Assembly (NCBI GenBank): GCA_041661005.1
Contig: JBAZVG010000001.1
Coordinates: forward strand, 295,544-359,543
Source: Minisyncoccota bacterium
GTDB lineage: Bacteria; Patescibacteriota; Minisyncoccia; Phycocordibacterales; UBA9973
Direction: 5' to 3'
Length of the DNA stretch: 64,000 nucleotides
The notes beneath the pieces are model-generated. The model worked only from the letters and a program-made list of their open reading frames with translations. It did no database searches and had not been told where the DNA came from. The position numbers and the translations under genes were made by a program. Shown here in pieces: positions 1-64,000 of this stretch. Within the stretch, counting starts at the first letter, position 1. The number at the start of each line of letters is the position of its first letter.

Positions 1-1
1 G

Positions 2-664
2 GAAATGTCTTCCCAGCAATTAGTGGACAGAATGCTTTCCGCTGAAAGCCGGGTAAATGCTTGGAATTTACGCACTGGCCGTTTATCTTCTGACAAAGAA
101 TTTTCCCAACTTCGAGACTCGCTGGACAAACTTGCAAAAGCTAAAATATTCATCGATGATCAACCGGGAAATTCAATCGTTAGAATGAAAGCTCTTTCCC
201 GTAGGTTAAAAGCAGAAAAAGGACTTGATCTGATCGTCGTCGACTATTTACAACTTATGTCAACTTCAAAGAGTTATGATTCGATGGTCAACCAAGTGAC
301 AGAAATCAGCAGATCACTAAAAAGCTTAGCAAAAGAATTGGATGTGCCAGTACTCGCGCTTTCTCAGCTTTCTCGAGCAGTGGAATCTCGTGGCGGAAAA
401 CCTAGACTTTCAGACCTTCGCGATTCAGGATCCATCGAACAAGATGCAGACGTTGTAATGTTCATACATAGAGACGACAAAGGAAAAGACGAATCAGAAA
501 AAACAAACATCGCTGAAATTTTGATTGAAAAACACCGAAATGGTCCGACGGGAAAAGTCGATCTTTATTTCGATGAAAAAACCACAACATTCCAAAATCT
601 GGAAAAAAGCAATCTAAGTGAATTCGCGCCAGCAAAAGTCAAGGGAGATTTGGATGAATTTTAA
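2..664 (+). CDS. dnaB: Replicative DNA helicase DnaB, C-terminal RecA-like domain. 5' end lies outside the window.
   Basis: Translation shows DnaB C-terminal motifs ('LIVVDYLQLM', 'ISRSLKSLAKELDVPVLALSQLSR', 'DLRDSGSIEQDADVV', ending '...GPTGKVDLYFDEKTTTF'). The ORF runs to the window edge. Confidence 0.7.
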   Translation, partial: EMSSQQLVDRMLSAESRVNAWNLRTGRLSSDKEFSQLRDSLDKLAKAKIFIDDQPGNSIVRMKALSRRLKAEKGLDLIVVDYLQLMSTSKSYDSMVNQVTEISRSLKSLAKELDVPVLALSQLSRAVESRGGKPRLSDLRDSGSIEQDADVVMFIHRDDKGKDESEKTNIAEILIEKHRNGPTGKVDLYFDEKTTTFQNLEKSNLSEFAPAKVKGDLDEF

Positions 665-666
665 AT

Positions 667-1278
667 ATGGACATTATAGATAAACTGACAGAAATTTTTA
701 AAGAATTCCCCGGAATCGGAGAACGCCAAGCCAGACGCTTTGTTTATTTTTTAATGTCCAAGAATTCCGCATATGCGGAAAACTTAAGTGTCCTAATTTC
801 AGACTTAAAAAAAGAAGTAGCACAATGTAGAGAATGTTTTAGATTCTTTATTTTAGATCAGAATAAAAGCAAGCTATGTGAGATATGTAGCAACACTAAC
901 ACTGACCCTTCTACCCTCATGATCGTAGAAAAAGATTCTGATTTAGAATCCGTAAAGAAAAGTAGAGCTTATCACGGAAAATATTTTGTTTTAGGTGGAC
1001 TTGTGCCTATCGTTGAAAAAACAACCAAAAGCAGAATTAGAATCGAAGAATTAAAAAACAAAATATCAAGCAGTAAAGAAATTAAAGAGATAATTTTAGC
1101 GTTCTCTTTGAATCCTCAGGGCGACCATACTGATTCTTACGTTCGCGAACAGCTCAAAGACACAGCAGAAAAACTCGGTATCAAAGTTTCCTCCCTCGGC
1201 CGAGGCCTTTCCACTGGCACCGAACTCGAATATTCCGACAACGACACCCTCAAAAATGCGTTAAAGAATAGACAATAA
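667..1278 (+). CDS. recR: Recombination protein RecR
   Basis: HhH N-terminus ('FPGIGERQARR'), C4 zinc finger (CRECFRF...CEICS), Toprim-like 'LMIVEKDSDLES'. ~200 aa. The start codon follows the dnaB stop by 3 nt. Confidence 0.85.
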   Translation: MDIIDKLTEIFKEFPGIGERQARRFVYFLMSKNSAYAENLSVLISDLKKEVAQCRECFRFFILDQNKSKLCEICSNTNTDPSTLMIVEKDSDLESVKKSRAYHGKYFVLGGLVPIVEKTTKSRIRIEELKNKISSSKEIKEIILAFSLNPQGDHTDSYVREQLKDTAEKLGIKVSSLGRGLSTGTELEYSDNDTLKNALKNRQ

Positions 1279-1308
1279 AAAAGCCGACTATGGTCGGCTT
1301 TTTTATTT
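1279..1308. terminator. Bidirectional rho-independent terminator between convergent recR and rplU
   Basis: Hairpin AAAAGCCGAC-TATG-GTCGGCTTTT flanked by A/T runs on both strands. Confidence 0.75.
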
Positions 1309-1620
1309 TATTGAAATAATTTTTACTTTAAAAAATGGTTGGCGGTGGCCGTTACGGCGTAAGTAACGGGATTTTTGTTTGTATTTTACTACGAGAATTT
1401 TTCTAGCACGGCCGATTTCCACTATTTCAGCATCTACCTTTGCGCCGGTGATGTATGGAGTACCGATAGTAGTATCCTTACCATCATCAACAAGTAAGAC
1501 TTTATCAAAAGAAACTTTATCCCCTTTTTTATATTCCCCTATTATTTTCTCAATAGAAACAAGGCTTCCTTTGGAGACCTTGTATTGTTTCCCGCCTGTT
1601 TGTATTACTGCAAATTCCAT
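1303..1620 (-). CDS. rplU: Ribosomal protein bL21
   Basis: 'MEFAVIQTGGKQYKV...' is the canonical L21 N-terminus. The longer ORF (to 1656) would overlap the neighbouring gene, so the start was placed at the internal Met. Confidence 0.8.
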   Translation of the reverse strand: MEFAVIQTGGKQYKVSKGSLVSIEKIIGEYKKGDKVSFDKVLLVDDGKDTTIGTPYITGAKVDAEIVEIGRARKILVVKYKQKSRYLRRNGHRQPFFKVKIISIK

Positions 1621-1676
1621 AAACTGTATACTATATGAAATTTCACAAAAAAGCAAGTCTTTGTTATACTATTCGT

Positions 1677-2702
1677 ATGATGCAAACAAAAATTATTGAG
1701 CGTTATTTTTTCTTTGGGTTATTATTAACAACCTTTATTTTCACATTCTTTATTTTTCGCCCTTTTTGGATCGTGCTCGTGCTTGGATTATCCTTTTCTA
1801 TAGTCCTCTACCCTATATACGAATGGCTTAAAAAAATAAAAATTCCTGATTGGTTAGCTTCTCTTTTTACTGTGACCTTTTTTACTGTCGTAGTCTGCGG
1901 TCCGCTTTTAGGTATTGGCGCTCTTGTGTTCAATCAAAGCCAAGACGTCTATCATACAGTTACAGATAGCGGAAGCGCCAAGCCCTTTTTGAAATCGATA
2001 GAAAATAAGATTAATAAAATATTACCCGGAAGCGTGCAATTTGATATTAATAAAAAAACAACTGAACTGGTTTCTTATTTATCAAATAATATAGAAAGCA
2101 TATTTACCACTACCGTTTCCGCTTTTTTCTCATTTGCCTTGATTCTCTTAATTATCTTTTATTTTTTAAAAGATGGAGCACAGTGGAGAAAAGCCATCAT
2201 CGTACTCAGCCCACTTGGGGATAAAGACGATGAAAAAATAATCACTAGGCTTGCGCAGGCCGTAACCGGAGTTATAAAGGGATCTCTTTTGATAGCCCTC
2301 ATTCAAGGTATCTTGATGGGTTTTGGATTTTGGTTATTTGGCATCCAAAACGCCGCCCTCTGGGGTGTCGTGGCCGCCATTACATCCCTTGTTCCAACCC
2401 TTGGGACTTCTTTGGTTTCGATTCCAGCAATACTTTTCCTTTTTCTCACAGGAGATACTACATCCGCCATTGGTCTTTTGATTTGGTCGGTCATTATGGT
2501 TGGAATGATCGATAATTTTTTAGGCCCGATCATTGTCGGCAAAAAGATGAAAATATCTTCCCTCCTGATCCTCTTTTCAGTCCTTGGTGGAATTTCACTT
2601 TTAGGGCCGGTCGGTATTTTAGTGGGACCTTTGACAGTAAGCTTACTTTATACTCTTATCTCTATCTACAGAAATGAATTTAAACAAAATACAACTTTAT
2701 AA
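1677..2702 (+). CDS. AI-2E family (PerM/YdiK-like) membrane transporter
   Basis: ~340 aa, 7-8 predicted TM helices, with the conserved C-terminal 'GLLIWSVIMVGMIDNFLGPIIVGKKMKISSLLILFSVLGG' region typical of AI-2E. Start taken at 'MMQTKII' to avoid overlap with the rplU start. Confidence 0.65.
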   Translation: MMQTKIIERYFFFGLLLTTFIFTFFIFRPFWIVLVLGLSFSIVLYPIYEWLKKIKIPDWLASLFTVTFFTVVVCGPLLGIGALVFNQSQDVYHTVTDSGSAKPFLKSIENKINKILPGSVQFDINKKTTELVSYLSNNIESIFTTTVSAFFSFALILLIIFYFLKDGAQWRKAIIVLSPLGDKDDEKIITRLAQAVTGVIKGSLLIALIQGILMGFGFWLFGIQNAALWGVVAAITSLVPTLGTSLVSIPAILFLFLTGDTTSAIGLLIWSVIMVGMIDNFLGPIIVGKKMKISSLLILFSVLGGISLLGPVGILVGPLTVSLLYTLISIYRNEFKQNTTL

Positions 2703-4107
2703 CACCTTAACACGAAAAAAAGAAAAATTTTCGCCGATTGAAAAGAATGAAGTCCGCATGTATACCTGTGGACCAACGGTTTACGACTATACCCATATAG
2801 GCAATCTGCGTTCCTATGTTTTCGCTGACATACTATGTCGCACCCTCAGATATGGTGGATTTAAAGTAAAACAAGTGATGAATATTACCGATATAGGACA
2901 TCTCTCTAGTGATGCAGACTCGGGCGAAGATAAAATGACAAAAGGACTTTTGCGCGAAGGCAAGGCTCTTACCCTCAAAAATATGAGAGAGCTTGCAGAA
3001 TTTTATACCGAAAAATTCAAGAAAGATTTAACAGAACTCAACATCCAAATGCCGGATGGCCTCTACTTTGCTAGTGATTATATAAAAGAAGATATAGAAC
3101 TGATACAAAAATTAGAAAAAAATAACTACACATACAAAACTAGCGACGGAATCTATTTCGATATTTCAAAAATGTCGGATTATGGCGTTCTGTGGGGCGG
3201 AAAAAGAAATTGGGATGAAGGTCATGCGAGAGTTACCGAAAATTCAGAAAAAAAGAACCCGGAAGATTTTGCGCTTTGGAAATTCAATTCAGAAATTGGT
3301 TTTGAATCTACGTGGGGAAAAGGCTTCCCGGGTTGGCACATTGAATGTTCAGCGATGGGCATAAAATTTTTAGGTGAACAGTTTGATATTCACACAGGAG
3401 GCATAGACCTTATTCCCACCCATCACACAAATGAAATAGCCCAATCAGAATCTGCAACCGGCAAAAAGCCTTTCGTTAAATTTTGGATGCATAGCGAATT
3501 TGTCGACACTGGAAATGAAAAAATGTCTAAATCAAAAGGCAATTTCTTGAGACTAGATAGCTTGAATGAAAAGAACATCAACCCCATAACTTATCGTTTT
3601 TGGCTCTTGATGGCTAGTTATCGCACAAAGGTAAACTTCGTCTGGGAAGCCCTAGAGGGCGCAGAAACGGCCTTAAAACGCCTTTATAACCTATATTTAG
3701 AACTTGACGAGGCTAAATCCGCCAAAGGCGGATCGCCCGACGCTTCTACTGAAGCGTTTAGGGGTAAGGTAAACAAAGAATATGAGAAAAAGTTCAAAGA
3801 GTTCCTAGAAGATGATCTAGATACCCCGAGAGCATTGACCGTCCTCTGGGATATATTAAAAGATGAAAATGTGACGAACGCCGATAAAAAAGCAACAGTT
3901 TTAGATTTTGACAAAGTATTGGGTCTAGGATTTGAAAATTTGAAAGAAGAAAAAATCCCAGAAGAAGTGATGAAGCTAGTAGAAGAGCGCGAACAAGCTC
4001 GTCAAAATAAAGATTTCAAAAAATCTGATGAACTAAGAAAAGAAATTAATTCGCTAGGCTATGAAGTGAAAGATACAGCCGAGGGGCAGAAGATTTCTAA
4101 GATTTAA
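2674..4107 (+). CDS. cysS: Cysteinyl-tRNA synthetase
   Basis: Class I HIGH ('YTHIGNLRSY') and KMSKS ('KMSKSKGN') motifs. 'CGPTVYDY' zinc-binding start. DALR-like C-terminus. 477 aa. Confidence 0.9.
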   Translation: MNLNKIQLYNTLTRKKEKFSPIEKNEVRMYTCGPTVYDYTHIGNLRSYVFADILCRTLRYGGFKVKQVMNITDIGHLSSDADSGEDKMTKGLLREGKALTLKNMRELAEFYTEKFKKDLTELNIQMPDGLYFASDYIKEDIELIQKLEKNNYTYKTSDGIYFDISKMSDYGVLWGGKRNWDEGHARVTENSEKKNPEDFALWKFNSEIGFESTWGKGFPGWHIECSAMGIKFLGEQFDIHTGGIDLIPTHHTNEIAQSESATGKKPFVKFWMHSEFVDTGNEKMSKSKGNFLRLDSLNEKNINPITYRFWLLMASYRTKVNFVWEALEGAETALKRLYNLYLELDEAKSAKGGSPDASTEAFRGKVNKEYEKKFKEFLEDDLDTPRALTVLWDILKDENVTNADKKATVLDFDKVLGLGFENLKEEKIPEEVMKLVEEREQARQNKDFKKSDELRKEINSLGYEVKDTAEGQKISKI

Positions 4108-4121
4108 TGTTGTTAATTTGT

Positions 4122-4166
4122 GCATATGCTAGTTTTCACAACATTATCTAAGATTTCTGCATATGC
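4122..4166. repeat. Left inverted-repeat arm (GCATATGC octamer x2 plus TTTTCACAACATT) flanking a small GC-rich ORF
   Basis: 4122-4146 reverse-complements to AATGTTGTGAAAACTAGCATATGC, matching 4665-4688 AATGTTGTGAATTTTCGCATATGC at 20 of 24 positions. The palindromic octamer GCATATGC occurs at 4122, 4159 and 4680. Confidence 0.5.
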
Positions 4167-4200
4167 GGATTTTTTAGATAGATGTAAAGATAAAACTGAA

Positions 4201-4242
4201 ATAGCCAGACACTTTTTCCTCCTTTCGGTGTGTACTGGCTAT
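4201..4242 (-). terminator. Hairpin terminator of the 4268-4588 gene; loop motif shared with 22806-22845
   Basis: ATAGCCAGACAC...GTGT(A)CTGGCTAT stem with loop 'TTTTTCCTCCTTTCGG', followed on the minus strand by a T-rich run. Confidence 0.4.
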
Positions 4243-4267
4243 TGAGAGTATTAGACTCCCGGCTTTT

Positions 4268-4588
4268 TTATGCAGAAACAGGATGTTCAAGTTCATCTTT
4301 CTCCATGGCCGCGATGAGCTCGTTCAGATTCACAAATATCGAACGGCCTTCGAAATCTCCTTCTTCAGAGACACCATCATTCACCTTGTATTGCAGATGC
4401 ACCTTTACCGATTCCTTCCCAACCCTGGCACTTGGAACACCGTGTTGTCGGTAAATTGAAGCATTCAGGTAAACAACCTCCATGACTTGATTGCCAATCC
4501 AAACTTCTCCAGGTAGCAACCTAGGATGTGTGAACATTTCAGGACACTTTTCCCGCATTTCTGCTTCTCGTTCTGCTTTACTCATCAT
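4268..4588 (-). CDS. Hypothetical protein (106 aa), GC-richer than its surroundings, bracketed by inverted repeats
   Basis: Clean ORF with no recognisable motifs. Local GC is clearly above the genome background. Confidence 0.4.
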   Translation of the reverse strand: MMSKAEREAEMREKCPEMFTHPRLLPGEVWIGNQVMEVVYLNASIYRQHGVPSARVGKESVKVHLQYKVNDGVSEEGDFEGRSIFVNLNELIAAMEKDELEHPVSA

Positions 4589-4665
4589 AACAAAGAGCTC
4601 CTTTCAAGCTCTAGGGTTTAAGAACGTATCACTTAAAAACTAATATATATATAGGCTTTTGTCAA

Positions 4666-4701
4666 TGTTGTGAATTTTCGCATATGCGAAAATTCACAAC
4701 A
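4666..4701. promoter_or_regulatory. Perfect 36-bp palindrome TGTTGTGAATTTTCGCATATGCGAAAATTCACAACA (operator-like; right IR arm)
   Basis: Verified base-by-base as its own reverse complement. Lies just upstream of the 4268-4588 (-) gene start region. Confidence 0.55.
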
Positions 4702-4713
4702 GGATTTTGATTC

Positions 4714-5292
4714 TTATGGTTTAAAAATTTTCTTGCGATAGATGATGATTATCTCAATAATATTGAAAGCTATTAAATAGAACCCGAAAGAATAGATGGT
4801 GAAAATCCAGTCTTTGATAATAAGAATTCCAATTATATTCACTATCGTTGTAGAAACATAGAGGAGACCTGATTCGGATTCTGGATTATTCCATGATTTT
4901 TTAAAAGTTGGAACAAAAGCTAAAGCATCAGCCAGTATCGCAAATAAAATAGAGACAGCTAGATTATGAGTGATGACATAAAGCACTAAAGATAGTAGAG
5001 CAAGGACTCCACACACTATGTCAAAAGCAGAAATATTCCAATGCCAATTTTTTTTCCAAATAGAAACAATAAAAACAACAAGCGGTCCGAATCCGGCCAT
5101 TAAAATTGGAATCACAGAAAGTTGAGCTCCAGCTTTAAGTTGAAAAAACACGCCGATAAATGGAGCCAACATCCAAATAAACCAGGAAACTAGATTGGGT
5201 CGAGTCTGCCCAAAAAACATATCTCGAAAATAGATATAATAACCAATTACATAGAATATGACCCCTAAATAAATAACATTTTCCGGGAACAT
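4714..5292 (-). CDS. Hypothetical polytopic membrane protein (192 aa)
   Basis: ORF with ~6 hydrophobic helices and a Trp/Phe-rich sequence. No motif recognised. Confidence 0.45.
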   Translation of the reverse strand: MFPENVIYLGVIFYVIGYYIYFRDMFFGQTRPNLVSWFIWMLAPFIGVFFQLKAGAQLSVIPILMAGFGPLVVFIVSIWKKNWHWNISAFDIVCGVLALLSLVLYVITHNLAVSILFAILADALAFVPTFKKSWNNPESESGLLYVSTTIVNIIGILIIKDWIFTIYSFGFYLIAFNIIEIIIIYRKKIFKP

Positions 5293-5296
5293 TGTG

Positions 5297-6400
5297 TTAT
5301 ATCCCCTCTTTCTTGAGCTCTTCGATGAGCGCGCGGGATGAGCGGGAAATTTTTGAAGGCATTTTTATATTGAGTTTGATTAAGAGATCGCCACGTTTAC
5401 TTTTTGAGATAGGCACACCTTTACCACGCACTCGCAGAATTTCATTTACAGATACGCCTTCCGGAATAGTGACTTTGATTTCTCCGTCGAGGGTCTCGAT
5501 CGAATGTTCTACACCTAAAAGTGCATCAGAAAGTTTCAAATTTAAATTCATCACTAAATCATTGCCATCGCGCTTGAATACTGTATGTGGCGCCACATTT
5601 ATTTTTATATAAAGATCTCCTGTTGTTCCTTTGGAAGCCGCTTCGCCATAACCCGTCATCCGAATCATTTCCCCATCTCGGATGCCAGCCGGAATCACAA
5701 TTGAAACTTCTTCTTCCCGACGAAGCACCCCTTTACCTTTACACATCTCACAAATTTCTTTCGGCACTTCACCTGTCCCCGAACAAACTTCGCAAATTTT
5801 AGTATTGGCAATGTTGCCAAAAATTGTTCTTTTTGATTCACGAATTTTTCCTTGACCGTTACAGGTCTTGCAAGTTTCTATTTTAGAACCCACCTTCGCG
5901 CCAGAGCCATGGCAGATGAGACAATTTGACATTTTAGTAATCAAAACTTTTCTATTGGTGCCAAAAATAGAATCAGAAAAAGAAATTTGAATTTCAGTGG
6001 AAATATCTCTACCGCGTTTTTGCTCTCTCCTGCCCCCGCCCATACCACCACCAAAGAAATCACTAAAAATGTCATTCAGATTACCAAAATCAAAATCTGC
6101 ATTTCCATTTTGAAAACCACTAAAATCAAATCCCTCAAACCCACCCTGCCTCGAACCGCCGTAACCTCCGGTGGAGGCGCTTCCCATATTTTCAAATTGA
6201 AATCCATACTGATCGTATTTTGAACGCTTGGTATCATCCGAAAGAACCTGATAAGCTTCGTTTACTTGCTTAAACTTTGTTTCATTGCCTTCTTTTTTGT
6301 CAGGATGATATTTGTGCGCCAACTTATAAAAAGCCTTTTTGATATCATCCTTGGACGCGCTCTTATTTACTCCTAATATTTCATAATAGTCTTTATTCAT
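5297..6400 (-). CDS. dnaJ: Chaperone DnaJ
   Basis: J-domain ('DYYEILGV...HPDK'), Gly/Phe-rich linker, four CxxCxGxG zinc-finger repeats, C-terminal substrate domain. Confidence 0.9.
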
Positions 6401-6415
6401 AACGTTATTCCCACA

Positions 6416-7945
6416 TTATATCATAGGCTCAGCTTCCTGTGAAGCTTTTGTTTTTGGCCTTTCTTCCTTAAACACTTCTTCTGAAGCGTCGGGTGATCCG
6501 CTTTCAGCGGATTCAGCCTCTTTTTCATTTTCTTTCCCTTTAGCTTTTCCTTCAATTATCGCCTTTTCCTCAGCGCTCCTGATGATCGTAGCTTCTTCTT
6601 CGGCGATTAGTTTGGCCGCGTCGTCCTTTGGTATTGAATATTTTCTGCGAGACGCTTCGATAATTTCTTGTCGATACGACGGATGCGTCGGAGGAAGAAC
6701 TCGCAGGGTCTCAGCCGAAAATGGATCATAAGATTCTCCATCAATGGTCATTTTTATATAAAATTCCGCTACTGCCAAATTGATCATATCTTTGACGTCA
6801 AAAATTGGCGCAAATTCTGGTTTTAATTTAACTGCATCTTCACCACCGACTCTGAAACAGATTATGCTTCCTGTGTTTCCAAGGACTGCGTGCTGAACCT
6901 GTGGAAGAAGCTGTCCGATATACTGGTGCGCCATAGTTAGATTGAGCGCATATTTTCTAGCTTCAGATAAAATATTTTCAAATGTTTGAGTGACGATATT
7001 GTGGAACTCATCGATGTATAAATAAAAATCCTTACGATCTTTTTCTGGAATGCTTGCTCGCTCCATTCCCGCTTGTTTTATTTTTGTCAGGAACATTGAA
7101 CCGAAGAAAGAAGAATTTTCTTCTCCGATACGACCTTTGGAAAGGTTAATAAAAATTATTTTCTCCTGATTCATGAGTTCACTAATATCTATTTTGTTTT
7201 GTTTTTGTCCAAAGATATTTCGGAGCAACGGATCCGAAAGAAATTGCCCGAGCTTGTTCACTAGCGGGATGATAGCGTCGGTGTCAAATTTCTCCGACCA
7301 ATCGGCAAATTCGATAGCGAAGAATCTCTTCACCATGTCGTCTGTGATGTATTCCACCACTTTCTGCCTGTAATTTCTATCGGTCAGCATTGAGATCATC
7401 CCACGCATGGTGGCATGTGGATAGTCGAGAAGCGCCAAACACGTAAATCGAAAGACGTGTTCTAGGCGGGGCGTCCAGTTGGCGCCGAATTGTTTATGTA
7501 AAACTTCAATCAAGCCTTGAGTCAATTGAAATTTAAAAAGCGGGTCCACATTAGCAAGCGGATTAAACGACGCCGGAAAATCAATATCAGCCGGGTCGAT
7601 AATGCAGACATCCTCGATACGCTCTTTGGGAATATAATCCAGCATCGCATCGATCACATCACCGTGCGGGTCAATGAGACACAAGCCATGATTGTATGTT
7701 ACGTCTTGGCGAATGAAAAGTTCGAGTAATTTCGTCTTACCGACACCCGACTTTCCAACGATGTAAAGATGCCTTCGGCGATCGACGCGCTTGATGCCGA
7801 AAATAAATTTTTTTTCTTCAAGCGAAGCTACATAATTAGTGCGTCCAATGAAAGAAACCTCTTCGGGTTTCACTTTGCCAAAAACGGGCAACTCTGGCGG
7901 TGGCGGTCCGTATTTGATTATTTGCACTCGATTAGGCTTGGGCAT
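6416..7945 (-). CDS. HerA/FtsK/VirB4-superfamily P-loop ATPase (DUF87-like), paralog 1
   Basis: Walker A 'GKSGVGKT' followed by 'IDPHGD' (HerA-like DPHGE/D). Walker B 'FYLYIDEFHNIV'. 509 aa with an acidic/lysine-rich C-tail. Paralogous to 12963-15098. Confidence 0.6.
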   Translation of the reverse strand: MPKPNRVQIIKYGPPPPELPVFGKVKPEEVSFIGRTNYVASLEEKKFIFGIKRVDRRRHLYIVGKSGVGKTKLLELFIRQDVTYNHGLCLIDPHGDVIDAMLDYIPKERIEDVCIIDPADIDFPASFNPLANVDPLFKFQLTQGLIEVLHKQFGANWTPRLEHVFRFTCLALLDYPHATMRGMISMLTDRNYRQKVVEYITDDMVKRFFAIEFADWSEKFDTDAIIPLVNKLGQFLSDPLLRNIFGQKQNKIDISELMNQEKIIFINLSKGRIGEENSSFFGSMFLTKIKQAGMERASIPEKDRKDFYLYIDEFHNIVTQTFENILSEARKYALNLTMAHQYIGQLLPQVQHAVLGNTGSIICFRVGGEDAVKLKPEFAPIFDVKDMINLAVAEFYIKMTIDGESYDPFSAETLRVLPPTHPSYRQEIIEASRRKYSIPKDDAAKLIAEEEATIIRSAEEKAIIEGKAKGKENEKEAESAESGSPDASEEVFKEERPKTKASQEAEPMI

Positions 7946-7946
7946 A

Positions 7947-8237
7947 TTATTTATACTTTAACATGAATTTGTAAGAAAAAGGTTCAGCATATTTTTCTAA
8001 AATAATTCTTTCATATGGATTCAATTTATCGTAACCGAGAATAAAATTTTTAACGACGCTCCACTCTTCGCGTCCAGCCGGAATAATTTCCCTAAAATTC
8101 AGGATTGTATCAACAATGCCCAAAGCCCGGTTTTTTGCGTTATTTGCAGCCTCTATTTTTCCAGAATCATAAAAAGAAAAAAGTCTGCCTATTTCAGGAT
8201 ATATGTTTGCCATATAAAAAAGTGAATTTTTCTCCAT
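7947..8237 (-). CDS. Hypothetical protein (96 aa)
   Basis: ORF tightly packed between the ATPase and the upstream small gene, with no motif. Confidence 0.4.
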   Translation of the reverse strand: MEKNSLFYMANIYPEIGRLFSFYDSGKIEAANNAKNRALGIVDTILNFREIIPAGREEWSVVKNFILGYDKLNPYERIILEKYAEPFSYKFMLKYK

Positions 8238-8240
8238 AAA

Positions 8241-8597
8241 TTATTTCAAGTCAATAAATTTATAAATAATACTGGTGGCTTTCTTGATAATTTCATTGTT
8301 GTTTATATTCCTGGAACGATTGCCAAAATTTGGTTTTATATTAACCATTGAATCAAATTCCAAAACTCCTTCTGGATTTTCCTCAAAACGAACATTAAAA
8401 CCCCAAATATCTTCAAATTTTGAACCCGTGCTAGTTAATAGTTCAGAGTCCTCAATATGATAATCACCACCCAAAGCCACTCGACCTCCTTCGATATCCA
8501 CCGCCCCCTTTATCATCGTTCCATACCAAAATTCTGCTAACTTCTTAAGATCTTCTACGCTGATTTTATGATCTAAAATAATAATTTTCGTGTCCAT
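8241..8597 (-). CDS. Hypothetical protein (118 aa)
   Basis: ORF spaced 3 nt from the downstream gene, suggesting an operon. No motif recognised. Confidence 0.4.
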   Translation of the reverse strand: MDTKIIILDHKISVEDLKKLAEFWYGTMIKGAVDIEGGRVALGGDYHIEDSELLTSTGSKFEDIWGFNVRFEENPEGVLEFDSMVNIKPNFGNRSRNINNNEIIKKATSIIYKFIDLK

Positions 8598-8634
8598 ATA
8601 CTAGAAATATATTAGCACAATTTTGGTCTATTTT

Positions 8635-10386
8635 CTAATAAACCTCGGCTTGGTAGCATTTCTCGCAGTAGACAATCTCTGGTCGATCAGGAGCGTATGA
8701 AGTTTCGAATTCTATTTCACACTTTCCTGCCCCGTGTATATGATTTTTCTTATCGCACATACAGGATCTATGCCAAAGCTTAAGCGGATTTCTTTGCTTT
8801 TGTCTAGTGTAATGTCTGCAATTTGGACACATATGCGGCAGTGGTAGATTCATTCTTTTATAAAACGAGAGTTCATCCTTTATTATTTTGAATGCTTCTG
8901 TGCACTGTTCGTTGCATTTTCCTTTATGTTCACACTCTATAACCTTACCAATAACATCTTCACTCACTTCTCCAATATCATTTGGAATATCTTCTGTTTT
9001 AATATTTATTTTAAAAGTTCGATTTTCGCCTTCTTTCCATCTGTAACCTTGCTTTAGAGTTTCTGTTTTTGTTAATGGAAAATATTCTTGAGCTATAGTC
9101 TCGTTATAAGCAAACGGCGACAGTTCTGCTGGAAAAAATTCCCCGTACTTATAAATTTTTCCTTCTTTATCTACATATGGCATATCGTTCATATGTTTAA
9201 TAATTTTAGGAACTAATTCTGAATATTCTTCTTTCGTATATTGTTTATTCAATATGCAATACTGTTTCTGACGAAGACCAATACATCCAAAAACATTTCC
9301 ACAACCATGGGAAGCATAACTATAATAAACATCATTCCCTCCCCAAACAAATATGGTAAAAAACAATCTTGCTCCATCTGCACCCGTGTCAACACCTTCG
9401 TAAAGTTGGCTTGCATTTCCTCCGAAACCATAACCATCATAAGAATCTTCCAATTGGACTCCGCCATTTATTGCAAATTTAGTGTCTCTGATCCCTCCTT
9501 TTAGATCAAAACAAAATTTACAGTTTGAAGCATTTGCTAGATTATCTCCGGTGCAATTTTGAGCATTGTAGAAAGTAGCAAACTTCCTTATGCTTTCTCT
9601 TCTTAAATTAATAAATTTCTCCTTTATCGCATTGAATCCTTTATAGTCATGCAAATTCATTTTTTTTACTTCCTTATCATAATCTTCCTTGGAATATTGT
9701 TTATTAAAAATGCAATAAGATTTACTGCGAAGATTTACACATCCGATGCAATCTGTGCAACCTTTGCATTCATAAAGAAAATAGCAAGATACGCAGTTTT
9801 CACAGTTTTCACAAAAAACAGAACCATACATTTTTTCACACGCTGTTAAATCATAGCTTAATTCCGTATTTGAACACGCAAGAAGATCCATAGAACCTTT
9901 AGATCGAAATGTTTTTGCGCTGAACAAAATATCTTCAACTTCCCAACTTGCAAAAGTTAAGTAAGAACTACGTATTTCTCCACAATGATTGCAATAAAAA
10001 CTATTACTAATTCTGCTATTAAAAAGTGACGGAAGAGGAGCGCGCATCAACAATTCTTTCCATTGAATAAAAAATGGTTTTGAAAAATCGTAATTTTGTC
10101 CTGATTCAAGCGGATCCCATTTATCTGACCACCAAATCTCTCTTTCATAAACCTTGCACGGATTGTCAGCAGAAAATGGAGTAATTATATCTTGATCGCT
10201 GAAATCGCATTTTCGTTTATACAAAGCTCGCTCATTTCTGAAAATCATTCTCCTAACTGCCCTACACTCCGGGCAAAAAGTAGGTGGCGGGACTTTGATT
10301 TTTTCGTAAAAATTAAAATCCTCCGATTCTATCGTAAAGTCTTGTTTGCAATTTTGACATATTGTATTTTGTGATTTATACTCCAT
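8635..10386 (-). CDS. Large cysteine-rich protein (583 aa) with N- and C-terminal zinc ribbons, paralog 1
   Basis: N-terminus 'CQNCKQDFTIESEDFNFYEKIKVPPPTFCPECR'. Internal CxxC clusters ('CENCENCVSCYFLYECKGCTDCIGCVNLR', 'GCGNVFGCIGLRQKQYCILNKQYTKEEY'). A second ribbon 'CNEQC...CPNCRHY'. C-terminus '...YAPDRPEIVYCEKCYQAEVY'. Paralog of 11268-12959. Confidence 0.55.
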   Translation of the reverse strand: MEYKSQNTICQNCKQDFTIESEDFNFYEKIKVPPPTFCPECRAVRRMIFRNERALYKRKCDFSDQDIITPFSADNPCKVYEREIWWSDKWDPLESGQNYDFSKPFFIQWKELLMRAPLPSLFNSRISNSFYCNHCGEIRSSYLTFASWEVEDILFSAKTFRSKGSMDLLACSNTELSYDLTACEKMYGSVFCENCENCVSCYFLYECKGCTDCIGCVNLRSKSYCIFNKQYSKEDYDKEVKKMNLHDYKGFNAIKEKFINLRRESIRKFATFYNAQNCTGDNLANASNCKFCFDLKGGIRDTKFAINGGVQLEDSYDGYGFGGNASQLYEGVDTGADGARLFFTIFVWGGNDVYYSYASHGCGNVFGCIGLRQKQYCILNKQYTKEEYSELVPKIIKHMNDMPYVDKEGKIYKYGEFFPAELSPFAYNETIAQEYFPLTKTETLKQGYRWKEGENRTFKINIKTEDIPNDIGEVSEDVIGKVIECEHKGKCNEQCTEAFKIIKDELSFYKRMNLPLPHMCPNCRHYTRQKQRNPLKLWHRSCMCDKKNHIHGAGKCEIEFETSYAPDRPEIVYCEKCYQAEVY

Positions 10387-10491
10387 ATCTTTTTTGCAAC
10401 CTGCCCCGTAGGAAGCTCTGCTTTCCTTCGGGGTTCTGGCATTGTCGAGTTTCGCTTTTCATTTTTACCTTAAAAGTGTATCATAAAAGAC

Positions 10492-11202
10492 ATGAAATTA
10501 CATCGATTCATTGGAGATTTTGACCTATCTCAAAAAGAAGTAGAAATCACAAATCCTGAAAATATCAAACAAATAAAGGATGTTTTGCGTCTCAGAAAAG
10601 ATGAAAAAATTATTCTCTCTGACGGCAAGGGCATGAATGCGGAAGTGATCTTAAACTTGGTATCAAAAAATAAAATTACCGGCGTAGTTGACAAGGTAGA
10701 CAAATCTGTTGATGTTGAAAGTTATGGGAGGAAAAGAAAAGTAAACTTATATCTGGCAATCTTGAAAAAAGAAAATTTCGAGTTCGCGGTGCAAAAATCC
10801 GTCGAAGCTGGAGTCCACAGGATCATTCCAATAATCACGGAACGAACGATAAAGACCGGACTAAATTTCCCGCGCTTGGAAAAAATAATGATTGAAGCCA
10901 GTGAACAATCGGGCAGAAGCATTATATCCGTCTTGTCCCCCATTATGAATTTCAAAGACGCGCTTGCCGATGGGATAAACAATGAAGAAAAAGTAATTTT
11001 CCATTTAAAAAATAAATTATACGAACCGAATAAAAATGCCGAAAGTATCGGCATTTTCGTCGGGCCAGAAGGAGGATTTACAGAAAAAGAAATTTCTCTA
11101 GCAAAAGAAGCTGGTTATATTCCAATGTCTTTAGGATCCCTCACTCTGCGTGCCGAAACAGCCGCCATCATCGCGACTTACAGAACAGCCAAGGGCATCT
11201 AG
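10492..11202 (+). CDS. rsmE: 16S rRNA (uracil1498-N3)-methyltransferase RsmE (SPOUT)
   Basis: 'MKLHRF...' N-terminal PUA-like region and C-terminal SPOUT motifs ('GPEGGFTEKEI', 'SLGSLTLRAETAAIIA'). 236 aa. Confidence 0.75.
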   Translation: MKLHRFIGDFDLSQKEVEITNPENIKQIKDVLRLRKDEKIILSDGKGMNAEVILNLVSKNKITGVVDKVDKSVDVESYGRKRKVNLYLAILKKENFEFAVQKSVEAGVHRIIPIITERTIKTGLNFPRLEKIMIEASEQSGRSIISVLSPIMNFKDALADGINNEEKVIFHLKNKLYEPNKNAESIGIFVGPEGGFTEKEISLAKEAGYIPMSLGSLTLRAETAAIIATYRTAKGI

Positions 11203-11267
11203 AATAAAATTACACGATCGTATTATTTTATACTTTTACATATTTACGCCATGGATGATATATGTAT

Positions 11268-12959
11268 TCAGTAAACTTCCTGCTGGTAGCATTTTTCGCA
11301 ATACACTATCTCTGGACGGCCCGCTTCGTCGGAGCTTGAGCGAGGCGAGTCAGGGGCATAATTTGTCGTAATTTCCTTCTGACATTTGGCGCAATTACGA
11401 TTCCAGAATTTATATGGACCACGGCGAATGATGCGGTCTTGATGCCGGCAATAAAAACATTTGCGAGGTGTAGGAATATTCATTTTTTTATAAAACAATA
11501 GCTCTTGATTTATAATTTTATAATTTCTGTTACAATCTATGCATCTTAAAATTTCACTAGTGATTGAATCCTGCACATCTTTTATGTGGTCGGGAATATC
11601 TTCTGGTTTCATAGTTTCCTTCCCTTCTGTCTTTTGAATATCGTCTTCCCAGCGAAAACCTTGCGCGATAGCTTCTTCCTTAGTAAGAGGCATATTGTCC
11701 TGCGCAATTGTTTCGTTATAGGCAAATGGCGCAAGTTCGGGTGGAAAATAAAGTCCATACAAATTTTTCTCTTTTAATTCGGAAATAATTCTAGTCCTAA
11801 TCGCTTCATACTCCTCTTTAGTATATCTTTTATTTAAAATTACATATTTTCCATTTCTGACACTATCACAACCAAAGCAATATTCAGAAGAACGTAGGGC
11901 AAAAGAATAATCTACGTCGTGCGATCCGGTACTCCACCATGAACCAATGACATTACTGGAAGTTCCAACAGCAACGCATTCTAATAATAATTCACTTCTT
12001 CTGCCATGACCGATCAAATCATAACAATTCTTGGTGCGTTTGTTTGAAAAAAGAAATTTAGAGTCCTCACAAAAAGATATTTCGTATGAATTATGGCAAT
12101 TCTTTGATTCAAAAATATAATCTCCAGAAACATTTATATTCCTCAGATTGCTGTTTTCTTTTCTAGGAAAACGCATTGAAAACTTTTTAAATTGAGTGCG
12201 AAATTCTTCCATATTTTTGTAACTTCCCATAATTTCTGATATTCTTTTTTGATATTCGTCTCTAGATAATGGTTCATTGAAAAAATGATGTGATTTGTGA
12301 CGCAAATTAACGCAACCAAAGCAATTTTGGCAATCTGAACAATTCAGAAGGAAAGCGGAATCTATACAGTTATCCGCATTTTGCGCCCATATAACTCCAG
12401 AACTTGTATTAACATTTATTGCCTCATAAATCTTTTCGTCTTTGTTTGCATAATACGAATCGAACGCTTCGCGACATGAGATCATCCCTCGAGAATAAGC
12501 GCATTCTTCATTATTAGGACCTGAATTAAAAATAAAATAGCAGTTCTTGTTTCCTCCCGCAAAATTTGTATACTCGCTATTTATATTTGGACCGACATCT
12601 TCGGAAGCAAAAATGCCTGCCTTTGGAACATGAATCATTAATTCTTTCATCTGATCAAAAAAAGGCTTTTGAGGATCATAATCTTCCCCATAAGAAAATG
12701 GGTCCCACTTTTCAGAAAGCCAACAGTCTTTACAATAAACGATATAAGGAGATTTTGGACCATACATTGAGATAGTAGACTTTCCGCACATTCCACAGAC
12801 GCGATTGTAAAGATTTATTTCATTCCTAAAGAGAGCGCGCCACTTAAATCTGCATTCCGGACAATTCACGGGCACTGGCACTTTCATTTTCTCGTAAAAA
12901 GAAAGGTCATCTTTTTCTAAAATGAATTTTTGTTTACATTTTTTACAATCTTGCATCAT
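11268..12959 (-). CDS. Large cysteine-rich protein (563 aa) with N- and C-terminal zinc ribbons, paralog 2
   Basis: N-terminus 'CKKCKQKFILEKDDLSFYEKMKVPVPVNCPECR'. The ribbon repeats near the C-terminus ('CIDCNRNYKIINQELLFYKKMNIPTPRKCFYCR'). Ends '...RPEIVYCEKCYQQEVY'. Start is 4 nt downstream of the ATPase-2 stop. Confidence 0.55.
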   Translation of the reverse strand: MMQDCKKCKQKFILEKDDLSFYEKMKVPVPVNCPECRFKWRALFRNEINLYNRVCGMCGKSTISMYGPKSPYIVYCKDCWLSEKWDPFSYGEDYDPQKPFFDQMKELMIHVPKAGIFASEDVGPNINSEYTNFAGGNKNCYFIFNSGPNNEECAYSRGMISCREAFDSYYANKDEKIYEAINVNTSSGVIWAQNADNCIDSAFLLNCSDCQNCFGCVNLRHKSHHFFNEPLSRDEYQKRISEIMGSYKNMEEFRTQFKKFSMRFPRKENSNLRNINVSGDYIFESKNCHNSYEISFCEDSKFLFSNKRTKNCYDLIGHGRRSELLLECVAVGTSSNVIGSWWSTGSHDVDYSFALRSSEYCFGCDSVRNGKYVILNKRYTKEEYEAIRTRIISELKEKNLYGLYFPPELAPFAYNETIAQDNMPLTKEEAIAQGFRWEDDIQKTEGKETMKPEDIPDHIKDVQDSITSEILRCIDCNRNYKIINQELLFYKKMNIPTPRKCFYCRHQDRIIRRGPYKFWNRNCAKCQKEITTNYAPDSPRSSSDEAGRPEIVYCEKCYQQEVY

Positions 12960-12962
12960 AGT

Positions 12963-15098
12963 TTATTCCAAAATCTTTCTTAGAACATCTTCCGGCACTT
13001 CCTTGGGTTTTTTGGGAACAGGAGTTGAAACAGGAGCAGGTGTAGGAATTTCAACTTGAGGTTTGGGAACTGGTGCAGGTGTTTGGACAGGTATTTTTTC
13101 TAAAATAAGATTCTTTAAATTATTCATGTCTTCCGAACTAGCAGCGCGATCCCCGCCTTGCCTAGTCGAGGCAGGTTTGGAAGTTACAGATTCCTTCATT
13201 TTATTTTTTAGGGAATCAAGCGATACTGGTGTTTCGACTGGAGCTTGATCAGCCTTAGGCTTACTCACTTGAGGCTCTTTTACCACCGCTTTTAGCGGGG
13301 TCCCTCCATCGGCGGTGATTTTATTTAAAATATCTCTCAAAGCAGTATTTTCTCGAATTCCTGAGGACGGAACGTGAACAGGTTTTACATTTACAGACTT
13401 TGCTGGGCGGTGAGGCACAGACAGAACTCTTTTGATACTTCCAAATATTCCAGGCTTCCCTGCTGGCACAGAAGATTTATCCATGGACTTTTCTATCCTT
13501 TCAGGATATCTCTCCTTTTCCTCACCCTTCGCTCTGTCTTTCTGCTGAAACTCTATACCCAAATCAGCCAATGGCTTGTAAAACGTGGACTCATCATGCC
13601 TGATCTGGTTCTCTGAACCCTTTTCTACTTTTACTTCGCCAGATTTTATTTTCGCTATGCAATCTTTGCAATATACCGCCCTGCCTGAATCAGGCTTGAA
13701 GGGAACCGTCGTTTCTTTTTTACAAAGCGAACAAATAACCGGAAATTTTTCTATATTTCCAGTTCCGCCATCATGATCATTGCCAAGCGACATTCCACTC
13801 CAATCGTTGATTTCTCTCTCCACAACTTCTTTGGATCTGCAATACAACGCGCGTGAAGATTTGATCACTTCTTCCTCTATTTTTTTATCACCAGACTTCA
13901 CCATGGGTGGCAAAGTCTTGGCAGAAAATGGACGGGACGTCACTCCATCAATCATTAATTTCAAATAAACTTTATAGTTAGGCAAATTCACAATGTCCTG
14001 CGGTGTAAATTCTGGATCAAATTCTGATTCAAGAAATTCTGCATCGTCAGAACCAACTCTAAAGACTATCATCGTGCCGACGTTACCGAAAACGGCATCA
14101 CGCACAGCTGAACTCTTTTCTACCACCAGTTGAGCGGTGTATTGGTGTGCCACTGTCAAATTCAATCTGTATTTTCTAGCTTCAGACAAAATGCCGGCAA
14201 AAGCATCTGTGACGAAATTTTGAAATTCATCCACATACAAATAAAAATCTCGGCGATTCTCTTCGGGAATACGCACACGCTCCATGGCAGCCAGCTGGAT
14301 TTTGGTAATAATCATTCCTCCGAGTAGGCCAGAGTTGTCTTCGCCAATGCGTCCTTTGGAAACGTTCACCAAGAAAATCTTGCCCTCATTCATCATGTCG
14401 AAAATATTTATCGTGCTTTTAGACTGACCGACGACATTGCGGATGATGGAAGTGGAAAGAAACTGCCCGACTTTATTTTGGATCGGCGCAATCGCTTCAT
14501 TTCGGAATTTATCTTGCCAAATTTCATATTCATGCACCCAGAAAGCCTTGATGACGGGATCTTTTAAATTAGAAATTATTTTCTGACGGTAATCTTTATC
14601 TACCAGCAGTCGGGGAATTCCGAGAAGCGTCGTGCCGGGGGTGTCGAGAAGCGCCAAAATCGCGTTGTTTAAAATATATTCCATTCGAGCACTCCAAGCA
14701 TTCGCCCAAATTTTAGTAAAAATACCCATGAGTCCCGAAGCCACCAAATGCTTGTATTGCGGATCAATCAATTCCAAAACATTGAATCCGATATGATGAT
14801 CGGCATCAGCTGGATTAAAATAGACAACATCTTTGATACGCTCTGGCGGAATAGCCGACAGAACCGCCTCAACATTTTCTCCATGCGGGTCAACCATGCA
14901 AACTCCGTCGCCATTTTTGATGTTCTGAATAATCATATTGAACATCAAGACCGATTTACCGGTACCGGACTTTCCGAGAATATAAACATGCTGACGCCTG
15001 TCTTTGCGCTTGATGCCAAAAAGCTGATTCTTGTCACGATAAGTTGAAAGACCAAGATATGTAATTTCTTTATTTATTGGTATTTCTGGAAAATCCAT
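12963..15098 (-). CDS. HerA/FtsK/VirB4-superfamily P-loop ATPase, paralog 2, with C-terminal zinc ribbon and Pro/Lys-rich tail
   Basis: Walker A 'GKSGTGKS' + 'VDPHGE'. Walker B 'FYLYVDEFQNFV'. C-terminal 'CSLCKKETTVPFKPDSGRAVYCKDCIAKI' ribbon (~13640-13745), then a low-complexity P/K/V-rich tail. 711 aa. Confidence 0.6.
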   Translation of the reverse strand: MDFPEIPINKEITYLGLSTYRDKNQLFGIKRKDRRQHVYILGKSGTGKSVLMFNMIIQNIKNGDGVCMVDPHGENVEAVLSAIPPERIKDVVYFNPADADHHIGFNVLELIDPQYKHLVASGLMGIFTKIWANAWSARMEYILNNAILALLDTPGTTLLGIPRLLVDKDYRQKIISNLKDPVIKAFWVHEYEIWQDKFRNEAIAPIQNKVGQFLSTSIIRNVVGQSKSTINIFDMMNEGKIFLVNVSKGRIGEDNSGLLGGMIITKIQLAAMERVRIPEENRRDFYLYVDEFQNFVTDAFAGILSEARKYRLNLTVAHQYTAQLVVEKSSAVRDAVFGNVGTMIVFRVGSDDAEFLESEFDPEFTPQDIVNLPNYKVYLKLMIDGVTSRPFSAKTLPPMVKSGDKKIEEEVIKSSRALYCRSKEVVEREINDWSGMSLGNDHDGGTGNIEKFPVICSLCKKETTVPFKPDSGRAVYCKDCIAKIKSGEVKVEKGSENQIRHDESTFYKPLADLGIEFQQKDRAKGEEKERYPERIEKSMDKSSVPAGKPGIFGSIKRVLSVPHRPAKSVNVKPVHVPSSGIRENTALRDILNKITADGGTPLKAVVKEPQVSKPKADQAPVETPVSLDSLKNKMKESVTSKPASTRQGGDRAASSEDMNNLKNLILEKIPVQTPAPVPKPQVEIPTPAPVSTPVPKKPKEVPEDVLRKILE

Positions 15099-15124
15099 AC
15101 GATACTATTTTACCCCTTTTTAGT

Positions 15125-15412
15125 TTATTTCTCCAGTTTTTTATACAAAGTTCCTGTGATTGTGAGAATTACTAGTCCGGCTACGAGTAAATACCAAGGA
15201 TTTAAGTCCAACAATCCAAAATCTTTCATTAATCCTTTCAATCCTTCGTGTACTGTCATTACGCCAAAAAGTATCAGAAGTCCGAAAGTGATAGGGTACT
15301 TGCTTAGAACTGCCTGGGTACGCGGAGCTACTGTTTGATTTATCTTATTGGATAAATCTTCAATATGTTTTAGCATATCCAAATTTATTCTTTTTTCTTC
15401 TTGTTCGTTCAT
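15125..15412 (-). CDS. Small membrane protein (95 aa, 2 TM)
   Basis: ORF with two hydrophobic helices. A perfect palindrome sits immediately upstream. Confidence 0.45.
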   Translation of the reverse strand: MNEQEEKRINLDMLKHIEDLSNKINQTVAPRTQAVLSKYPITFGLLILFGVMTVHEGLKGLMKDFGLLDLNPWYLLVAGLVILTITGTLYKKLEK

Positions 15413-15428
15413 ACGATAATAAATTTTT

Positions 15429-15466
15429 TAGTTACGTAATGTATTACGTAATACATTACGTAACTA
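15429..15466. promoter_or_regulatory. Perfect 38-bp palindrome carrying three TTACGTAA octamers (operator-like)
   Basis: T-AGTTACGTAATGTATTACGTAATACATTACGTAACT-A is exactly its own reverse complement. TTACGTAA centres are spaced 12 bp apart. It lies 17 bp upstream of the 15412 start of the membrane-protein gene. Confidence 0.55.
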
Positions 15467-15501
15467 TTTTACAATAAAATAGCAAAAACTAAAAGCCCAG
15501 A

Positions 15502-15942
15502 TTATCTATCATGATCAACCTTGTTCTTATTTATTATTCCGACTGCCCTCGAAATAATTTTATACTTTGCTTTCAGTTCTTCAAACTTTTCAGGAGAAAT
15601 ATTTGTTTCCTTTTTTAAAGCGTTCAGCTTCTCAACAATAGGAATAAGCGCAAGTCTTGCTGGTTCTCGTACGGGATGCTTCGGTGCGTCTGCTGGCGTT
15701 AGATCAATAATAGAATTTAATTCCGCAAGAGAAAATCTGGATTCAAATATACCTACTAAAAACTCAAAGTTAGTAACTTCTTGCGCACAGTCTCTTAAAT
15801 TTTCTGGAGAAATTACTGGCTCAGGATGTCTTGCTAAATAATCTGCCAATCGTTCAGCATCTTCCTTGCCCTGTCTTTCTTTTTCGAGCCGTTTTAGTTG
15901 TTCAGGGCTTGGAGACCCCCCGATATTCATTCCTTCGTTCAT
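15502..15942 (-). CDS. Hypothetical protein (146 aa)
   Basis: Hydrophilic ORF with no recognisable motif. Confidence 0.45.
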   Translation of the reverse strand: MNEGMNIGGSPSPEQLKRLEKERQGKEDAERLADYLARHPEPVISPENLRDCAQEVTNFEFLVGIFESRFSLAELNSIIDLTPADAPKHPVREPARLALIPIVEKLNALKKETNISPEKFEELKAKYKIISRAVGIINKNKVDHDR

Positions 15943-15986
15943 AATGAAATAATACCATGTTATAGATTTTTTGGTATAATGATCTT

Positions 15987-16271
15987 ATGGGTATAGATTC
16001 AAAAGGTTTTCCAACACCCGAACAAAGAGATCCAACCCCTCAAGACTTTCAGGATTTGGAAATTAAAGTAAGCGGCTTAGGTAGAGGTAATCTTGTTCAT
16101 GAAATTGATTTCCACATGGGCATGTTAAAAAGAGTGTTTGGACTGGAAGACTCTAAGAAAAATCCCTGGCCTGAATATTTACGCAAGGATTGGGATGAGC
16201 ATGTGAGAGAAATTAATATCGTTACCAATAAAATTAAAATGGAACAGGCTAAGGAGAAAGGTTTATTATAA
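15987..16271 (+). CDS. Hypothetical protein (94 aa)
   Basis: ORF followed by a terminator hairpin. Confidence 0.4.
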   Translation: MGIDSKGFPTPEQRDPTPQDFQDLEIKVSGLGRGNLVHEIDFHMGMLKRVFGLEDSKKNPWPEYLRKDWDEHVREINIVTNKIKMEQAKEKGLL

Positions 16272-16283
16272 ATTTCAACCATG

Positions 16284-16321
16284 AACTAGCAAGAACCGTT
16301 CTTACTAGTTTCCCCTAGTTT
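16284..16321 (+). terminator. Rho-independent terminator
   Basis: AACTAGCAAGAAC-CG-TTCTTACTAGTT hairpin, then 'TCCCCTAGTTTTTC'. Confidence 0.5.
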
Positions 16322-16391
16322 TTCAAGTATAAATTCTACTGTTTCTTTCTGTGTGGACATGGTTTTTAATTTTGATAGAAAGACTAAAAAT

Positions 16392-16976
16392 TTATTTATA
16401 CTTAATAAGTAATTTGCCACGATCAATTAAATATTGCATATATACATCTCCGACTTTATTATCTCTCTCATAAAATTCAATTCTGATATTGCGCATTTGT
16501 GTATCAAAATAAATAAAATCTGATTCAAGGGGCTGACCAACTTGCAAAGACCAACAAAATTTATATTGACTATCAGAAAGTTGTCTACACATAATGTCTA
16601 AATACGCTGGTTCATGCTGAGAAATATCTCTTGTTGTGGTATTCCAATGTGTCCAATTAAGTGGGACGGGTAAAAAATTAAGTTTACCCCCATCAGTATA
16701 TGTTAACATTGCTCGCACATCTTTTGCTGGAGCTTTTCCTATATTTTTTACAATTAACCTCTTGTAAATCAGAGCTTCTTCGTGATTTTCTTGCCAAGTT
16801 TCTATTATTTCTACACCACGAATTTTTGGTTTGAAAAAATACTTTTTAATTTGATCACCAAAAATGGCAAGAATGCCTAAAACTAATGTACCTACCACCC
16901 CCCAAAGCGTCCCAGAAATGCCCAAAAAACTATCAATTACTTTCGGGTCGCTGAATGAAAAATAATGAAATGGCAT
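16392..16976 (-). CDS. Hypothetical membrane-anchored protein (194 aa)
   Basis: N-terminal TM helix ('LWGVVGTLVLGILAIFG') followed by a soluble domain. Confidence 0.45.
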   Translation of the reverse strand: MPFHYFSFSDPKVIDSFLGISGTLWGVVGTLVLGILAIFGDQIKKYFFKPKIRGVEIIETWQENHEEALIYKRLIVKNIGKAPAKDVRAMLTYTDGGKLNFLPVPLNWTHWNTTTRDISQHEPAYLDIMCRQLSDSQYKFCWSLQVGQPLESDFIYFDTQMRNIRIEFYERDNKVGDVYMQYLIDRGKLLIKYK

Positions 16977-16990
16977 ATACGAATTAAAAA

Positions 16991-17614
16991 CTATATTTGT
17001 GCTAATTTTTTTCTTTGCGCAGAAATCTCGCGCAGTTTCTTTTGTTCTTCTTCTGATAACTTATGTCCACGGTTTGGGATGATATCGTTATCTATAAATG
17101 CTTTTGTTAAGTTATCAATTATATGGATCAAGGCCATAAAATCTACTTCTGTTTTTGGTGCATCTTCTATTTTTGTACCACAATGAGCAGGGTTGTGACG
17201 GAATGTCTTAAGTGTTGAATTCAAAGATTGGACATAGGTACGCAGTTCTTTTCGTTTTGAACTTTCGATTTCCAATTCAATAAACACGCTTTCTAGAAAC
17301 TCAGAGGATTTTTCATCATTTAGAAAAGGACTAAATTTACCATATTCAACTGCATCTCGAATTAAATTTTCAGGAACACCCAGAAACGGAGCAATAGATA
17401 TTAGCCATTTCTCAAGTGCTTTATAAGCAGGAGATACTAGAAAGGAATAGTCAGACATTGAAGTATCCGCCTTAAATTGATTTATCAACCTGTATGAATC
17501 CCAAAGCCAATCAAGAATATCTTGATGATTTTCAACTAAAAATGTCTTCGTCTCGTTAGAAATTCTTTGGTATATCGGGTGATCTGGCTTCCATGGAGAT
17601 GTCCATTTAGTCAT
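16991..17614 (-). CDS. Hypothetical protein (~207 aa) immediately downstream of dnaK
   Basis: The longest ORF (to 17683) overlaps the dnaK 3' end by 47 nt. The internal Met at 17614 removes the overlap. Not GrpE-like. Confidence 0.4.
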   Translation of the reverse strand: MTKWTSPWKPDHPIYQRISNETKTFLVENHQDILDWLWDSYRLINQFKADTSMSDYSFLVSPAYKALEKWLISIAPFLGVPENLIRDAVEYGKFSPFLNDEKSSEFLESVFIELEIESSKRKELRTYVQSLNSTLKTFRHNPAHCGTKIEDAPKTEVDFMALIHIIDNLTKAFIDNDIIPNRGHKLSEEEQKKLREISAQRKKLAQI

Positions 17615-17636
17615 TGTTGTTTTTATGGTAACTATT

Positions 17637-19568
17637 TTACTTCGCTTCGCTTTCAGGCTTCTCACCTTCTTTGAACTCCGCATCCCGCGCCTGCTCTGAG
17701 CTTGTCGAAGAGTCCTTTACTTCCGCATTTTGTTCTTCTGGAGTCTTTGGGGACTGTGGAGTGGCGCCAGCTTTTGCCATCGCCTCGCCTATTTTAGACA
17801 TTTCAGCGGAAAGCTCTTCAGTTGCCTTCTTGATCGCCTCGCCATCAGTGCCATCTTTGACCCCTCGGAGCGCGGTGATTTTCGCATTCACGCTATCTTT
17901 TAACCCAGCATCTATTTTGTCGCCATTATCTTTCAAAGCTTTTTCGGCGGTGTAAATAATCATCTCCGCAGTATTTTTTACATCCACAACTTCTTTTTTC
18001 TTTTTATCTTCTTCAGCATGAAGTTCCGCATCTTTTTGCATTTTCTTTATGTCTTCATCTTTGAGCCCGGAGCTAGCTTCTATTTTTATTGATTGAGTTT
18101 TGCCGGAAGCTTTGTCTTTTGCAGTCACATTTAAAATTCCATTAGCATCAATGTCAAAAGAAACTTCAACTTGAGGCATACCTCGAGGTGCTGGTGGAAC
18201 TCCGTCTAGAATAAATCGGCCCAAAGATTTGTTATCGGAAGCCATCGGACGCTCTCCTTGGACTATATGGATCTCAACACTAGTCTGATTATCTGCAGCT
18301 GTAGAAAAGACTTGAGATTTAGAAGATGGAATTGTTGTATTTCTTTCAATTAATTTTGTCGCTACTCCTCCCAAAGTTTCAATACCTAAAGAAAGTGGAA
18401 TAACATCAAGCAAGAGCACATCGCGCACATCTCCAGCGAGCACGCCGGCTTGCACCGCAGCGCCGAGTGCGACGACTTCGTCAGGATTGATGGACATATT
18501 TGGCTCTTTACCAAAAAGATTTTTTACCGCAGCCACGATAGCCGGCATTCTGGTCTGTCCACCCACCATGATGATTTCATTTATTTCATTCATCTTGAAT
18601 GGAGAGGCAGCGAGAGCTCGTTTAGTTATTTCAATAGAACGATCAATCAAATCTTTGGTGAGAGATTCCAAAGTAGCGCGAGACATTTTCATAAGCAGAT
18701 GCTTCGGGCCTCCGGCATCTGAAGTGATAAACGGTATATTTATTTCCGCCTCTATAGTAGTAGAAAGTTCATGTTTCGCTTTTTCAGCCGCTTCTCGGAG
18801 TCTCTGATGCGCTAGTGGATCTTTGGTTACATCAATACCAGATTCTTTCTTGTATTCTTCCGCGATCCACTTCACTATCTTTCGATCAATATCACCTCCA
18901 CCCATGTGACTGTCGCCATCGATAGACTTCACTTCTATCACATCCCCGCCTATCTCGAGTACCGACACGTCGAAAGTTCCTCCACCGAAATCATACACCA
19001 CCACTTTCTCATTTTTCTTTTTATCAAATCCATAAGCAAGCGCCGCCGCCGTAGGCTCGTTGATAATGCGTTTTACATCTAGCCCCGCGATAGCGCCAGC
19101 ATCTTTAGTCGCTTTTCTTTGCGCATCATTAAAATATGCAGGCACAGTGATGACAGCTTCGGTTATTTTTTCCCCCAGTTTTGCTTCAACATCCGCTTTT
19201 ATTTTTTGTAAAATCATCGCAGAAATTTCTTCCGGTCGATAAAATTTGTCCATCATTTTGACTTTCACTCCCCCGCCATCCCCTGTTTCAATTTTGAATG
19301 ACGTTGTAGCTTGGTCTTTTTGCACTTCTGGATCATCAAAACGATGCCCCATAAAACGCTTGATTTCCGCGATTGTATTTTCCGAATTGGTTATCGCCTG
19401 ACGTCTCGCGAGAAGTCCGACAATACGATCGCCATTTTTAGCAGTTGCGACCACCGAAGGTGTAGTGCGATTGCCTTCAATATTTTCAATTATCTTCGGC
19501 GCGCCACCTTCGATGATAGCTACCGCTGAATTTGTTGTACCCAAATCTATACCTATTATTTTTGACAT
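17637..19568 (-). CDS. dnaK: Chaperone DnaK (Hsp70)
   Basis: '[17 protein letters not shown]', '[10 protein letters not shown]', '[14 protein letters not shown]' and other Hsp70 signature segments. 643 aa. Confidence 0.92.
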
Positions 19569-19771
19569 AACTTTTTTATTTTTATTAATTAATAATTAAT
19601 TCCCCTCTTGAGGGGTGGCTTTAGCCGGGGTGGATAATTCTTCCACCTCCCCCTACGGGTACTCCTCAAGAGGAGAATCTAAATACATTATACAGATACC
19701 TAAATTTTTAGCAAGTTTTTCGTGAACGCGAAATACTTGTCAAAATCCAATATATATTATAGTATATAGTC

Positions 19772-20305
19772 ATGTCAAGGAAAGATGGCTATTCTAATAA
19801 AATATTGAAGATTTTGGGAGAAAAAACGGCTGTTTCCCTATCCGAAATTACAAAACAAATAAAAACAGAGGAGTGTTCCCAGAAACCAGAATATGCTATT
19901 ACACGTTCACTGAAAGGGTTGAAAGATGCTGGATTGATAGAGCAACTGGCTTCCCCGCAGAATGAATACGCGCGCCTTACTAAATTAGGAAGAAGAAAAA
20001 TACATAGTCTTCAATTAGATAGTAATACAACTCTCGTAAATACCACTTGGGATGGATTCTGGAGAATCATTTTACTCGACTTGCCGGAAGACAGAAAAAG
20101 TGAGCGTGAAAGTTTACGCTATCTTTTAAAAAAAGCCGGCTTCGTTTGTCTAAAAAATTCCGCTTGGATTTCCCCCTTCCCTTTTGAACACTTATTCACA
20201 AATATTAAAAAAGATTTGGGCCTTTCGACTGAAATGATAATACTAGTTACAGATAATATTGATGAGGGGTCAAGAAAAGTATTTTTGGAAAGCTTTAGTA
20301 AGTAG
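19772..20305 (+). CDS. Hypothetical protein with putative N-terminal winged-helix DNA-binding domain (177 aa)
   Basis: N-terminal ~80 aa has a wHTH-like pattern ('VSLSEITKQIK...AITRSLKGLKDAGLIEQ'). The C-terminal domain is unknown. Confidence 0.4.
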   Translation: MSRKDGYSNKILKILGEKTAVSLSEITKQIKTEECSQKPEYAITRSLKGLKDAGLIEQLASPQNEYARLTKLGRRKIHSLQLDSNTTLVNTTWDGFWRIILLDLPEDRKSERESLRYLLKKAGFVCLKNSAWISPFPFEHLFTNIKKDLGLSTEMIILVTDNIDEGSRKVFLESFSK

Positions 20306-20444
20306 ACCTGCCCCGTAGTGAACTCTGCTCTACTACTGGATGAAGAAACAAAAAAGTTTCTATTTGAAACTTTTGAAAAATAAAATTGTAAATATCGGCG
20401 TTAAATGCTATATTTTTTGGAAGAAAGTACATTAAGAATAAATT

Positions 20445-20516
20445 GGCTCTATCGTCTAATAGTTAGGACACAAGCTTCTCAAGTTTGGAATCTGGGTGCG
20501 ATTCCCAGTAGAGTCA
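20445..20516 (+). tRNA. tRNA-Glu (anticodon CUC). T-loop reads TGCGATT, i.e. G at the usually invariant U55 position.
   Basis: Hand-folded cloverleaf. Acceptor GGCTCTA/TAGAGTC (one G-T wobble); D-stem GTCT/GGAC; anticodon stem CAAGC/GTTTG with loop TTCTCAA; T-stem CTGGG/CCCAG; discriminator A. No CCA encoded. Confidence 0.7.
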
Positions 20517-20669
20517 CAAAGCACTTACATGAAAAAGAGCACACTGCTGTGCTCTTTTTCATGTAAGTGCTTTGTGAAGACGGAAGTATGTTTTTCCAGT
20601 AAGAAAAACAACTGAGTCCGGGGCTGGAAAATTTTCTTTTGACGAAAAGAAAATTATTGTGGCTCACAT
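20513..20669 (+). repeat. tRNA-Glu 3'-flanking repeat element, copy A (perfect 29-bp-stem hairpin + ~95 bp conserved tail)
   Basis: Begins inside the tRNA 3' end at 'GTCACAAAGCAC'. Hairpin CACAAAGCACTTACATGAAAAAGAGCACA-CTGC-TGTGCTCTTTTTCATGTAAGTGCTTTGTG. The following ~60 bp are near-identical to the reverse complement of 52081-52207. Confidence 0.75.
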
Positions 20670-20839
20670 AAACTTCGAATGCGAAGCATCCCTAAAACAA
20701 GCTAGATCCCAAATTGTTTTCCGACATCAACACATCATTGGCGATTTGGAACAGAAAAAGATATACTTCACAATGGACAACAGTACCACTCCGTAAGACT
20801 TGAGCGAAAGCCAAGCAGGAATCAACGAAAGGGATAGTT

Positions 20840-21397
20840 ATGGAACTGAAACCAGCACATAGAAAAGCATTCCGAGAGAACATCAGTACGGTCTGTACCA
20901 ATAGACTGTACAGGGAGGCACTGGAAAGTCTGAAAGTTGCCCCGCTTCCCACGATGTCTGTGTGGATCACTCGACAGATCTACAGAAAATGGAGTAGCAG
21001 TTGGGTCGACGAGAACAAGAGAACCTTGTGGCAGGTTCTCACTGGGGTCAGGAAGGAACCCAAAAAGTTCTACATGTCCCACCCGAAAGAGTGGGAACTG
21101 CCATACAGAGGTGGTTTTGGGAGAAAGGATCGGAATATGGTGGTAAGACTGCAGGTAAAGTGGAAAGTTGACGGAGAAGGCAAGGATGACTTCCTCTATC
21201 AGCACATTGAAGAAATTCCGATGTTTGGTGATGAGAAAAAGTTTCACTTCTTTACCACTGATATTGAAATCTTTCCACTTACGCCTCAACAAGCGGCATT
21301 CGTCGGAGCGATGCGCCTTACCTCATTTACTCCAAGTATATTCTGGGGAACTCGTGAAGACGTGATGGAGATTCAAAACAAGTTCCCCATCGTTTAG
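20840..21397 (+). CDS. Hypothetical protein (185 aa) in a GC-rich (~48%) island
   Basis: Clean ORF with composition clearly different from the AT-rich background. No recognisable motif. Confidence 0.4.
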   Translation: MELKPAHRKAFRENISTVCTNRLYREALESLKVAPLPTMSVWITRQIYRKWSSSWVDENKRTLWQVLTGVRKEPKKFYMSHPKEWELPYRGGFGRKDRNMVVRLQVKWKVDGEGKDDFLYQHIEEIPMFGDEKKFHFFTTDIEIFPLTPQQAAFVGAMRLTSFTPSIFWGTREDVMEIQNKFPIV

Positions 21398-21495
21398 GCA
21401 AGTTCGCAGTATCAAGCCGTGAGGAAGTCGCGATCCGTGACACTCGCGGCTTTCTCATTTAAATATAAGAAAATTCTTTATCTGATCGAATATCA

Positions 21496-21524
21496 GATTC
21501 CAATTCATGGTACAATGTGTCACA
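21496..21524 (+). promoter_or_regulatory. Promoter-like recurrent motif, copy F (diverged): GATTCCAATTCATGGTACAATGTGTCACAG
   Basis: Matches the GTTCCAATyTCGyAyAATTAGggTCACA family. Contains an extended -10 'TGgTACAAT'. Sits 6 nt upstream of the ATG at 21530. Confidence 0.4.
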
Positions 21525-21529
21525 GATTT

Positions 21530-22108
21530 ATGAAATCTTTTTTTAGAAAAATTCGTCACAAAACAATTACTCGAAAGTTAGTTATTCCGAAAAATGCTTC
21601 TATTCTCGACACTTCTTGCCAAGATGGTGGATTTTTATCCATACTCATGAAGAACAATGAAGGTAAGAATATTAATATTTTTGGTATTGATATAAGTTCT
21701 ACAGATGTGGAGGCAGCTAAAAAAATAATTCCAACTGGAATTTTTAAAATTACAGATAATAGTTCAATCCCATTCGGGGATAAGACATTCAATACTGTTG
21801 TAAGCTCTCTGACTCTCCACCACATGTCTCAACCCGTAAAATCATTTAATGAAATGAAGCGAGTACTAAAAGATGACGGCTCTATTTATTTAATCGATAT
21901 AATTTCAGAAAATACTGTTTTTAATTTTATCTTAAAACACATAAAGTGTCCTGAACCATATCATTTTGAGAAATTTTATTCCTTAAAAGATCTTAATGAA
22001 TTGTTGACAAAAACAAAATTAAAAATTTCCCAGAAAGTAAAAATACTAACTTTTCCGACCCCCAGTGTTGTTACACCAGTTTTATTAGTGGAATTAAAAA
22101 AGGATTGA
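21530..22108 (+). CDS. Class I SAM-dependent methyltransferase (Methyltransf_11-like)
   Basis: Motif I 'ILDTSCQDGGFLSIL', post-I acidic 'IFGIDIS', motif II/III region. The longest ORF starts at 21419, but a promoter-like motif lies inside that extension, so the 'MKSFFRK' start was preferred. Confidence 0.55.
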   Translation: MKSFFRKIRHKTITRKLVIPKNASILDTSCQDGGFLSILMKNNEGKNINIFGIDISSTDVEAAKKIIPTGIFKITDNSSIPFGDKTFNTVVSSLTLHHMSQPVKSFNEMKRVLKDDGSIYLIDIISENTVFNFILKHIKCPEPYHFEKFYSLKDLNELLTKTKLKISQKVKILTFPTPSVVTPVLLVELKKD

Positions 22109-22134
22109 AAAACTCTTTATCTGACTGAATAGCC

Positions 22135-22163
22135 GGTTCTGATCTCGCACAATTAGGGTCACA
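22135..22163 (+). promoter_or_regulatory. Promoter-like recurrent motif, copy A: GGTTCTGATCTCGCACAATTAGGGTCACA
   Basis: -10-like CACAAT; the ATG of the 22170 gene is 7 nt after the motif. Confidence 0.4.
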
Positions 22164-22169
22164 CGAAAA

Positions 22170-22736
22170 ATGCCAACCATAGATACTTTAGAAAAAATAA
22201 TTAATACATTAGACCCAGTTAATCCTTATGAGGATGATAGAATGTTGATCTTGTATTGCAGTTTATTTATTGAAGATTATGTAGAAAAAATATATTCACA
22301 AGTAAAAGGAAGCGTAAAATACAAGGATTGCAAATACTGCGGAAAAACCTCAAAACCAGGTTTTTTGAAAAAAGTAAAAGAACTAGCCGATGAAGGCTAT
22401 ATAAATAAAGAAGTTGGACATGATTTGATTATTGAAGAAATATGGAAACACCGAGGACCGGCAGTTCATGAAATAAATCTAGATGTTAGTAAAATCATTG
22501 AAACTGTTGAAAAATACACTAGAGATTCAAAAAGAGATGACCCTCATGGGTTATTAGAGAAATTGTTTAAAAATATAAGTTGGAGAAAAAAACTTCAAAT
22601 GCCTTCAATTGCGATAGTTTTTACTCTTAACCAAACACTGAGTAATATTTTAGGAACTTCCACAAATAAGAAATTAGAATTTGAGATTGATCCGAATTGT
22701 ACAAATATTCGCTCTAAAATTATTAGTTTGGATTAA
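22170..22736 (+). CDS. Hypothetical protein (188 aa)
   Basis: ORF flanked by motif copies A and B. Confidence 0.45.
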   Translation: MPTIDTLEKIINTLDPVNPYEDDRMLILYCSLFIEDYVEKIYSQVKGSVKYKDCKYCGKTSKPGFLKKVKELADEGYINKEVGHDLIIEEIWKHRGPAVHEINLDVSKIIETVEKYTRDSKRDDPHGLLEKLFKNISWRKKLQMPSIAIVFTLNQTLSNILGTSTNKKLEFEIDPNCTNIRSKIISLD

Positions 22737-22766
22737 AGGTAAATAGTTTTATTTGACTGAAAATCA

Positions 22767-22795
22767 AGTTCCAATTTCGTACAATTAGGGTCACA
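22767..22795 (+). promoter_or_regulatory. Promoter-like recurrent motif, copy B: AGTTCCAATTTCGTACAATTAGGGTCACA
   Basis: TTGACT at 22753 and TACAAT inside the motif. Oriented antisense to the following minus-strand gene. Confidence 0.4.
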
Positions 22796-22805
22796 AAAAT
22801 TAAAT

Positions 22806-22845
22806 TTAAAAAGCCAACAAACTTTTCTCCTTTCGGTGTGTTGTT
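22806..22845 (-). terminator. Hairpin terminator of the 22911-23270 gene; loop motif shared with 4201-4242
   Basis: GCCAACAA...TTGTTGGC stem with loop 'CTTTTCTCCTTTCGGTGTG', followed on the minus strand by a TTTTT run. Confidence 0.45.
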
Positions 22846-22910
22846 GGCTAGTATGAATTAATTAGTAACTCACAACTTGCTCGACATACGAGCGTGTTTT
22901 TGTAAAATTC

Positions 22911-23270
22911 TCATACGACAGTTGCATTTAGAATGTTTCCATCTTCTTTCAATGCAGTGACGGTAAGTCGAGCTCCGTCAAGTTCAAGCATCAAGGCGAA
23001 AGATCTTTCACTATTTTCTTCCACCTCAATATTCTCAACGTCGTACCCTAGCTGTCGGTAATACCCCGTGGTGAGCTCCTTTATGACATCCATAGGGGTT
23101 TCTTCTAAAAGACCTAGTCGAATGTGTTCAAAGTTTCCTGGATCAACATGATCGGCGAGTGTATTTCCGTCCGACATGTCGATTGCAGCCAAAGAAATCA
23201 TGTCTGCAACATCCAGCTCAGAACAGGCCAATTCCTGAACTAGAAACATCTTTAAGGTTAAATCTTGCAT
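22911..23270 (-). CDS. Hypothetical acidic protein (119 aa), GC-richer
   Basis: ORF between motif copies B and C. Confidence 0.4.
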   Translation of the reverse strand: MQDLTLKMFLVQELACSELDVADMISLAAIDMSDGNTLADHVDPGNFEHIRLGLLEETPMDVIKELTTGYYRQLGYDVENIEVEENSERSFALMLELDGARLTVTALKEDGNILNATVV

Positions 23271-23437
23271 ATTTTTGAAGACTAAGGGTTTATTTCAAAA
23301 GGATACTGCTAGGCATCCAGAACTGTTTAATTTAAAATATATATTATTTAGGTTATTGTCAAGTACGCCTAATTCTTGGCCTCGAGTATTAATTCCAAAA
23401 AATGAAGCATGGAAACCCTTTATATAATTCAGGATTA

Positions 23438-23465
23438 GGTTCCAATCTCGCATAATTAGTTCACA
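23438..23465 (+). promoter_or_regulatory. Promoter-like recurrent motif, copy C: GGTTCCAATCTCGCATAATTAGTTCACA
   Basis: -35-like TTCAGG, 17-bp spacer, -10 CATAAT. Abuts the stop of the 23471-24142 (-) gene. Confidence 0.4.
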
Positions 23466-23470
23466 AATCT

Positions 23471-24142
23471 TTATCTTAATTTTCCACCAATCTCAGAAGA
23501 AGGACTCTCATTTTTCTTGCCAAGATATTTAGTTTCATACCAAGCTTTTAATTCGGGTATCTCTTTAATTTGTCTTATGACTGAATCTCGATAACTTCCA
23601 GTTTCTCCAACTTCTTTATCAAGCAATTCCTGCATTAATGGCTGTTCGGCACTGATTGAAATTTTTTCAATCGGAATGTCATCAGTAAATATTACTTCAG
23701 GTAAAACAAATGGGTATCGCTCCGGATGCCGCAAGTATTCTGCAATAGGAACCTTGGAACCAATGTATTTTCCTTCTGCGATTTTCCTTTCATTATAAAT
23801 TTCTTTTCCGCCACCTTCAGAACCGATTTTATAAAGAAACTTTTCTATTTCTCCTCTATCAACAACAAAAACATTTTTATCACTTTCGTCTACTTGTATT
23901 TCAAGCAACATTCTTCCAATGTCTCTTGTGAGGTGAAACCATATATCAGGGAATTGAGTATTGTGTGTCCAATTTTTAGGCACCGGTTCCAAAAGAGCGA
24001 AAACAGCCCCAGTATCCAAAGCATCTTCATGAACTTGACCAACTCTACGAATTGCTCCCAACCCCGACTTATCACGAGATTTCCAAGAGCCCTTTTTAAT
24101 AAGAGCCCAGTTGTCTAATGAAGTATAGTGATAAACTTTCAT
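23471..24142 (-). CDS. Hypothetical protein (223 aa)
   Basis: ORF between motif copies C and D. Confidence 0.45.
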   Translation of the reverse strand: MKVYHYTSLDNWALIKKGSWKSRDKSGLGAIRRVGQVHEDALDTGAVFALLEPVPKNWTHNTQFPDIWFHLTRDIGRMLLEIQVDESDKNVFVVDRGEIEKFLYKIGSEGGGKEIYNERKIAEGKYIGSKVPIAEYLRHPERYPFVLPEVIFTDDIPIEKISISAEQPLMQELLDKEVGETGSYRDSVIRQIKEIPELKAWYETKYLGKKNESPSSEIGGKLR

Positions 24143-24200
24143 AATTCAATATTACAACTTTAATACAAAATTTCAAAACCCTTTATTCTACTAAAAATCT

Positions 24201-24228
24201 GTTTCCAATCTCGTATAATTAGATCACA
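24201..24228 (+). promoter_or_regulatory. Promoter-like recurrent motif, copy D: GTTTCCAATCTCGTATAATTAGATCACA
   Basis: Consensus -10 TATAAT. Lies 46 nt upstream of the 24274 ATG. Confidence 0.45.
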
Positions 24229-24273
24229 ATTCAGAAACTTGGCTTAAAAAATAATTAAAGCTATACTCTTACC

Positions 24274-24522
24274 ATGCAAAAAAAGATTAAAAAATTCATT
24301 GTTTTGACCATCGGAATTATTTTCATATTATTCGGACTGCTCGGATTAGTGTTACCTTTCTTGCAAGGAATTATTTTTTTAGTTATCGGCCTTATTCTCG
24401 TGTCTTTATGTTTTCCAAAAGCCCGAATGTGGGTAAATAAGCACACGCAACATCACCCTCGCTTGTTCCGCATAGCAAATAAAATAGAAATGTGGGCTGA
24501 AAAATTTATCGGAGAGATGTAA
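24274..24522 (+). CDS. Small membrane protein, DUF454/YbaN-like (82 aa)
   Basis: 'LLGLVLPFLQGIIFLVIGLILVSLCFPKARMW' resembles the YbaN 'LP.LP...F...A...F.R' pattern. Confidence 0.4.
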   Translation: MQKKIKKFIVLTIGIIFILFGLLGLVLPFLQGIIFLVIGLILVSLCFPKARMWVNKHTQHHPRLFRIANKIEMWAEKFIGEM

Positions 24523-24534
24523 TTTTTATATTTT

Positions 24535-25857
24535 TTATTTCTTCTTCTTCCATTCACTGTCCTGACGAACCAGCAACTTATTTTTATTTTCTTGGTCTAA
24601 AAGTATCGCCTCCGCTATTCGCTCCATGCGCATGCCTTGAGAGCCTTTGATGAGTATCAGATCTCGCTTTTGCACAAAAGTTTTTACAAATTCCCCCGCT
24701 TGGTATGAATTTAAAAATTCAAAAACATTTTCACCGCTCATTCCCGCTTCCAGAGCGCCAGACTTTATGGCTTGAGCTCTCGGACCTACTGTTATCAAAA
24801 CATCGTGATTTCCTTTCAAATTTTCTCCCGCAATCTTGCCAATATTTTTGTGAGCTTCTTCTGTATGTTTTCCGAGTTCCAGCATATCACCCAATATGGC
24901 GACCTTTCGACTTGATTTTTTTGATTTATTGCGCTTTATACCGCCCAGAGTATCGAGCGCAGACTCGCAGGCAAAAGGAGAAGAATTGTAGGTATCGTCA
25001 ATAATCATCGAATCATTTATGCCTTTCAATAATTTCATACGCCCCGGCGGAACGTCATAATTTTTAAGAACATCTATGGTATCTATAATATTTAATTTCA
25101 GCGCAAAAGATAAAGCGATAGATGCCAGAGACGCATAGACATGATTTCTGCCAAATACTCCGTTTATAACCACAGGCAAGCTATTTCCTTCCACATCTGC
25201 TCTAAAGACTACTCCCTCTGGTTCGCCTGAATCATTATAAAAAATACTGTCGGCAGAACCTCGGACGTCAGCCCCTTCTTTGAATCCATAAGTCACAGTA
25301 CGATGCTTGCTATTTGCCCTCATCTTCAACACATCCTCGTCGTCAGCATTCAATATAAAAGCTCCGTCTTGTTTTAAAGTTTTTATAAGCTTACTTTTTT
25401 CTTCGATCAGATTTTTGCGTGAATTGAAAAATTCAATATGCGCCGGAGTTTCCCCGATGGCCGTGATGATGACAATATCGCATTTCAACCATGAAGCAGT
25501 TTTATGCATATCTCCTTCCCTACCCACTCCCACTTCGAGAATAAGCCATTTAGGATATTTATGAGGAATCAAGAAAAGATACAAACCCTTAAAAATATTT
25601 TTCAACCATACAAAGGGGTTATTCCATCCATTCGGGATACCTAAAATAGTAAGAGGTAAACCTATCTCGCTGTTATAACTCTTCTCGCTTTTACGAACAT
25701 GGGAAACTTTAGACAGAACTGCAAAAACAGCGTCCTTGGTGGAAGTCTTGCCGACTGATCCAGTGATAGCAATAATTTGCGGTTTATATTTAGAAAGAAC
25801 TAAACGCGATTCTATCCGTAATATATGAGCTATTGTTTTTTTAAATATGGATTTCAT
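24535..25857 (-). CDS. murF: UDP-N-acetylmuramoyl-tripeptide--D-alanyl-D-alanine ligase MurF
   Basis: Mur ligase P-loop 'ITGSVGKTSTKD', central and C-terminal Mur domains. Position downstream of ftsI in the dcw cluster fits murF. Confidence 0.75.
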   Translation of the reverse strand: MKSIFKKTIAHILRIESRLVLSKYKPQIIAITGSVGKTSTKDAVFAVLSKVSHVRKSEKSYNSEIGLPLTILGIPNGWNNPFVWLKNIFKGLYLFLIPHKYPKWLILEVGVGREGDMHKTASWLKCDIVIITAIGETPAHIEFFNSRKNLIEEKSKLIKTLKQDGAFILNADDEDVLKMRANSKHRTVTYGFKEGADVRGSADSIFYNDSGEPEGVVFRADVEGNSLPVVINGVFGRNHVYASLASIALSFALKLNIIDTIDVLKNYDVPPGRMKLLKGINDSMIIDDTYNSSPFACESALDTLGGIKRNKSKKSSRKVAILGDMLELGKHTEEAHKNIGKIAGENLKGNHDVLITVGPRAQAIKSGALEAGMSGENVFEFLNSYQAGEFVKTFVQKRDLILIKGSQGMRMERIAEAILLDQENKNKLLVRQDSEWKKKK

Positions 25858-25859
25858 GG

Positions 25860-27587
25860 CTATCTATCAGGTGGAACTTCATAATAATTCAGCAAAAACT
25901 TCGTGATATCTAAAAATGGATCGGTCCAAGTCGTCGCCGCGTAAGGCACACCTTTTGGATTTACCGCATAAAGAAAGACAATAAACTTTGGATCATAAGC
26001 CGGAAAATAGCCTACAAAAGAATGCGTATGCCTATCTTCATAATATCCTCCAGTCGTATTGTCTGCAACTTGCGCTGTTCCCGTTTTTACGGCTACACTA
26101 AAATGATCCAATTTCGCCAAGCCCCCCTTGATCGCTTTATCCATGACCTCTACAAGCATTCGAGTTATTTCTTCCGAAGCCTGTTTAGTGATTTTGGCGG
26201 GCACAGTCGGATATAGCATTTCCTTGGATATCCCGTTGACATATTTTATCTCTTTGACGACATGGGGCACAACCAAGTTTCCTCCGTTTGCGAGCGTTGC
26301 GAGCGCCCGTATCAGCTCGACTGGGGTGAGAGCTATTCCCTGGCCGAAAGCGGCATTGGCATATTCAATCTCGCGGGGACTATTTAGATTTCCCACAAGT
26401 CCGCTGGTTTCATTTGGTAAATCAATTCCAGTCTTTTCTTTTATCCCATACGAAAGCAAATAATCGCGCAATCTTTCCTTGCCCAATTTCTGCGCGACAT
26501 ATACCATTCCAGTGTTCAGAGACTGATTTAAAACTTCTTGCATGCTTGTTCCCGGACCTCTGCCTTTCTTGTCAAAATTGAATATTTCTTTTTTCTCGAC
26601 AATGATGGACCCTTTATCATTGTATGCGGTATCTGCCGTAACAACTCCAGCATCTAGAGCTCCCGCCATCACCAAAGGTTTTACCACAGACCCGAATTCC
26701 AAGACATTTTCAACCAACGGATTAGAAAAAACAAAGTTACTTTTTTCTTTGGAAAATTCATTCGGATTAAAATCCGGTTTGACGCCCATGGCATAGATAG
26801 ATCCATCTTGCGGATTCATGATTATCCCGCCGATGGAATCCGTCTGATATTTTTCTCTGGTTTCAGTCAGTTTTTTTTCTAAAAAATTCTGCACCTCTGG
26901 CTCAATAGTCGTCACCACATCCCCCTCCACCTCTTCCTGCCTGAATAATGTTTTATTTATATTAGAAAAAACTTCGGCAAAAAAATTCACATAAGGTTTG
27001 TCATTTTTTCTGGAAAGTAAACTATCGTATTGTCTCTCGAGGCCGTAACGCCCGCCAAGCTCGGTGTCTTTATAGCCCACCAAGCCAAGCGCATGAGAAG
27101 CAAGGGTCTTGCCGGGATAAAAACGCCACTTTTGTTTAAAGATGTTCAGTCCGGAAATTTTTAGAGCAGACACGGCATCGGCTTGTTCTTTTGAAAGACG
27201 AATTGCTATCTCCTCATAGGGATCGCTTGTTTTAGAAGCTTTGTTTATGAAATCATCATAATCGAGAGTTATTATTTTCGATAGTTCCTGATAAACAAAT
27301 TCTTTGTCTGCAATTTTACCGGGATCGATAGCAACCTTGAATCCAGTGGTCTGCGTAGCAGCTGCGATCAGCTGTCCATCTTTGCCGTCTTTTCCCCTGC
27401 TTTGAAAAAAAATAGTCCCACGCTCAAAAATATCGCTTCCGGGTGTGGCATACTGGCGATCTGCAGATTCTGAATATGTGTCACCGTGCACGACTTGCAC
27501 TAAAAAAAGCTTTGCCATCAAAGTCAGACTAAAAACTATAATACAAAAAAGTGTAATTCTAGATCTGGATATAAAACTATAAGTCAT
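25860..27587 (-). CDS. ftsI: Peptidoglycan D,D-transpeptidase (PBP2/FtsI family)
   Basis: N-terminal TM anchor, dimerisation domain, transpeptidase domain ('SVVKP', 'SxN', 'KTGT' motif: 'AVKTGTAQV'). Confidence 0.85.
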   Translation of the reverse strand: MTYSFISRSRITLFCIIVFSLTLMAKLFLVQVVHGDTYSESADRQYATPGSDIFERGTIFFQSRGKDGKDGQLIAAATQTTGFKVAIDPGKIADKEFVYQELSKIITLDYDDFINKASKTSDPYEEIAIRLSKEQADAVSALKISGLNIFKQKWRFYPGKTLASHALGLVGYKDTELGGRYGLERQYDSLLSRKNDKPYVNFFAEVFSNINKTLFRQEEVEGDVVTTIEPEVQNFLEKKLTETREKYQTDSIGGIIMNPQDGSIYAMGVKPDFNPNEFSKEKSNFVFSNPLVENVLEFGSVVKPLVMAGALDAGVVTADTAYNDKGSIIVEKKEIFNFDKKGRGPGTSMQEVLNQSLNTGMVYVAQKLGKERLRDYLLSYGIKEKTGIDLPNETSGLVGNLNSPREIEYANAAFGQGIALTPVELIRALATLANGGNLVVPHVVKEIKYVNGISKEMLYPTVPAKITKQASEEITRMLVEVMDKAIKGGLAKLDHFSVAVKTGTAQVADNTTGGYYEDRHTHSFVGYFPAYDPKFIVFLYAVNPKGVPYAATTWTDPFLDITKFLLNYYEVPPDR

Positions 27588-27954
27588 TTTGCGATATTTT
27601 TACACTTCCAAAAGATTCACTTGCTGGTCGATAACCTAGAGTTTTACGGGTTGCAAATGTTGCTTTTGTTTCTTTGAATCCCAAAGAATACGAAAGAGTG
27701 AGATCTATGTCTTTAGACATAGAAAAATAGGACACTTCCAAATTTCGAACTTCGTTGGTAAGAGCGCGCACATTCGTTTCGAGACTTTGACGTTCTACAA
27801 TATTTTTAACCATATTGCCTAAAAGAAAGACGTAGAAAAATGCTAGTATCCCAAAAGAGCAAAAAATAATATTCAAAGAAAGCTTTTCGAGGCCGTAATT
27901 TATTACACCTACGCTTTTTGTATACATATTAAATTTTGAATTTATTTGTCCCAT
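27577..27954 (-). CDS. ftsL: FtsL-like cell-division protein (single-TM, coiled coil)
   Basis: 125 aa with one TM helix then a coiled-coil segment. Position between rsmH and ftsI. Confidence 0.4.
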   Translation of the reverse strand: MGQINSKFNMYTKSVGVINYGLEKLSLNIIFCSFGILAFFYVFLLGNMVKNIVERQSLETNVRALTNEVRNLEVSYFSMSKDIDLTLSYSLGFKETKATFATRKTLGYRPASESFGSVKISQNDL

Positions 27955-27957
27955 TTT

Positions 27958-28908
27958 TTATTTTACTTGCCCCGCCTTGGCGGTGGTTTTCTCTATGATT
28001 CTCAACTTAGCGCTTCTTGACCTCGGATTATTTTTTATTTCATCACCACTCGCTAAAATCACTTTTTTATTTATCAATTTTGCTTTTCCTTCCTCTACTT
28101 TCTCTTTATAAAATCTTTTTACTATCCTATCCTCTAAGCTATGAAAAGAAATCACTGACATCCTCCCGTTTGCTTTCAACAACTTGAAACCTTTATCTAA
28201 ACCTTCAGCGAGCGCTCCCAGTTCGTCATTGACCGCTATTCGTATTGCCTGAAAAGTTCTGGTGGCAAAATGCAGTCTTCCCCTCTTGTATACAGCTGGC
28301 ACCGCATCACTGATTATCTTTACTAAATCAAAAGTCGTTTCAATCTTCGCCTTTTGCCTGGCTTCCACTATCCCCTTGGCTATCCTTCTTGAAAACTTTT
28401 CTTCGCCATAGCCATAGATAATGTCAGTCAAGCTTTGCTCGCTCCAAGTATTTACGACGTCCTTCGCCGTAACATCTTCCGGGCGAGGATTTTCCTTCAT
28501 GGTCATGATGAGTGGCTCATCTTTCATAAAAGAAAATCCTCTTCCAGAAACATCAAGCTGATCAGAACTCAAACCCAAATCAAGAATAATACCGTCCACT
28601 TCCCCGACTCCCATTTGTCCCAAGACTTTGTCGATATTCCTAAAATTGTCATTTACGAAAGTTGTGTCGCAGTTCTTGAATCTATCTCTCTCTGCAAAAA
28701 CATTTTTATCCTGATCTAGGGCGACAATCTTCACATCGAGATATCTTTTGCAAATTTCCAAACTATGCCCTCCGCCACCGAATGTGCCGTCTATCACGAC
28801 CCCATTGGATTTTAAATTTAAACCATCTATTGTTTCTTTTAAAAGAACTGTCTTGTGCCTAGTGCCAACCATCTGCGCCTTTGTCATCCTATTTCCCCTC
28901 ATCTCCAA
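27958..28908 (-). CDS. rsmH: 16S rRNA (cytosine1402-N4)-methyltransferase RsmH (MraW)
   Basis: 'HKTVLLKETIDGLNLKSNGVVIDGTFGGGGHS', 'ALDQD' and other MraW motifs. Confidence 0.9.
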   Translation of the reverse strand: MEMRGNRMTKAQMVGTRHKTVLLKETIDGLNLKSNGVVIDGTFGGGGHSLEICKRYLDVKIVALDQDKNVFAERDRFKNCDTTFVNDNFRNIDKVLGQMGVGEVDGIILDLGLSSDQLDVSGRGFSFMKDEPLIMTMKENPRPEDVTAKDVVNTWSEQSLTDIIYGYGEEKFSRRIAKGIVEARQKAKIETTFDLVKIISDAVPAVYKRGRLHFATRTFQAIRIAVNDELGALAEGLDKGFKLLKANGRMSVISFHSLEDRIVKRFYKEKVEEGKAKLINKKVILASGDEIKNNPRSRSAKLRIIEKTTAKAGQVK

Positions 28909-29344
28909 GCTTCTCCGCCAATTGCTCCGCCTGCTTTTCGATGACTACCTTATTTTCCGACCATGCCTTTTCATTCCAAACTTCCACCCTGTCCTTGACT
29001 CCGATAATTGCCGCTGAATTTTTCAAACCGATTTTATCTTTAAGAAAATCCGGAATTAACATCCTGCCAATCGAATCGATCTCCACTTCTGCCGCCCGTC
29101 CGAACATGTATCGATTAAAACTTCTTTGATCCGCTTTCAAGAAAGATAAATCAGAATCCGAGTCAGAAAGTTTTTTGGAAACTTTTTCCCATTCTTTGAT
29201 TGTAAAAATGAAGAGGCATTGACCGAGTCCAGGTGTGATAATAATTTTCTTGCCAAGTTCGCTACGGAATTTTGCCGGCATAGAAACTCTGTTTTTTTCA
29301 TCTATTGTATGTATGTATTCGCCGATTAACATATGTTTTTTCAA
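28889..29344 (-). CDS. mraZ: Transcriptional regulator MraZ
   Basis: Tandem MraZ repeats ('GEYIHTIDEKNRVSMP', 'AAIIGVKDRVEVW'). Confidence 0.85.
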   Translation of the reverse strand: MKKHMLIGEYIHTIDEKNRVSMPAKFRSELGKKIIITPGLGQCLFIFTIKEWEKVSKKLSDSDSDLSFLKADQRSFNRYMFGRAAEVEIDSIGRMLIPDFLKDKIGLKNSAAIIGVKDRVEVWNEKAWSENKVVIEKQAEQLAEKLGDEGK

Positions 29345-29436
29345 AAATTACTATTTGCACCTTCTTTTTGTATTTCCCACTTTTTCCCACTTGATATACA
29401 TTGTATGCTACATATAAAATAACACCAAGCGCAAAC

Positions 29437-29679
29437 TGTGGATAACTTTTTGGACTTTGATTGTCGAAAGTTTTACAATATGGAGGTTGGTGATGGTTTC
29501 CTTCAGTTGGTTGTTTGCCTGCTGGGTGCCTCTCCGCTTCCGTGTGAGTGGGGAGGCACCCAAATTTCAATCTTCCGCATGGAAGATATCTGGCGCCTAA
29601 AAACGCCAAAAGATGTCCTCGAGAATCTGATTCCCGGGGCATTTTCATTTTTAGGAGACAATCTCTATTCTAGATTCTT
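29437..29679 (+). ncRNA. Structured element copy 1 (~243 nt). Conserved 5' (DnaA box TGTGGATAA + TTGGAC-N17-TACAAT) and 3' ends; variable central hairpins.
   Basis: The 5' 52 nt and 3' ~55 nt are near-identical to 31164-31394. Central hairpins GGGTGCCTCTCC...GGGGAGGCACCC, TCTTCCGCATGGAAGA and TGGCGCC..GGCGCCA occupy the same positions as different-sequence hairpins in copy 2. Strand unassigned. Confidence 0.4.
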
Positions 29680-29718
29680 AGTTTTCTGCACGCTTAAGGA
29701 CGTTTATGAAATCGTGTC

Positions 29719-30030
29719 TCATAATTTTCCCAATGCTTTCCATATATCATCTTCAGAAATACCATTATTTTTTCCATATCTCAAAATATTTTTAAAAATA
29801 GTTTTATTTGCCTCCTTATATAAATTTGGCATTACTGTCGAAATCAAACTTTTAGAGTCATTAGGATTAGTATTTTTCGGATCTCTCAATGAGAGATAAT
29901 GAGATGTTCCGCTCTTGCTTCTTGATATAGTCAAATTAAGTTTGTCTGCTGTTCGTATCCAATCCAACTGGCTAATATTTTTTAATCCATTAGCAAACAA
30001 ATCTTTTCTAAGAATATCGTCGTTAGCCAT
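29719..30030 (-). CDS. HicA-like (YcfA family) putative toxin
   Basis: 'SKSGTSHYLSLRDP...' resembles the HicA 'G(S)H...P' core. Sits immediately downstream of the HicB-like gene with a 4-nt gap. Confidence 0.4.
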   Translation of the reverse strand: MANDDILRKDLFANGLKNISQLDWIRTADKLNLTISRSKSGTSHYLSLRDPKNTNPNDSKSLISTVMPNLYKEANKTIFKNILRYGKNNGISEDDIWKALGKL

Positions 30031-30034
30031 ATAT

Positions 30035-30346
30035 TTAACATAGACTGTATTCTATTTTTATTGGACTTTTGATGTTTTCGAATTTAACATTGAAAGCAGA
30101 ATAAATAGCTTCACGGAGTTCAGAGTCAATCTCTAACTGAGAAGGATTAGGATTAGTATTACCGGCTATTAAGCCTTCCACTTCTAGACAAGTAGCAACC
30201 CACCCATCTTCATGTCTTTGCACACTAAAAGTCAGGCTACCAATTTTTTGTATTTGAGAAATTACCCTATTCCTTTCTTCTAGGGAAACATTGGGATTAT
30301 TCCCAAAAACATCAGCATATTTTTTTTCTTTATCCATAGTATTCAT
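30035..30346 (-). CDS. HicB-like (UPF0150) putative antitoxin
   Basis: 'FSVQRHEDGWVATCLEVEGLIAGNTNPNPSQLEIDSELREAIYSAF' matches the HicB/UPF0150 RNase H-like fold pattern (DGW-VA-C.E..GL...G.T..EA...L.EAI). Confidence 0.5.
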   Translation of the reverse strand: MNTMDKEKKYADVFGNNPNVSLEERNRVISQIQKIGSLTFSVQRHEDGWVATCLEVEGLIAGNTNPNPSQLEIDSELREAIYSAFNVKFENIKSPIKIEYSLC

Positions 30347-30420
30347 TATAACACAGCACGATATAAAATCGTGTTACACATCTATATTCCTTATACTACT
30401 TATTTTTCACTTATTGTCAA

Positions 30421-30630
30421 TTAAAGACCGTTACGGTGTAAACAGCTTTCATATTTATCTTTATTAAAATTAATACCAGGAGAGTATCTTTCTAAGGCAG
30501 ATAATCCCGTTAGATTTCCTCCTGCACATTCTTTTCTGATATTATTTGGTCTGTATTCATACCAATAAAAGAGGAATCCTGCTATCACTACAAGAACAGA
30601 AATTATTAAAATAATATAATTTTTTTTCAT
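30421..30630 (-). CDS. Small membrane protein (69 aa)
   Basis: N-terminal TM helix. Confidence 0.35.
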   Translation of the reverse strand: MKKNYIILIISVLVVIAGFLFYWYEYRPNNIRKECAGGNLTGLSALERYSPGINFNKDKYESCLHRNGL

Positions 30631-30656
30631 ATATTTTATATAATATTATAATGTTA

Positions 30657-31127
30657 TTAAAAACCTAAAAGCTCCCATATAAACTTAGCAATTGTAGTTA
30701 AAACCACACCTATAATAAATGGATAAAACCATGGGGTGTCTTCATAAGCATAAGTAATAAAATAGACCCATCTGTTTATAAAACTACCATTTACTAATTT
30801 TCTACCTCTAAGTCCAAGGCGCAACACATCTTGTTTGTAGCCAAAAACATCAACTATTGCGGTTTCTAAGTAATCATCTTTTTTGGCATCTTTTATCTCG
30901 TCAAAAAGCTTAATTTCACTATCACTGGCAAAACTTTTTTGCTGTTGAAGATACTTTACAAACTCTTTCTGTTCTCCATTTAAGATACCCAGACGAAGCC
31001 CTTGATGACTTTCCCTTTGATAAGCATCTAAAGATCTAGTCTCAATATATCTATTAAGATAACAACATATTTTAGTTATTCTTATCATTTGCTTTATTTT
31101 ATCATATATTTTTGTTTTCATAGTCAT
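30657..31127 (-). CDS. Hypothetical protein (156 aa) with C-terminal TM segment
   Basis: ORF that is first in the 4-gene minus-strand cassette. Confidence 0.4.
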   Translation of the reverse strand: MTMKTKIYDKIKQMIRITKICCYLNRYIETRSLDAYQRESHQGLRLGILNGEQKEFVKYLQQQKSFASDSEIKLFDEIKDAKKDDYLETAIVDVFGYKQDVLRLGLRGRKLVNGSFINRWVYFITYAYEDTPWFYPFIIGVVLTTIAKFIWELLGF

Positions 31128-31163
31128 TTTCGTTAATTTTTAATTATGTTATGAGGGGTTAGG

Positions 31164-31394
31164 TGTGGATAACTTTTGGACTTTGGTTGTCGAAAGTTTT
31201 ACAATATGGAGGTTCCCTTCCGGGTAGTGGTTGTGTTCCCCGAGGAGGCCCCCTCGCACCACCGAGCGCACGGTGCGAGGGGGCGAAGTAGTAGCTCTTT
31301 TGTGTCTATACACATCGGTGTCGGAAGACACCAAAAAGCGGTCCCAGAATCTTTGATTCCGGGGCCTTTGCATTTTTAGGAGACAATCTCTATT
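31164..31394 (+). ncRNA. Structured element copy 2 (~231 nt)
   Basis: Same conserved ends as copy 1. Central hairpins CCCCCTCGCACC...GGTGCGAGGGGG and GTGTCT..AGACAC replace those of copy 1 at equivalent positions (structure conserved, sequence not). Confidence 0.4.
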
Positions 31395-32862
31395 CTAGAT
31401 TCTTTGGTTTCATAGTCGGGAAAAATATAATTTCTTTTATATTTTGCGTATCAGTCAAGAACATCACGAGACGGTCAATCCCTATGCCGACTCCCCCCGC
31501 CGGAGGCATGCCATATTCCATCGCTTCTAGAAAATCTTCGTCTTTCCTCTGAGCATCTGTCTCGCCACTTTTTTTATTTTCTTCCTGTTCTTCAAAACGC
31601 GCCCGTTGATCGAGCGGATCATTTAATTCAGAAAACGCTTTGACTAACTCCACACCGCCGACGACTAGCTGAAAGGCTTCAACAAATTTAGGATTTTTTA
31701 TTTTTCGTTTTGCTAAAGGCAAATATTCCGCTGGATAATCGATAATGAAAGTTGGATTAATCAATTTCGGACGGCAAAGCTTTTTATAAATTCCATCTAA
31801 AAGTTTGGGCACAGAATCTTCTTTGTTTACAACTATGCCACATTTTTCCGCCTGAATTTTTAAATCTTCTTTAGAAATAGATTCCGCGTCAATACCGCCA
31901 TATTCTTTCAATAAATCAAAGTAGGAAAATACGGAGAATTTTTTGGAAAAATCTATATTTTGATTATTATAAGTTATTGAATCGCTTTGCTTTATTTTTT
32001 TAACTAAAATCTTAAAAATTTTCTCCACAAAAGCCATCTGTTTGTCTGCATCACTGAAACTTTCATAAAATTCAATCATGGTGAATTCAGGATTGTGGGT
32101 CATATCAATTCCCTCATTTCTAAAGTCTCGAGCAATTTCATAAATTTTCGGAAAACCAGCGACAAGCATTCGTTTTAAATAAAGTTCATCGGAAATTCTC
32201 AGATACATTTTCATATTGAGCGCCTTATGTTCTGTGACAAATGGTTCTGCCGTAGCCCCGCCATACAGAGGCTGAAGAGCTGGAGTCTCAACTTCCAAAT
32301 ATCCGTTTTCATCAAAGATTCTTCGCAATTCAGTGATGATTTTAGAACGAGTGAAAAATCTTTCTTTGACTTCGGCAGACATCAGAGCATCTAAATATCT
32401 TTTTCGAAATCTTTCTTCCACGTCCACTAGGCCATGCCACTTTTCCGGCAATGGTCGGAGACTTTTGGAAAGCATCCGCCAATCTTTCGCTTCCAACGTC
32501 TTCTCTCCCCTTTTGGTGGTAAAAAAAGCGCCTTGGATTTCTATAAAATCTCCTATGTCCACCACTTCGCTAAAGAAATTAAATTTCTCATCGGCCAAGA
32601 CATCTCTTTTGAGTAAACCCTGAAAAGTCCCAGTGCCATCATCTAACGTTATGAAGACAATAGCCCCCTGCCCGCGGATCGACATTACTCTTCCGGCGAT
32701 CCATTTAGTCTTTTTTTCTTTTGATAAATTATCAAAATCCTCCGTCGCGTCTTTTAGAGTTAGTTCTCTTTCTGAATTTGCCGGATACGGGTTCACACCC
32801 TTTTCCTCTAAGAGTTTAAGTTTTTTTAACCTAGCATCTCTAATTTCATCAATTGAAGACAT
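31390..32862 (-). CDS. lysS: Lysyl-tRNA synthetase (class II)
   Basis: N-terminal OB anticodon-binding domain. Class II motifs 1-3 ('FRNEG', 'GGVGIGIDRLVM'). Confidence 0.9.
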   Translation of the reverse strand: MSSIDEIRDARLKKLKLLEEKGVNPYPANSERELTLKDATEDFDNLSKEKKTKWIAGRVMSIRGQGAIVFITLDDGTGTFQGLLKRDVLADEKFNFFSEVVDIGDFIEIQGAFFTTKRGEKTLEAKDWRMLSKSLRPLPEKWHGLVDVEERFRKRYLDALMSAEVKERFFTRSKIITELRRIFDENGYLEVETPALQPLYGGATAEPFVTEHKALNMKMYLRISDELYLKRMLVAGFPKIYEIARDFRNEGIDMTHNPEFTMIEFYESFSDADKQMAFVEKIFKILVKKIKQSDSITYNNQNIDFSKKFSVFSYFDLLKEYGGIDAESISKEDLKIQAEKCGIVVNKEDSVPKLLDGIYKKLCRPKLINPTFIIDYPAEYLPLAKRKIKNPKFVEAFQLVVGGVELVKAFSELNDPLDQRARFEEQEENKKSGETDAQRKDEDFLEAMEYGMPPAGGVGIGIDRLVMFLTDTQNIKEIIFFPTMKPKNLE

Positions 32863-32882
32863 TTTTAATTTTTAGACACCGA

Positions 32883-33350
32883 CTAAGACACGCTAATTAT
32901 TTTGTAATTAACTGATCCGCTTGGAATTTTGAACGACACATCCTCGTCTTTTTTCTTACCCAAGAGCGCCTCGCCAAAAGGCGATTTATTGGAGATCTTA
33001 CCTTTTGCCATATCCGCTTCTTCAGATCCGACTATGGTATAGATTATATTTTCTTTCTTGCCTTCTTTTTGCACAACTACTTTTGAGCCGACTTCAACTA
33101 CGTCCCCTCCGTGCCTAGAAAAGGTTTCCGAGGATTGCAAAATTTGTTCTATCTTTGCAATACGTTCCTCGAGCTTGCCCTGATCCTCGCGAGTCTGATG
33201 GTATTCTGCATTCTCAGACAAATCGCCTAATGATTTTGCATACTCCAAAGAAGCCAAAATCTCTTTCCTTTTTGGCCCCCTTAAATTCTCCAATTCCTTT
33301 TTCAATTCCTTCCTTTTTTCTTCAGTTATATAATTGGTCGCTTGATTCAT
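32883..33350 (-). CDS. greA: Transcription elongation factor GreA
   Basis: N-terminal coiled coil ('YITEEKRKELKKELENL') and C-terminal FKBP-like domain ('VVEVGSKVVV...SPFGEALLGKK'). The ORF extends to 33497, but the canonical start is the internal 'MNQATNY'. Confidence 0.8.
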   Translation of the reverse strand: MNQATNYITEEKRKELKKELENLRGPKRKEILASLEYAKSLGDLSENAEYHQTREDQGKLEERIAKIEQILQSSETFSRHGGDVVEVGSKVVVQKEGKKENIIYTIVGSEEADMAKGKISNKSPFGEALLGKKKDEDVSFKIPSGSVNYKIISVS

Positions 33351-33826
33351 AGTTTTTATCTTATATTTTTTTAACAAAAGAGTCAATTTAAAAACCAGCG
33401 GGGACCTCTCGGTGCCCGCTGGTTCTGTAAGATGAGATTGAGGACTCAACTCAATGTCCTCCTTGAACAAGACATGTTTTTGGAACAGGAAGGGCATGAA
33501 TGAAAGCCCCTCTCGTCCTCACACCCATTGGGAGCATGGTACGCCTCCCATGCAACCCAGACGAGACCACAGACACCACAGACACAACAGACGACCACAA
33601 AGGTAGTAATAATCATAGTGTTGTTTCGGGTTGCTACAGTGACGGAAGTGTCACCATAGTTTTTAATTTACAAAAATTTATTTTATAAACTAAAAACTAT
33701 GGTGAACACTCAATCAAGCAAATACACGTCAAACCATAAAAAGAACCATACCCATATATTATACGCCTAATGGATATCCTCGTCAATACCGTAAAATTTT
33801 GCTAAAAATCTTTTTTATGATAGTCT

Positions 33827-34066
33827 GTGACTATGGCTAAAACAGTAATAGAAATAAAGAAAAATCCAAATGAAAACAATTCGAGCATCTTGCGTCGCTT
33901 TTCGCGCAGAGTCCAAGAATCAGGCATAATTCGAAAAGTAAAAGGCGCCCGATATAACGTGCGAAAAGAATCAAAACTTAAAATAAAAAAGAGCGCGCTG
34001 AAGAGGATGGCCCGCAGGATAGAAATAGAGCATTTGAAAAAACTCGGCAAAATGGTGACTAAATAA
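33827..34066 (+). CDS. rpsU: Ribosomal protein bS21
   Basis: 'SILRRFSRRVQESGIIRKVKGARYNVRKESKLKIKKSALKR' has the S21-like basic pattern. Confidence 0.75.
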   Translation: MTMAKTVIEIKKNPNENNSSILRRFSRRVQESGIIRKVKGARYNVRKESKLKIKKSALKRMARRIEIEHLKKLGKMVTK

Positions 34067-34068
34067 AC

Positions 34069-34422
34069 ATGCGTTTCGAAAGTAAAATAAAACACCTAAA
34101 AAAAGATATTTTAGGTAAAAAATACTCCTTATCGATAGCCTACGTAACCCCAAAAAAATCTAGAGAACTAAATAAACAATACAGAAAAAAAGACAAAGCG
34201 ACGAATGTGCTTTCTTTTTCTTTGCGTAAAAATGAGGGCGAACTCGTATTGTGTAAAACTGTAATAAAAAAGGAGGCAAGAAATTCTGATCGAACTTTCG
34301 AAGAATGGCTCGAATTCTTAGTTATCCACGGAATGCTCCATTTGAAAGGCTTTGAACATGGTAAAAAGATGGAGAAAATGGAAAAAAAATACTTGTCCCA
34401 TACTAAATTTTTTATTAAGTGA
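34069..34422 (+). CDS. ybeY: rRNA maturation endoribonuclease YbeY
   Basis: Zinc-binding 'HGMLHLKGFEH' (H..H.....H) motif. Confidence 0.8.
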   Translation: MRFESKIKHLKKDILGKKYSLSIAYVTPKKSRELNKQYRKKDKATNVLSFSLRKNEGELVLCKTVIKKEARNSDRTFEEWLEFLVIHGMLHLKGFEHGKKMEKMEKKYLSHTKFFIK

Positions 34423-34461
34423 TATAATATAGATATTAAAAATTAAAATTTTAGTATCTGG

Positions 34462-35625
34462 ATGATAAGAAATATTTCAGTCGGCATAGACGTAGGGTCC
34501 TTGATGACGAGGATCGTAGTGGGAGAATTCTTCAAAGGAGAAAAAAATCCTAAAATTATTGGCGTGGGTGAAAGCGAAACATTCGGCGTGAAGCACGGAT
34601 ACATCGTCGACCCTGCCCAAGCAATAATTTCAGTAAAAAATGCAGTAGAGATGGCTGAAAAAACTGCCAACATAAAAATAAAACGCGCATTTATTTCAGT
34701 CGGCGGTGTAAGCCTGCGTGGAGAATGGAGCTCTGGCTCGACTATCATATCCAAGGCCGATGGCGAAGTGACAAATTTGGATATAAATAAAGCATTGCAA
34801 GACTGCGAAGATAATCTGAATTTAAACAACAAGAAAATCATCCAATTGTTCCATATTTCTTCTAGACTGGATGGAAAAGAAGTATTGGGACGTTTGGAGG
34901 GCATGCGCGGAACAAAGCTTGAAGTAAAAGCCTTTTTTGTAACTTATTCAATGCAACATTTGGAAGATTTGATAGAAGTCATGGCGCAAGCCGGGGTGGA
35001 AACCATAGACGTCATCGCCTCGCCTATAGCTATCGGGCAGATTGCTCTGTCGGAAAAACAAAAAATTGCGGGGGTTGGTCTGGTGAATATAGGTCATCAG
35101 ACGACATCGCTTTCTGTTTTTGAAAATGGATTGCCAGTTGCAATTCACACTTTCTCCATTGGTTCGACAGACATCACGAATGACATTGCGCTCGGATTCA
35201 GGATTCCCCTCGAGACAGCCGAACTTTTTAAACAAGGAAACATCGAGGAAAACTTTTCAAGAAAAAAATTAGATGAAATTATCGAAGCGCGCCTCTCGGA
35301 TATTTTTGAATTGATAGAAAATCATTTAAAAAAAATCAAACGCAACGGACTCCTGCCAGCAGGCATAATATTTGTGGGAGGAGGAGGAAATACGCCCGGA
35401 CTTCTCGAACTTTCGAAATCCATATTGAAACTCCCCGCAAGTCTTGGAGCAACCGATATTTTTGGAAATTTAAAGACCAAACTCCGCGATTCAACATGGT
35501 TTACAGTCCTCGGCTTGATAATTTCCGGTAGAGACAACAATGGTTACTCTGAAGGTTCATTCAAAAATTTGTTAAAAGATCTTAAAAACACAGTAAAATC
35601 AAGCATAAAACAACTAATGCCATAA
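34462..35625 (+). CDS. ftsA: Cell division protein FtsA
   Basis: Actin-like ATPase 'SVGIDVGSLMTRIVVGE' start and 'GIIFVGGGGNTPGL'. Position upstream of ftsZ. Confidence 0.85.
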   Translation: MIRNISVGIDVGSLMTRIVVGEFFKGEKNPKIIGVGESETFGVKHGYIVDPAQAIISVKNAVEMAEKTANIKIKRAFISVGGVSLRGEWSSGSTIISKADGEVTNLDINKALQDCEDNLNLNNKKIIQLFHISSRLDGKEVLGRLEGMRGTKLEVKAFFVTYSMQHLEDLIEVMAQAGVETIDVIASPIAIGQIALSEKQKIAGVGLVNIGHQTTSLSVFENGLPVAIHTFSIGSTDITNDIALGFRIPLETAELFKQGNIEENFSRKKLDEIIEARLSDIFELIENHLKKIKRNGLLPAGIIFVGGGGNTPGLLELSKSILKLPASLGATDIFGNLKTKLRDSTWFTVLGLIISGRDNNGYSEGSFKNLLKDLKNTVKSSIKQLMP

Positions 35626-35752
35626 AGAATTAGGTGCTAGGTGCTAGTGACTAGAAACTAGAACCTAAATTACTAGAACCTAATTATTTGCTTTTTTCTG
35701 TTTCGGTGGTAGTATGTTTTTATACAAGTTAAATTATCAATAAGCTAAAATT

Positions 35753-36982
35753 ATGCCAAAAATAAATCAAGCAATAGAGAGTTTCGCTCGCATCATGGTT
35801 ATCGGAGTAGGAGGATCTGGGAAAAATGCCATCAACCACATGATAACTTCCAAAGTAAAAGGAGTCTCTTTCATTTGCATGAATACTGACACACAGGACT
35901 TGCATCATTCTTTGGCAGAGAAGAAAATCCACATAGGAAAAAATCTTACCAAAGGTCTCGGCGCTGGAATGGATCCGGAGGTTGGAAGAAAGGCCGCTGA
36001 AGAAACAAAATCAGAAATCCAAGACGTAATCAAAGGCGCAGACATGATCTTCATCGCCTGCGGAATGGGCGGAGGCACTGGCACTGGCGCCGCTCCTACC
36101 GTCGCTCGCGCAGCCAAGGAACAAGGCATACTCACTGTGGCTGTTGTCACCAAACCTTTCTTTTTTGAAGGCAATCACAGGATGAAAATAGCTGAAAAAG
36201 GAATAGAAGAATTATCTAAAGAAGTAGACGCAATTATTATAATTCCAAACGACAAATTACTTCAATTATCCGATAAAAACACCAATTTTAAAGACGCTTT
36301 CAGTAGTTGCGACAATGTCTTACGTCAAGCCGTAGAAGGCATATCAGACCTTATCACCACTCCCGGCATCATCAATGTCGACTTTGCAGATATAAAAGCC
36401 GTTATGAGAGATGCTGGTAGCGCTTTGATGGGCATCGGCACTTCGTCAGGTGAAAAGCGCGCTGAAAAAGCCGCCTTGGCAGCAATCAACTCCCCACTTC
36501 TCGAGGTTTCGATTCATGGCGCCAAAGGGGTACTCTTTGCAATTTCCGGCGGAGACGATTTGACTATTCATGAAATCCAAGAAGCAGCTAAAATAATCAC
36601 GGAGTCAATCGACAAAGATGCGAAAGTTATCTTCGGCACGATTCGCGATGAAAATCTAAAAAAAGGAGAATTGAAAGTTACAGTTATTGCAACCAACTTC
36701 CCTGCCGATATGCCTCGCAAGAATCTCTTTAGCGGAACTGGAGCAGCCAGCCAGACAGCGGGCCAAACATTGCTTAAGGAAGAAAATGTTGCCTTAGCAA
36801 AAAAAGAAATAAGCAGTAGCATAAATAGCATGAAAAGCGGAAACATAAACAACACCATTGGCAGTAATGATTTCATAAAAAAGACAGAAATCAAAAAAAC
36901 AGAACCTATAAAAGATATAATTATAGAAGACGACACAGATGACTGGAGCGCTGTGCCAGCATTTCTAAGACGCAAGAAATAA
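35753..36982 (+). CDS. ftsZ: Cell division GTPase FtsZ
   Basis: Tubulin signature 'GGGTGTGAAP', 'VIGVGGSGKNAINHM'. 409 aa. Confidence 0.92.
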   Translation: MPKINQAIESFARIMVIGVGGSGKNAINHMITSKVKGVSFICMNTDTQDLHHSLAEKKIHIGKNLTKGLGAGMDPEVGRKAAEETKSEIQDVIKGADMIFIACGMGGGTGTGAAPTVARAAKEQGILTVAVVTKPFFFEGNHRMKIAEKGIEELSKEVDAIIIIPNDKLLQLSDKNTNFKDAFSSCDNVLRQAVEGISDLITTPGIINVDFADIKAVMRDAGSALMGIGTSSGEKRAEKAALAAINSPLLEVSIHGAKGVLFAISGGDDLTIHEIQEAAKIITESIDKDAKVIFGTIRDENLKKGELKVTVIATNFPADMPRKNLFSGTGAASQTAGQTLLKEENVALAKKEISSSINSMKSGNINNTIGSNDFIKKTEIKKTEPIKDIIIEDDTDDWSAVPAFLRRKK

Positions 36983-36998
36983 ATATAAAAAAGAAAGA

Positions 36999-37025
36999 CC
37001 TCGTGAGAAGCAAGCTTCCACGAGG
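36999..37025 (+). terminator. Hairpin downstream of ftsZ
   Basis: CCTCGTG-AGAAGCAAGCTTC-CACGAGG; no clear U-tract. Confidence 0.35.
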
Positions 37026-37126
37026 TCGACGAACCTCGTGGTTCGCACTTGCCTGCTAGGCAAGATTTGATTTGTTATCAGCCCTCCCCTCCGCGCCCGG
37101 AATGGCGCGGAGGGGTCGAGACCCTC

Positions 37127-37504
37127 TCAGTCGGCATGCAGCGGAAGATGTCGATGACCGTCATCTGTAGTTTCTGGTGGAAGCGAGGGTAGAAAACCCT
37201 CATAATAATGACAGTCATCCAGAAAGAGATGTGCGGGCACCACCACCTCACCGGGCGAACCGATGAAAGGATGCACCGCCAACGCTTCCTCTTCGAGAGG
37301 GATACCCCTGCTGGCGAAGTTCGCCAAAACCGTGCAGTAATCTTCCTCTTGTTTCATCCTCTCAAAAACCCTCTTGGCATTCCTGCCGAGGGCAGTGATG
37401 AATCGCATGAACGCTTCCTGGGATCCTTCTGGTATTTCCGTGGCCTTGTGTGCCATATATTGATTGCCTTTCCGACTACTAACTGACGTTGTTTTTCTGG
37501 GCAT
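37127..37504 (-). CDS. Hypothetical protein (125 aa) in a GC-rich island
   Basis: ORF in a ~50% GC segment. Could be a foreign gene or a non-coding artefact. Confidence 0.3.
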   Translation of the reverse strand: MPRKTTSVSSRKGNQYMAHKATEIPEGSQEAFMRFITALGRNAKRVFERMKQEEDYCTVLANFASRGIPLEEEALAVHPFIGSPGEVVVPAHLFLDDCHYYEGFLPSLPPETTDDGHRHLPLHAD

Positions 37505-37732
37505 ACGATCCCAAGTAATTTACGTCTCAACTCTAAAAAGAGACGAGCCCATTATTTCCAAAGTGGCTCAAAATTTACCTATCAAAACTTTAGCTACAGT
37601 GGGCTCGTCTCTTTTAAAATTTTTTGGATGACTCTTTATCGAAGAACTTTAAAAATAACTCCTTCATACTATAAAAAATAAACAAGTTCCTGTCAAGGTA
37701 AAAAGCTTGACGTCTAGTGTACAATATAAGCT

Positions 37733-38686
37733 ATGATTTACGATTTAATAATTATCGGGGGCGGGCCTGCTGGCGCGGCGGCGGCTGTGTATGCCTCTCG
37801 TAAAAGACTGCAGACGCTTTTTATAACTGCCGAATGGGGTGGGCAGTCTGTTGTGTCTGAAAAAATTTATAACTGGATAGGAACAACATCCCTTTCAGGC
37901 AATGAGCTTGCAGAAAATTTTAAAAAACATGTGCTCGCTAATTCAGGATCAAATCAAACTCTAGAAACGAAAGAGGGTGAAAAAGTAACTGCTATATTAA
38001 AAAACGAAGACCCACGCCAAGGCGGGGTAAATCTTTTTGAAATCAAAACTGAGTCAAATGAAACTTTTTTAACTAAAACAATTTTGATAACTAGCGGTAG
38101 TGGCAGAAGAAAACTTGTTGCAAAAAATGCAGACAGGCTCGAACACAAGGGATTGACATATTGCGCCTCTTGCGACGGACCGCTCTTTGAAGGGCTTGAT
38201 GTTGTTGTCATCGGCGGAGGCAATGCTGGTTTTGAAAGCGCCGCGCAACTCCTCGCTTATTGCAAATCTGTAACACTTCTACACCGCAGTGAGAATTTCC
38301 GCGCAGACGAAGTTACAGTCGAAAAAGTTTTAGCAAATCCGAAAATGAAAGCAGTTAAAAATGTAGATATTTTAGAAGTAAAAGGCGACAAGTTTGTAGA
38401 AGGCATAGTTTATAAAGATAAAATTACCGGCAAATTAACAGAGCTTGCAACTTCTGGAATCTTTATTGAAATAGGTCAGATTCCCAACACTGATTTTGCA
38501 AAGGAATTGGTGCCTTTAGACGAGATAGGCAGAATAAAAATCGACGCCTGGACACAAAAAACAGAAATTCCCGGCATTTGGGCCGCCGGAGATTGCACAA
38601 ATGTCCTATACCATCAAAACAATATCGCGGCTGGCGACGCTGTCCGCGCGCTTGAAGACATTTATCTTCACTTGCATACAAAATAG
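37733..38686 (+). CDS. trxB: Thioredoxin-disulfide reductase family flavoprotein
   Basis: FAD motif 'IIIGGGPAGAAAAVYA', redox-active 'CASCDG', NADPH motif 'VVVIGGGNAG'. Confidence 0.8.
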   Translation: MIYDLIIIGGGPAGAAAAVYASRKRLQTLFITAEWGGQSVVSEKIYNWIGTTSLSGNELAENFKKHVLANSGSNQTLETKEGEKVTAILKNEDPRQGGVNLFEIKTESNETFLTKTILITSGSGRRKLVAKNADRLEHKGLTYCASCDGPLFEGLDVVVIGGGNAGFESAAQLLAYCKSVTLLHRSENFRADEVTVEKVLANPKMKAVKNVDILEVKGDKFVEGIVYKDKITGKLTELATSGIFIEIGQIPNTDFAKELVPLDEIGRIKIDAWTQKTEIPGIWAAGDCTNVLYHQNNIAAGDAVRALEDIYLHLHTK

Positions 38687-38709
38687 AATAATTTTTACTA
38701 CTAGTTAGC

Positions 38710-38741
38710 ACCATAATAGCAACGGCCGTTGCTATTATGGT
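38710..38741 (+). terminator. Perfect palindromic hairpin after trxB
   Basis: ACCATAATAGCAACGGC/GCCGTTGCTATTATGGT. Confidence 0.4.
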
Positions 38742-38768
38742 ATCTCGAGTTATCCACTTTAAAAATAC

Positions 38769-38998
38769 TTGCACGCTTTTTAAAAGAGAATATAATTTTA
38801 ATACTGTTATATGTTGGAAATGAGGTTACCTGCCCGAAATGCTACGCACATGCGTTGCAGGCGGGGATTCCTCTACTGTGCCGCAACGGTAATATCTCAA
38901 CTGAGATTAGTCCGGTCTTCATCTAACAGAGCTTCCGAGCAGGAGAAACCCCCGTTTAAAAGGGTTCCCAAAATTCTGCCGGCAGGCAGGATTTTTTT
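38769..38998 (+). promoter_or_regulatory. Candidate cobalamin riboswitch: promoter TTGCAC-N16-TATAAT, structured leader, intrinsic terminator
   Basis: Leader contains 'GCCGCAACGGTAA' and 'AGTCCGG' (B12-box-like), 'GGAAATGAGGTTACCTGCC'. Terminator CTGCC-GGCA-GGCAG + T7 at 38976-38998, directly upstream of a DUF4430 gene. Confidence 0.5.
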
Positions 38999-39076
38999 GT
39001 TTTTACCTGTCCCGTACTAAATTTTTGATTACGGGAAAAAATCGTTATTAATAAATTTTAAAATTTTAGTACTGGG

Positions 39077-39589
39077 ATGAAAAAACATAATAAAAAAATA
39101 TACACTGGGATTTTTATTGTTATAATCATTTTTCTGCTTTCTATATTTTTTACAATTACTTCTTTTGGAAAAAAAGAAAATATAGTCACCACCCCCAACC
39201 CCCTCCTCCACAAGGAGGGGGTACAAGCCACCTCTGATAAACCCAAAGCACAGAACCCTCCCCTCCTTAATCAAGGAGGGGCTAGGGGTGGTAATTCTTC
39301 CTCACCACAAAACAGTCAATCAGTCACCGTTTTGGCTGGAGATACAACGATATATCTACAACCCGGCATAATTTTTTATGACGCGCTGATTCAAGCAAAA
39401 AATACAGGCAAAATAACATTTTCTGGGAAAAATTATCCCGGACTCGGATTTTTTGTTACGGACATCGGGACACTTCACATGGGAAATGGTAAAAATCTGC
39501 TTTATTATGTAAACGGGAAAGAGGCAAATGTCGGCGTCTCTTCCTACACACTCAAAGAGGGCGACGTCATTGAGTGGAAATTAGAATAA
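39077..39589 (+). CDS. DUF4430 (transcobalamin-like C-terminal domain) lipoprotein/secreted protein
   Basis: N-terminal TM/signal sequence, low-complexity linker, C-terminal ~70 aa 'GKNYPGLGFFVTDIGTLHMGNGKNLLYYVNGKEANVGVSSYTLKEGDVIEWKL' typical of DUF4430. Confidence 0.55.
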   Translation: MKKHNKKIYTGIFIVIIIFLLSIFFTITSFGKKENIVTTPNPLLHKEGVQATSDKPKAQNPPLLNQGGARGGNSSSPQNSQSVTVLAGDTTIYLQPGIIFYDALIQAKNTGKITFSGKNYPGLGFFVTDIGTLHMGNGKNLLYYVNGKEANVGVSSYTLKEGDVIEWKLE

Positions 39590-39640
39590 ATATATGACCC
39601 TTCAATAAAAATTCAGGGTCATGGTGAGTAAAATCGAACC

Positions 39641-41947
39641 ATGAAGAAAATATTTAGCTTTGTTTTTATTTTGAGTTTTGTGTTAGTTGCATTTTCGGGA
39701 ACTTTTTTTACAACTAAATTGGCACTAGCGCAAGATGGCGTACCAATTATTACTTATACTTTAAACGGAGAATCGTCCAATGTTATAGTCAATCCTTTAA
39801 CCAATCCAGTACAATTGAACTTTGTATCGGATGAAAATATAGAAAATTGGGTTTCTGTTCGAATAGAAAATCAGGAAGATCCAAGTATCTATAAAATTTT
39901 TCTTCCAAAATCTCAGTGTGACAATACTTCCCAATGTAATGAAACATGGGACGGTGATATTTCCCCAAGTGATAAAACGTTAATTGATGGAATCTATTCA
40001 GTTATTGTCAAAATAGAAAATAAGACAGAACCAATTTTTAATCTTACGCTTACCTCTCCATACACCATACAAGTTGATACATCCATCCCAGAGCCAGAAC
40101 TAACCTCTACATTTATAATCAGAAATAGCGATTTGGAATTATACAACGGTTCAGTAACACTTCCTGAGGCAGAAAGCGATAGAAATGTACTTGCTGTCCT
40201 CAAAACGATCGATGAGAGTAGTGGGGCATTTGCTATTTCAAATATACAAGAATTTTCTTTTGGTTCATATTTGAAATGTATTTTGCCACAAGACGGAACA
40301 GAATTGTGCGACAATTGGCAATACGCTGTCGGTAATTTAACGCCATCTACAAGCATTGATACAACCCCACTTGTTGGCGGAGAAACAGTAGGAATATATT
40401 TTGGAACATCTCATCAATTAATTCTCGATACAAACATCATCACTGCTGGTGGATCGGTGAATGTCACAGCGCAAAAATATGATTATGAAAATAATATTTG
40501 GAATCCACTAACCGGCGTTTCGGTGGGCGTGACACTGCCAAATCCTGAAGATCAATGGAATCCAATAATTGTTGCCACTTATCCAGTTGATAATTTAGGA
40601 GTAGCTAACATTACAATCTCAGATGCAAATACATATACGCTCGGAATTGCTGAAGACTTTTATTTTCCTTCTTACACCGTTACTGTTTCAACGTCAAGCG
40701 GTGGCGGAGGAGGTGGAACTCAACCACCGATTTTTGATGCCGAAAAAGCACTAGCTTATTTAAAAAGTGTCCAGAGCGGAGACGGATCATTTGGCGACTC
40801 TCTTCTATACACAGACTGGGCAGGAATCGCGCTAGGAGCTATGGATGAAACCGGCAGTTCTCGCGATTCCCTTCTCGCATATTTCAACTCCAACAATAAC
40901 CTCAGTCCGCTTGTGACTGACAACGAACGGCACACCATGGCGCTTCTCGCGCTCGGACAAAATCCATACTCATTTGGTGACGTAAATTATATCAAACCGA
41001 TTATCGAAAGTTTTGACGGCACACAATTGGGCGACATTCATCTCGACAATGATGATATTTTTGGATTAATTGTACTTTCAAAAGTTGGTTATACAAAAAA
41101 TGATGAAATAATTATAAAAGATGTTGCTTTTGTAGTCTCAGCGCAAAATGCTGACGGCTCTTGGGATAATAGCCCAGATATGACCTCAGCCGCGATCCAA
41201 GCTCTCAAATCTTTTGATTCAATTACTGATGTCACAGAATCCCTTACAAAAGCTACGAACTATCTTGAATCTAAACAAGAAAGTGACGGCGGATGGGGAA
41301 ATATTTCTTCGACAAGCTGGGCGATGCAGGCAGAAAAAGTACTTCCCGCATCGTGGAGTAAAAATGGCAAAACTGGACTTGATTATTTAGGCACGCAACA
41401 AGCTACAGATGGCGCAGTACTCCCCGCCTCCGAGACTTTGCAAAATCGCATCTGGGCAACAAGCTATGCAATCCCAGCCGGACTCGGCAAGCCATGGAGT
41501 GAAATCATGCAATCGGTTTCAAAACCCGAAACAGAAGATCGGGGCAGTTCAAACGGTTCGAGAACAAGCGCGTCAGAAAATAATAGTGATACACAGATGC
41601 CGACTGGTCCTGTGTCCTGTCCTAAAGGAGACTTATTTAGCGTAAAAACTGGACAGGCTTGCACTGTGATAGATGAAAAACCACAGATCACCCAAGCTCC
41701 TGTTTTGGTTCGAAACACAAATGATTCTTCTGCGCAGAAAAAAACCTCTGTAATTTCAGAAATTCAAGAACCCGCAGATTCACTACCTCAAACAACAGAA
41801 ATAATTCCCAACACTCTGACTGCGGCAGCAATCGATGCCCTGACTACGCAGGAACAAACTACTCCCAGCAACACAGTCCCCATTGCCCTTGGAGCTTTAT
41901 CTGGAATTTTTCTTCTTTATCTAAGCTTTAGATTTTTTATTAAATAG
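39641..41947 (+). CDS. Large cell-surface protein (768 aa) with squalene-cyclase/prenyltransferase-like alpha-alpha toroid repeats and a C-terminal TM anchor
   Basis: Signal peptide. Repeats with 'DGSWD', 'DGGWGNISSTSWAMQA' (QW-like). Ser/Thr/Pro-rich stalk. C-terminal hydrophobic anchor. Confidence 0.5.
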   Translation: MKKIFSFVFILSFVLVAFSGTFFTTKLALAQDGVPIITYTLNGESSNVIVNPLTNPVQLNFVSDENIENWVSVRIENQEDPSIYKIFLPKSQCDNTSQCNETWDGDISPSDKTLIDGIYSVIVKIENKTEPIFNLTLTSPYTIQVDTSIPEPELTSTFIIRNSDLELYNGSVTLPEAESDRNVLAVLKTIDESSGAFAISNIQEFSFGSYLKCILPQDGTELCDNWQYAVGNLTPSTSIDTTPLVGGETVGIYFGTSHQLILDTNIITAGGSVNVTAQKYDYENNIWNPLTGVSVGVTLPNPEDQWNPIIVATYPVDNLGVANITISDANTYTLGIAEDFYFPSYTVTVSTSSGGGGGGTQPPIFDAEKALAYLKSVQSGDGSFGDSLLYTDWAGIALGAMDETGSSRDSLLAYFNSNNNLSPLVTDNERHTMALLALGQNPYSFGDVNYIKPIIESFDGTQLGDIHLDNDDIFGLIVLSKVGYTKNDEIIIKDVAFVVSAQNADGSWDNSPDMTSAAIQALKSFDSITDVTESLTKATNYLESKQESDGGWGNISSTSWAMQAEKVLPASWSKNGKTGLDYLGTQQATDGAVLPASETLQNRIWATSYAIPAGLGKPWSEIMQSVSKPETEDRGSSNGSRTSASENNSDTQMPTGPVSCPKGDLFSVKTGQACTVIDEKPQITQAPVLVRNTNDSSAQKKTSVISEIQEPADSLPQTTEIIPNTLTAAAIDALTTQEQTTPSNTVPIALGALSGIFLLYLSFRFFIK

Positions 41948-41989
41948 AATCAGAAATTGTGTAGATCTTTCTGTCTCCCCTCATAAAAG

Positions 41990-42076
41990 CGGAGATGGTG
42001 AGATTTGAACTCACGATCGAGTTGCCCCGATGCCGGTTTTCGAAACCGGTGCCTTCAACCACTCAGCCACATCTCC
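41990..42076 (-). tRNA. tRNA-Ser (anticodon CGA), type II with long variable arm
   Basis: Hand-folded. Acceptor GGAGATG/CATCTCC, anticodon stem CCGGT/ACCGG with loop TTCGAAA, 18-nt variable arm, T-stem GTGAG/CTCAC with loop TTCAAAT, discriminator G. Confidence 0.8.
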
Positions 42077-42251
42077 TTGCTATGCTCGTCATTGTGTCTT
42101 CGTGCCCTCTTGGGCTCTTCCCTATGTCTTTATGCTAAAGCATATTAGACATTTCTGTAAAAGCAGAATCAGATGAAATATGAAGCAGTTCATATTTCAT
42201 AGCCACATCTCCTTATGTTCAATCTACCATTTTTTTGTATTCTGTCTAGAT

Positions 42252-42710
42252 TTATCTGATTCCACTATCAAACAAAATATCCAATCTAGTTGTTTTTTTT
42301 GAATCAAAAGTGATCGGCCCACGTGTCTTTAAAATAGGATAGCTTTCCGTGGTTATTTCACCTGGATTTGGAGGAATACTATGATTGGTGATTGTGTATG
42401 TATCTGCAGAAAGTCTAACTTCATATATGCCTTTTCTATTAGAAGTTGCAGATTTTCTTAGCTGGCCATCTGACGAAACAAAATAGATAGTTGTTTCAAA
42501 TGGTTTATCCGCGCATGATTCTGTCGTAGGGTAAGTGACTACAGAACAAACTGGACCTAAATAAATTGAACCCGTAACGATAACTTTATCTATTTCTTTA
42601 CTAGTTTTTTCTTTTGCTTGTAAGACAGAAATACCTATAACTAAGGTTGTGAACATAACAGTAATGATAAGAAAAAATTTTACCCTTGCTGATTTTGTAT
42701 TTTGAGTCAT
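42252..42710 (-). CDS. Hypothetical secreted protein (152 aa)
   Basis: N-terminal signal/TM ('FFLIITVMFTTLVIGISVLQA'). Confidence 0.4.
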   Translation of the reverse strand: MTQNTKSARVKFFLIITVMFTTLVIGISVLQAKEKTSKEIDKVIVTGSIYLGPVCSVVTYPTTESCADKPFETTIYFVSSDGQLRKSATSNRKGIYEVRLSADTYTITNHSIPPNPGEITTESYPILKTRGPITFDSKKTTRLDILFDSGIR

Positions 42711-42734
42711 ATATTATTAAATTTAATTATTAAT

Positions 42735-43115
42735 TTATACACAAAGAAAGTATATCATATTGTTAACTAAGGGAGCAGTTTCTTTCTTTTCGCCGATAAC
42801 CTTACCAACATAACAATAGGAAGTTTGGATTCTATTAAATTCGGTACGATACTCAATTATTATTCCGAGTTCTGAAATTACTTCCACATCAAAACCAACT
42901 TCTTCTAAACATTCTCTGCGAAAAGCAGTTATCTTATCTTCTCCATCCTCAATACCTCCACCTGGTAATTTATAGTATTCATGTTTTGAAACTGGAAGAA
43001 CAGCTACATTATTATTTAAATCAAACACAACACCTCTTGCTGCCAAACGAGGCTCAAGCTTTTTTCCTTCTTCTTCAGTAATATTTGCTGGGTTTATAAT
43101 TCTAAGTATTTTCAT
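42735..43115 (-). CDS. NUDIX hydrolase
   Basis: Nudix box 'GGIEDGEDKITAFRRECLEEVGFDV' (Gx5Ex7REuxEExGu). Confidence 0.75.
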   Translation of the reverse strand: MKILRIINPANITEEEGKKLEPRLAARGVVFDLNNNVAVLPVSKHEYYKLPGGGIEDGEDKITAFRRECLEEVGFDVEVISELGIIIEYRTEFNRIQTSYCYVGKVIGEKKETAPLVNNMIYFLCV

Positions 43116-43122
43116 GTTTATA

Positions 43123-43518
43123 TTATAGCAAAATACTTATGATAAATATTCCAAAACCAATAGCAATAAGATTATGTGTATTTTCAAAAAATTTACCTTC
43201 TGAATCTTTTTGACCAGAAGACTTCCATTCTTTAGGATATAAAGAGTCTTCTAAGTTATTAAAATGTGATTTCTTATAGAAACCTAGGGAATCCTCAATC
43301 TTGGCCAATATTCTCCTTTGACCATTAAAACCTTTTTCTAAGTCAGAAAAATAAAATTTTTTTAGTACGAACCAAATTATCAAAGAAAAAATACTTAAAG
43401 TAATTTTTTGTTTATCACTAAAACAGATCTCTGATTGAAAAAGCCACCCAGATGCCGCCAAAAGTAATCCAAGTATCCACAGTGCAACTGTTTGTACTCT
43501 TTCTCGTATTGTATGCAC
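43123..43518 (-). CDS. Small 2-3 TM protein, SLATT-like candidate effector (131 aa)
   Basis: Two N-terminal TM helices plus a C-terminal TM. 8 nt downstream of the NTase gene. Assignment rests on architecture and context only. Confidence 0.35.
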   Translation of the reverse strand: MHTIRERVQTVALWILGLLLAASGWLFQSEICFSDKQKITLSIFSLIIWFVLKKFYFSDLEKGFNGQRRILAKIEDSLGFYKKSHFNNLEDSLYPKEWKSSGQKDSEGKFFENTHNLIAIGFGIFIISILL

Positions 43519-43587
43519 AGATGTATATCTTTCTTGAAGTGCAATTAAAAGGGTATCGATTTTTGTTGTTCATTCATTTCCATATAT

Positions 43588-44466
43588 TTAGTTAATTAAA
43601 GTATAAACTTTTTCTAAGAATGTTTTAGCCTGTTCGTTTGTTCTTGCACTTTGACCTTTAAATAACCAGAGCAAGTCACTAACTTCAGCATATTCATGAG
43701 CTGTTTCAACAACAGACATATCTGCATATAGCTTTTTAAGGACATCATTCACTTTTTCTTTATGAGTATAGTTTTTAAAATGAGGATGCGGAACATTCCA
43801 GACCAAGCACTCCAAGAAAAATGATGGCATTGCTTTATCGTCAATGTGGTTATTATCAATCAGATGATTTCTACAATTTTTAATTGTTCTTACTATTGAT
43901 TTATAAATTTGATCCGTATTTTTGTTTTTCTCAACACCGTTTTCATAATGTTGTTTTGGAAAACTCCTTACTCTATTACCGTCATCTGAAACAAGCTCAA
44001 TGCCTTCAACTGAAACTGTTGTAGCACTACTAAATCTTTTATGAACAAAACATGCTATCACATCGGCATTAACGCGATAGGAATTTTTATTCACTCTTAT
44101 ACATTTATTTTTTCTTTCTACAGAACTAGAGAAGTTATTCTTAAGCACTTGCTCAACATCATTTTTAAATTGTGAAAATTTATATTCACTAGTACTATAA
44201 TAAGCCTTATGTAAAGCCTTATCTTGAGGTGAGAGACTTGATATTTCTGGGAAAAACGCATCTTGGTAGCAAACAACTATATCAACATCACTATCTTGTC
44301 TTACATTGGTACTGTTTTTATATGAACCTTGTAGAAAAATATCAACTTTTGATCCAAATTTCTCTTTTAATACTTTTGTTATGGAAGCAACAGTTGCGGA
44401 ACACCTTGCGTTTTCAGTTTCACTAAGTGGTTTAGACCAGTTTTGAAGTTGTTGTTCTGTAATCAT
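43588..44466 (-). CDS. Pol-beta superfamily nucleotidyltransferase, SMODS/CD-NTase-like
   Basis: Core 'LQGSYKNSTNVRQDSDVDIVV' (GS...[h]DxD NTase motif) and a downstream acidic residue. Confidence 0.55.
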   Translation of the reverse strand: MITEQQLQNWSKPLSETENARCSATVASITKVLKEKFGSKVDIFLQGSYKNSTNVRQDSDVDIVVCYQDAFFPEISSLSPQDKALHKAYYSTSEYKFSQFKNDVEQVLKNNFSSSVERKNKCIRVNKNSYRVNADVIACFVHKRFSSATTVSVEGIELVSDDGNRVRSFPKQHYENGVEKNKNTDQIYKSIVRTIKNCRNHLIDNNHIDDKAMPSFFLECLVWNVPHPHFKNYTHKEKVNDVLKKLYADMSVVETAHEYAEVSDLLWLFKGQSARTNEQAKTFLEKVYTLIN

Positions 44467-44526
44467 ATGTAAAGTGTGGATAACTACTACTTGTATACAT
44501 TCTAATTATTTTCTATAATACTATAC

Positions 44527-46392
44527 ATGCTCACAAAAAAGCAAGTGGATATCTTAAAGTTTATAAAAACTTATAGGGAGAAAAATGGCTATGCCCCCTC
44601 TCTTGAGGAAATAAAGAAAAAGTTTAAAATGGCATCGGTCTCAACAGCTCACTACTATATTAGCAAGTTGCAAGATGCTGGTTTTTTAAATAAAGAACAC
44701 AATCAACCTCGCGGTGTTTCCACAAAAGAAGCAAAACAAACTGTTGAAATTCCTATACTTGGCGCAATCGCCGCAGGACAGCCGATTGAGGCAATAGAAA
44801 TTCCAGACGAAACAATAACAATTACGAAAGATGAAATAGGACAGCAAGGGAAACATTATGCTTTACGCGTTCAAGGTAGCAGTATGATTGACGAAGGTAT
44901 TTTTGACGGTGACATTGTGGTTATAAGAAAACAAGAAGTCGCGGAAAATGGACAAACTGTTGTAGCTGTAATTGACGACAATGAAGCAACGCTAAAAAAA
45001 CTTTATCGCGAGAAAGGAAGATTCAGACTTCAACCCGCAAATCCGACCTTGTTTCCAATTTATAGAGACGAAGTAGAAGTCAGAGGCGTAGTTGTTAAAA
45101 TAATTCGCAACCTTGAATCACAACTTGACCAAGGGCAATCGAGAAAAGAAAAATATGTTCGTAAAATAGATTACTCATGGGATTATAGGGGGGAGAAAAC
45201 AAAATCATACACACACGGAATACATACTTATCCTGCTATGTTTATTCCCCAAGTCGGGCGGAGATTACTAGAAACTTATAGCAAGGAAGGCGACACTGTT
45301 TGTGATATTTTTTGTGGCTCTGGGACTGCTCTTGTAGAAAGTAGATTGCTGGGAAGAAATGCTTATGGTATTGATCTGAATCCGCTTGCCATTTTTCTTG
45401 CACATGCAAAGACAACACCAATTAATCCTCAAAAACTAACAAAGGAATACATAACATTATTAGACCGAATAGAAAAAATAAAAGACAACCAAATAAAAAG
45501 ACCTGAATTTAATAATATAGATTTTTGGTTTAAAGACAAAGTTATAGTTAAACTTGCCAAACTGAAAAAAGCTATTAAAGAAATAAAAGACCAGTCAATC
45601 CAGAATTTCTTAATGGTTGCCTTTAGTGAAACTGTTCGCTACTCATCAAATTGTAAAAATGGTGAGTTCAAATTGGTGCGTGTTAAAAGGGAAAAACTTG
45701 AAAAACATGATCCTGATGTTCTGGGAATTTTTCGTAAACATGCAGAAAAAAATATAGTTGGAATGACTCAATTTTTCAAAGATGCAAAAAAGGATTCATG
45801 GACAAAAATTATATATGGAGATTCATCAAAAGATAATGGTATAAAAGAAAAATCCATTGACTGCATTATTACTTCTCCTCCATACGGAGATAGTCGGACA
45901 ACAGTTGCTTATGGTCAATTTTCTCGTTTATCTGCTCAATGGATTGATATATTTGATGATCCAAATGACGCTTCGGGCGTAGACAACGCTTTGCTTGGTG
46001 GTAAAGCTACAAAAAACTTAATCCATCTATTGCCATCAGATTATTTAAAAGAATCATTAGAAAAAATTGCCAAACAAGACGAGGTAAGAGCAAGAGATGT
46101 ATTGAGTTTTTATATCGGATTAAGTGACTGCTTGAAACAAGCATATAAAATTCTAAAATCTAAAAAGTATTTCTGTTTAGTAATTGGTAATAGATTAGTT
46201 AAACAAGTTAGAATTCCTACAGATTTTATAATTGCTGAATTAGCCGAGAAAATAGGATTTACTTGCGAGGATATCATAGTCCGAAATATTCCAGGCAAAA
46301 GAATGCCGATCAAAAACTCCCCGACCAACATTGTCGGCGCTTTAGAAGAAACAATGAATAAAGAAAGTATTGTTGTGTTAAGGAAAAACTAG
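44527..46392 (+). CDS. Fusion protein: complete LexA-like repressor (wHTH + S24 peptidase) joined to an amino-methyltransferase (N4-C/N6-A; SPPY type)
   Basis: aa 1-~200: LexA N-terminal HTH, Ala-Gly cleavage site ('GAIAAGQP'), 'VQGSSMIDEGIFDGDIVVI' (Ser nucleophile), 'ATLKKLY' (Lys). aa ~230-621: MTase motif I 'DIFCGSGT' and motif IV 'IITSPPYGD'. Single continuous 621-aa ORF. Confidence 0.7.
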   Translation: MLTKKQVDILKFIKTYREKNGYAPSLEEIKKKFKMASVSTAHYYISKLQDAGFLNKEHNQPRGVSTKEAKQTVEIPILGAIAAGQPIEAIEIPDETITITKDEIGQQGKHYALRVQGSSMIDEGIFDGDIVVIRKQEVAENGQTVVAVIDDNEATLKKLYREKGRFRLQPANPTLFPIYRDEVEVRGVVVKIIRNLESQLDQGQSRKEKYVRKIDYSWDYRGEKTKSYTHGIHTYPAMFIPQVGRRLLETYSKEGDTVCDIFCGSGTALVESRLLGRNAYGIDLNPLAIFLAHAKTTPINPQKLTKEYITLLDRIEKIKDNQIKRPEFNNIDFWFKDKVIVKLAKLKKAIKEIKDQSIQNFLMVAFSETVRYSSNCKNGEFKLVRVKREKLEKHDPDVLGIFRKHAEKNIVGMTQFFKDAKKDSWTKIIYGDSSKDNGIKEKSIDCIITSPPYGDSRTTVAYGQFSRLSAQWIDIFDDPNDASGVDNALLGGKATKNLIHLLPSDYLKESLEKIAKQDEVRARDVLSFYIGLSDCLKQAYKILKSKKYFCLVIGNRLVKQVRIPTDFIIAELAEKIGFTCEDIIVRNIPGKRMPIKNSPTNIVGALEETMNKESIVVLRKN

Positions 46393-47135
46393 ACCAGTTC
46401 AACTTTAGTATCAAAACATTTATACAACTGATTCGGCTTTACACGAAAGGCAGTACCGTGGTTTCGCACAGATCCGCTTGGCCGATAGTACATGCGTAGA
46501 TCCACGACGACAGCATCTTTCTTCACCATCGCCTTGAAGTGCGCGAAATCGAAGCCTTCAAGAAAATATGCTTGGTTGAAATAGAAATGTTCGGTTCCGC
46601 GTATTTCCTTGGATTCGGCAAGCACATAAACAAGGGCTGGCAATTTAGCTTCGAATTTCCGTTGGAGATCTGTCATGTCCCAATAAATATTTAGCTTCCT
46701 TCCCTTACCAACGATCCGAACCTTATCTTTCTCCACCTTAAGTTTCAGACCTTGATTGTTGTAGCGTTTACAGGAAAGCATGACGTGGAGTTCTTTCGGT
46801 CGCCCATTGTCTCTTTTTGAGTAGCCGAAGCTATCCAGTAGCATTCGATCACGATCTCCACCTGCTGGACGGGGTTCCAGTGTAAAGAACGTCAATGGCG
46901 CGACGGCGCTTTTACGATATGCTTTGAGTTCTGCTATTTCACCAATGTCAGGAAGTGGGATGTTATTTTCTTTTATACCTAGTAAATCCTCAAGAGTTTT
47001 ACCTATTCCAGTATCACCTTTTCTGTGGGTTTTAACGAAACCAAGAACCTTGATTGCTTTGAGTTTTCTTTTGAGTTCCGGAAGTGTCATATTATTTAAT
47101 AAAAAATGACACATCCTTTTTATAAATGACCGCAA
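46389..47135 (-). CDS. Putative type II restriction endonuclease (PD-ExK)
   Basis: 'LPDIGEIAELKAYRK' fits PD...(D/E)xK. 248 aa. Convergent with the MTase (4-nt overlap). Start overlapped by the upstream HTH controller gene. Confidence 0.5.
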   Translation of the reverse strand: MRSFIKRMCHFLLNNMTLPELKRKLKAIKVLGFVKTHRKGDTGIGKTLEDLLGIKENNIPLPDIGEIAELKAYRKSAVAPLTFFTLEPRPAGGDRDRMLLDSFGYSKRDNGRPKELHVMLSCKRYNNQGLKLKVEKDKVRIVGKGRKLNIYWDMTDLQRKFEAKLPALVYVLAESKEIRGTEHFYFNQAYFLEGFDFAHFKAMVKKDAVVVDLRMYYRPSGSVRNHGTAFRVKPNQLYKCFDTKVELV

Positions 47136-47313
47136 ACTTCTTTATCTCTGCTACATCAAGTCTTCTTTCCCCAGATTCAATTTTTGAAATATAGGATTGT
47201 GGCTTACCGAGCTTATCAGCCACGGCTTGCTGTGTAAGTCCGGCTTCAATACGCCCTTTTTTCAAGCGTTCAATGATTGATTTATATTCTTTTGTATAAA
47301 CTGACTTATTCAT
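47092..47313 (-). CDS. XRE-family HTH protein, probable R-M controller (C protein)
   Basis: 'GLTQQAVADKLGKPQSYISKIESGERRLDVAEIKKFA' is a classic Cro/C1 HTH. 73 aa. Its stop overlaps the REase start. Confidence 0.7.
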   Translation of the reverse strand: MNKSVYTKEYKSIIERLKKGRIEAGLTQQAVADKLGKPQSYISKIESGERRLDVAEIKKFAVIYKKDVSFFIK

Positions 47314-47925
47314 AGGTATGGTAATAATATATCCCTTTATGGTATAATCCCAAAATAGGATTATTCAGTATTCTTACCCCTCATCCGCCATCCATTCGCG
47401 CACAAAACCGCCGTGAAAACTATAAGACGGCGACGAGCTCCCTTAATTTTTTTCATACATTGACAAATCAGCCAGACGTGCTATGGTGATGTTGGATAGT
47501 CAACCAAGGGAATAAATGAGCACTATAATCAAGTCAGGGTATCTCAAGCTTCACAAAGGTGGCATCATGGCCACAATCATGTTCAGCAATGGACACGAAT
47601 CACAAGTCCTCGCCACCAAGCGCTAAGCGCTGGAAATCGGTGAGGCTCTGCTCGGCCTAAGCATCACTGAAGAAGAGTGGAAAATCATCCGCCAGCAAGT
47701 TCATGCTAGCAGGCTCATCGACCGGAACGCCGAACTCGAAGCCATGGTCAGCACCATGGAAGGTAAACTCGAGGAACTGCGCCGAGAGATCGAAAAGGTG
47801 ATGCGTGAACAGGCGCAACAAGATGGCGAGGGTGAAGAGTGGAAGTCGTGAACATCAATCAACAGGGGTTGGCCAATGAAAGTTGACCAACCCCAAACTG
47901 TTTATATAATTAAAATTTTAAATAT

Positions 47926-48225
47926 TTAGATTCTAAAATACGAAACCATATGTCCAGTTTTTCCATTCTGTTTTATTTTTCCTTCTTTTTCGAGTTGTGA
48001 AAGATATCGGGTCGCTGTTGCGTCAGATACATGAAGAAATTTCTCGACTTCGTCATTTGTAATTTTAGATTGTTTTAGAAACAAAGACATCACTTTATCT
48101 AATTTCTTTCGCTTTCGGAATTGAATTGCGTTTCGAGCTGTGATTAGAAGTTCGCGAACAAAAGACTTTTTAGTGGTTGAGTAAGGACTACCCTTGCTCA
48201 ATGTTTTATGAGTGAGTTTGTTCAC
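47926..48225 (-). CDS. Hypothetical protein with C-terminal winged-helix (99 aa)
   Basis: 'VSDATATRYLSQLEKEGKIKQ' wHTH-like. The N-terminus overlaps the repeat hairpin 48199-48220. Promoter-like motif copy E lies upstream. Confidence 0.4.
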   Translation of the reverse strand: MNKLTHKTLSKGSPYSTTKKSFVRELLITARNAIQFRKRKKLDKVMSLFLKQSKITNDEVEKFLHVSDATATRYLSQLEKEGKIKQNGKTGHMVSYFRI

Positions 48226-48270
48226 ATTTGTTGGAGTTTCCGTGTGTCGTATAAAAAGTATTTCATATCT

Positions 48271-48298
48271 TTGACCCTAATTATACGAAATTGGAACC
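48271..48298 (-). promoter_or_regulatory. Promoter-like recurrent motif, copy E (reverse orientation): GGTTCCAATTTCGTATAATTAGGGTCAA
   Basis: -35 TTGAAT, 17-bp spacer, -10 TATAAT. ~45 nt upstream of the 48225 start. Confidence 0.45.
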
Positions 48299-48332
48299 TT
48301 GTATTCAATCAGACAAAAATTTTCAAATTGTT

Positions 48333-48602
48333 TTAACGATGAGGACAGCCAGCCCAACAACAAGGCCGTCTCATTCCACCCCTAAGTTTTGATAATCCCA
48401 CATTAATTCGGCGACTTCGTGTTTCCAACTGCTTCGCAGAGGTAACCCAGCAGATCCACTCATTACGCGCGAGTGGTGTAATGTCCTTCCATGTTGCACG
48501 CGCCTTAGGATTAGCAACAAGGGCTTTCTGCAAATCTACAGGCATTTTGTGCACCACACCAGTTGTAATTTTTTTGTTGGTCATGAATTTATTATATACC
48601 AA
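48333..48602 (-). CDS. YdeI/OmpD-associated family-like protein (89 aa)
   Basis: 'WKDITPLARNEWICWVTSAKQLETRSRRI' resembles the YdeI-family C-terminal pattern. Confidence 0.4.
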   Translation of the reverse strand: MVYNKFMTNKKITTGVVHKMPVDLQKALVANPKARATWKDITPLARNEWICWVTSAKQLETRSRRINVGLSKLRGGMRRPCCWAGCPHR

Positions 48603-48611
48603 TACTTGTGT

Positions 48612-48678
48612 GAGTAAGGACTACCCTTGCTTAAGGTACACTTCGCGTGCAACATATGACGTGAGCCACAATAAAATT
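48612..48678 (+). repeat. Module-X repeat (hairpin GAGTAAGGACTACCCTTGCTT + AAGGTACACTTCGCGTGCAACATATGACGTGAGCCACAATAA)
   Basis: Near-identical to 52008-52070. The hairpin alone is also present at 48199-48220. Confidence 0.65.
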
Positions 48679-48908
48679 CTACAGGGACCGTGAGTACACT
48701 TATCGATCCTTACAGGATCAGTACACCTTTTCGAATAGTTCAAAATAAATTTTTCACTATTAACGAAAAGCTTTTCGCTTCCCTGACGCGAGTAAATCAA
48801 TTTACTCGCTTAGGGTCATCGCACAAAAAAGGCAGAAGCTGATGCTGCTATAAAAGAGTATATGGAATCGTGTAGAAAATGTGAAGATTGTGGCAAAATA
48901 AAAAGTAA

Positions 48909-49907
48909 TTAATTTGTACTATTTGCCTTTGGATTTAACTTATCATAAGTATAAAGAAACTCTGTAGTTTTTTTAAGTTCAATAAGTAAATCTCTATTCT
49001 TATGAAAACCAAAGTTGAGAGACCTCATTAAGTTATATGTATTTATGGTGTGAATTGCTCCTTTATTATTAGTTATATCTTTTCTATTTACTTTCTTGCC
49101 TGATTCTTTGTGTGGATATCGTGCAACGATTACAACTCTTGGACTAAGAATAAAGGTTTGTTCTCTAGATAAAAAATCGTTGCCATAAAACTTTTTACTT
49201 AAAGCAATATCTTGATAGGGCGTGTCTGTGGTAATAAAATCTCCTTTTCTTGAAATATATATTTTCCAATATTTTGCTGTTAATAAATTAGAGAAGCCTT
49301 GTATTTCTTTCATAATTTCCATGTGGTGAGTGTTCCCCATATCAACTGTGTATTCTTCTTTATCGGCATATTCTATCATTTGTTCTTTTGTGATTCCAAG
49401 TTCTTCCATCTCCTTTTTTGACTTATCACTCCTTCCCATATTTCTAGCAATATGTTTATTAATTTGTTTTATTAAGTGATCTGTCATTTTCTTAGACTCT
49501 TCTCTGTATTTTTTACCCTTGAAATGCAAAAACAACATACATGAAGATAAGTTGAATTTATCGCCTTCTGTTATTTGTTCATTGTCTAAAATTTTCTTTT
49601 CTATTTTAGGAAGTTCAGTAGAAAAAACACCTTCAATTTCTGCAAATTTTTCTTCTACTTTCTGGCTGATCTCATCTTCTTTTCCTGTGTGTTGGGCATA
49701 AAAGAAGTTCTCATAGCAAAACCTGCTTGGATTTGACTTTGCCTCAAATATTTTAAGTATTGGAGGTTCTTTCCCTTCTATTTTAATAGGGTAAAAACCA
49801 TTATCTTCATCACACCATTGGCGGAGGTAAAATTGGGGAACATAGTGTTGTTTTCTAGTCCTTCTTTTTATTTGATTTGGTAATAGTTGATTTTGTTCCA
49901 TCTTCAA
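48909..49907 (-). CDS. DUF4238 family protein (332 aa)
   Basis: Hallmark N-terminal 'HYVPQFYLRQW'. Confidence 0.55.
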   Translation of the reverse strand: MKMEQNQLLPNQIKRRTRKQHYVPQFYLRQWCDEDNGFYPIKIEGKEPPILKIFEAKSNPSRFCYENFFYAQHTGKEDEISQKVEEKFAEIEGVFSTELPKIEKKILDNEQITEGDKFNLSSCMLFLHFKGKKYREESKKMTDHLIKQINKHIARNMGRSDKSKKEMEELGITKEQMIEYADKEEYTVDMGNTHHMEIMKEIQGFSNLLTAKYWKIYISRKGDFITTDTPYQDIALSKKFYGNDFLSREQTFILSPRVVIVARYPHKESGKKVNRKDITNNKGAIHTINTYNLMRSLNFGFHKNRDLLIELKKTTEFLYTYDKLNPKANSTN

Positions 49908-50412
49908 AAGTTCCTTCTAGACTTAGAAAAACATCGGAGGGGTGTAAATCTTTCTGGTCAAAAGCAAGTCTTCTTATTTCTGGTTCAACAAATATCTGAG
50001 TTTTGTCTTTTTTGCCTTTTTCTCCAGCGTAAACAACCAATCTTTGTCCCACCTTGGATTCAGTAAGTATTGCTCTAACAAAATACTTATCATCTTTTGA
50101 ATCAGCCCTATCTTCTGCAATAGGGATAGCTTCATCATCAAGATTAAGAAATTTCATTTTCTTGAATTCCTTGGAATTCAATTTATCAATAATGTAGCTT
50201 TTTTGAATATTGTATTCTCTGGGGAGAGTATAATTTTCATTACACTCTTGGCATTTTAACCAGCAAGCGTGTGGATTGTTTAATACCAAAGAAAGCGTCA
50301 GGTGATGCTTAGGGCAAAGAGGTTTTGTATATTCAGCAGACAAGTATTGAACATGCCATTTGATACCGTCAAGAGTTATATATTGTTCATCCATAGTTTT
50401 TAGTAATCCCAA
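49855..50412 (-). CDS. Hypothetical protein with CxxC...CxxC zinc ribbon (185 aa)
   Basis: 'CPKHH...C..KCQEC'. Overlaps the downstream gene by ~50 nt. Confidence 0.4.
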   Translation of the reverse strand: MGLLKTMDEQYITLDGIKWHVQYLSAEYTKPLCPKHHLTLSLVLNNPHACWLKCQECNENYTLPREYNIQKSYIIDKLNSKEFKKMKFLNLDDEAIPIAEDRADSKDDKYFVRAILTESKVGQRLVVYAGEKGKKDKTQIFVEPEIRRLAFDQKDLHPSDVFLSLEGTFEDGTKSTITKSNKKKD

Positions 50413-50600
50413 CCATTATTGCCAAAGTTATAATAACTGCTTACCTGTATACTCTTAACCAGAGTTCCTTTATTTCTACAATCGGGGCATTCCTGTTCTT
50501 CAAGTTTAGCTCCCTTTGGAACATCAAAGCCTTTTTTTGAGAAATTGCAGTTAGTGCATTCAACATTTAGTTTATAGAATTCTGGGATTTTATCATTCAT
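50400..50600 (-). CDS. Small zinc-ribbon protein (66 aa)
   Basis: 'CTNCNF...CPDCRNKG'. Confidence 0.35.
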   Translation of the reverse strand: MNDKIPEFYKLNVECTNCNFSKKGFDVPKGAKLEEQECPDCRNKGTLVKSIQVSSYYNFGNNGWDY

Positions 50601-50768
50601 GAGCGGATTATAGCAAATTCTTAATAAAATACAAAAAATATCTTGATAAACTTGGTATATTTATCACTTTGGAGACCAAAAATCATTTTGATAAATTTGA
50701 TATAATTACCAGTTTTAGAGCCTAAAAAAGATTTTGTCTAATTTGCATAACTAGAATGGAACACCCTT

Positions 50769-51116
50769 TTATGTTATATGATTATCTTTGGCTTGTTGTT
50801 TTGCTAAGACTGACACTTGCTCTCTATCTACCCCAATACCAGTATTATAATATTTACTCCTAGAATTTCTTTTGAATATCAGCTCATCATTAGTGTGCAC
50901 TATTCCAGTTGCACTTTTTTCAGAAGAATTATCATATTTAATAATTAACTCCCAACCTTTTGCACCAAGTTCTGTTAGCATCAGTTCAAAGTAGTATTTC
51001 CACCACTTCATAGTTTTATACTCTTCATCGTCATAGTCGTATTTTTCCATGTCTTTAATACTAGGATGCCTTATATCCTGTACTAAGTATTCAAACTCTT
51101 CACTAAAGAATTTCAT
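50769..51116 (-). CDS. Hypothetical protein (115 aa)
   Basis: ORF within the co-directional block. Confidence 0.4.
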   Translation of the reverse strand: MKFFSEEFEYLVQDIRHPSIKDMEKYDYDDEEYKTMKWWKYYFELMLTELGAKGWELIIKYDNSSEKSATGIVHTNDELIFKRNSRSKYYNTGIGVDREQVSVLAKQQAKDNHIT

Positions 51117-51127
51117 ATTATTTTTTA

Positions 51128-51310
51128 TTAATTCTTAATTTTCTCTGGTAAATAGTAAATTATAACTGCACCTATAATAAGAATTACTCCTATTATTTTC
51201 CCTGCATCGGAATCTTGTGATGCTTCAAAGAGAATACCATTCCATGTTGGGAATAAATAACTAAAAGCACCTGCTAAACCAAGAACATAAGCCCATGTTT
51301 TTTTATTCAT
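51128..51310 (-). CDS. Small membrane protein (60 aa)
   Basis: Two TM helices. Confidence 0.3.
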   Translation of the reverse strand: MNKKTWAYVLGLAGAFSYLFPTWNGILFEASQDSDAGKIIGVILIIGAVIIYYLPEKIKN

Positions 51311-51664
51311 TTACTTTTTATGATTACCTTTTAAATACCCAATAATTATTGCGATTTTCATAATTGCTTTAGGAGAAAAAAGTGGAAGAACTAGTAAAAT
51401 AAGTAACCAACCTGAGTTTCCTGCCATTGCTCCAGATATTCCAATAATCAGTATCACCAGCATTATTAACCTTCTTCCCATATCTCTAGGTAGCCAATGG
51501 TTCATCATTGAAACAGCTAATATTGTTTTGCGTTCCTCAAGAACAGATTTAAATTCAGGGTGTTTTTGCAGAGTATCTTCATGTTCTTTTAAAACATCAT
51601 CAACTTTATTAAATTGTTCTTGTAGCTCCTCGTGATTTAATTCTTTTTCCATATATTTATTCAA
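51311..51664 (-). CDS. Membrane protein (117 aa)
   Basis: C-terminal TM pair. Abuts the neighbouring genes. Confidence 0.35.
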   Translation of the reverse strand: MNKYMEKELNHEELQEQFNKVDDVLKEHEDTLQKHPEFKSVLEERKTILAVSMMNHWLPRDMGRRLIMLVILIIGISGAMAGNSGWLLILLVLPLFSPKAIMKIAIIIGYLKGNHKK

Positions 51665-52013
51665 TTGAAGGTCTATTGTCTTTTACAAACTCCTGATCTT
51701 CTTCCTCATTAAAATAATAATCAAGCAAAATATTTATTTTCTTTTTTTGGTCTGCAATTGCTTTATGTGTGCTGTCATTAACAAGATAATCACGTACACT
51801 ATCATCACCAGAATCTATTATAAATTGGTTTAATTTATGGATTTGCTTCCACAATCTTTTTACTTGAGCTTTAGGAGAATACACAAAGTAGAAGGCTAAT
51901 TCTCCGCCAACATAAGCTCCAACCAAAAATATAATTATTGATTTTATCATAATTAAGTCGTGTTTCCATTTTACCCTTTTTTTAATACTATTGAAAGACA
52001 ACTGGTTGAGCAA
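51657..52013 (-). CDS. Membrane-anchored hypothetical protein (118 aa)
   Basis: N-terminal TM helix. First gene of the block, next to the tRNA-flanking repeat. Confidence 0.35.
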   Translation of the reverse strand: MLNQLSFNSIKKRVKWKHDLIMIKSIIIFLVGAYVGGELAFYFVYSPKAQVKRLWKQIHKLNQFIIDSGDDSVRDYLVNDSTHKAIADQKKKINILLDYYFNEEEDQEFVKDNRPSIE

Positions 52014-52207
52014 GGACTACCCTTGCTCAAGGTACACTTCGCGTGCAACATATGATGTGAGCCACAATAATTTGCTCGTCGTCACTCGCAAATTTTCCAG
52101 CCCCGGACTCAGTTGTTTTTCCTACTGGAAAAACATACTTCCGTCTTCACAAAGCACTAGAAAAAGAGCACAGCAGTGTGCTCTTTTTCTAGTGAGTGCT
52201 TTGTGAC
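52008..52207 (-). repeat. tRNA-Glu 3'-flanking repeat element, copy B (module X + conserved tail + 25-bp-stem hairpin with a 4-nt bulge)
   Basis: The reverse complement of 52081-52207 aligns to 20513-20640 with few substitutions. 52008-52070 matches 48612-48678. Confidence 0.75.
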
Positions 52208-52275
52208 CCCACAGAGAATCGAACTCTGATTACCGGATTGAAAACCCGATGTCCTAACCGTTAGACGATGGGGCC
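52204..52275 (-). tRNA. tRNA-Glu (anticodon UUC)
   Basis: Hand-folded. Acceptor GGCCCCA/TGGGGTC; D-stem GTCT/GGAC; anticodon stem TCGGG/TCCGG with loop TTTTCAA; T-stem CAGAG/CTCTG with loop TTCGATT; discriminator A. Confidence 0.8.
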
Positions 52276-52853
52276 AAAATATTTAATCAGCCAAAATATA
52301 ATAACATTTTTATATCTAATTGCAAAAACAAAAGTACGGCCCGCCAGGAAAACCCAGCGAGCCGCACGCGACCAAAATCACAACACGAGGGAAAACTATG
52401 CCCTTCTTTGGATCAAACCAGGAGAACTGGCGCTCCTGATAGCGTCCAAGTGACCATTCCAGGCCGACAGACTCCCGAAATACAAAAATTCCCCTGGGCG
52501 AACGTCAACCTTACGGAAGACTGGCCCTGGATGGGTCCTCTTCCCGGTGATCCGCATGAGATCTTCCGTGGTCGTAATGTCGGGAATGATGGTTGGGGTT
52601 TCTGCGATTGTCGGTATTCCCGACGATGCTGATCTTGCACTCATTTTACTTATTGTTTGTGGAACATTCTTACCAGCTACTACTTTTTTTCATCTTCCAG
52701 AGACTCGTTTGCTCTCAGAAAGACTGTCTCAACGCTGGATTGAGACAAAAATCTAATTTCACTAAAATAATACCTCGCATTTCATACTTTGTCCAGACTG
52801 CATGTGCATAACCTCCCTGTCATTGATAACACGCCTCCAATTACATATAATCT

Positions 52854-53468
52854 TTGAATATGGACGAGAAACTAGACATGGCGCAAGAACTGAAAAATAT
52901 CCATGAGAAATGGAAAAAAGAATGTCAATGCGAGCTCAAAAAGACTGCCACGCAAGCAGTGCCTGGAGATGGCAGTCCCGATGCAAATATTGTCTTTATC
53001 GGTGAAGCGCCGGGACGTTCGGAAGACAAACTCGGTCGTCCATTTGTCGGATCCGCGGGGAAATTTTTAGATGAGATGTTGGGGGTCATAGATTTAAAAA
53101 GAGAAGAAATATACATCACCAACATAGTGAAATATCGCCCGCCAAACAATCGCGATCCCCTGCCAGAAGAAAAGTCCGCCTGTCGAGAGTGGCTACTCGA
53201 AGAACTGAAAATAATTAAACCCAAACTTGTAATATTCTTGGGTCGACATGCGATGAATAATTTTTTTCCTGATTTACAGATATCCAAAGCTCATGGAAAA
53301 ATGCTAGTGAAACCTTTCAAGGGCATATCCACAAAATATTTCTTCCCCCTTTATCATCCGGCGGCGGCTCTCTACGACGGTTCGATGCGTGAAATTTTAA
53401 TAGAAGATTTCAAAAAAATTCCAAAGGTTTTAAAAGAAATTGAAAAACGTGAAAAAAATAACTCTTAG
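52854..53468 (+). CDS. Uracil-DNA glycosylase, family 4
   Basis: 'GEAPGRSEDKLGRPFVGSAGKFLDEML' (GEAPG...E....G.PFVG.AG) and a C-terminal H-motif region. Confidence 0.8.
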   Translation: MNMDEKLDMAQELKNIHEKWKKECQCELKKTATQAVPGDGSPDANIVFIGEAPGRSEDKLGRPFVGSAGKFLDEMLGVIDLKREEIYITNIVKYRPPNNRDPLPEEKSACREWLLEELKIIKPKLVIFLGRHAMNNFFPDLQISKAHGKMLVKPFKGISTKYFFPLYHPAAALYDGSMREILIEDFKKIPKVLKEIEKREKNNS

Positions 53469-54235
53469 TGTATACTAGAAAATATATGGATAAAGATGAG
53501 GAAATTAGAATAGTAATCCTGGCTGCGGGCAAGGGCACTAGAATGAAAAGCGAACTACCAAAAGCGCTGGTAAAACTACGAGGAAAGCACATGATAAGAC
53601 ATTTGCTTGAATCGATTGATAAGATATCTCTAAATTCAAAACCTATTGTGGTAGTCGGACACGAGAAAGAGCTGGTAATGAAAGAGCTGGGTAATAAATA
53701 TGAATACGTAATACAAGAAGAACAGCTGGGCACCGGACATGCTGTTATGGTAACAGAAAATGCCTGCAAAAATGCAAAAAATATAATTGTAATATCTGGA
53801 GATCAACCATTTTTGAAAAGTGAGACCATAAAAAAATTATTTGAAAAACATAAAAATTCCAACGCTACTATTACCATAACCACGACAATACTTCCAGATT
53901 ATGAAGATTGGAGAAAAGCATTTTTAACTTATGGCAGAATAATAAGAACAAATGGAAAAATAATAGATAAAGAAATAAAGGATTGCACGGAAGAAGAATT
54001 AAAAATTAAGGAAGTTAATGTTTCCTGTTATGCATTTAAAACAGACTGGCTTTGGGATAAACTAAAAAAATTAGATAGAAATTCAAACTCACAAAGAGAA
54101 TATCAGTTAACAGATTTATGGCAGATAGCCGGAAATGAAGGAGAAAAAATTGAAAGTATACAAGTAGACGCCAAAGAAACACTTGGAGTAAATTCTAAGG
54201 AAGAACTGGAAACACTGGAGAAATTAATAGCATAG
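53468..54235 (+). CDS. Nucleotidyltransferase (GlmU N-terminal-like / NTP_transferase domain)
   Basis: 'IVILAAGKGTRMKSELPKALVKLRGKHMI' (G.G.R signature) and 'GTGHAV'. 255 aa with no acetyltransferase hexapeptide domain. Confidence 0.6.
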   Translation: MYTRKYMDKDEEIRIVILAAGKGTRMKSELPKALVKLRGKHMIRHLLESIDKISLNSKPIVVVGHEKELVMKELGNKYEYVIQEEQLGTGHAVMVTENACKNAKNIIVISGDQPFLKSETIKKLFEKHKNSNATITITTTILPDYEDWRKAFLTYGRIIRTNGKIIDKEIKDCTEEELKIKEVNVSCYAFKTDWLWDKLKKLDRNSNSQREYQLTDLWQIAGNEGEKIESIQVDAKETLGVNSKEELETLEKLIA

Positions 54236-54325
54236 CTTTATCTAAGCACTTCTTGGAATCAAAGATGAAAATGTAAATTTGGCAAATATCTTGCTTATTC
54301 GTACCATTGATATTATAATAGAGGA

Positions 54326-55018
54326 ATGATATCAAAGTGGTTCGAATTAAAATCAAAAGCTATGTATTTAAGAAAACAAGGAAAATCAATCCGAGATATT
54401 GAAACATCTTTGGGTATTCCCCGTTCCACCCTTAGCGGATGGTTCAAAAATGTAAAACTAACTACTTCACAATACAGATCACTGAAAAATAAAAACAGAA
54501 AAGCTTTAATAGAAGCAAGAAAAAAAGCTATCGTTTGGCATAACCAACAAAAAACAAAAAGATTAGAATTAGCAGAAAAAGAAGCTGGAAAAACTTTATC
54601 GAAAATAAAGACTAATCAAGAAATTATCGAATTGGGACTTGCTCTTTTATATCTCGGTGAGGGATCTAAGAAATCCACGACAACTGGTATGGGAAATTCC
54701 GATCCATTAATACTAAAATTCTTCTTGAAAGTAATGACAGACATTTACAAAATAGATATAGAAAAAATTAGATTTGATATACATATTCGTGCTGATCAAA
54801 ATCCAGAACTAATAAAAAATTACTGGTCTAGGGGATTAAATGCTCCTTTAATTAGATTTAAAACTGTATCTATAGATAAAAGAACCATTGGAAAACCTAC
54901 TTACCCAGACTATAAAGGAGTATGCGTAATTGTTTGTGGCAACATTGCTGTGCAAAGAAAATTAGTATATATTGGTAGAAAGTTTTGCGAAAAAGTATTG
55001 GAAAATCTGGGCGGTTAG
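54326..55018 (+). CDS. Hypothetical protein with N-terminal HTH; possible degenerate LAGLIDADG-like segment
   Basis: 'RKQGKSIRDIETSLGIPRSTLSGWFKN' HTH. 'LLYLGEGSK' weakly resembles LAGLIDADG. Its stop overlaps the tRNA-Val start. Confidence 0.35.
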   Translation: MISKWFELKSKAMYLRKQGKSIRDIETSLGIPRSTLSGWFKNVKLTTSQYRSLKNKNRKALIEARKKAIVWHNQQKTKRLELAEKEAGKTLSKIKTNQEIIELGLALLYLGEGSKKSTTTGMGNSDPLILKFFLKVMTDIYKIDIEKIRFDIHIRADQNPELIKNYWSRGLNAPLIRFKTVSIDKRTIGKPTYPDYKGVCVIVCGNIAVQRKLVYIGRKFCEKVLENLGG

Positions 55019-55082
55019 CTCATTTGGCTAGAGCGTGTCGTTGACGTCGACAAGGTAACAAGTTCGAGTCTTGTACCGCCCA
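55009..55082 (+). tRNA. tRNA-Val (anticodon GAC)
   Basis: Hand-folded. Acceptor GGGCGGT/ACCGCCC; D-stem GCTC/GAGC; anticodon stem TGTCG/CGACA with loop TTGACGT; T-stem ACAAG/CTTGT with loop TTCGAGT; discriminator A. Confidence 0.85.
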
Positions 55083-55118
55083 CCTTAAGCAAAATTATTC
55101 CTGACCACAATATAATTT

Positions 55119-56213
55119 ATGAAAATACTTTCGATCGAAACATCCTGCGACGATACATGCATAAGCATATTTGAAGTAAAGAGAGGAGTGAAAAATGCTA
55201 CCTTCAAAGTTTTAGCAAACAATTCAAATTCGCAAATACAAATTCATATCCCCTATGGCGGTGTTTATCCGGTGCTTGCCAAAAGAGAGCACGCAAAAAA
55301 TCTGCCCATTATATTAGAAGCCAGCCTAAAACAAGCAAAGTTGAATAAAGAAAAAAAGCCAGTCGATGCTATAGCCGTCACTTATGGTCCGGGCCTCGAG
55401 ATGTGCCTTTGGGAAGGAATCATTTTTGCGAAAAATCTGGCAGAAAAATGGAATGTGCCTTTAATACCGACAAACCATATGGAAGGACATGTGCTTTCGG
55501 TTTTTGGGAAAAATAAAGGAAAATTCTCAATTCCCCAAGTCAAAACTCCGATACTTTCCCTGCTGGTTTCCGGTGGACACACTCAACTAGTGCTTTGTAA
55601 AAAACCAGCCTCGACTAGGCCAAATCTAGACGGGTGGATGCAATATGAAATAATCGGCGAAACTTTGGATGATGCCGTCGGTGAAGCCTTTGATAAAGTG
55701 GCGAGAATGCTGGACCTGCCTTACCCCGGCGGACCACAGATTTCCAAACTAGCAGAAGGACTCAGAACAAAAAAACATATTTCAAAAATAAAATTTCCCA
55801 GACCGATGTTCCATAGTAAAAATCTAGATTTCTCATTCTCAGGTTTGAAGACTTCAGTATTATATTTTATTCAAAAAAATAAATCTTTTAAAAAAGCAGA
55901 AGTAGCACTTGAATTTGAAAACGCCGTAGTGGAAACTTTGATTCATAAAACAAAAAAAGCGATAGAAAAATATAAAATCAAAACAATTATAGTCGCCGGA
56001 GGAGTGGCTTGCAATAAACATTTACAAAGAGAAATGAAAAAATTGTCCAGTGGACAATCAAAACAAAAAATAAAATTTCTCTTTCCTAAAGAAGGTCTCG
56101 CAGGAGACAATTCCATAATGATCGGCATTGCCGGATATTTGAACTACATAAAAAACAAAAAGAAGGTCCCCAAACCAAACAGCATCAAAGCAATCGGCAA
56201 TTTAAGACTCTAA
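55119..56213 (+). CDS. tsaD: tRNA N6-adenosine threonylcarbamoyltransferase TsaD (Kae1/YgjD)
   Basis: 'ILSIETSCDDTCISI', His pair 'HMEGHVL', 'LLVSGGHTQLV'. Confidence 0.85.
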   Translation: MKILSIETSCDDTCISIFEVKRGVKNATFKVLANNSNSQIQIHIPYGGVYPVLAKREHAKNLPIILEASLKQAKLNKEKKPVDAIAVTYGPGLEMCLWEGIIFAKNLAEKWNVPLIPTNHMEGHVLSVFGKNKGKFSIPQVKTPILSLLVSGGHTQLVLCKKPASTRPNLDGWMQYEIIGETLDDAVGEAFDKVARMLDLPYPGGPQISKLAEGLRTKKHISKIKFPRPMFHSKNLDFSFSGLKTSVLYFIQKNKSFKKAEVALEFENAVVETLIHKTKKAIEKYKIKTIIVAGGVACNKHLQREMKKLSSGQSKQKIKFLFPKEGLAGDNSIMIGIAGYLNYIKNKKKVPKPNSIKAIGNLRL

Positions 56214-56245
56214 CCTCGCCAAAAGACGGACAGGTGTGATATTAT

Positions 56246-58450
56246 TTGAATATGGACGACAAACTGCGAGAAAAACTGCTCAAGCCTTATGACCCTAAAG
56301 AAACCGAAGAAAGAATCTACAAGCTATGGGAGGATAGCGGTTTTTTTAACCCAGATGTCTGTATCGAAAAAGGAATAACTGAAGCTAATGCTAAGCCTTT
56401 TACTATAATAATGCCTCCACCAAATGCAAATGGAAGATTGCACGCAGGTCATGCCCTGTTTGTGACCCTTGAAGACATAATGACAAGATACCATCGTATG
56501 AAGGGTGACCGCACTTTGTGGGTTCCCGGAGCTGACCATGCTGGTTTTGAAACTCAAATTGTTTATGAGAGAAAACTAGAAAAAGAAGGGCGCTCAAGAT
56601 TTGAAATGACACCAGAAGATTTATATAAAGAAATTTATGACTTTACAATTACAAATAAAAAATTCATGGAAGATGATATTCGTAGACTAGGAGCATCTTG
56701 TGATTGGTCTAGGGAAAAATTTACATTAGACCCAGACATTGTAAAAACAGTTCAAAATACTTTTGATAAAATGTTTAACGACGGATTAATTTATCGTGGT
56801 GATCGTATTGTAAACTGGTGTGCAAAACATCAAACTTCCCTCTCTGAAGTTGAGACAGAATTTGAAGAACGCACAGAACCATTTTATTATCTTCAATATG
56901 GCCCATTTGTAATAAGCACTTCTAGGCCAGAAACAAAATTTGGAGATAAATATGTCGTAATGCATCCAAAAGATGAAAGATACAAGGAATACAAAGATGG
57001 ACAAAAAATTGATTTGGAATGGATCAACGGTCCCATTACCGCAACGGTGATCAAAGATGAAAGTATAGATATGGAATTTGGAACAGGAGTTATGACCATT
57101 ACCCCATGGCACGATCAAGTCGATTTTGAAATTTCAGAAAGGCATAATTTAGAAAAAGAACAGATTATAGATTGGAAAGGTAAGCTTTTACCTATCGCTG
57201 GGGAATTTACTGGTATTCATATTTCAAAAGCACGCACAAAAATCATTGAAAAATTAAAAGAAAAAGGGCTTTTGGTCAAAATTGATGAATCATACAAACA
57301 CAATGTGAAAGTATGTTTTAAGTGTAATACTGTTATTGAACCACAGATTAAAGACCAATGGTTTATTAAAATGCGTCCACTGGCAGATAAAGCACTAGAA
57401 GCAGTTGAAAGTGGAAAAATAAAATTCTACCCAGAAAATTATAAGAAAATTTTTCAATACTGGATGACCAATACCATTGATTGGAACATTTCAAGACAAA
57501 TCGTCTGGGGTATTCCTATCCCAGCCAAGATTTGTATTACTTGCAAAAAAGGATATTCAGACTTAAAAGATGAATTAAAGAAATGCACTTGTGGTAGCGA
57601 ACTAATAAAAGATACAGATACTTTTGATACATGGTTCTCTTCTGGTCAATGGACACTTCTTGCTCTTGGATATCCAGACACCAAAGAATTAGATATTTAT
57701 CATCCAACAGATGTTATGGAAACTGGACGCGATCTAATTTTTAAATGGATTCCTAGAATGGTTATTTTTGCTCTTTATCTTCGCAACGAAGTGGCTTTTA
57801 GAAATGTTTATTTACATGGATTAGTGAATGATGAAAAAGGAGAAAAAATGAGCAAGTCAAAAGGAAATGTTGTGAATCCAATTGAATTAGTAGATATTTT
57901 CGGAACAGATGCCTTAAGAATGGCATTAGTAGTCGGAAATACTCCAGGCACAGATTTATCACTCTCTAGAGATAGAGTTAAAGGCTATAAAAACTTTGCA
58001 AATAAAATTTGGAATGCAACACGTTTTGTTTTGGATAATACAAAAAACTTTACTGTCTCAGAAACTCCAAAATACGACGAAGAAGATAATAAGTCAGATG
58101 AAGAATTAAAAACTTTGATGGAAGAAATCACCAAAGAAATGGATGAGTATAAATTCTATATTGTATCTGAAAAACTTTATCATTATTTCTGGCACACTTT
58201 CGCAGACATTATCATCGAACGATCCAAAAAAAAGATTTTGGCCTCGCCCGTAGGCTCTGGTCCGAGGGAGAACAAAAACGCCGACTCGGCAAAGACGCTC
58301 CTATACACGCAACTGAATATGCTATTAAAAGCTCTACACCCCTTCACGCCTTTTGTTACGGAAGAAATCTGGTCTATGATGCCCGCTACCAATAAAAATC
58401 TTTTAATGGTTGAAAAATGGCCTGCCCCATCGGCAGATAAAACATGTTAA
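56246..58450 (+). CDS. valS: Valyl-tRNA synthetase (short form, 734 aa, no long C-terminal coiled coil)
   Basis: 'PPPNANGRLHAGHAL' (ValRS-type PPPN..G.LH.GHA), 'KMSKSKGN', CP1 editing region. tRNA-Val lies immediately upstream. Confidence 0.75.
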   Translation: MNMDDKLREKLLKPYDPKETEERIYKLWEDSGFFNPDVCIEKGITEANAKPFTIIMPPPNANGRLHAGHALFVTLEDIMTRYHRMKGDRTLWVPGADHAGFETQIVYERKLEKEGRSRFEMTPEDLYKEIYDFTITNKKFMEDDIRRLGASCDWSREKFTLDPDIVKTVQNTFDKMFNDGLIYRGDRIVNWCAKHQTSLSEVETEFEERTEPFYYLQYGPFVISTSRPETKFGDKYVVMHPKDERYKEYKDGQKIDLEWINGPITATVIKDESIDMEFGTGVMTITPWHDQVDFEISERHNLEKEQIIDWKGKLLPIAGEFTGIHISKARTKIIEKLKEKGLLVKIDESYKHNVKVCFKCNTVIEPQIKDQWFIKMRPLADKALEAVESGKIKFYPENYKKIFQYWMTNTIDWNISRQIVWGIPIPAKICITCKKGYSDLKDELKKCTCGSELIKDTDTFDTWFSSGQWTLLALGYPDTKELDIYHPTDVMETGRDLIFKWIPRMVIFALYLRNEVAFRNVYLHGLVNDEKGEKMSKSKGNVVNPIELVDIFGTDALRMALVVGNTPGTDLSLSRDRVKGYKNFANKIWNATRFVLDNTKNFTVSETPKYDEEDNKSDEELKTLMEEITKEMDEYKFYIVSEKLYHYFWHTFADIIIERSKKKILASPVGSGPRENKNADSAKTLLYTQLNMLLKALHPFTPFVTEEIWSMMPATNKNLLMVEKWPAPSADKTC

Positions 58451-59160
58451 CAGGCGATCCTAAAATTTTAAGCATAGCGTTTCTAGGTGGAATTATTCCA
58501 TCTCTTCTGTGGCTGTGGTTCTGGGTTAAGAAAGAAGAAAAAGAACCCGAGCCAAAAATAATCCTTTTGATGATTTTCCTTATGGGAATGGTAGCGGTCG
58601 TTTTTGTCCTGCCAATCCAAAAATTCATACAAGAGAACATTGGCTCGCGCGAATTTCAGATTATCCTGTGGGCGGGCGCAGAAGAAATGATTAAATATCT
58701 TGCCGTTATGATCATCCTTTTTAAAGCAACTCGCGTCCATGAACCCATAGATTGGCCTATCTACATGATCACCGCAGCCTTAGGCTTCGCAGCGCTGGAA
58801 AATGCCCTATTTTTGAAGCAATCGCTCTCTTTGGACCAGACTACGGTCGGGCTATTTACTGCCGCGTCGATAGGCCAGCTTCGATTTCTTGGATCAACTC
58901 TTCTTCATGCTGTCTCAAGTGGAATTCTCGGCATCGGATTAGGAATTTCGATCTACATGACAAAATTTAAGAGAAAATTATATATCTTTATCGGTTTAGT
59001 TTTGGCTATTGCCTTGCATAGTGTCTTTAATTTTTTTATAATGAAGATAAGATTAGATGATGGAAATGGTTTTTTGGAAATATTGAAAGTGTTTGCTTTC
59101 TTGTGGGTCGTCACTATCATTGTAATGTTACTTTTTGAAAAAATAAGAAGAATGAATTAA
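58444..59160 (+). CDS. PrsW-family intramembrane metalloprotease
   Basis: Multi-TM with 'AGAEEMIKYLAV' (EExxK), 'FAALENALF' (FxxxE), 'LLHAVSSG' (H) motifs. Confidence 0.55.
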   Translation: MLTGDPKILSIAFLGGIIPSLLWLWFWVKKEEKEPEPKIILLMIFLMGMVAVVFVLPIQKFIQENIGSREFQIILWAGAEEMIKYLAVMIILFKATRVHEPIDWPIYMITAALGFAALENALFLKQSLSLDQTTVGLFTAASIGQLRFLGSTLLHAVSSGILGIGLGISIYMTKFKRKLYIFIGLVLAIALHSVFNFFIMKIRLDDGNGFLEILKVFAFLWVVTIIVMLLFEKIRRMN

Positions 59161-59184
59161 GATTATCAACTAAATAAAATTTTT

Positions 59185-59664
59185 ATGGATAAAAAAAGAA
59201 GTTTTTGGGAGAGATTGACTGGAAGCGTTAATGTCGAGGAGAAATACGAAGAACCAAAGAAAAATTCAATGGCAGGCAGTAATGGAGGCAGGAAAGACAA
59301 GAAGAACGGCAACTGGATCGAAGAAGAAAACGAAGAAGCAGAATTGGCGGTAGATGTTTACCAGTCTGGAACAAATATAATCGTGGAAACCATGGTTGCT
59401 GGAGTTAAACCAGAAGACTTGGAGCTGTCAATCGCCCGCGACATGGTCACCATCGTCGGCAAACGTGAAGAACATCGAAATATAGACGAAGAAAATTATT
59501 TTACAAAAGAACTCTATTGGGGGAAATTTTCCCGCACCATATCTCTTCCTCAAGAGATAGAACCGGAAGAAGTCGAGGCGACGGAACGCCATGGCCTTCT
59601 CACCATTCGCCTGCAGAAAGTGGATAAAGATAAGAAAAACAATATAAAAGTAAGGTCAATCTAG
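59185..59664 (+). CDS. Hsp20/alpha-crystallin small heat-shock protein
   Basis: ACD core 'VDVYQSGTNIIVETMVAGVKPEDLELSI...FSRTISLPQEIEPEEVEATERHGLLTIRL'. Confidence 0.8.
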   Translation: MDKKRSFWERLTGSVNVEEKYEEPKKNSMAGSNGGRKDKKNGNWIEEENEEAELAVDVYQSGTNIIVETMVAGVKPEDLELSIARDMVTIVGKREEHRNIDEENYFTKELYWGKFSRTISLPQEIEPEEVEATERHGLLTIRLQKVDKDKKNNIKVRSI

Positions 59665-59699
59665 TAAATATTTTTTGTGGTGTGTCTTTTAAACTCGGC

Positions 59700-60360
59700 T
59701 AGAACTTATTTCATTAAAAATTCGGCGGAAACCCGAAATGTAAACAAGGTCTCGGTTTTGCTAAAGCGATTCTTGGGGAAATGATTTAGCAAAACCTCGG
59801 CTAATATTTTCTTAAATTCGGCGAGATTCCGAATTCTGCCCGCAGGGGGTTTGGGGGAATGCGGGAAACTCAAAATTCAAAATGCTCGGTGCCTTCGTTC
59901 ATCATATCATATTGTGTTTGGTCTAAAGGAATACACCCGAGGCATCCGCCTCGGGAATTTCCGCTAGGGCTACGAGCGCCAGTTCTAGGAGCGGATTTTG
60001 CCGAACGGCTCAAATACCAGGAAATGAGCCGTTCAAGCAAAAACCCGCAACTGGTTGGGGAGAGGATTCTCCTCTCCCCAGTGCGTTGCCTCGGTTCGTG
60101 CTCGTTTCACTCGCATCCCGCAGAGCGGGACAGGGCTCACCCCACCCGGCCGCACAAACCCCTCTCAGGTTTTTCATGTCCGTGTTTAGTGTGTCGCTTT
60201 CGCTACGATACTTTGTATTGCATATCACTCAGGCGCTCGTCTTTAGCCCAGACACCCTAGCGGAAATTCCCGAAGGCGCAATGCACTCGTGCTTGCCCCG
60301 AGTTTGCGGTTACGCAAACTCACCCCACCCGTGCGTGCACGCGGGAACTCACTCCCTTAT
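59700..60360. other. GC-rich (~52%) hairpin-dense non-coding region; candidate large structured RNA or foreign DNA remnant
   Basis: Many perfect hairpins (GGTTTTGCTAAA..TTTAGCAAAACC; GGGGAGAGGA-TT-CTCCTCTCCCC; GAACGGCTCA..TGAGCCGTTC; CCCGAGGC-ATCC-GCCTCGGG; AATTCGG..CCGAATT). Internal repeat 'CTCACCCCACCCG'. Only short overlapping ORFs on both strands. Confidence 0.3.
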
Positions 60361-60369
60361 TTTATTAAT

Positions 60370-60560
60370 TAATTTGCATTCATCTTGGCTTTAGTCTTCG
60401 GACCAATCAGTCCATCTGGAACTAAACCAAGATGTAGTTTGTCATTCAAGAATCTCTGAAGTTCCTTGACAACTCCACCCAAACTCCAGAGTCGGAGGGT
60501 GACGGTTCCGAGGTTGTAAGTATTAGTAGTAGTTGCTGTAGACAATTGTTGACAACACTA
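60370..60560 (-). pseudogene. Remnant of a peptidoglycan-binding (PG_binding_1-like) domain, duplicated from the 3' end of the 61230-63938 gene
   Basis: Minus-strand translation gives '...TYNLGTVTLRLWSLGGVVKELQRFLNDKLHLGLVPDGLIGPKTKAKMNAN*'. This parallels the C-terminus 'NYNLGTVTLRLWSRGEAVKELQRFLNDKLNLGLVLDG...GPKTKAMMNAQ', with an internal deletion and no start codon. Confidence 0.5.
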
Positions 60561-60615
60561 CTCTTTTTACTAAAATAGTCAGATGAAAAAATTACAAACT
60601 TTTTCTTTTTCAAAA

Positions 60616-61212
60616 TCAGTAGTGGCCCCAACATTCAGCCCCAGGCGTATAAATAGACCAAGCTGTAACATTACTGCCATCTCCCGAACCACTGCAACTT
60701 CCTGAAAAAGGTTGGTTACCTCCTACATTCTTTGGTCCACCGTCATATACTGGGTCAGCATGATTTTTAAGAAGGTCGGGATTCTCAGGATTCAAAAACA
60801 GAAGTTTAAAATCTGTTCCATCGCTCGCATAAAGATATTTTCTAGTTACTGGTACACCATAGCATGTTTTCGAAGGATCGTTGGGTACATCTTTCATATA
60901 CGGTTCCATCGCAGTTTTAAATGGAAGAGACCAATCATTACTACTCACACAACTATAATCTCTTTTACAATGAGAAACCCCAGCTAAATCATGACATCCA
61001 GTAGTAATAGGTATATAATAACCACCACCATGATCCGCGGCATAAAGTTCTACGGCAATATGCATCTGTTCTAAATCATTTATTCTTACAGCATCTCTAG
61101 TTTTAGCTCTAGCACTATTAAGTGAGCTCAAAACTATACTCGACAAAAGACCTATTATTGAGACTACTACAAGAAGTTCTATCAGTGTAAATCCTTTCGT
61201 GTTTAATTTCAT
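60616..61212 (-). CDS. Type IV pilin / pseudopilin
   Basis: Class III signal peptide 'MKLNTKGFTLIELLVVVSIIGLL' (G^FTLIE prepilin cleavage/methylation site), then a Cys-containing globular domain. Confidence 0.75.
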   Translation of the reverse strand: MKLNTKGFTLIELLVVVSIIGLLSSIVLSSLNSARAKTRDAVRINDLEQMHIAVELYAADHGGGYYIPITTGCHDLAGVSHCKRDYSCVSSNDWSLPFKTAMEPYMKDVPNDPSKTCYGVPVTRKYLYASDGTDFKLLFLNPENPDLLKNHADPVYDGGPKNVGGNQPFSGSCSGSGDGSNVTAWSIYTPGAECWGHY

Positions 61213-61229
61213 AAAATATTTTCATTTTC

Positions 61230-63938
61230 TTATTGCGCATTCATCATCGCCTTCGTCTTCGGACCAACTAGTCCATCGGATACTAGATTGTGATCAGTTT
61301 GCCATTTCTTGATAACTGCAATTGTCTTAGGGCCGAGAATTCCATCCAGAACTAGACCAAGATTTAGTTTGTCATTCAAGAATCTCTGAAGTTCTTTGAC
61401 GGCTTCACCTCGGCTCCAGAGTCTTAGAGTGACCGTGCCGAGATTGTAATTTGAAGCGCTGGTTGGAACATTTCCAATACAGGAAACTCCAGTGGTTGAA
61501 GAGAAGCCAGATGTTCTGTTGCCACAGCCTGGGATGGTGGAAGGGGTGGTAGGAGGAGCAACCACGATTGGTGTTTTTGATACTGAAGCATTCATCATGG
61601 CTTTGGTTTTAGCTCCAATTAATCCGTCTGGTACTAGACCATGATCGAGTTGCCATTTCTTGATGACGATAATTGTTTGTACGCCTAGTTTACCATCTAC
61701 TACTAGACCTAGATTCATTGTGGCATTCAAGAATCTCTGTAGTTCCTTGACTGCTTCACCAACACTACCTTCCTTGAGAGTGACATTACCGAAGTTGTAG
61801 GTACCAGAGGATGAAGAATTTAGAGCACATGATTGACCAGTAGTTTTACTGAAGCCAACTGTTCCATTGTCACATCCTGCAATTGTATTGAGTGGACTAT
61901 TTCCGCCTAATGTATCTGAAGGAGGATTATTGACATTACCTCCTCCTCCCCCAGGAGAAGGTTGAGTGACAGATGGAATGACGGTAAAAGTAGCAATGAC
62001 AGTTGAATCTTGAGTAGGGACAAAGGAACATGAGTTTACTCCAGAGCAGTATCCACCACTCCAACCGGTGAAGGTGGAACCAGATGATGGAGTTGCGGTG
62101 AGAGTGATTGCACTACCTGTAGTGTGACTACAGTCTGTGCCACAATTAATGCCTGTGGCTGTGACAGTACCGCTACCAGACCCAGATTTGTTGACAGTAA
62201 CAGTATGAGTAGAAGGAGTAGGATCAGTGCCTTCGATTACTGTATAAGTGGAAAAGCCAGAGACAGTGAAGACAAGAGTCTTTCCTTGACCTGCGACTGT
62301 AGAGTAAGAAGGAGTGCCACAAGTGGTACATAATACTCCATCTTTTAATATTTTTACTGTATTAAAGGAGAGGTTGTAGAGAGTGATGGTAGCAGGACGG
62401 TTTAACTCAGGAAGTGAAGTAGAATTGAGAGTGACTAAGGCTTGTCCAATAGTGAGATGAGAGTCGATGTCAAGCGCATCACCATTACTCTTGATTAACG
62501 GAGCGTTGGTGAAGGAAACTTTGCCATATGCAGTACCCAAGTCGAAAGAAGATGAATTGAGATCACCGCTTAGTGTAGGTTTGATTGTGAAATGGGTGAG
62601 TTTAGGCAAAGGACAGCCAAGGGTGTTAACTGTTACCCCAAGCGGAGTGCTACCACATTTATCATTAATATTTAAGACTCCATCGTTGTCCAAGTCATTA
62701 GAAGGAGGAGTCGGGAGAGTTGAGAAAGTTCCATCACCGGATGTAGTAGGATTCCCAGCTGCATCAGTTGAGATTATTCGGTAGTGGTAGATGCTGTTAG
62801 GAGTGAGAGAAATTAATGTCATTGTTCCAGAAGAAGTGGAAGCACTGCTATTGCCATATCCAACTGTCGCTCCATATTGAATGATGGTGGTAGTAGGTTC
62901 ATTGTTAGACCAAGAAATGGTGGCACTGGTTGTGGTTAAGTTAGAAGCATTGATACCGGTGATGGAAGGAGCAGTGGTGTCGGCAGGGATGGAAGAAATT
63001 GAAATAGAACAAGATGCTGTGGTTCCTCCGTTTGAACCTAGACATGACCAGAGGTAGTTGGTACTGGTGTCAGTGATGTCGGAGAAGGTGCCGGTGGTGC
63101 ATTGATTGAGGGTGGTGGAGCAGAGGCCGTTCTCAGGAGTTTGGGTACTGCCACCAGAATATTCATAGGCACCTATGTCCCAAGAGGATCCACGGGTAAT
63201 TCCTGACCTATCTTTAAGAATAAATGAGTCGGATCCAGATAAATTTAGATTGGGTAGCGAAGACAGATTTCTTCCTTTATTGATTACATTTGTCGAATTT
63301 GATGTCGGAGCAAGATTTGCACTGAGTTGCGGGTTTTGAGTTTCGCTCATATCAGTCGTGTATCGCTGTGGCAAAAATACATTGGCTGAATTTTGACTTT
63401 TAAATGTTGCGTACGGCATGGTAAATTCCACATTAAATGTACCCATGTCTTTCATGTTGACTTGAACTTTTGTGCTTGCACCTGCTGGACCGGGGGCATA
63501 AATATTATTATCAAAGACAACATTGTTATTGGTCGAGCCTCCCCACCCAGTGATGCCCCATTTTGGATTTAGGTCTCGTCCAAATCCTATGCCGGTAGAA
63601 TTGGTCATTGAATTATCGTAGAAAATATTATTGAGAACGTAGAAATTGGAAATAGTAGGGTCATAGGGAATCGGATTGTTGCCATCAGACTGGCCACCTT
63701 GTCCGGCAGAGGCATAGAGATGGAGTCCTGAACCGCTTCCGGTAAAGCCGACCATGGTGTTATTTGCAATTACTACATCAGATATCGAAGCCCACGAACC
63801 ACCGCTTGGAGCTTGAGGCGAGAATGTGATACCGAGACTCCCGGTTTGAGCGCTTGCATTGGTGTAGCCACTGCCGACATTGTTTATCATTCTGATACAA
63901 CATAAATTAGCATCATTGACTTCAGGAAGTGGGTTCAT
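61230..63938 (-). CDS. Large surface protein (>=902 aa): beta-helix-like N-region, FN3/Ig-like middle, two C-terminal peptidoglycan-binding repeats. 5' end may extend beyond the window.
   Basis: The ORF reaches the window edge without an obvious signal peptide at the first Met. The C-terminal 'GEAVKELQRFLN...LVxDGxxGxKT' segment is duplicated. Ser/Thr/Gly-rich low-complexity regions. Confidence 0.55.
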   Translation of the reverse strand: MNPLPEVNDANLCCIRMINNVGSGYTNASAQTGSLGITFSPQAPSGGSWASISDVVIANNTMVGFTGSGSGLHLYASAGQGGQSDGNNPIPYDPTISNFYVLNNIFYDNSMTNSTGIGFGRDLNPKWGITGWGGSTNNNVVFDNNIYAPGPAGASTKVQVNMKDMGTFNVEFTMPYATFKSQNSANVFLPQRYTTDMSETQNPQLSANLAPTSNSTNVINKGRNLSSLPNLNLSGSDSFILKDRSGITRGSSWDIGAYEYSGGSTQTPENGLCSTTLNQCTTGTFSDITDTSTNYLWSCLGSNGGTTASCSISISSIPADTTAPSITGINASNLTTTSATISWSNNEPTTTIIQYGATVGYGNSSASTSSGTMTLISLTPNSIYHYRIISTDAAGNPTTSGDGTFSTLPTPPSNDLDNDGVLNINDKCGSTPLGVTVNTLGCPLPKLTHFTIKPTLSGDLNSSSFDLGTAYGKVSFTNAPLIKSNGDALDIDSHLTIGQALVTLNSTSLPELNRPATITLYNLSFNTVKILKDGVLCTTCGTPSYSTVAGQGKTLVFTVSGFSTYTVIEGTDPTPSTHTVTVNKSGSGSGTVTATGINCGTDCSHTTGSAITLTATPSSGSTFTGWSGGYCSGVNSCSFVPTQDSTVIATFTVIPSVTQPSPGGGGGNVNNPPSDTLGGNSPLNTIAGCDNGTVGFSKTTGQSCALNSSSSGTYNFGNVTLKEGSVGEAVKELQRFLNATMNLGLVVDGKLGVQTIIVIKKWQLDHGLVPDGLIGAKTKAMMNASVSKTPIVVAPPTTPSTIPGCGNRTSGFSSTTGVSCIGNVPTSASNYNLGTVTLRLWSRGEAVKELQRFLNDKLNLGLVLDGILGPKTIAVIKKWQTDHNLVSDGLVGPKTKAMMNAQ

Positions 63939-64000
63939 ATAGAATCCCTGACTCGTGCGATCGTATTCGCCAAAGTCGTAAAAATAATTACTCCATACTC

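Follow-up and report, generated by a model that had tools for sequence, protein, structure and literature searches.

Gene Organization of the Locus

The window under study, a stretch of 64,000 nucleotides from a Minisyncoccota bacterium, carries two ATPase genes (ATP1 and ATP2) and two genes for large cysteine-rich proteins (CYS1 and CYS2), with all four open reading frames having been confirmed on the minus strand at the coordinates listed in Table 1. They follow a recurrent order, ATPase-(CYS)n-ATPase, which is here wedged between dnaK and dnaJ. ATP2 and CYS2 lie close together, with the ATP2 stop codon at 12963-12965 and the CYS2 ATG at 12957-12959; the original prediction was correct about this closeness, and its figure of 4 nt corresponds to the difference between coordinates, the true spacing being 3 nt. 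The rsmE assignment is also indicated by TIGR00046 (137.6 bits vs. a cut-off of 41), and the position and orientation of this gene are kept in at least eight loci. The 96-aa ORF is always paired with the DUF5674 gene, the pair being located inside ATPase/CYS loci (L001, L019, L042, L045, L084, and L111).

Table 1. Features of the ATPase/CYS locus and its flanks (positions counted from the first nucleotide of the window).
Feature	Position	Strand	Evidence
dnaJ, flanking marker of the conserved block, start 15 nt past the ATP1 end	5297..6400	-	translation
ATP1, soluble T4CP-like P-loop ATPase, 509 aa, no zinc finger	6416..7945	-	profile matches, TM scan, tail
96-aa ORF	7947..8237	-	no Pfam, NCBIfam or PADLOC match
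DUF5674 protein, 118 aa, recurrent accessory gene of ATPase/CYS loci	8241..8597	-	PF18924, E = 2.4e-22
CYS1, 583 aa, zinc-finger/beta-solenoid family, subfamily without finger B (lost)	8635..10386	-	CYS2 paralogy, A1 alignment
rsmE (16S rRNA m3U1498 methyltransferase), syntenic interloper, outside the module	10492..11202	+	Methyltrans_RNA, E = 1e-39
CYS2, 563 aa, canonical family member	11268..12959	-	ORF translation
CYS2 C-terminal fingers A' and B' (aa 473-557), then fixed 5-residue tail QQEVY	11289..11543	-	hhalign
CYS2 finger B (aa 55-79; CxxC-x17-CxxC)	12723..12797	-	PF23477, E = 0.0045
CYS2 finger A (aa 5-36; CxxC...FYEK...CPxCR; zf_Tbcl-like)	12852..12947	-	PF13451, E = 0.012
ATP2, soluble T4CP-like ATPase, 711 aa, with C-terminal treble-clef finger	12963..15098	-	TrwB_AAD_bind, DUF87, TrwB 1e9r
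ATP2 zinc finger (aa 451-483; CxxC-x17-CxxC)	13650..13748	-	PF23477, TIGR04272
dnaK, upstream flank of the block dnaK-ATP2-CYS...ATP1-dnaJ	17637..19568	-	translation

The Two ATPases

ATP1 and ATP2 share 45% identity over 433 aa (E = 6e-132), and their translations contain the Walker A motifs GKSGVGKT and GKSGTGKS, followed by (I/V)DPHG(D/E) and a Walker B motif, DFYLY(I/V)DEF, so that the paralogy and the motifs first read from the DNA are borne out. The earlier label of HerA/VirB4-superfamily ATPases has fared less evenly in Pfam and NCBIfam profile searches, with the models of type IV coupling proteins (T4CPs) scoring best. ATP1 matches T4SS-DNA_transf (PF02534) with 33.3 bits (cut-off 20.1) and TrwB_AAD_bind (PF10412) with 27.2 bits (cut-off 20.5), and ATP2 matches PF10412 with 39.6 bits (E = 3.9e-10) and PF02534 with 27.8 bits, as well as the sequence of the TrwB structure 1e9r (E = 1.8e-5). 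DUF87 is only marginally above its cut-off of 23.2 (24.5 bits for ATP1; 33.2 bits, E = 7e-8, for ATP2), and the VirB4 part of the label was not upheld, the model TIGR00929 giving 19.3 and 11.2 bits for the two ATPases against a cut-off of 643. The PF10412 match covers profile positions 12-312 of 387, with approximately 240 residues from Walker A to Walker B. None of the NCBIfam T4CP models was passed, the best being SXT_TraD (49.8 vs. 366), conju_CD1115 (49.7 vs. 250) and TraD (35 vs. 648), and a Kyte-Doolittle scan with a 19-residue window detected no transmembrane segment in either protein (maxima 0.96 and 1.23, none reaching 1.6). Judging from these matches, ATP1 and ATP2 are best placed as soluble relatives of the type IV coupling proteins (VirD4/TraD/TrwB) without transmembrane segments. 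No type IV secretion system (T4SS) families (VirB4, VirB6, etc.) or relaxase families were found among the ORFs of 5-20 kb and the ten largest ORFs of 22-64 kb.

The two ATPases are old paralogues and differ in architecture. ATP2 carries a zinc finger scoring 46.8 bits with PF23477 (cut-off 27) and 49.5 with TIGR04272 (cut-off 36), followed by a tail of about 230 aa rich in K, P, V and E with a conserved terminal motif, KEVPEDVLRKILE. The C-terminal tail of ATP1, ending in AEPMI, is kept in approximately 37 of 41 ATP1-type proteins, and a conserved C-terminal tail is present in ATP1, ATP2 and CYS alike. The median identity of ATP1 to its orthologues is 83%, compared to 81% for DnaK.

T4CP homologues have been surveyed in Patescibacteria in a study that reports 5,713 VirD4-type homologues in 2,918 genomes, about two per genome, with only 148 of the 5,713 located near virB4, and its authors raise exaptation as a possibility (PMC12102498). 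ATP1 and ATP2 are probably the same genes as these orphan homologues. The two paralogue types, the zinc finger, the DUF8128 partner and the adjacent cysteine-rich family go unmentioned in the sections consulted (PMC12102498).

The Cysteine-Rich Protein Family

CYS1 and CYS2 share 37% identity over their full length (E = 4e-121), and CYS1 has orthologues in other genomes scoring up to 727 bits. Both begin with a ribbon, CxxC..FYEK..VP.P..CPECR, which is repeated at the C-terminus, and end in a common tail, RPEIVYCEKCYQ(A/Q)EVY; the translations thus agree with the original prediction on paralogy, ribbon, repeat and tail. The order of domains in CYS2 is finger A, finger B, solenoid 1, solenoid 2, a PFAYNETIAQ domain, finger A' and finger B'. 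Internal duplication, predicted in the form of CxxCxxC clusters, has been confirmed using hhalign, with finger A matching A' (E = 1e-21), B matching B' (E = 3e-13) and solenoid half 1 matching half 2 (E = 2e-36). Conservation of the clusters is weaker than had been implied: the central runs are of the type CxxCxxCxxC, and only C213 (first CFGC motif) and G363-C364 (second) are kept in at least 90% of members. Each protein has 30-35 cysteines; of those lying outside the fingers, just two or three central ones are conserved family-wide, and no histidine is.

In finger A, the residues C5, C8, C33, and C36 are at least 98% conserved (n = 204 family members). The finger B cysteines are missing from the CYS1 subfamily, according to the A1 alignment; in CYS2, residues 50-83 score 17.1 bits with PF23477, below the cut-off of 27, and a precomputed match to this model is present in many CYS2 orthologues. 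In hhalign, the finger of ATP2 aligns as a homologue of CYS fingers B and B' (probabilities of 97 and 96%; E = 1e-10 for finger B). The C-terminal fingers of CYS2 have a weak LIM-like match (E = 0.04), and 491 of 509 family members end exactly five residues past the last CxxC[YFW]. No signal sequence or transmembrane segment has been detected in the CYS proteins, nor any Hexapep or curlin match in Pfam or catalytic residues of left-handed beta-helix (LbH) enzymes.

At 50% identity, the family divides into at least 2,100 clusters. Its genes are arranged co-directionally in tandem, with as many as 18 or more in an array, and 97% of copies are closer to a relative in another genome than to their own array. 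Orthologues are 55-60% identical across candidate phyla. CYS1 and CYS2 are two ancient subfamilies of a large, old and uncharacterised family of cytoplasmic proteins, which is lineage-specific and possesses four zinc fingers, a beta-solenoid core and ten or more old subfamilies.

Linkage of ATPase and CYS Genes

Across 160 loci, 47 co-directional neighbour pairs of ATPase and CYS genes have been found. The gap between ATP2 and CYS is at most 10 nt in 13 of 19 cases, with just 1-4 nt in many genomes, and adjacent CYS genes are invariably co-directional (91/91) with a median gap of 6 nt. The operon suggested for ATP2 and CYS2 thus finds its counterpart in many other genomes. In the ATPase-centred sample, CYS genes are found at 10 of the 14 ATP1-containing loci and at 5 of the 66 lacking ATP1 (p = 1.4e-6, phylogenetically uncorrected). 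The layout flanked by dnaK and dnaJ is also present in L007, L009-L011, L018, L019, L025, L034, L035, L042, L070, L081, L085, and L111, with ATP1 followed by dnaJ in 18 loci, and ATPase-(CYS)n-ATPase occurs without dnaK/dnaJ in L003, L064, L073, and L099. Since the layout is seen both with and without these genes, the ATPase-CYS link outlives the surrounding synteny. Recurring across many related genomes, the linkage with CYS genes provides a first handle on the role of the "orphan" secretion-type ATPases in ultra-small (Parcubacteria/CPR) bacteria.

In L086, L096, L108, and L109, ATP1 adjoins ATP2 with no CYS gene. Among 80 CYS-centred loci, 28 have a single CYS gene and 47 have no ATPase within 10 kb, and of the closer ATP2-type genes in the ATPase-centred sample, only roughly one in two has a CYS neighbour. 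Where ATP1 is missing, the finger-bearing ATPase of Nealsonbacteria-type loci is paired instead with a DUF8128 membrane protein. Of the expected co-occurrence across genomes, the repeated neighbourhood stands and universality does not, considering the half-occupied ATP2 neighbourhoods and the DUF8128 alternative. The linkage is frequent and operonic, not obligatory. The description of the locus as a duplicated two-gene module is misleading, as CYS is an old multigene family in arrays and the ATPases are old paralogues of unlike architecture; the pairing is, as had been supposed, not a described system, none having been found in the profile libraries or literature searched.

It could be argued that these neighbours have no common function, the CYS proteins and ATPases being independent housekeeping parts with a gene order frozen in small genomes. 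The genes rsmE, dnaK, dnaJ, cysS, rplU and one for a permease are equally constant neighbours, and because long-range synteny is kept in these genomes (rsmE, dnaK, dnaJ, cysS), adjacency alone constitutes weak evidence; the many CYS genes and arrays far from ATPases, together with the loci where both ATPases occur without CYS, also fit such an arrangement. This explanation is nonetheless rather unlikely, taking into account that the link survives the loss of the dnaK/dnaJ context in four loci, the very short ATP2-CYS spacing, the finger domain common to ATP2 and CYS, and the association between the presence of ATP1 and that of CYS.

Possible Functions of the Cassette

The explanation that we tentatively favor, one with a real chance of being correct that stops short of probable, is that two ancient soluble T4CP-related ATPases and one to many CYS genes, located between or beside the ATPase genes, form a core cassette, in which the CYS proteins are clients or adaptors of ATPase rings. 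Going by their superfamily, the ATPases would form ring translocases, and the CYS proteins may dock as clients or specificity adaptors through the ATP2-type treble-clef finger, the length-invariant C-terminal tail, or both. A rigid solenoid body could provide a recognition surface specific to each subfamily, through which the motor would acquire a range of cargos or targets, varying among the ten or more old subfamilies. DUF8128, the membrane-anchored partner of the ATPase family elsewhere, may tether the machine to the membrane, although this window does not encode it. The operon-like pairs, a layout extending beyond dnaK/dnaJ, the common finger, the ATP1-CYS association, the conserved tails, the conservation of ATP1, the co-directional CYS-CYS pairs and the orphan T4CP homologues of Patescibacteria, with the exaptation raised for them, may be counted in favor of this proposal. 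Against it, the linkage is not obligatory, adjacency counts for little in genomes with such long-range synteny, the ATPases have no transmembrane anchor, and T4SS genes did not turn up among the ORFs of the window that were covered. The client half is weakened, since being threaded through a secretion channel is improbable for multi-zinc proteins that fold stably.

A different role for the ring ATPase, in line with the nucleic-acid-handling complex of the original prediction, would be the pumping of DNA or RNA that the CYS proteins bind, select or process, for instance in DNA uptake or segregation. The FtsK/HerA/T4CP superfamily includes DNA pumps, and the TrwB_AAD_bind match, a weak match to the DNA-translocating ATPase CedD, the basic charge of fingers A (+4) and A' (+7) and the conserved arginines R505 and R509 downstream of finger A' all point in this direction. 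Nucleic-acid handling is still unlikely, since the CYS proteins taken as a whole are close to neutrality (family median pI 6.5), neither CYS nor the constant neighbours revealed a nuclease, helicase or recombinase domain, and proteins are just as common as nucleic acids among the ligands of treble-clef fingers.

Returning to the favored client or adaptor cassette, a bolder version, which is distinctly unlikely, would have the CYS proteins, the ATP1/ATP2 rings and a DUF8128 tether constitute an unrecognised, lineage-defining machine of Parcubacteria, an exapted coupling-protein motor with a set of ten or more ancient zinc-finger/solenoid adaptors selecting different cargos, either host macromolecules for import or factors for export. 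If true, this machine would play a central part in the episymbiotic way of life and be unlike any described secretion, uptake or defence system.

The CYS proteins could alternatively be a secreted effector array, delivered to a host via the patescibacterial T4SS after recognition of their C-terminal module by the T4CP-like ATPases, as a tandem array of paralogues beside T4CP-type genes and a strictly conserved module and 5-residue tail might suggest. Effector families usually turn over faster than this ancient set of paralogues, with its conservation across candidate phyla, and the roughly four structural zinc sites per protein, the lack of a signal sequence or transmembrane segment, and ATPases without a membrane anchor and unlinked to virB4 make such a function highly improbable. 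Work cited in the patescibacterial survey speaks for such delivery in reporting T4SS genes as essential for epibiotic growth in the one patescibacterium tested, and against it in that the t4cp gene was non-essential in the same Tn-seq study (PMC12102498).

The last alternative, in which the locus would be a HerA-type island of mobile or defence genes, or CYS a family of redox/Fe-S enzymes, has been largely refuted and is barely conceivable: PADLOC 2.0 matches of the ATPases are restricted to mad8 (40-51 bits) and a weak HerA, and the cysteine-rich composition of CYS could suggest redox chemistry, but PADLOC matches are lacking for CYS1, CYS2, DUF5674 and the small ORFs, the CYS family has no match in phage and plasmid collections, the neighbours contain no NurA, SIR2, DUF4297 or other nuclease/effector partner domain, and CYS matches no Radical_SAM, Fer4 or SPASM profile in Pfam or NCBIfam and shows, outside the fingers, little conservation of central cysteines and none of histidine. 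A radical-SAM or ferredoxin enzyme had been named beforehand as the refuting case, and CYS is not one. A conflict island or HerA-type mobile/defence locus was considered and ruled against by the DnaK-level conservation of ATP1 across lineages and the housekeeping surroundings, which contradict the earlier hint of a conflict system. In bacteria of the Parcubacteria group (GTDB Paceibacteria), the locus constitutes a cassette belonging to the chromosomal core.

Comparison With Known Systems

The ATPases resemble type IV coupling proteins (PF02534, PF10412) in their P-loop core, the Walker A-B distance, Pfam scores above gathering and the TrwB 1e9r match. Their C-terminal tails are disordered and finish in a conserved motif, as does the tail of TraD, for TraM. 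Nonetheless, they differ from coupling proteins in having no N-terminal transmembrane domain and no T4SS or relaxase genes found nearby, in NCBIfam T4CP scores of at most 50 bits against cut-offs of 250-650, and in being extremely conserved chromosomal core genes; the treble-clef finger of ATP2 is not shown by the matched models and structures of classical T4CPs. HerA (DUF87) systems, such as HerA-NurA, SIR2-HerA and DUF4297-HerA, also belong to the ASCE superfamily and place a ring ATPase beside a dedicated partner, but the CYS partner is not a nuclease or NADase, no PADLOC system is matched, and the locus is core rather than a variable island.

By analogy, the arrays may be likened to tandem paralogues with a common terminal module beside a coupling-protein gene: the bep genes of the Bartonella VirB/VirD4 system adjoin virD4, and the X-Tfe effectors of Xanthomonas bear a VirD4-interacting domain. 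There is no kinship in sequence or fold, and CYS proteins are, unlike these effectors, zinc-stabilised, ancient and slow-evolving. Among the zf_Tbcl (PF13451) and zf_Tbcl_2/CxxC-x17-CxxC (PF23477, TIGR04272) families, the ATP2 finger genuinely belongs to the latter, CYS fingers B and B' are related to it at the profile level and finger A resembles PF13451, with these families accounting for under 30% of each CYS protein and being silent on the solenoid and PFAYNETIAQ domain. CYS has no Hexapep match or close structural match to the left-handed beta-helix (hexapeptide) acyltransferases or gamma-carbonic anhydrases. Scores with beta-solenoid proteins (curli CsgA, insect and plant ice-binding proteins, LbH acyltransferases) indicate a common architecture only, and the CYS proteins differ in being cytoplasmic solenoids capped by zinc fingers.

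Gene Content of the ATPase/CYS Locus

The soluble T4CP-like ATPases ATP1 and ATP2 and the cysteine-rich proteins CYS1 and CYS2 (members of what is termed here the CYS family) are arranged in the window as listed in the table. ATP1 and ATP2 share 45% identity over 433 residues (E=6e-132) and CYS1 and CYS2 share 37% identity end to end (E=4e-121), with no additional copy of either family anywhere in the 64-kb window. All motifs quoted in the original prediction were found in the translations, which confirms the observation as such.

Features of the window, with positions in nucleotides
Feature	Position	Strand	Remark
Cysteinyl-tRNA synthetase gene	2674-4107		
dnaJ	5297-6400		
Promoter-like site	6443-6415		within 3' end of ATP1
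ATP1	6416-7945	minus	509 aa
96-aa ORF	7947-8237	minus	
DUF5674 gene	8241-8597	minus	
CYS1	8635-10386	minus	583 aa
rsmE	10492-11202	plus	between CYS1 and CYS2
CYS2	11268-12959	minus	563 aa
ATP2	12963-15098	minus	711 aa
Run of small ORFs	15125-17683		between ATP2 and dnaK
95-aa two-TM protein	15125-15412		upstream of ATP2
230-aa ORF	16991-17683		weak RnlA-toxin DNA-binding-domain match, E=2.5e-4
dnaK	17637-19568		
768-aa ORF	39641-41947		squalene-hopene-cyclase C-terminal repeats, E=3.6e-8
621-aa ORF	44527-46392		LexA DNA-binding domain, Peptidase_S24, N6/N4 DNA methylase domain

The dnaK and dnaJ genes, adjacent as a rule, lie ~11 kb apart in the window with the ATPase/CYS cassette in between, ATP1 ending 15 nt before dnaJ, and this split layout is kept in at least 14 other loci. 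The promoter-like site has the form TTCACA-17-TATAAT with TG upstream; counts in the promoter/terminator scan were at most 2 SD from those of shuffled sequences, and the scan was hence left out of the operon calls. The DUF5674 gene and the 96-aa ORF (together 7947-8597) are always paired, recurring inside ATPase/CYS loci (L001, L019, L042, L045, L084, and L111). The small ORFs between ATP2 and dnaK are without same-position counterparts in related loci and may form a small variable islet within a conserved block; the two-TM protein was rejected as a conserved anchor, small ORFs at that place in other loci being unrelated to it. The cysteinyl-tRNA synthetase gene is a constant neighbor of the block in 10 loci and CYS proteins consist of 5-6% cysteine, a proximity which probably reflects synteny only. 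Elsewhere in the window are an unusual LexA-methyltransferase fusion (the 621-aa ORF) and the 768-aa ORF with hopene-cyclase repeats, hopanoid synthesis not being expected in this genome.

Two Conserved ATPase Paralogues

Both ATPases match TrwB_AAD_bind and T4SS-DNA_transf above the Pfam gathering scores and DUF87 marginally, while TraG-D_C lies above its cut-off of 22 for ATP2 (25.2) and below it for ATP1 (19.2). TrwB is their only sequence relative in the PDB, and their scores with every curated T4CP or VirB4 model of NCBIfam are far below cut-off. The earlier label of HerA/VirB4 ATPase needs correcting, the proteins being T4CP-like and not HerA- or VirB4-like. No hydrophobic segment was detected in either protein. 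ATP2 contains a bona fide CxxC-x17-CxxC treble-clef finger at residues 451-483 (PF23477, 46.8 bits; TIGR04272, 49.5 bits) and a K/P/V/E-rich tail of ~230 residues, with a terminal motif, KEVPEDVLRKILE, kept in orthologues. ATP1 has no finger; the residues at its very C-terminus, (A/P/S)EP(M/L)I, are conserved.

Among the ATP1 homologues scored in the protein collection, the best 120 show 84-93% identity, and median identity to the window protein across the fetched loci is 83% for ATP1, 81% for DnaK, 75% for DnaJ, 70% for ATP2 and 59% for RsmE. With conservation at the level of DnaK, ATP1 behaves as a core gene and not as a mobile or defense gene. The two ATPases are separate paralogues, both extremely conserved, and one has a zinc finger. 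A 2025 survey of Patescibacteria counts 5,713 VirD4-type homologues in 2,918 genomes, only 148 of them near virB4, and offers no explanation for these VirD4-like ATPases, of which each genome has about two (PMC12102498). Its authors regard exaptation as possible and describe the gene as non-essential in the sole available Tn-seq study (PMC12102498). The window pair fits this count of about two per genome.

The CYS Family

With CYS2 as query, 5,343 proteins clustered at 90% were retrieved, every one annotated as hypothetical and every one from Parcubacteria-group MAGs. Among 1.84 billion representatives, a profile search found 5,060 clusters (50% identity) at E<=1e-3 and 2,104 at E<=1e-30; the best 150 matches are 530-602 aa long throughout, with a single full-length match stretch in 149. 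No family spanning the protein was found in Pfam, NCBIfam, PADLOC or the PDB, where only weak finger matches occurred, and by sequence CYS1 and the CYS profile matched nothing in the PDB other than a LIM-like finger (E=0.04).

Profile-profile comparison revealed an internal duplication, in which the N-terminal fingers A and B match their C-terminal repeats A' (E=1e-21) and B' (E=3e-13), and half 1 of the central solenoid (residues 113-262) matches half 2 (263-400; E=2e-36). An initial AF2 model of CYS2, built from close orthologues, was poor in its center. The second, for which 150 input sequences each at most 52% identical to CYS2 were used, reached a pLDDT of 90.8 and a pTM of 0.91. Structure prediction had been proposed with the original prediction, and this confident model shows a predicted duplicated beta-solenoid between two N-terminal and two C-terminal zinc fingers, with a small domain after the solenoid bearing a near-invariant PFAYNETIAQ motif. 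Conservation of at least 90% across 204 members applies, among others, to most of the cysteines in fingers A, A' and B', to one or two in the pair of CFGC motifs and to several Tyr, Asn, Asp and Arg residues, but to no histidine. Finger B is particular to the CYS2 subfamily and degenerate in CYS1. The proteins have 22-47 cysteines and a near-neutral pI, and they lack both TM segments and signal sequences. Exactly five residues follow the last CxxC[YFW] in 491 of 509 members, their consensus being Q-(Q/K)-E-V-(Y/V/I). Homology links the finger of ATP2 to CYS fingers B (97% probability) and B' (96%).

CYS genes also occur in arrays. A one-genome-per-species scan yielded at least 558 CYS loci, of which 80 were analyzed with flanks of up to 10 kb; these contain 220 family members, with a maximum of 12 per 21-kb locus. 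On contig JALLOO010000001.1 (positions 1-32,413, covered by overlapping loci L080 and L016) in one small genome, at least 18 consecutive co-directional CYS genes fill the stretch apart from one 1.5-kb gap, and 18 copies in 32.4 kb is a lower bound, the array continuing beyond the fetched stretch. In all 91 pairs of neighboring CYS genes both members point the same way; the median gap is 6 nt, and 32 of the pairs overlap or abut. Median identity is 42% to the best same-locus paralogue and 61% to the best relative in another genome, to which 97% of copies are nearer. The copies are old members of long-maintained subfamilies and reflect neither recent amplification nor diversifying selection.

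CutA1 genes (divalent-ion tolerance protein, PF03091) lie inside CYS arrays or border them in at least nine loci (among them L003 at 8166-8474, L008, L036, L064, L069, L099, and L112), which is suggestive given the ~4 zinc sites per CYS protein. Two CYS genes also occur on a 277-kb contig labeled Burkholderiales (L079, JAMPXW010000001.1), with 31% G+C in the fetched stretch; this contig is almost certainly of CPR origin and was misbinned.

Linkage of ATPase and CYS Genes

Across the 80 CYS-centered loci, 51 ATPase genes are spread over 33 loci, and two layouts recur. Layout (a), that of the window, is grpE-dnaK-ATP2-CYS2-(CYS)n-(rsmE)-ATP1-dnaJ. Layout (b) is ATP1-(CYS)n-ATP2 without dnaK or dnaJ, ATP1 often coming after a Sigma70_r4+HARE-HTH protein and two membrane proteins of ~450 and ~170 aa. 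Against the selection bias of this set, 80 ATPase-centered metagenome loci were added; of the closer ATP2-type genes whose flanks were usable, about half directly adjoin a CYS gene. CYS genes are present in 10 of 14 of these loci with ATP1 vs. 5 of 66 without (Fisher p=1.4e-6, uncorrected for phylogeny). All 160 loci together contain 47 co-directional ATPase-CYS neighbor pairs, with an ATP2-CYS gap of at most 10 nt in 13 of 19. The expected co-occurrence of the two families elsewhere is thus borne out by repeated neighbors in many genomes. The "duplicated two-gene module" gives way to a cassette, with an old ATPase paralogue on either side of a variable number of CYS genes of an old multigene family. 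Of the genes that follow ATP2, 10 belong to the CYS2 subfamily and 8 to a large unresolved CYS1-containing cluster; single-linkage clustering at 48% identity was too coarse (one group held 118 of 239 proteins) for strict pairing of a given subfamily with a given ATPase to be demonstrable.

More distant loci have one finger-bearing ATP2-type ATPase, whose identity is 55-63% to the ATP2 core and 44-49% to ATP1, and the 10 kb around it include no CYS gene. Just upstream, with abutting or overlapping stop and start codons, lies a membrane protein with DUF8128 (PF26449, assigned by the precomputed Pfam table; the local Pfam copy gave no match), the same as one ahead of ATP1 in layout (b). The block reads secD-secF-(sigma-r4/HARE-HTH)-DUF8128-ATPase-pgk-DHH-rnhA. 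Its Sigma70_r4+HARE-HTH/DUF8128/ATPase portion was seen in L161 (7634-11596), L143, L157, L096, L109 and ~45 more ATPase-centered loci, often straight after secD-secF (also secA in L161) and with pgk, a DHH phosphoesterase gene and rnhA on the other side. DUF8128 may supply the membrane anchor that these soluble ATPases lack; it and its companions are absent from the window. The distant loci had been considered as lying outside the Parcubacteria group, but their named relatives are Candidatus Nealsonbacteria, within the NCBI Parcubacteria group, and therefore no claim is made of a family spanning all Patescibacteria.

Functional Interpretation

We tentatively favor a functional partnership in which CYS proteins would be clients or adaptors that bind to the ATPase rings. 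Going beyond co-location, the shared domain and conservation, we infer that docking would be mediated by the shared finger type, the fixed C-terminal tail or both, that the solenoid would offer a subfamily-specific surface, and that DUF8128, where present, would act as membrane tether.

Frozen synteny, with neighboring genes sharing no function, seems unlikely: the dnaK and dnaJ flanks of layout (a) speak for it, and ATPase-CYS proximity in layout (b), which has no such flanks, speaks against it. Somewhat less likely is the nucleic-acid-handling complex suggested originally, compatible with T4CP-like ATPases and multiple zinc fingers. An improbable reading is a T4SS effector array, by analogy with the bep genes of Bartonella; co-directional arrays beside a coupling-protein-like ATPase would resemble one. 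A defense island or an Fe-S enzyme is scarcely credible. The hint of a conflict system found no backing, and because CYS2 has no match in phage and plasmid collections (tblastn), PADLOC assigned no defense system and conservation is at DnaK level, the locus is core and not conflict-related.

Patescibacteria/CPR represent a large share of bacterial diversity, with most conserved lineage-specific genes lacking an assigned role, and a family as large as CYS in streamlined genomes should matter. The ATPases, encoded with DUF8128 in some lineages and bracketing CYS arrays in others, were already known as orphan T4CP homologues, for which linkage to CYS or DUF8128 genes provides concrete candidate partners. 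As far as the libraries and papers searched show, what is new is the split into two paralogue types, the ATP2 finger and the DUF8128 pairing, together with the size, age, architecture and ATPase linkage of the CYS family. The pairing had been thought undescribed, and no description was found in these sources; literature on the finger families, DUF8128 and Parcubacteria cysteine-rich families yielded nothing relevant, and a Lipocone preprint had no bearing. That the system is a genuinely new lineage-defining machine appears doubtful; it would rather belong, as a variant, to the kind represented by coupling-protein-type motors with dedicated partners.

Follow-up and report, generated by a model that had tools for sequence, protein, structure and literature searches.

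The genomes of CPR bacteria are tiny and contain few recognisable mobile elements, so little is understood of how defence and accessory genes reach them. In a 64,000-nt stretch of a Nomurabacteria (CPR) genome, here called the window, both tRNA-Glu genes are directly followed on their 3' side by a copy of one folded non-coding element of ~175 nt. What this element, which we call E, is and how it came to lie there is the question addressed here. Comparison of the window with itself gave two inverted-repeat blocks with copies 31.6 kb apart, comprising ~190 bp in all with 79-92% identity. The first block pairs positions 20437-20560 with 52160-52283 (124 nt, 79%; tRNA and 5' arm), and the second pairs 20566-20669 with 52055-52158 (104 nt, 92%). 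The inverted module described after both tRNA-Glu genes in a first-pass annotation was thereby recovered, and the similarity reaches beyond the tRNA 3' ends. The two copies, A and B, are homologous and real; chance similarity can be dismissed because shorter motifs of the adjoining arrays had about zero expected matches in shuffled sequence.

E comprises three parts: a long hairpin, a body of ~95 nt, and a mini-hairpin containing GCGAAGC (Table 1). The units span positions 20518-20690 (copy A) and 52202-52030 (copy B), a length of ~175 nt that follows from weaker similarity between the copies up to the mini-hairpin. The 5' arm of the long hairpin begins within the final tRNA bases, in copy A with the terminal TCA. 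The stem of copy A is indeed perfect, as stated earlier, with measured arms of 30 nt (20514-20543 and 20548-20577) instead of the 29 bp given before, and a 4-nt loop. The compensating changes and 4-nt bulge reported for copy B (52206-52147, minus strand) were also found: ACTAG/CTAG replaces ACATG/CATGT, leaving four bases unpaired. The ~60 nt 3' of the stem, already recognized as near-identical, differ at one position. A second, smaller hairpin reads TTTTCTTTT-GACG-AAAAGAAAA in copy A and TTTGCGAGT-GACG-ACGAGCAAA in copy B, both arms being changed with pairing kept.

Table 1. Features of the two tRNA-Glu loci in the window and their cassette arrays (A, after tRNA-Glu(CUC); B, after tRNA-Glu(UUC)).
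Feature	Position	Strand	Remarks
tRNA-Glu(CUC)	20445..20517	+	ARAGORN, Rfam; final bases ..GAGTCA are the hairpin 5'-arm start and part of core GTCACA
E copy A, long hairpin	20514..20577	+	perfect 30-bp stem, loop CTGC
E copy A, outer stem			core TCACAAAG pairs with inverted copy CTTTGTGA
E copy A, inner hairpin	20532-20559		A-run, GAGCACA/TGTGCTC stem, T-run; resembles bidirectional intrinsic terminator
E copy A, body	20571..20669	+	P1 stem-loop ~20579-20619, then CCGGGG junction; body end ATTATTGTGGCTCACAT
E copy A, body P2	20621-20626 with 20660-20665		encloses variable hairpin P3 (20632-20653)
E copy A, mini-hairpin ATGC-GAA-GCAT (GCGAAGC)	20679..20689	+	right limit of unit conserved with orthologous L028 locus
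Cassette 1, 185-aa protein, no Pfam family	20840..21397	+	own promoter, leader, terminator
R repeat 1	21469..21526	+	divergent copy
Cassette 2, SAM-dependent methyltransferase	21530..22108	+	
R repeat 2	22107..22163	+	
Cassette 3, 188-aa protein, no Pfam family	22170..22736	+	
R repeat 3	22740..22797	+	consensus-like; carries CTGAAA-17 nt-TACAAT
Cassette 4, 119-aa protein	22911..23270	-	opposite strand
R repeat 4	23411..23464	+	
Cassette 5, 223-aa protein	23471..24142	-	opposite strand
R repeat 5	24174..24229	+	distal end of array A; conserved PGPGW-MurF genes next
tRNA-Glu(UUC)	52203..52275	-	ARAGORN, Rfam
E copy B, long hairpin	52147..52206	-	inner terminator-like stem as copy A; outer stem with compensating changes and 4-nt bulge
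E copy B, body and mini-hairpin ACGC-GAA-GTGT	52031..52153	-	covariance-model match, 124.6 bits
S hairpin GAGCAAGGGTAGTCCTTGCTCA	52007..52028	-	further copies 48611-48632, 48178-48199
Array B genes past E	48909..51950	-	7 ORFs: small membrane proteins, one DUF4238 protein
E' element, second non-coding head-module type	48605..48840	-	start GATGACCCTAAGC
OmdA/YdeI-like cassette	48333..48602	-	same cassette in tRNA-Glu(CUC) array of relative L028
R repeat 6	48268..48325	-	sole R of array B; carries TTGAAT-17 nt-TATAAT

The fold of the E body is supported by covariation, and its G-U pairs assign it to the tRNA-sense strand. Based on about eight independent sequences, 89.7% of the cells in stem P1 were paired and 11 of its 13 pairs were compensated, a result that none of 500 shuffles matched. 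For the whole body, whose covariation alignment was fitted to the model, the values were 92.2% and 15 of 18 pairs, as compared to 32-49% in slid controls. P2 was 98% paired, with 11 G-U cells among them. The three-way junction recurred in seven of eight single-sequence folds, and the fold was better on the tRNA-sense strand for all eight sequences. Three of the six P2 pairs in the subfamily of the window are G-T when the element is read as DNA, an observation that disfavors a DNA fold. A small ribozyme, such as a hammerhead, was also considered for the body and rejected in view of missing core motifs and the lack of an Rfam match.

In its inner part the long hairpin resembles an intrinsic terminator of bidirectional type. 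Right behind each tRNA-Glu gene the stem GAGCACA-CTGC-TGTGCTC is followed by TTTTTC, which fits the pattern of Rho-independent terminators, and a pattern scan returned positions 20524-20567 on both strands and 52155-52194 on one strand. The terminator role proposed in the earlier annotation thus agrees with the anatomy of this hairpin (A-run, 7-bp stem, loop CTGC, T-run), which would act as such if sequence is a guide. Related inner stems covary in loci L021, L003 and L031, and there is no T-run in L010, L017 and L042. Its probable function in the host is to stop transcription coming from tRNA-Glu and from the promoters in the repeats described below, or to insulate the downstream cassettes from it. 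A terminator immediately upstream of the body would disfavor its high expression as RNA.

This anatomy brings to mind Rho-independent (bidirectional) terminators and tRNA 3' external transcribed spacer RNAs such as 3'ETS-leuZ of E. coli: in common are the place right behind a tRNA gene, an A-run, a GC stem and a T-run, and a stable structured trailer in tRNA sense. E could in the same way be a vertically inherited 3' trailer of tRNA-Glu, made up of a long hairpin for termination or RNase III-type processing and a small RNA derived from the trailer, copied between the two loci by gene conversion and not mobile. The terminator-like appearance on both strands agrees with this, as do the RNA-like, tRNA-sense-specific fold with its G-U pairs, the retention of E at the orthologous L028 locus, and the body-less arrangement in L042-47, where tRNA-Glu(CUC) is followed by just a short hairpin with the GCGAAGC module. 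In contrast to these, E has a longer stem, of 30 bp, that reaches into the tRNA, a conserved fold of ~110 nt comes next, and E also occurs away from tRNA genes, 3' of repeats in cassette arrays.

Such arrays are found 3' of both E copies, and their cassettes terminate in a 55-nt repeat, R. E stands at the head of R-terminated arrays, in a window whose scanned ORFs include no recombinase gene. Array A contains five R copies, all on the plus strand and spaced by 632-763 nt, with one ORF per interval. Array B has seven ORFs without R between any of them, followed by the second head module E', which has only its 3' part in common with E (TTATTGTGGCTCACGT..GCGAAG) and carries a tract, TGACCCTAA, that matches the R end in reverse complement. 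The R repeat resembles the T-arm and 3' end of tRNA-Glu and contains a sigma-70-like promoter. It is collinear with the T-arm of tRNA-Glu(UUC), with 15 identities in 18 positions (a score reached by one of 500 shuffles), and also with the tRNA-Glu 3' end (TAGGGTCACA). R carries an extra insert containing TATAAT and does not reproduce the host tRNA. An alignment of 24 R copies showed strong sequence conservation, a common end GGGTCACA, and no internal palindrome. Saccharibacteria and Nomurabacteria have 20 consecutive R positions in common, three of which are restricted to C or T, and the association of R with tRNA-Glu was observed in Nomurabacteria, other Paceibacterota and Saccharibacteria. 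This recurrence across groups points to a phylum-wide mechanism of gene exchange. The R repeats, the conserved body fold and the occurrence of the family in other genomes were absent from the first-pass annotation.

The R core served as query in genome-wide and metagenome-wide DNA scans. The one viral match, in L012 (same contig as L023), is attributed to chance, lying in a coding region with the rest of R missing, and so are the core-only matches in L001, L007, L011, L013, L015, L020, L022, L027 and L032. Classification of R as a dif/Xer-type site or an attC palindrome was rejected as well, its arms not being inverted repeats by eye.

The cassette genes encode methyltransferase, OmdA, DUF4238, HAD and SIR2-like proteins or belong to no assigned Pfam family. 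Their content is variable: the arrays in the window differ from those of a relative with a 90% identical MurF protein. Furthermore, the same gene cassettes are found both with and without a preceding E. The thioredoxin/permease cassette lacks E in L006 and has it in L003, the HAD cassette is without E' in L026 and with E' in L021, and the OmdA cassette is without E' in L028 and behind E' in the window. The 185-aa gene of cassette 1 was considered as a partner protein of E and rejected, since homologues elsewhere retain a promoter, leader and terminator of their own at sites where E, R and tRNA-Glu are all missing.

Relatives of E were detected with nhmmer and a covariance model in L010, L017 (identical in sequence to L009 and L016), L021, L028, L031, L003, L029 and L042-47, so the suggested comparison of related tRNA-Glu loci revealed a family present in other genomes. 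The general order is a core GT^CACAAA, a spacer hairpin that is often terminator-like, an inverted core, the body with P1 and P2/P3, and the GCGAAGC mini-hairpin. The spacer within the core/anti-core hairpin varies from 1 to ~50 nt. L042-47 carry a minimal form in which the body is absent and a short core/anti-core hairpin after tRNA-Glu(CUC) leads directly to CACATAAAT..GCGAAGTAT. The copies of Glu type and R type in other Paceibacteria each lie within ~70 nt after the end of a tRNA-Glu or an R. The copy at the orthologous L028 locus is 97.5% identical to that in the window, with 85.8% identity for the adjoining PGPGW-MurF DNA, a difference that suggests selection on E. Being short, structured and conserved above neighboring genes, E offers a handle on gene exchange.

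Several of these occurrences are difficult to reconcile with an inherited trailer. In L017, L021, L003 and L031 E is located 3' of R repeats, distant from any tRNA promoter, and the L003 copy is split by an insert of ~350 nt. No E was found 3' of tRNA-Glu in L002, L004, L006, L030, L037 and L040. In two genomes E follows tRNA-Ser instead and is bracketed by a perfect 20-nt direct repeat that equals the local tRNA end (CAAGTCCTGTACCCTCCGCA in L010, CGAATCCCTTCTCCTCCGCA in L029). We therefore consider the trailer explanation unlikely, its supporting features notwithstanding. The inverted core tracks the target: the 7-nt anti-core and target are TTTGTGA/TCACAAA at tRNA-Glu, ACTTGAA/TTCAAGT in L010 and ATTCGAA/TTCGAAT in L029, the three target variants known.

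The inverted arrangement of the two copies had led to the proposals that they invert the intervening 20.5-52.2 kb segment or are att sites of one large element. RecA-dependent inversion between repeats of this length, identity and distance is physically possible. Nevertheless, no indication of inversion of the 31.7-kb interval was found: the order and orientation of mraZ-mraW-PBP-murF, lysS, greA and the dcw genes with ftsA-ftsZ relative to tRNA-Glu(CUC) are the same as in the E-less relatives L037, L040 and L042. The att-like idea holds insofar as E lies at an att-like junction; the copies do not fit as two ends of one element since its att sites would be direct repeats and these are inverted. 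Each copy is also accounted for by its own local array. Both proposals are highly improbable.

Pfam searches revealed no integrase, resolvase or transposase among ~80 window ORFs, a set complete for ORFs of 140 aa or longer apart from two overlapping ones in alternate frames. The same held for the 10 kb around the arrays of L037-L047, for Pfam searches of cassette ORFs from other loci and for PADLOC on cassette ORFs; for the flanks of L010, L017, L021 and L028 the protein-family scan covered the cassette ORFs. An exact-protein look-up of a PaaX-like neighbor gave no record. The window does encode two VirD4/TraG-like DNA-translocation ATPases. When the window and eight related loci were searched against Rfam in gathering and E-value modes, only tRNAs passed; the E hairpin produced sub-threshold matches to generic microRNA precursors. 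E gave no blastn match in INPHARED phages or PLSDB plasmids, and exact-motif scans of IMG/VR with both E subfamilies were negative. Literature searches with sequence strings and for CPR tRNA-Glu cassettes, integrons or non-coding RNAs yielded nothing relevant except tycheposons as an analogue; TIGR arrays, another literature match, are unrelated. The E family appears to be undescribed so far.

The explanation that we favor, at about even chances, is that E is a miniature non-coding integrative module that forms the tRNA-proximal junction of integrase-less cassette arrays, belonging to a Patescibacteria family whose members are confined to cassette junctions and the 3' ends of tRNAs. E would be a miniature non-autonomous integrative element, in essence a cargo-free attachment site. 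Its entry point may have been GT^CACA at the very end of tRNA-Glu, by the site-specific recombination that builds the arrays, with the enzyme encoded elsewhere. The hairpin would then seem to begin inside the tRNA because E brings along the crossover core in inverted form, which after integration pairs with the core of the target. What the recombination machinery recognizes is probably the folded body, either as RNA or as tRNA-sense single-stranded DNA. Since no recombinase was found in the searched ORFs, the case for mobility is built entirely on anatomy and distribution. At tRNA-Glu the flanking direct repeat is just CACA with some A-rich sequence. Conservation with L028 extends past this repeat to the mini-hairpin, which makes the right boundary of E ambiguous. 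Covariation of a single-strand fold is unexpected for a classical double-stranded attP arm.

E could also be a folded single-stranded DNA signal for recombination or replication, like attC or the attP of CTX phage, in which core and anti-core form the duplex site and GCGAAGC acts as a priming or nuclease-resistant signal for single-strand cassettes. The attP(+) of CTX phage similarly has two inverted core copies with a spacer in between, and its single-strand integration is expected to leave a hairpin arm starting in the target. By the same reasoning, single-strand integration of a folded E site would give a hairpin that starts inside the target, as in the window. The likeness to CTX phage is a resemblance only, as neither R nor E has a visible Xer/dif relationship. 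The variable spacer of the core/anti-core hairpin, the strand-specific fold and the two translocation ATPases are consistent with a single-stranded DNA signal. Moreover, GCGNAGC mini-hairpins are extraordinarily stable as DNA and recur at single-strand priming sites, namely the phage G4 origin, ssiA of RSF1010 and N4 early promoters (PMC13037366). Against this, no integrase or HUH enzyme was found in the scanned ORFs, P2 of the window subfamily with its G-T pairs would be weak as DNA, and R has no palindrome. Cassettes lacking E are also located at the core, so the hairpin is unnecessary for cassette insertion. Such a DNA signal is accordingly quite improbable in our judgement.

The 7-nt segment before the body, complementary to the local target and changing with it, together with the conserved multi-helix fold of ~100 nt, could alternatively indicate that E gives rise to a guide RNA acting in trans, or a bridge-like RNA, whose 5' anti-core pairs with the target and directs a recombinase to tRNA ends. 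The bridge (seek) RNA of IS110/IS1111 elements is located at the element end, next to a DEDD/serine-type IS110 recombinase gene. No such recombinase gene lies beside E in the window or within 10 kb of the L037-L047 arrays, and no adjacent partner protein was found at any locus, the scan of L010, L017, L021 and L028 covering the cassette ORFs. IS110 bridge RNA has two internal loops with guides to the target and donor flanks; E shows one 7-nt target-complementary segment that co-varies with the target, and a second guide pair was not seen. The complementarity is explained equally well by a DNA-level inverted repeat, the known target variants are just three, most copies have a terminator-like hairpin upstream, and Rfam and literature searches gave no match. 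We regard a guide RNA as very doubtful.

The miniature integrative module proposed above shares features with several known systems. As in integrons, the arrays consist of tandem, mostly single-gene cassettes of accessory or unassigned function, with a repeat of ~55 nt in one orientation and one fixed anchor; cassette content varies between close relatives and the same cassette occurs in different arrays. The anchor is the tRNA-Glu 3' end, however, instead of attI, and there is no intI or Phage_integrase in the ~80 window ORFs or within 10 kb in L037-L047. Integron attC sites are imperfect palindromes with R''(RYYYAAC)/R'(GTTRRRY) cores that conserve structure over sequence. The E hairpin, with two inverted cores around a variable spacer, is reminiscent of attC, whereas R has no inverted R''/R' cores and no GTTRRRY, is conserved in sequence, and mimics a tRNA 3' half.

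In tycheposons and tRNA islands of streamlined genomes, successive integrations next to a full tRNA push older elements outward and leave partial tRNA-like repeats between cargo modules (Hackl et al., bioRxiv 10.1101/2020.12.28.424599). The loci described here also have an array beside a full tRNA in a streamlined genome, and R, with its likeness to the tRNA-Glu T-arm and 3' end, may correspond to such partial repeats. Tycheposons are, however, defined by an element-encoded site-specific integrase and hallmark replication genes, neither of which was found here with Pfam. The units here measure 0.2-1.3 kb, R is a conserved sequence in its own right that does not duplicate the end of the host tRNA, and E has no counterpart there.

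E also resembles MITEs, the CIMEs of streptococcal ICEs and IS200/IS605-derived PATEs, which are short, non-coding, structured and multi-copy, with target-derived repeats bounding them. These elements are presumed to be mobilized in trans. In contrast, E has no transposase-type terminal inverted repeats and no known TnpA or integrase, and the 20-nt tRNA-Ser target repeats fit site-specific recombination, not transposition. PATEs are recognized by a Y1 HUH TnpA in the genome, subterminal hairpins, and a duplication-free insertion on the 3' side of a fixed 4-5-nt motif. The left-end hairpin of E and its position after GTCAC(A) agree with this. The window has no TnpA, and the 20-nt tRNA-Ser repeats do not fit.

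Tentatively, and with low probability, the arrays may represent an undescribed integron-like platform for gene capture in CPR bacteria. The tRNA-Glu 3' end would be the dock, and the promoter-bearing, tRNA-mimicking R the cassette site. The target-matching segment of E or E' would re-program insertion (tRNA-Glu vs tRNA-Ser) for a recombinase encoded elsewhere, with the module acting as RNA or single-stranded DNA and not as double-stranded attP. Identification of the recombinase or of an RNA-guided step would establish a new kind of site-specific gene capture and make gene flow among uncultured symbionts testable. Cassette exchange might also proceed without a dedicated enzyme, as homologous recombination between conserved tRNA, E and R flanks could suffice. 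E itself may be composite, the body being an insertion at TTTGTGA^C into a short trailer hairpin plus the 3' module.

Self-comparison of the window bore out the shared element that the first-pass annotation had placed after both tRNA-Glu genes. Two inverted-repeat blocks were found, one of 124 nt (79% identity) that spans the tRNAs and the first hairpin arm, and one of 104 nt (92%) that matches 20566-20669 to 52055-52158. In copy A, which follows tRNA-Glu(CUC), the hairpin is perfect, with 30-nt arms (20514-20543 and 20548-20577; the stem had been put at 29 bp) and a CTGC loop, and its opening bases are the final bases of the tRNA gene. Copy B, behind tRNA-Glu(UUC), retains the hairpin with ACATG/CATGT replaced by ACTAG/CTAG and a 4-nt bulge. 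The unit, called E, is about 175 nt long, because similarity extends at lower identity as far as a mini-hairpin (ATGC-GAA-GCAT in copy A, ACGC-GAA-GTGT in copy B).

Coordinates of the tRNA-Glu genes, E modules and R repeats in the window
Feature	Position	Strand	Basis or remark
tRNA-Glu(CUC)	20445-20517	+	ARAGORN, Rfam
E copy A	20518-20690	+	~175 nt
R copies, array A	21469, 22107, 22740, 23411, 24174	+	self-comparison
R copy, array B	48268-48325	-	sole R of array B
E'	48605-48840	-	~230 nt, second type of non-coding head element
E copy B	52202-52030	-	~175 nt
tRNA-Glu(UUC)	52203-52275	-	ARAGORN, Rfam

Each copy of E heads an array of gene cassettes. Array A, behind copy A, has five copies of a repeat of ~55 nt, R, at a spacing of 632-763 nt and with one ORF per interval (a 185-aa unknown, a methyltransferase and three unknowns; two ORFs lie on the opposite strand), and is limited distally by the conserved PGPGW-MurF genes. 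Array B consists of seven ORFs after copy B, the E' module, an OmdA-like cassette and one R. The consensus of R is AAAACCCTTTATTTGATTGAAAATCAGGTTCCAATCTCGTATAATTAGGGTCACA, and its terminus GGGTCACA is identical to that of the tRNA-Glu genes. R is also collinear with the tRNA-Glu 3' end and with the T-arm region of tRNA-Glu(UUC) (AATCAG-GTTCCAATCTC versus AATCAGAGTTCGATTCTC; the score was equalled in 1 of 500 shuffles). Cassette boundaries read ..GGGTCAC(A)/ at both the tRNA and R. The consensus further contains a promoter-like TTGAAA-17 nt-TATAAT directed into the next cassette, which a pattern scan flagged in two copies.

A 20-nt core of R was scanned against 185,579 species genomes and a metagenome collection. 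Full-length R occurred in eight genome matches (four Nomurabacteria, one Paceibacterota, two Saccharibacteria and one contig binned as Burkholderiales) and in about 14 of 20 metagenome matches; the remaining hits match the core with the rest of R absent and are due to chance. Wherever the fetched DNA includes the tRNA, R lies ca. 0.5-1.3 kb downstream of tRNA-Glu (CUC or UUC) in the same orientation, except in the related locus L029 (ca. 2.5 kb).

Searches with nhmmer and a covariance model located E in seven such loci from other genomes or metagenomes, which form two subfamilies: L028 and L021 with the window copies, and L010, L017, L031 and L029; the seventh is L003. L017, which has the same sequence as L009 and L016, carries two tandem units. 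All strong matches directly follow the end of a tRNA-Glu or of R, in the same orientation. From 5' to 3', E comprises a core (GT/CACAAA) at the tRNA end, a spacer hairpin, an inverted core copy or anti-core (TTTGTGA), a body, and a 3' part (..TTGTG(G/A)C(Y)CACAT, followed after ~10-15 nt by the GCGAAGC mini-hairpin, whose stem covaries between ATGC/GCAT and ACGC/GCGT). L042-47 have a minimal form in which a short core/anti-core hairpin is directly followed by CACATAAAT..GCGAAGTAT; the body is therefore placed exactly between TTTGTGA(C) and CACAT. The 5' and 3' parts are separated in L003 by ca. 350 nt with a small reverse ORF. Conservation with L028, the orthologous tRNA-Glu(CUC)-MurF locus, extends through to the mini-hairpin, and E is 97.5% identical there as compared to 85.8% for neighboring gene DNA, which means purifying selection or recent spread. 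No match to E was found in Rfam, phage or plasmid collections, or the published sequence strings searched, and E appears to represent a new family of structured elements.

RNAalifold predicted two helices, P1 and P2, in the body from nine sequences, with compensatory change in 14 of 18 pairs. For P1 alone, 89.7% of the cells were paired and 11 of 13 pairs compensated, with slid controls at 29-58% and none of 500 shuffles as good. For the whole body, a model-fitted and hence model-biased alignment of 11 matches gave 92.2% pairing (slid controls 32-49%) and 15 of 18 compensated pairs; in the same alignment P2 was 98% paired, including 11 G-U cells. Single-sequence folds shared a three-way junction in seven of eight cases (P0, P1 and P2 enclosing a variable hairpin P3), and the tRNA-sense strand was more stable than its complement in all eight. 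It is therefore the tRNA-sense strand that folds, either as RNA or as single-stranded DNA. Mini-hairpins of the GCGNAGC type have unusual stability as DNA and are found repeatedly at single-strand priming sites (PMC13037366), and the GCGAAGC mini-hairpin is by analogy a lead hinting at a single-stranded DNA role for E; the G-U-rich P2 helix, as modeled, points to RNA instead.

Units of 101 nt (L010) and 177 nt (L029) also follow tRNA-Ser(CGA). On both sides of each unit stands a perfect 20-nt repeat, in direct orientation, of the 3' end of that genome's own tRNA (CAAGTCCTGTACCCTCCGCA and CGAATCCCTTCTCCTCCGCA, respectively); at tRNA-Glu the flanking repeat comprises only CACA and A-rich bases. 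The body terminates in ..ACTTGTGAC immediately 5' of the repeat, and ahead of the body the local T-loop recurs in inverted form (ACTTGAA in L010, ATTCGAA in L029). As read from the sequences, this is the signature of site-specific tRNA-gene integration by a 100-180-nt element carrying the attachment region alone, and it shows that the anti-core varies with the target. L029 also has a ~125-nt insert just upstream of tRNA-Ser (1140-1300, - strand), set between direct 21-nt repeats of the tRNA's 5' end (ATTGGAGGAGTGGCTGAGTGG), which starts with a CTGC-loop hairpin and ends in AATGCGAAGCAT.

Our preferred reading, held at about even odds, is that E is a miniature integrative module, non-coding and non-autonomous, which occupies the tRNA-proximal junction of cassette arrays that lack an integrase. 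Such a module would bring the crossover core in inverted copy beside its spacer, and after integration this copy would pair with the target's own core, which would explain why the hairpin begins inside the tRNA. The suggestion of att-like sites survives in a different sense: each copy marks its own array, but the two are not the ends of one element. A terminator role, also suggested, is supported for the inner hairpin. In the window, L021, L003 and L031 the spacer hairpin is judged terminator-like because an A-run, a covarying 7-bp stem, a CTGC or CTAC loop and a T-run follow one another; in L010, L017 and L042 it is not. Transcripts from tRNA-Glu or the R promoter probably end at the inner hairpin. 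Inversion of the segment between the copies, a third role considered, has no support: the order tRNA-Glu(CUC)/PGPGW/MurF/PBP/MraW/MraZ/LysS/GreA/FtsA/FtsZ/TrxB is common to the window, L037, L040 and L042. Furthermore, as in L017, tRNA-Ser and tRNA-Glu(UUC) share a strand and are separated by cassettes.

The window has the typical gene content of candidate phyla radiation bacteria, and the closest MurF homologues (70-76% identity) come under the name Candidatus Nomurabacteria or Paceibacterota. In L028, where MurF is 90% identical at the protein level, the order is E, a different gene, R, an OmdA cassette and PGPGW-MurF; the OmdA cassette thus sits in the tRNA-Glu(CUC) array there and in array B in the window. 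A thioredoxin/permease cassette directly follows the tRNA in L006 and R plus E in L003, and a HAD cassette follows R in L026 and tRNA plus E' in L021. At the tRNA-Glu(CUC)-MurF locus the array is absent from L037 and L042-47, and L040 has a divergent R type. We take these differences in content and position between relatives as evidence that cassettes move. The cargo includes a SIR2-like protein, many unknowns and a Gabija-like gene pair, the latter from reading L003 translations rather than a family scan. No integrase, resolvase or transposase family was detected among the ~80 window ORFs scanned (including all those of 140 aa or more apart from two overlapping ones in alternate frames) or within 10 kb of the arrays in L037-L047. 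The arrays resemble those of integrons in how they work, but lack intI and attC-type palindromes. With the tycheposon islands of Prochlorococcus (10.1101/2020.12.28.424599) they share the tRNA anchor and tRNA-like repeats between cargo, but the defining integrase is absent.

Several minor features of the arrays were observed. E' opens with GATGACCCTAAGC, contains TGACCCTAA, the reverse complement of the R end, and has only the 3' part in common with E; homologues occur in L021 (directly after tRNA-Glu), L025 and L031, and Rfam gave no match. Three places in array B (52007-52028, 48611-48632 and 48178-48199, - strand) carry the 22-nt hairpin GAGCAAGGGTAGTCCTTGCTCA, which is also present, with one mismatch, in the Obg gene region of L037 (18079-18100). 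Array B further contains a 111-codon ORF (47516-47851, +) that is comparatively GC-rich and has a TAA in frame at codon 37; it is probably a foreign-derived pseudogene. In the 185-aa cassette gene, the 5' leader (CCACTCCGTAAGACTTGAGCGAAAGCCAAGCAGGAA; window ~20790-20830, L033 ~5950-5995, L034 ~50-95) is conserved with distant homologues while its flanks are not, and may be cis-regulatory. In L005 a GC-rich, non-coding stretch of ~240 nt (5680-5920, - strand; no tRNA or Rfam match) ends R-like in GATATAATTAGCTCACA where an R-terminated cassette begins, and may be a further docking RNA gene.

Elsewhere in the window, a ~240-bp direct repeat (29448-29686 and 31174-31411; 92-98% identical, 1725 bp apart) between mraZ and lysS includes a DnaA-box-like TGTGGATAAC and encloses two unknown ORFs (153 and 156 aa); this intergenic spot differs between L042 and L043 and is therefore a second variable site. 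A CBASS-type oligonucleotide cyclase (43588-44466, -; PADLOC 1.7e-93) lies in the 10-kb accessory island that separates tRNA-Ser from tRNA-Glu(UUC). A restriction-modification module (44527-47313) encodes an unusual 621-aa fusion of a LexA DNA-binding domain, an S24 peptidase and an N6/N4 DNA methyltransferase, which adjoins an endonuclease of the MvaI/BcnI family and an XRE-type controller. At 6416-15098 (-), two coupling ATPases resembling VirD4/TraG (509 and 711 aa) alternate with large ORFs without a Pfam family (583 and 563 aa), in what may be a cluster for DNA translocation. The gene of a 902-aa surface protein with fn3, Flg_new_2 and PG-binding domains contains diverged tandem repeats of 126-173 nt (60394-61800).

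Follow-up and report, generated by a model that had tools for sequence, protein, structure and literature searches.

Small accessory genes in the window (the whole stretch of 64,000 nucleotides analysed here) are separated by copies of a short repeat, which raises the question whether this repeat is a promoter reused in front of unrelated genes or the boundary of gene units that come and go. An earlier note on the same DNA had described a promoter-like motif of about 30 bp at six positions, had likened the layout to a cassette array, and had proposed that the operator of a shared regulator overlaps the promoter.

Copies and layout of the repeat

Searches with a core, a consensus and a profile HMM placed six copies, five direct and one inverted, where they had been located before, versus approximately 0.1 expected by chance. 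The 20-nt core TTCCAATYTCGYAYAATTAG (up to 3 mismatches) matched at 22137, 22769, 23440 and 24203 on the plus strand and at 48277-48296 on the minus strand (5 matches versus 0.09 expected; 0 of 100 shuffled sequences gave 5), and the 28-nt consensus matched three times versus 0 expected. The profile HMM (E = 2e-9 to 2e-15) also recovered the diverged copy A; its matches are 21470-21526, 22109-22164, 22742-22797, 23413-23467 and 24175-24229 on the plus strand and 48323-48269 (copy F) on the minus strand, with no further copy elsewhere in the 64 kb. The motif of about 30 bp is thus real and promoter-like, but the true unit is longer, approximately 55-57 nt (AAAACCCTTTATyTGAyTGAAwAT..GGTTCCAATyTCGyAyAATTAGGGTCACA). 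The features of the first island, from tRNA-Glu(CUC) to MurF, and of the second island are:

20445..20517, plus strand: tRNA-Glu(CUC), anchor of the array (ARAGORN, Rfam)
20514..20577, plus strand: perfect hairpin with 30-bp arms, bidirectional-terminator-like, its 5' arm starting with the TCACA that ends the tRNA
20578..20691, plus strand: module alpha, putative structured RNA (about 115 nt) that forms the left part of unit 1 (nhmmer)
20840..21397, plus strand: cargo ORF of unit 1, 185 aa, higher G+C, no Pfam match
21435-21449: terminator-like hairpin after the cargo ORF of unit 1
21470..21526, plus strand: repeat copy A, diverged, -10 TACAAT shifted by 2 nt
21530..22108, plus strand: cargo gene, SAM-dependent methyltransferase, 192 aa, ATG 5 nt past copy A, stop 1 nt before copy B
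22109..22164, plus strand: repeat copy B
22170..22736, plus strand: cargo gene, 188 aa, no assigned function
22742..22797, plus strand: repeat copy C, matching the consensus
about 22816-22851: terminator hairpin of the following cargo gene
22911..23270, minus strand: cargo gene, 119 aa, no assigned function, convergent with copy C
23413..23467, plus strand: repeat copy D
23471..24142, minus strand: cargo gene, 223 aa, no assigned function, stop codon 4 nt from copy D
24175..24229, plus strand: repeat copy E, last of the array
24274..24522, plus strand: PGPGW/DUF454 membrane protein, 82 aa, conserved neighbour with its own TATACT-N7-ATG promoter
24535-25857, minus strand: MurF
48269..48323, minus strand: repeat copy F, 3.9 kb downstream of tRNA-Glu(UUC) and co-oriented with it
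48333..48602, minus strand: cargo gene, OmdA/YdeI-like, 89 aa, stop 10 nt before copy F
52146-52032: second module alpha, after tRNA-Glu(UUC)
about 52146-52205: hairpin after tRNA-Glu(UUC)
52203..52275, minus strand: tRNA-Glu(UUC), anchor of the second island

Each gap between genes from 21.4 to 24.3 kb contains exactly one copy, all on the plus strand, in agreement with the proposed array of single-gene units punctuated by the motif, and copies C and D indeed lie antisense to minus-strand genes, facing the 3' ends of 22911-23270 and 23471-24142. Including other loci, the gene upstream of the repeat has the same orientation as the repeat in 17 of 24 cases and the opposite one in 7, and the repeat is usually found 1-30 nt past the stop codon of a co-oriented upstream gene. 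The gene after the repeat is co-directional in 12 of 24 cases and convergent in the other 12; the orientation of the repeat is unrelated to the direction of the next gene.

Between Patescibacteria genomes whose MurF proteins are 38-39% identical, the repeat is 80-84% identical, and the tRNA-Glu(CUC) genes of the window and of locus L009 share 78% identity (loci of other genomes are given by L numbers). This suggests that the repeat is under strong sequence constraint, a boundary element apparently as conserved as the tRNA itself. With 19 copies, RNAalifold predicted no consensus fold for the plus strand and, for the reverse strand, a single helix of 6 bp (-2.5 kcal/mol), and the clear dyad symmetry typical of core recombinase sites is absent from the repeat.

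Promoter features

The description of the motif as promoter-like is borne out by a sigma-70 geometry with a -35 box TTGAAw, a 17-nt spacer and a -10 box TAyAAT (also yAyAAT; consensus TTGAAA-17-TATAAT), an A/T-rich upstream part and a GGG discriminator. A promoter scan placed CTGAAA-17-TACAAT at 22757-22785 in copy C, and transcription would likely start near the CA of TCACA. Of 12 copies collected by profile or repeat search and not by the exact core pattern, 10 retain positions A2 and T6 of the -10 hexamer. Start codons occur 3-6 nt past TCACA at copies A, B, F, L077a and L054a. The previously reported layout relative to four start codons in the window is correct: those at 21530 and 22170 are located 5-6 nt past TCACA and those at 24274 and 48225 at 44-45 nt, and at copy F a 14-codon uORF begins 3 nt downstream, whose stop overlaps the GTG at 48225.

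No housekeeping promoter within the 64 kb carries the repeat, and in public genomes exact-core matches never exceed 1-2 per 8-kb stretch. Both tRNA-Glu genes of the window have ordinary TTGnAA-17-TATAnT promoters without the repeat, and the PGPGW gene and several cargo genes have their own promoters of the TATAAT-N7-ATG type. Because the tRNA-Glu genes use ordinary promoters and the copies within the 64 kb are confined to two islands, the repeat is probably not the generic promoter of the organism, the case in which the earlier note would have given up its reading.

A narrower explanation is that the repeat is only a promoter, of strong sigma-70 type and overlapped by the operator of a common regulator, which was reused before accessory genes ("mobile promoter") and has no role in recombination. 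This would account for the canonical geometry, the A/T-rich upstream part and the discriminator, for the key -10 positions retained even in diverged copies, and for starts 3-6 nt past TCACA in at least five units. In addition, near-identical promoters before unrelated genes are documented in prokaryotes (PMC3575422), and the repeat shares with mobile promoters and outward IS promoters that a promoter-like sequence at the end of an element faces outward, precedes unrelated genes and is common to distant taxa. However, in contrast to mobile promoters, the repeat is oriented like the tRNA and independently of the downstream gene, which is co-directional in just half of the cases, and it is placed 3' of the gene before it. 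L057 and L073 have their copy right against the 3' end of MurF. In L056 and L030, a terminator-like hairpin follows immediately on the putative start site, and the variant repeats of L063 and L084 have no -10 hexamer at that place although their flanks are retained. Furthermore, the best conserved part of the repeat is the 17-nt spacer, although sigma-70 recognition does not require it, and the co-orientation with tRNA-Glu, the tRNA-like 3' end and the position after stop codons are left unexplained. We therefore regard a role as promoter alone as rather unlikely; even so, a reused promoter of this kind would rank among the most strongly conserved promoter-sized DNA elements across such distant lineages.

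Linkage to tRNA-Glu genes

Within the 64 kb, no copy of the repeat was found outside the two islands behind tRNA-Glu genes. Wherever a locus extends far enough upstream, the repeat is located 0.2-4 kb downstream of a tRNA-Glu gene (CUC or UUC) on the same strand, and one or two variable genes lie between them in the relatives. An intact co-oriented tRNA-Glu gene is present upstream in the two islands of the window and in a further 10 independent locus groups (L007, L009, L018, L030/53/54, L033, L056, L059, L063/64, L073/74, L075-77), for which the probability by chance is, by a rough estimate, about 0.5% per locus.

The repeat ends in the 3' terminus of tRNA-Glu, TAGGGTCACA, and in the core search the 3' end of tRNA-Glu(CUC), TAGAGTCACA, matched the 3' end of the repeat; the exact core common to both is only 8-10 nt (TAGGGTCACA). 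Alignment with the T-arm and the 3' half of the acceptor of tRNA-Glu(UUC) gave a score of 27 versus 14.5 +/- 3.0 for shuffled sequences (p about 0.0025). The similarity is partial: about 5 nt have to be gapped at the -10 box, and no more than the 3' 35 nt are aligned. Alignments with tRNA-Glu(CUC), tRNA-Ser and tRNA-Val were not significant. Conservation extends to the 5' 25 nt and to the inserted -10 box, although neither has a counterpart in the tRNA. The conserved 3' end of the repeat is probably a copy of the tRNA-Glu 3' terminus, which is better supported than the shared operator suggested before.

This likeness to tRNA-Glu(UUC) could also be expected if the copies were passive scars, that is, decaying partial 3' halves of tRNA-Glu (old attR sites) which remained from past integrations and have no present function. 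A plainer partial tRNA-Glu 3' end, CCCTGTAGGGTCACA, is indeed found at a unit boundary in L077, and islands anchored at tRNA genes typically contain scattered partial tRNAs (bioRxiv 10.1101/2020.12.28.424599). The high identity of the repeat between genomes with so divergent MurF proteins, however, implies selection or recent spread and not decay, and decay would hardly conserve the 5' part and the -10 box, so that we consider this explanation very improbable.

Units join at most 2 nt from the tRNA-like 3' end of the repeat. The hairpin and module alpha follow the closing GGGTCACA of tRNA-Glu in six genomes, and the same hairpin and module alpha follow the closing GGGTCACA of the repeat in L056 and L030/53/54; in L070/71, the ATG of the PGPGW gene is situated 2-5 nt past the tRNA end. 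The tRNA end and the repeat end thus appear to be interchangeable. For module alpha, RNAalifold predicted 32 pairs, 10 of them with compensatory changes, and no Rfam family was assigned to it. Only tRNAs reached the Rfam 15 gathering score in the window, and permissive Rfam searches of 20300-24600 and 48100-52350 added only chance miRNA-type matches on the long hairpin.

Turnover between relatives

Turnover of the cassettes, which the earlier note had suggested looking for, is apparent between relatives. The interval between tRNA-Glu(CUC) and PGPGW-MurF contains no repeat copy in L061, L065-69, L070 and L071, one in L058 and L073, two in L063 and five in the window, and the copy number tracks the number of gene units. 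L073 lacks a cargo gene, and its unit of about 250 bp consists of hairpin, module alpha and repeat, followed by the MurF stop. One copy was also found in L057, where only 160 nt upstream are available and the tRNA is out of range. L058 is particularly informative: its MurF is 90% identical to that of the window and it has both flanks in common with the window, yet what lies between the flanks (one copy and other genes) is entirely different, and homology restarts 2 nt past TCACA, directly downstream of copy E.

Homologues of the cargo recur beside repeats at other loci. The 188-aa gene between copies B and C has a 65% identical homologue in L075-L078, behind tRNA-Glu(UUC) and likewise with a repeat copy after it, and the 223-aa gene at copy D has a 55% identical homologue in L084, where a variant repeat also faces the 3' end. 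The OmdA/YdeI gene at copy F has a homologue in L058 directly after the sole repeat copy of that genome; this gene has no repeat of its own, an arrangement not predicted by a simple insertion of cargo plus repeat. Among the cargo are the methyltransferase, OmdA, an ArsP permease, a weak sub-threshold HEPN/AbiU2-like match and genes without assigned function, as well as a hydrolase-like gene in L056 that was read by eye only. Circular contigs as a sign of excision were not found, and no strain-level presence or absence of cassettes was seen within one population.

Conserved flanks with wholesale replacement of the content between them would also result if tRNA-Glu and the repeat served merely as anchors for homologous recombination after DNA uptake, without a dedicated enzyme, and the lack of a recombinase in the ORFs scanned is consistent with this. 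However, this would explain neither the conservation of the 55-nt sequence itself, nor the joins so close to its 3' end, nor the interchangeability of tRNA end and repeat end, and we consider it improbable.

Search for a recombinase or transposase

Pfam scans of about 60 window ORFs detected no tyrosine or serine recombinase, transposase or integron integrase, and no recombinase or transposase was found in 24 ORFs near the repeat at other loci; in one scan of 30 ORFs, the negative result holds among the first 25 of 42 matched families listed. Phage_integrase, Y1 and DDE transposase domains were absent from the ORFs scanned, and there was no integrase among the cargo genes scanned that would be part of the element.

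Units of this kind might still be mobilized in trans, as a non-autonomous MITE-like or IS200/IS605-like element (hairpin, module alpha, optional cargo, repeat) which inserts 3' of TCACA. The cargo-less unit of L073 fits this explanation, as do the insertions always in one orientation directly 3' of TCACA, the right end that is again TCACA and would permit tandem accretion, and the lack of any duplication beyond the TCACA core. In contrast, terminal inverted repeats are missing, the repeat has no conserved subterminal hairpin (RNAalifold; on inspection, many copies do not maintain the TGATT/AATCA pairing), the ORFs scanned encode neither a Y1 nor a DDE transposase, and many units, including window units B-E, lack the left end. 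A transposable element thus seems to us an improbable explanation.

Comparison with known systems

Integron cassette arrays, including CALIN arrays without integrase, likewise consist of single-gene units with one same-oriented site after each gene near the stop codon, and likewise have diverse cargo, some reversed genes and a content that differs between relatives. In contrast to integron attC sites, which are conserved in structure (R''-L''...L'-R'), the repeat is conserved in sequence and contains no such palindrome, and the IntI-type tyrosine recombinase with attI and Pc has no counterpart in the ORFs scanned; the absence of an integron integrase and of attC geometry, noted earlier, was thus upheld by Pfam scans and RNAalifold. 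The anchor is the tRNA-Glu 3' end instead of attI. Most integron cassettes lack a promoter and are transcribed from Pc, whereas each site here includes a promoter-like sequence.

Xer-dependent modules, such as IMEX at dif and the pdif modules of Acinetobacter plasmids, are small and recombinase-less, have recurring sites of about 28 bp at their ends, use the host enzyme and can form tandem arrays. Their sites alternate and are linked to the replication terminus, whereas all sites here are direct and linked to two tRNA-Glu genes, and neither an 11-6-11 dif-like architecture nor an inner palindrome is visible by eye. On inspection by eye, the 29-nt block GGTTCCAATCTCGTATAATTAGGGTCACA matches the B. 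subtilis dif sequence at 12 of 28 positions.

Tycheposons of Prochlorococcus are tRNA-anchored islands with tandem att repeats and partial-tRNA remnants (bioRxiv 10.1101/2020.12.28.424599). Such islands likewise have an intact tRNA at one end and co-oriented repeats with the tRNA 3' terminus further in, and they also show successive stacking, accessory or defence cargo and turnover confined to the island. The units described here are only 0.25-1.3 kb long, with one or two genes and without integrase or replication module. The distal repeat of tRNA-targeting elements is usually identical to about 15-50 nt of the tRNA 3' part, compared with an exact core of 8-10 nt here, and the repeat is not a plain partial tRNA but a 55-nt element with weak extended similarity and an embedded promoter.

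Proposed model

Because the repeat is co-oriented with tRNA-Glu, is followed by genes of either direction in equal numbers, is positioned after stop codons and occurs in variants without -10 box, it appears to behave as a cassette boundary or att-type site that also bears a promoter, not simply as a regulated promoter. Starting from the observed anatomy, tRNA-Glu link, turnover, junction positions, cargo reuse at other loci and sequence constraint, we propose, with about even confidence, that tRNA-Glu-anchored cassettes end in this repeat, which would serve as their att-like site and also provide an outward promoter. The repeat would be the conserved right-hand end of small gene cassettes that accumulate in one orientation directly behind tRNA-Glu genes in CPR bacteria of the Nomurabacteria/Paceibacteria type. 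When complete, a unit would be composed of a terminator-like hairpin, the structured module alpha RNA, one or two cargo genes and the 55-bp repeat, and shorter units of cargo and repeat alone. The shared core TAGGGTCACA would be the joining point, either to the tRNA or to an earlier repeat, giving rise to tandem arrays, in a manner comparable to att-site recombination at tRNA genes or to attC-bounded integron cassettes; we infer that joining might occur by site-specific recombination through a recombinase encoded elsewhere. The putative outward sigma-70 promoter (TTGAAw, 17 nt, TAyAAT, TAGGGT, start near CA) would transcribe whatever lands next, so that an insertion need not silence the downstream DNA.

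CPR bacteria have tiny genomes with few recognisable mobile elements, and their acquisition of accessory and defence genes is poorly understood. At this locus, genes are collected in a compact array punctuated by the repeat, and the same tRNA-Glu anchors recur in lineages with as little as 38-39% MurF identity. This points to an integron-like mode of gene collection, so far undescribed, in an ultra-small bacterium of the CPR/Nomurabacteria type. More tentatively, and with less than even confidence, we suggest an undescribed cassette system of CPR/Patescibacteria, in which a trans-acting enzyme, perhaps guided or assisted by the alpha RNA, adds units site-specifically at the tRNA-Glu 3' end or at the end of the previous unit; this would be an analogue of integrons built of different parts, with each insertion insulated by its own terminator and promoter. 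If joining is site-specific, the locus would represent a new cassette platform with a very short portable att site plus promoter. The order of tRNA-Glu, hairpin, alpha RNA, cargo and TAGGGTCACA-ended repeat would then also provide a search image for the missing recombinase. In L072, one large serine recombinase, the sole recombinase found nearby, is encoded beside a diverged repeat-like site, which we take as a lead only.

The repeat and its copies

The 20-nt core TTCCAATYTCGYAYAATTAG occurs five times in the window with up to three mismatches, compared with 0.09 expected occurrences, and the 28-nt consensus occurs three times, compared with none expected. The recurrence of the promoter-like motif described in the earlier note is thus real, but the length of about 30 bp assigned to it is not, since the copies share 48-57 nt (repeat-finding families D3 and D5). 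Repeat finding also paired the direct copies with an inverted one at 48260-48323 (I3, I5, I6). A profile made from all copies was run against the whole 64 kb and gave exactly six matches; the consensus of the repeat is AAAACCCTTTATTTGATTGAAAATCAGGTTCCAATCTCGTATAATTAGGGTCACA.

Profile matches of the repeat in the window
21470-21526, plus strand, repeat copy A
22109-22164, plus strand, repeat copy B
22742-22797, plus strand, repeat copy C
23413-23467, plus strand, repeat copy D
24175-24229, plus strand, repeat copy E
48323-48269, minus strand, repeat copy F

Copies A to E form an array with one copy per intergenic gap between 21.4 and 24.3 kb, all on the plus strand, and the gene layout is as described before. 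The array is bordered on one side by dnaK, a PaaX-like gene and tRNA-Glu(CUC) (20445-20517), and on the other by a gene for a small PGPGW membrane protein, MurF (70-76% identical homologues of which carry the annotation Candidatus Nomurabacteria or Paceibacterota) and the PBP/mraZ division cluster. Its cargo consists of a SAM methyltransferase and three ORFs without Pfam hits. Copy F belongs to a second island; tRNA-Glu(UUC) (52203-52275, minus strand) is 3.9 kb upstream of it, and the island also contains an OmdA/YdeI gene, a winged-helix gene, DUF4238 and restriction-modification genes.

Several further features were noted around copy F. A 14-codon upstream ORF (48222-48266, minus strand) begins 3 nt past the copy, and because its final codon and stop share bases with the GTG at which the winged-helix gene starts (47926-48225, minus strand; ATGTGA), translational coupling of the two is suggested. 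The interval 47400-47870, between this gene and an XRE gene, has a higher G+C content and contains short overlapping ORFs only, with no obvious gene. A defence-type cluster at 42.2-47.3 kb, downstream of tRNA-Ser(CGA), encodes a NUDIX protein, a SMODS-type nucleotidyltransferase, an MvaI/BcnI-family endonuclease, an XRE controller and a LexA-N-terminal/S24 peptidase fused to an N6/N4 DNA methylase.

Distribution of the repeat

The repeat is not a generic promoter of this organism: both tRNA-Glu genes of the window have ordinary TTGTAA/TTGCAA-17-TATATT/TATTAT promoters, and the 64 kb contain no additional copies. The profile search found none at housekeeping genes in the window; the ubiquity before such genes that, according to the earlier note, would make the motif a mere consensus promoter is thus not seen in these 64 kb. 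When one genome per species (596 Gb) was scanned with the degenerate 20-mer, 51 stretches were returned, roughly chance level by our own estimate, and the full extended motif was present in only 8 of them, seven labelled Nomurabacteria, Paceibacterota or Saccharibacteria and one a MAG labelled 'Burkholderiales'. The repeat was found on eight additional metagenome contigs, several from 0.1-um groundwater fractions. Neither a phage nor a plasmid origin is supported: IMG/VR yielded 0 real hits, and the phages of GenBank and the plasmids of PLSDB yielded none.

In comparisons of genomes with a MurF protein identity of 38-39%, the repeat retains 80-84% identity; for comparison, the tRNA-Glu(CUC) genes of the window and L009 share 78% identity (L-numbers denote loci in other genomes or metagenome contigs). 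That the repeat is a functionless scar is highly improbable.

Linkage to tRNA-Glu

Wherever the upstream sequence suffices, a tRNA-Glu gene is found upstream of the repeat in the same orientation, with 0.2-4 kb between them. When the MurF neighbourhood was sampled irrespective of the presence of the motif, the interval from tRNA-Glu(CUC) to PGPGW-MurF proved to be conserved in Nomurabacteria and to contain no copy in L061, L065-69, L070 and L071, one in L058 and L073, two in L063 and five in the window. L070 and L071 have no island, and the PGPGW start codon follows the tRNA by 2-5 nt. L073 represents a minimal state, in which the tRNA is followed by a long hairpin, a candidate structured RNA of about 130 nt (module alpha) and a degenerate repeat abutting the MurF stop codon, without any cargo gene; the copy in L057, for which 160 nt of upstream sequence are to hand, likewise abuts the MurF stop.

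The long hairpin is perfect in the window, with arms of 30 bp, a CTGC loop and flanking A- and T-runs, and stands directly behind both tRNA-Glu genes, its 5' arm opening with the TCACA of the tRNA-Glu end. The conserved module alpha (about 115-130 nt) follows it.

Hairpins and module alpha in the window
20514-20691, plus strand, long hairpin and module alpha
52205-52032, minus strand, long hairpin and module alpha
48174-48204, 48607-48637 and 52003-52033, second recurrent hairpin, TTGAGCAAGGGTAGTCCTTGCTCA

Hairpin and module alpha also occur in L033, L056, L058, L073/74, L075-78 and L030/53/54. From seven copies of module alpha RNAalifold predicts 32 pairs, with compensatory changes at 10 of these, and Rfam has no matching family; the module is a candidate for a new structured RNA linked to tRNA-Glu and the cassettes. 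In six distinct genomes hairpin and module alpha follow tRNA-Glu; in L056 and L030/53/54 they come after the repeat, not after tRNA-Glu. The last bases of the repeat are TAGGGTCACA, those of the tRNA-Glu genes TAGAGTCACA, TGGGGTCACA or TAGGGTCAC; the two ends are interchangeable. In addition, the repeat can be aligned with tRNA-Glu(UUC) over its T-arm and acceptor 3' half (p about 0.0025), while alignments with tRNA-Glu(CUC), tRNA-Ser and tRNA-Val are not significant. An intact or split tRNA gene can be dismissed, as neither ARAGORN nor Rfam makes a call and the T-stem and acceptor pairings are absent.

Other repeated sequences accompany the tRNA-Glu genes. Together with about 150 nt downstream, the two genes form a 230-nt inverted repeat (20437-20669 versus 52055-52283; 79-92% identical, 31 kb apart), through which the segment between could in principle be inverted. 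A 64-nt direct repeat (48611-48674 and 52007-52070; 95% identical) brackets a 3.3-kb segment with DUF4238 and four small ORFs, and contains the second recurrent hairpin, which again ends in CTCACA; related hairpins (GTAAGGACGGTCCTTAC) lie on both sides of a gene and its variant repeat in L084. A non-coding segment of about 170 nt (module beta, about 48675-48842, minus strand) is conserved with L056, where it lies after the tRNA-Glu terminator and before a cargo gene that looks hydrolase-like by eye; modules beta and alpha have the 3' signature ATTGTGGCTCACRT-N10-GCGAAG in common. In L077 (676-735), a hairpin with a 9-bp stem, CCCTATGCG...CGCATAGGG, and TAGTTCCAAT in its loop precedes TTCACC and a small hairpin; it is situated 400 nt upstream of tRNA-Glu(UUC) and recalls the TTCCAAT...GGGTTCAC arrangement of the repeat.

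Turnover of the associated genes

The genes beside the repeat differ between relatives, a turnover for which the earlier note had proposed to look. L058, whose MurF is 90% identical to that of the window, matches it in the stretch that follows the tRNA (window 20562-20690) and again throughout from 2 nt past copy E; between these flanks it carries an unrelated gene, a single repeat copy and the OmdA/YdeI gene, which in the window lies beside copy F. A homologue (65% identical) of the 188-aa gene between copies B and C is located behind tRNA-Glu(UUC) in L075-78; a partial tRNA-like end (CCCTGTAGGGTCACA) stands before it and a repeat copy after it, and another copy comes after the gene that is next in line. 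A 55% identical homologue of the 223-aa gene in L084 has, like the window gene, its 3' end turned towards a repeat, there a variant one, and another is found in an hrcA-grpE-hsp20-dnaK operon without any repeat (L085/86), so that not all cargo families are exclusively cassette-borne. A role of the repeat as a homology anchor is improbable. L060, the only other contig with an identical MurF, has the same array as the window; neither there nor in 17 short contigs were excision products seen, and none of the 17 had the terminal overlaps of a circular cassette.

Promoter or cassette end

The repeat reads TTGAAw, a 17-nt spacer, TAyAAT and a TAGGGT discriminator, with a putative start near CA. This sigma-70-like layout speaks for a promoter, as do the good -10 box kept in 10 of 12 copies despite drift of neighbouring bases (copies found by profile or repeat search, not by the exact core pattern) and the start codons 3-6 nt past TCACA in at least five units. 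Against a promoter as the main role speak the next gene, which is convergent as often as co-directional (12 versus 12), and upstream genes that are co-oriented in 17 of 24 cases, their stop codons typically 1-30 nt before the repeat. Some copies face the 3' end of MurF or run directly into a terminator-like hairpin, and the most conserved part is the 17-nt spacer, which sigma-70 recognition does not require. Moreover, a variant family (L063 17003-17057 and 17713-17769; L084 7698-7733) keeps GGTTCCAATTCCG and GGCTCACA with the -10 box swapped for TCCCGTTT; in L063 a TATAAT-like hexamer lies instead about 22 nt further upstream. We regard a promoter or operator alone as unlikely.

We favour, at about an even chance, an att-like cassette end that carries a promoter. 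The repeat would then be the right-hand terminal element of cassettes inserting at the tRNA-Glu 3' end or at an earlier repeat, which would lead to co-oriented arrays, and joining probably takes place at the common GGGTCACA core. With a terminator-like hairpin on its left and an outward promoter on its right, a full unit would preserve tRNA termination and downstream expression after insertion. Integron cassettes and tRNA-anchored islands with partial-tRNA repeats form similar arrays but differ in their parts, and no description of the tRNA-Glu/repeat arrangement was found in the searchable literature. The arrangement is new as a variant, tRNA-anchored islands and cassette arrays being already known; a dedicated recombinase or a role of the alpha RNA, if shown, would make it more than that.

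Other kinds of site were rejected. Neither strand of the repeat has the conserved or consensus structure that would befit an attC-like hairpin or a structured RNA, Rfam contains no family that matches it, and on inspection its candidate TGATT/AATCA and ACCCT/AGGGT pairings show no covariation. A DnaA box, a CRP-type TGTGA/TCACA site, an IHF site and an ECF-sigma promoter (either strand) were dropped by eye because spacing or key bases do not fit. The architecture is also unfit for a dif/Xer site, and the repeat sites are linked to two tRNA genes.

The weak point of the cassette reading is the enzyme. The Pfam matches listed for about 60 window ORFs and for 24 ORFs neighbouring the repeat in other loci include neither a recombinase nor a transposase, except for one recombinase in L072. 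That the repeat is the end of a transposon mobilised in trans has little probability. L072 encodes a large serine recombinase with Resolvase, Recombinase and Zn-ribbon domains (12526-13878), about 300 nt from a diverged, repeat-like and partly palindromic site (AGGATTCCAATGTAGTTTTTTATACATTGGTCAC, 12165-12200) upstream of PGPGW-MurF. There is no tRNA-Glu within 10 kb and no second copy of the site within the locus, and the recombinase is only a lead to the enzyme of the cassettes.

Further repeats in the window

Two other sets of repeats were observed. Between mraZ and a class II aminoacyl-tRNA synthetase gene, an interval in which relatives gained or lost a small-gene block (L065 versus L066), a non-coding duplication of about 240 nt (29448-29686 and 31174-31411; 92-98% identical, 1725 nt apart) flanks a 156-aa ORF. 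Three to four diverged direct repeats of 126-173 nt (60394-61800; 67-81% identical), within and beside a 902-aa ORF (61230-63938), probably represent repeated protein domains.
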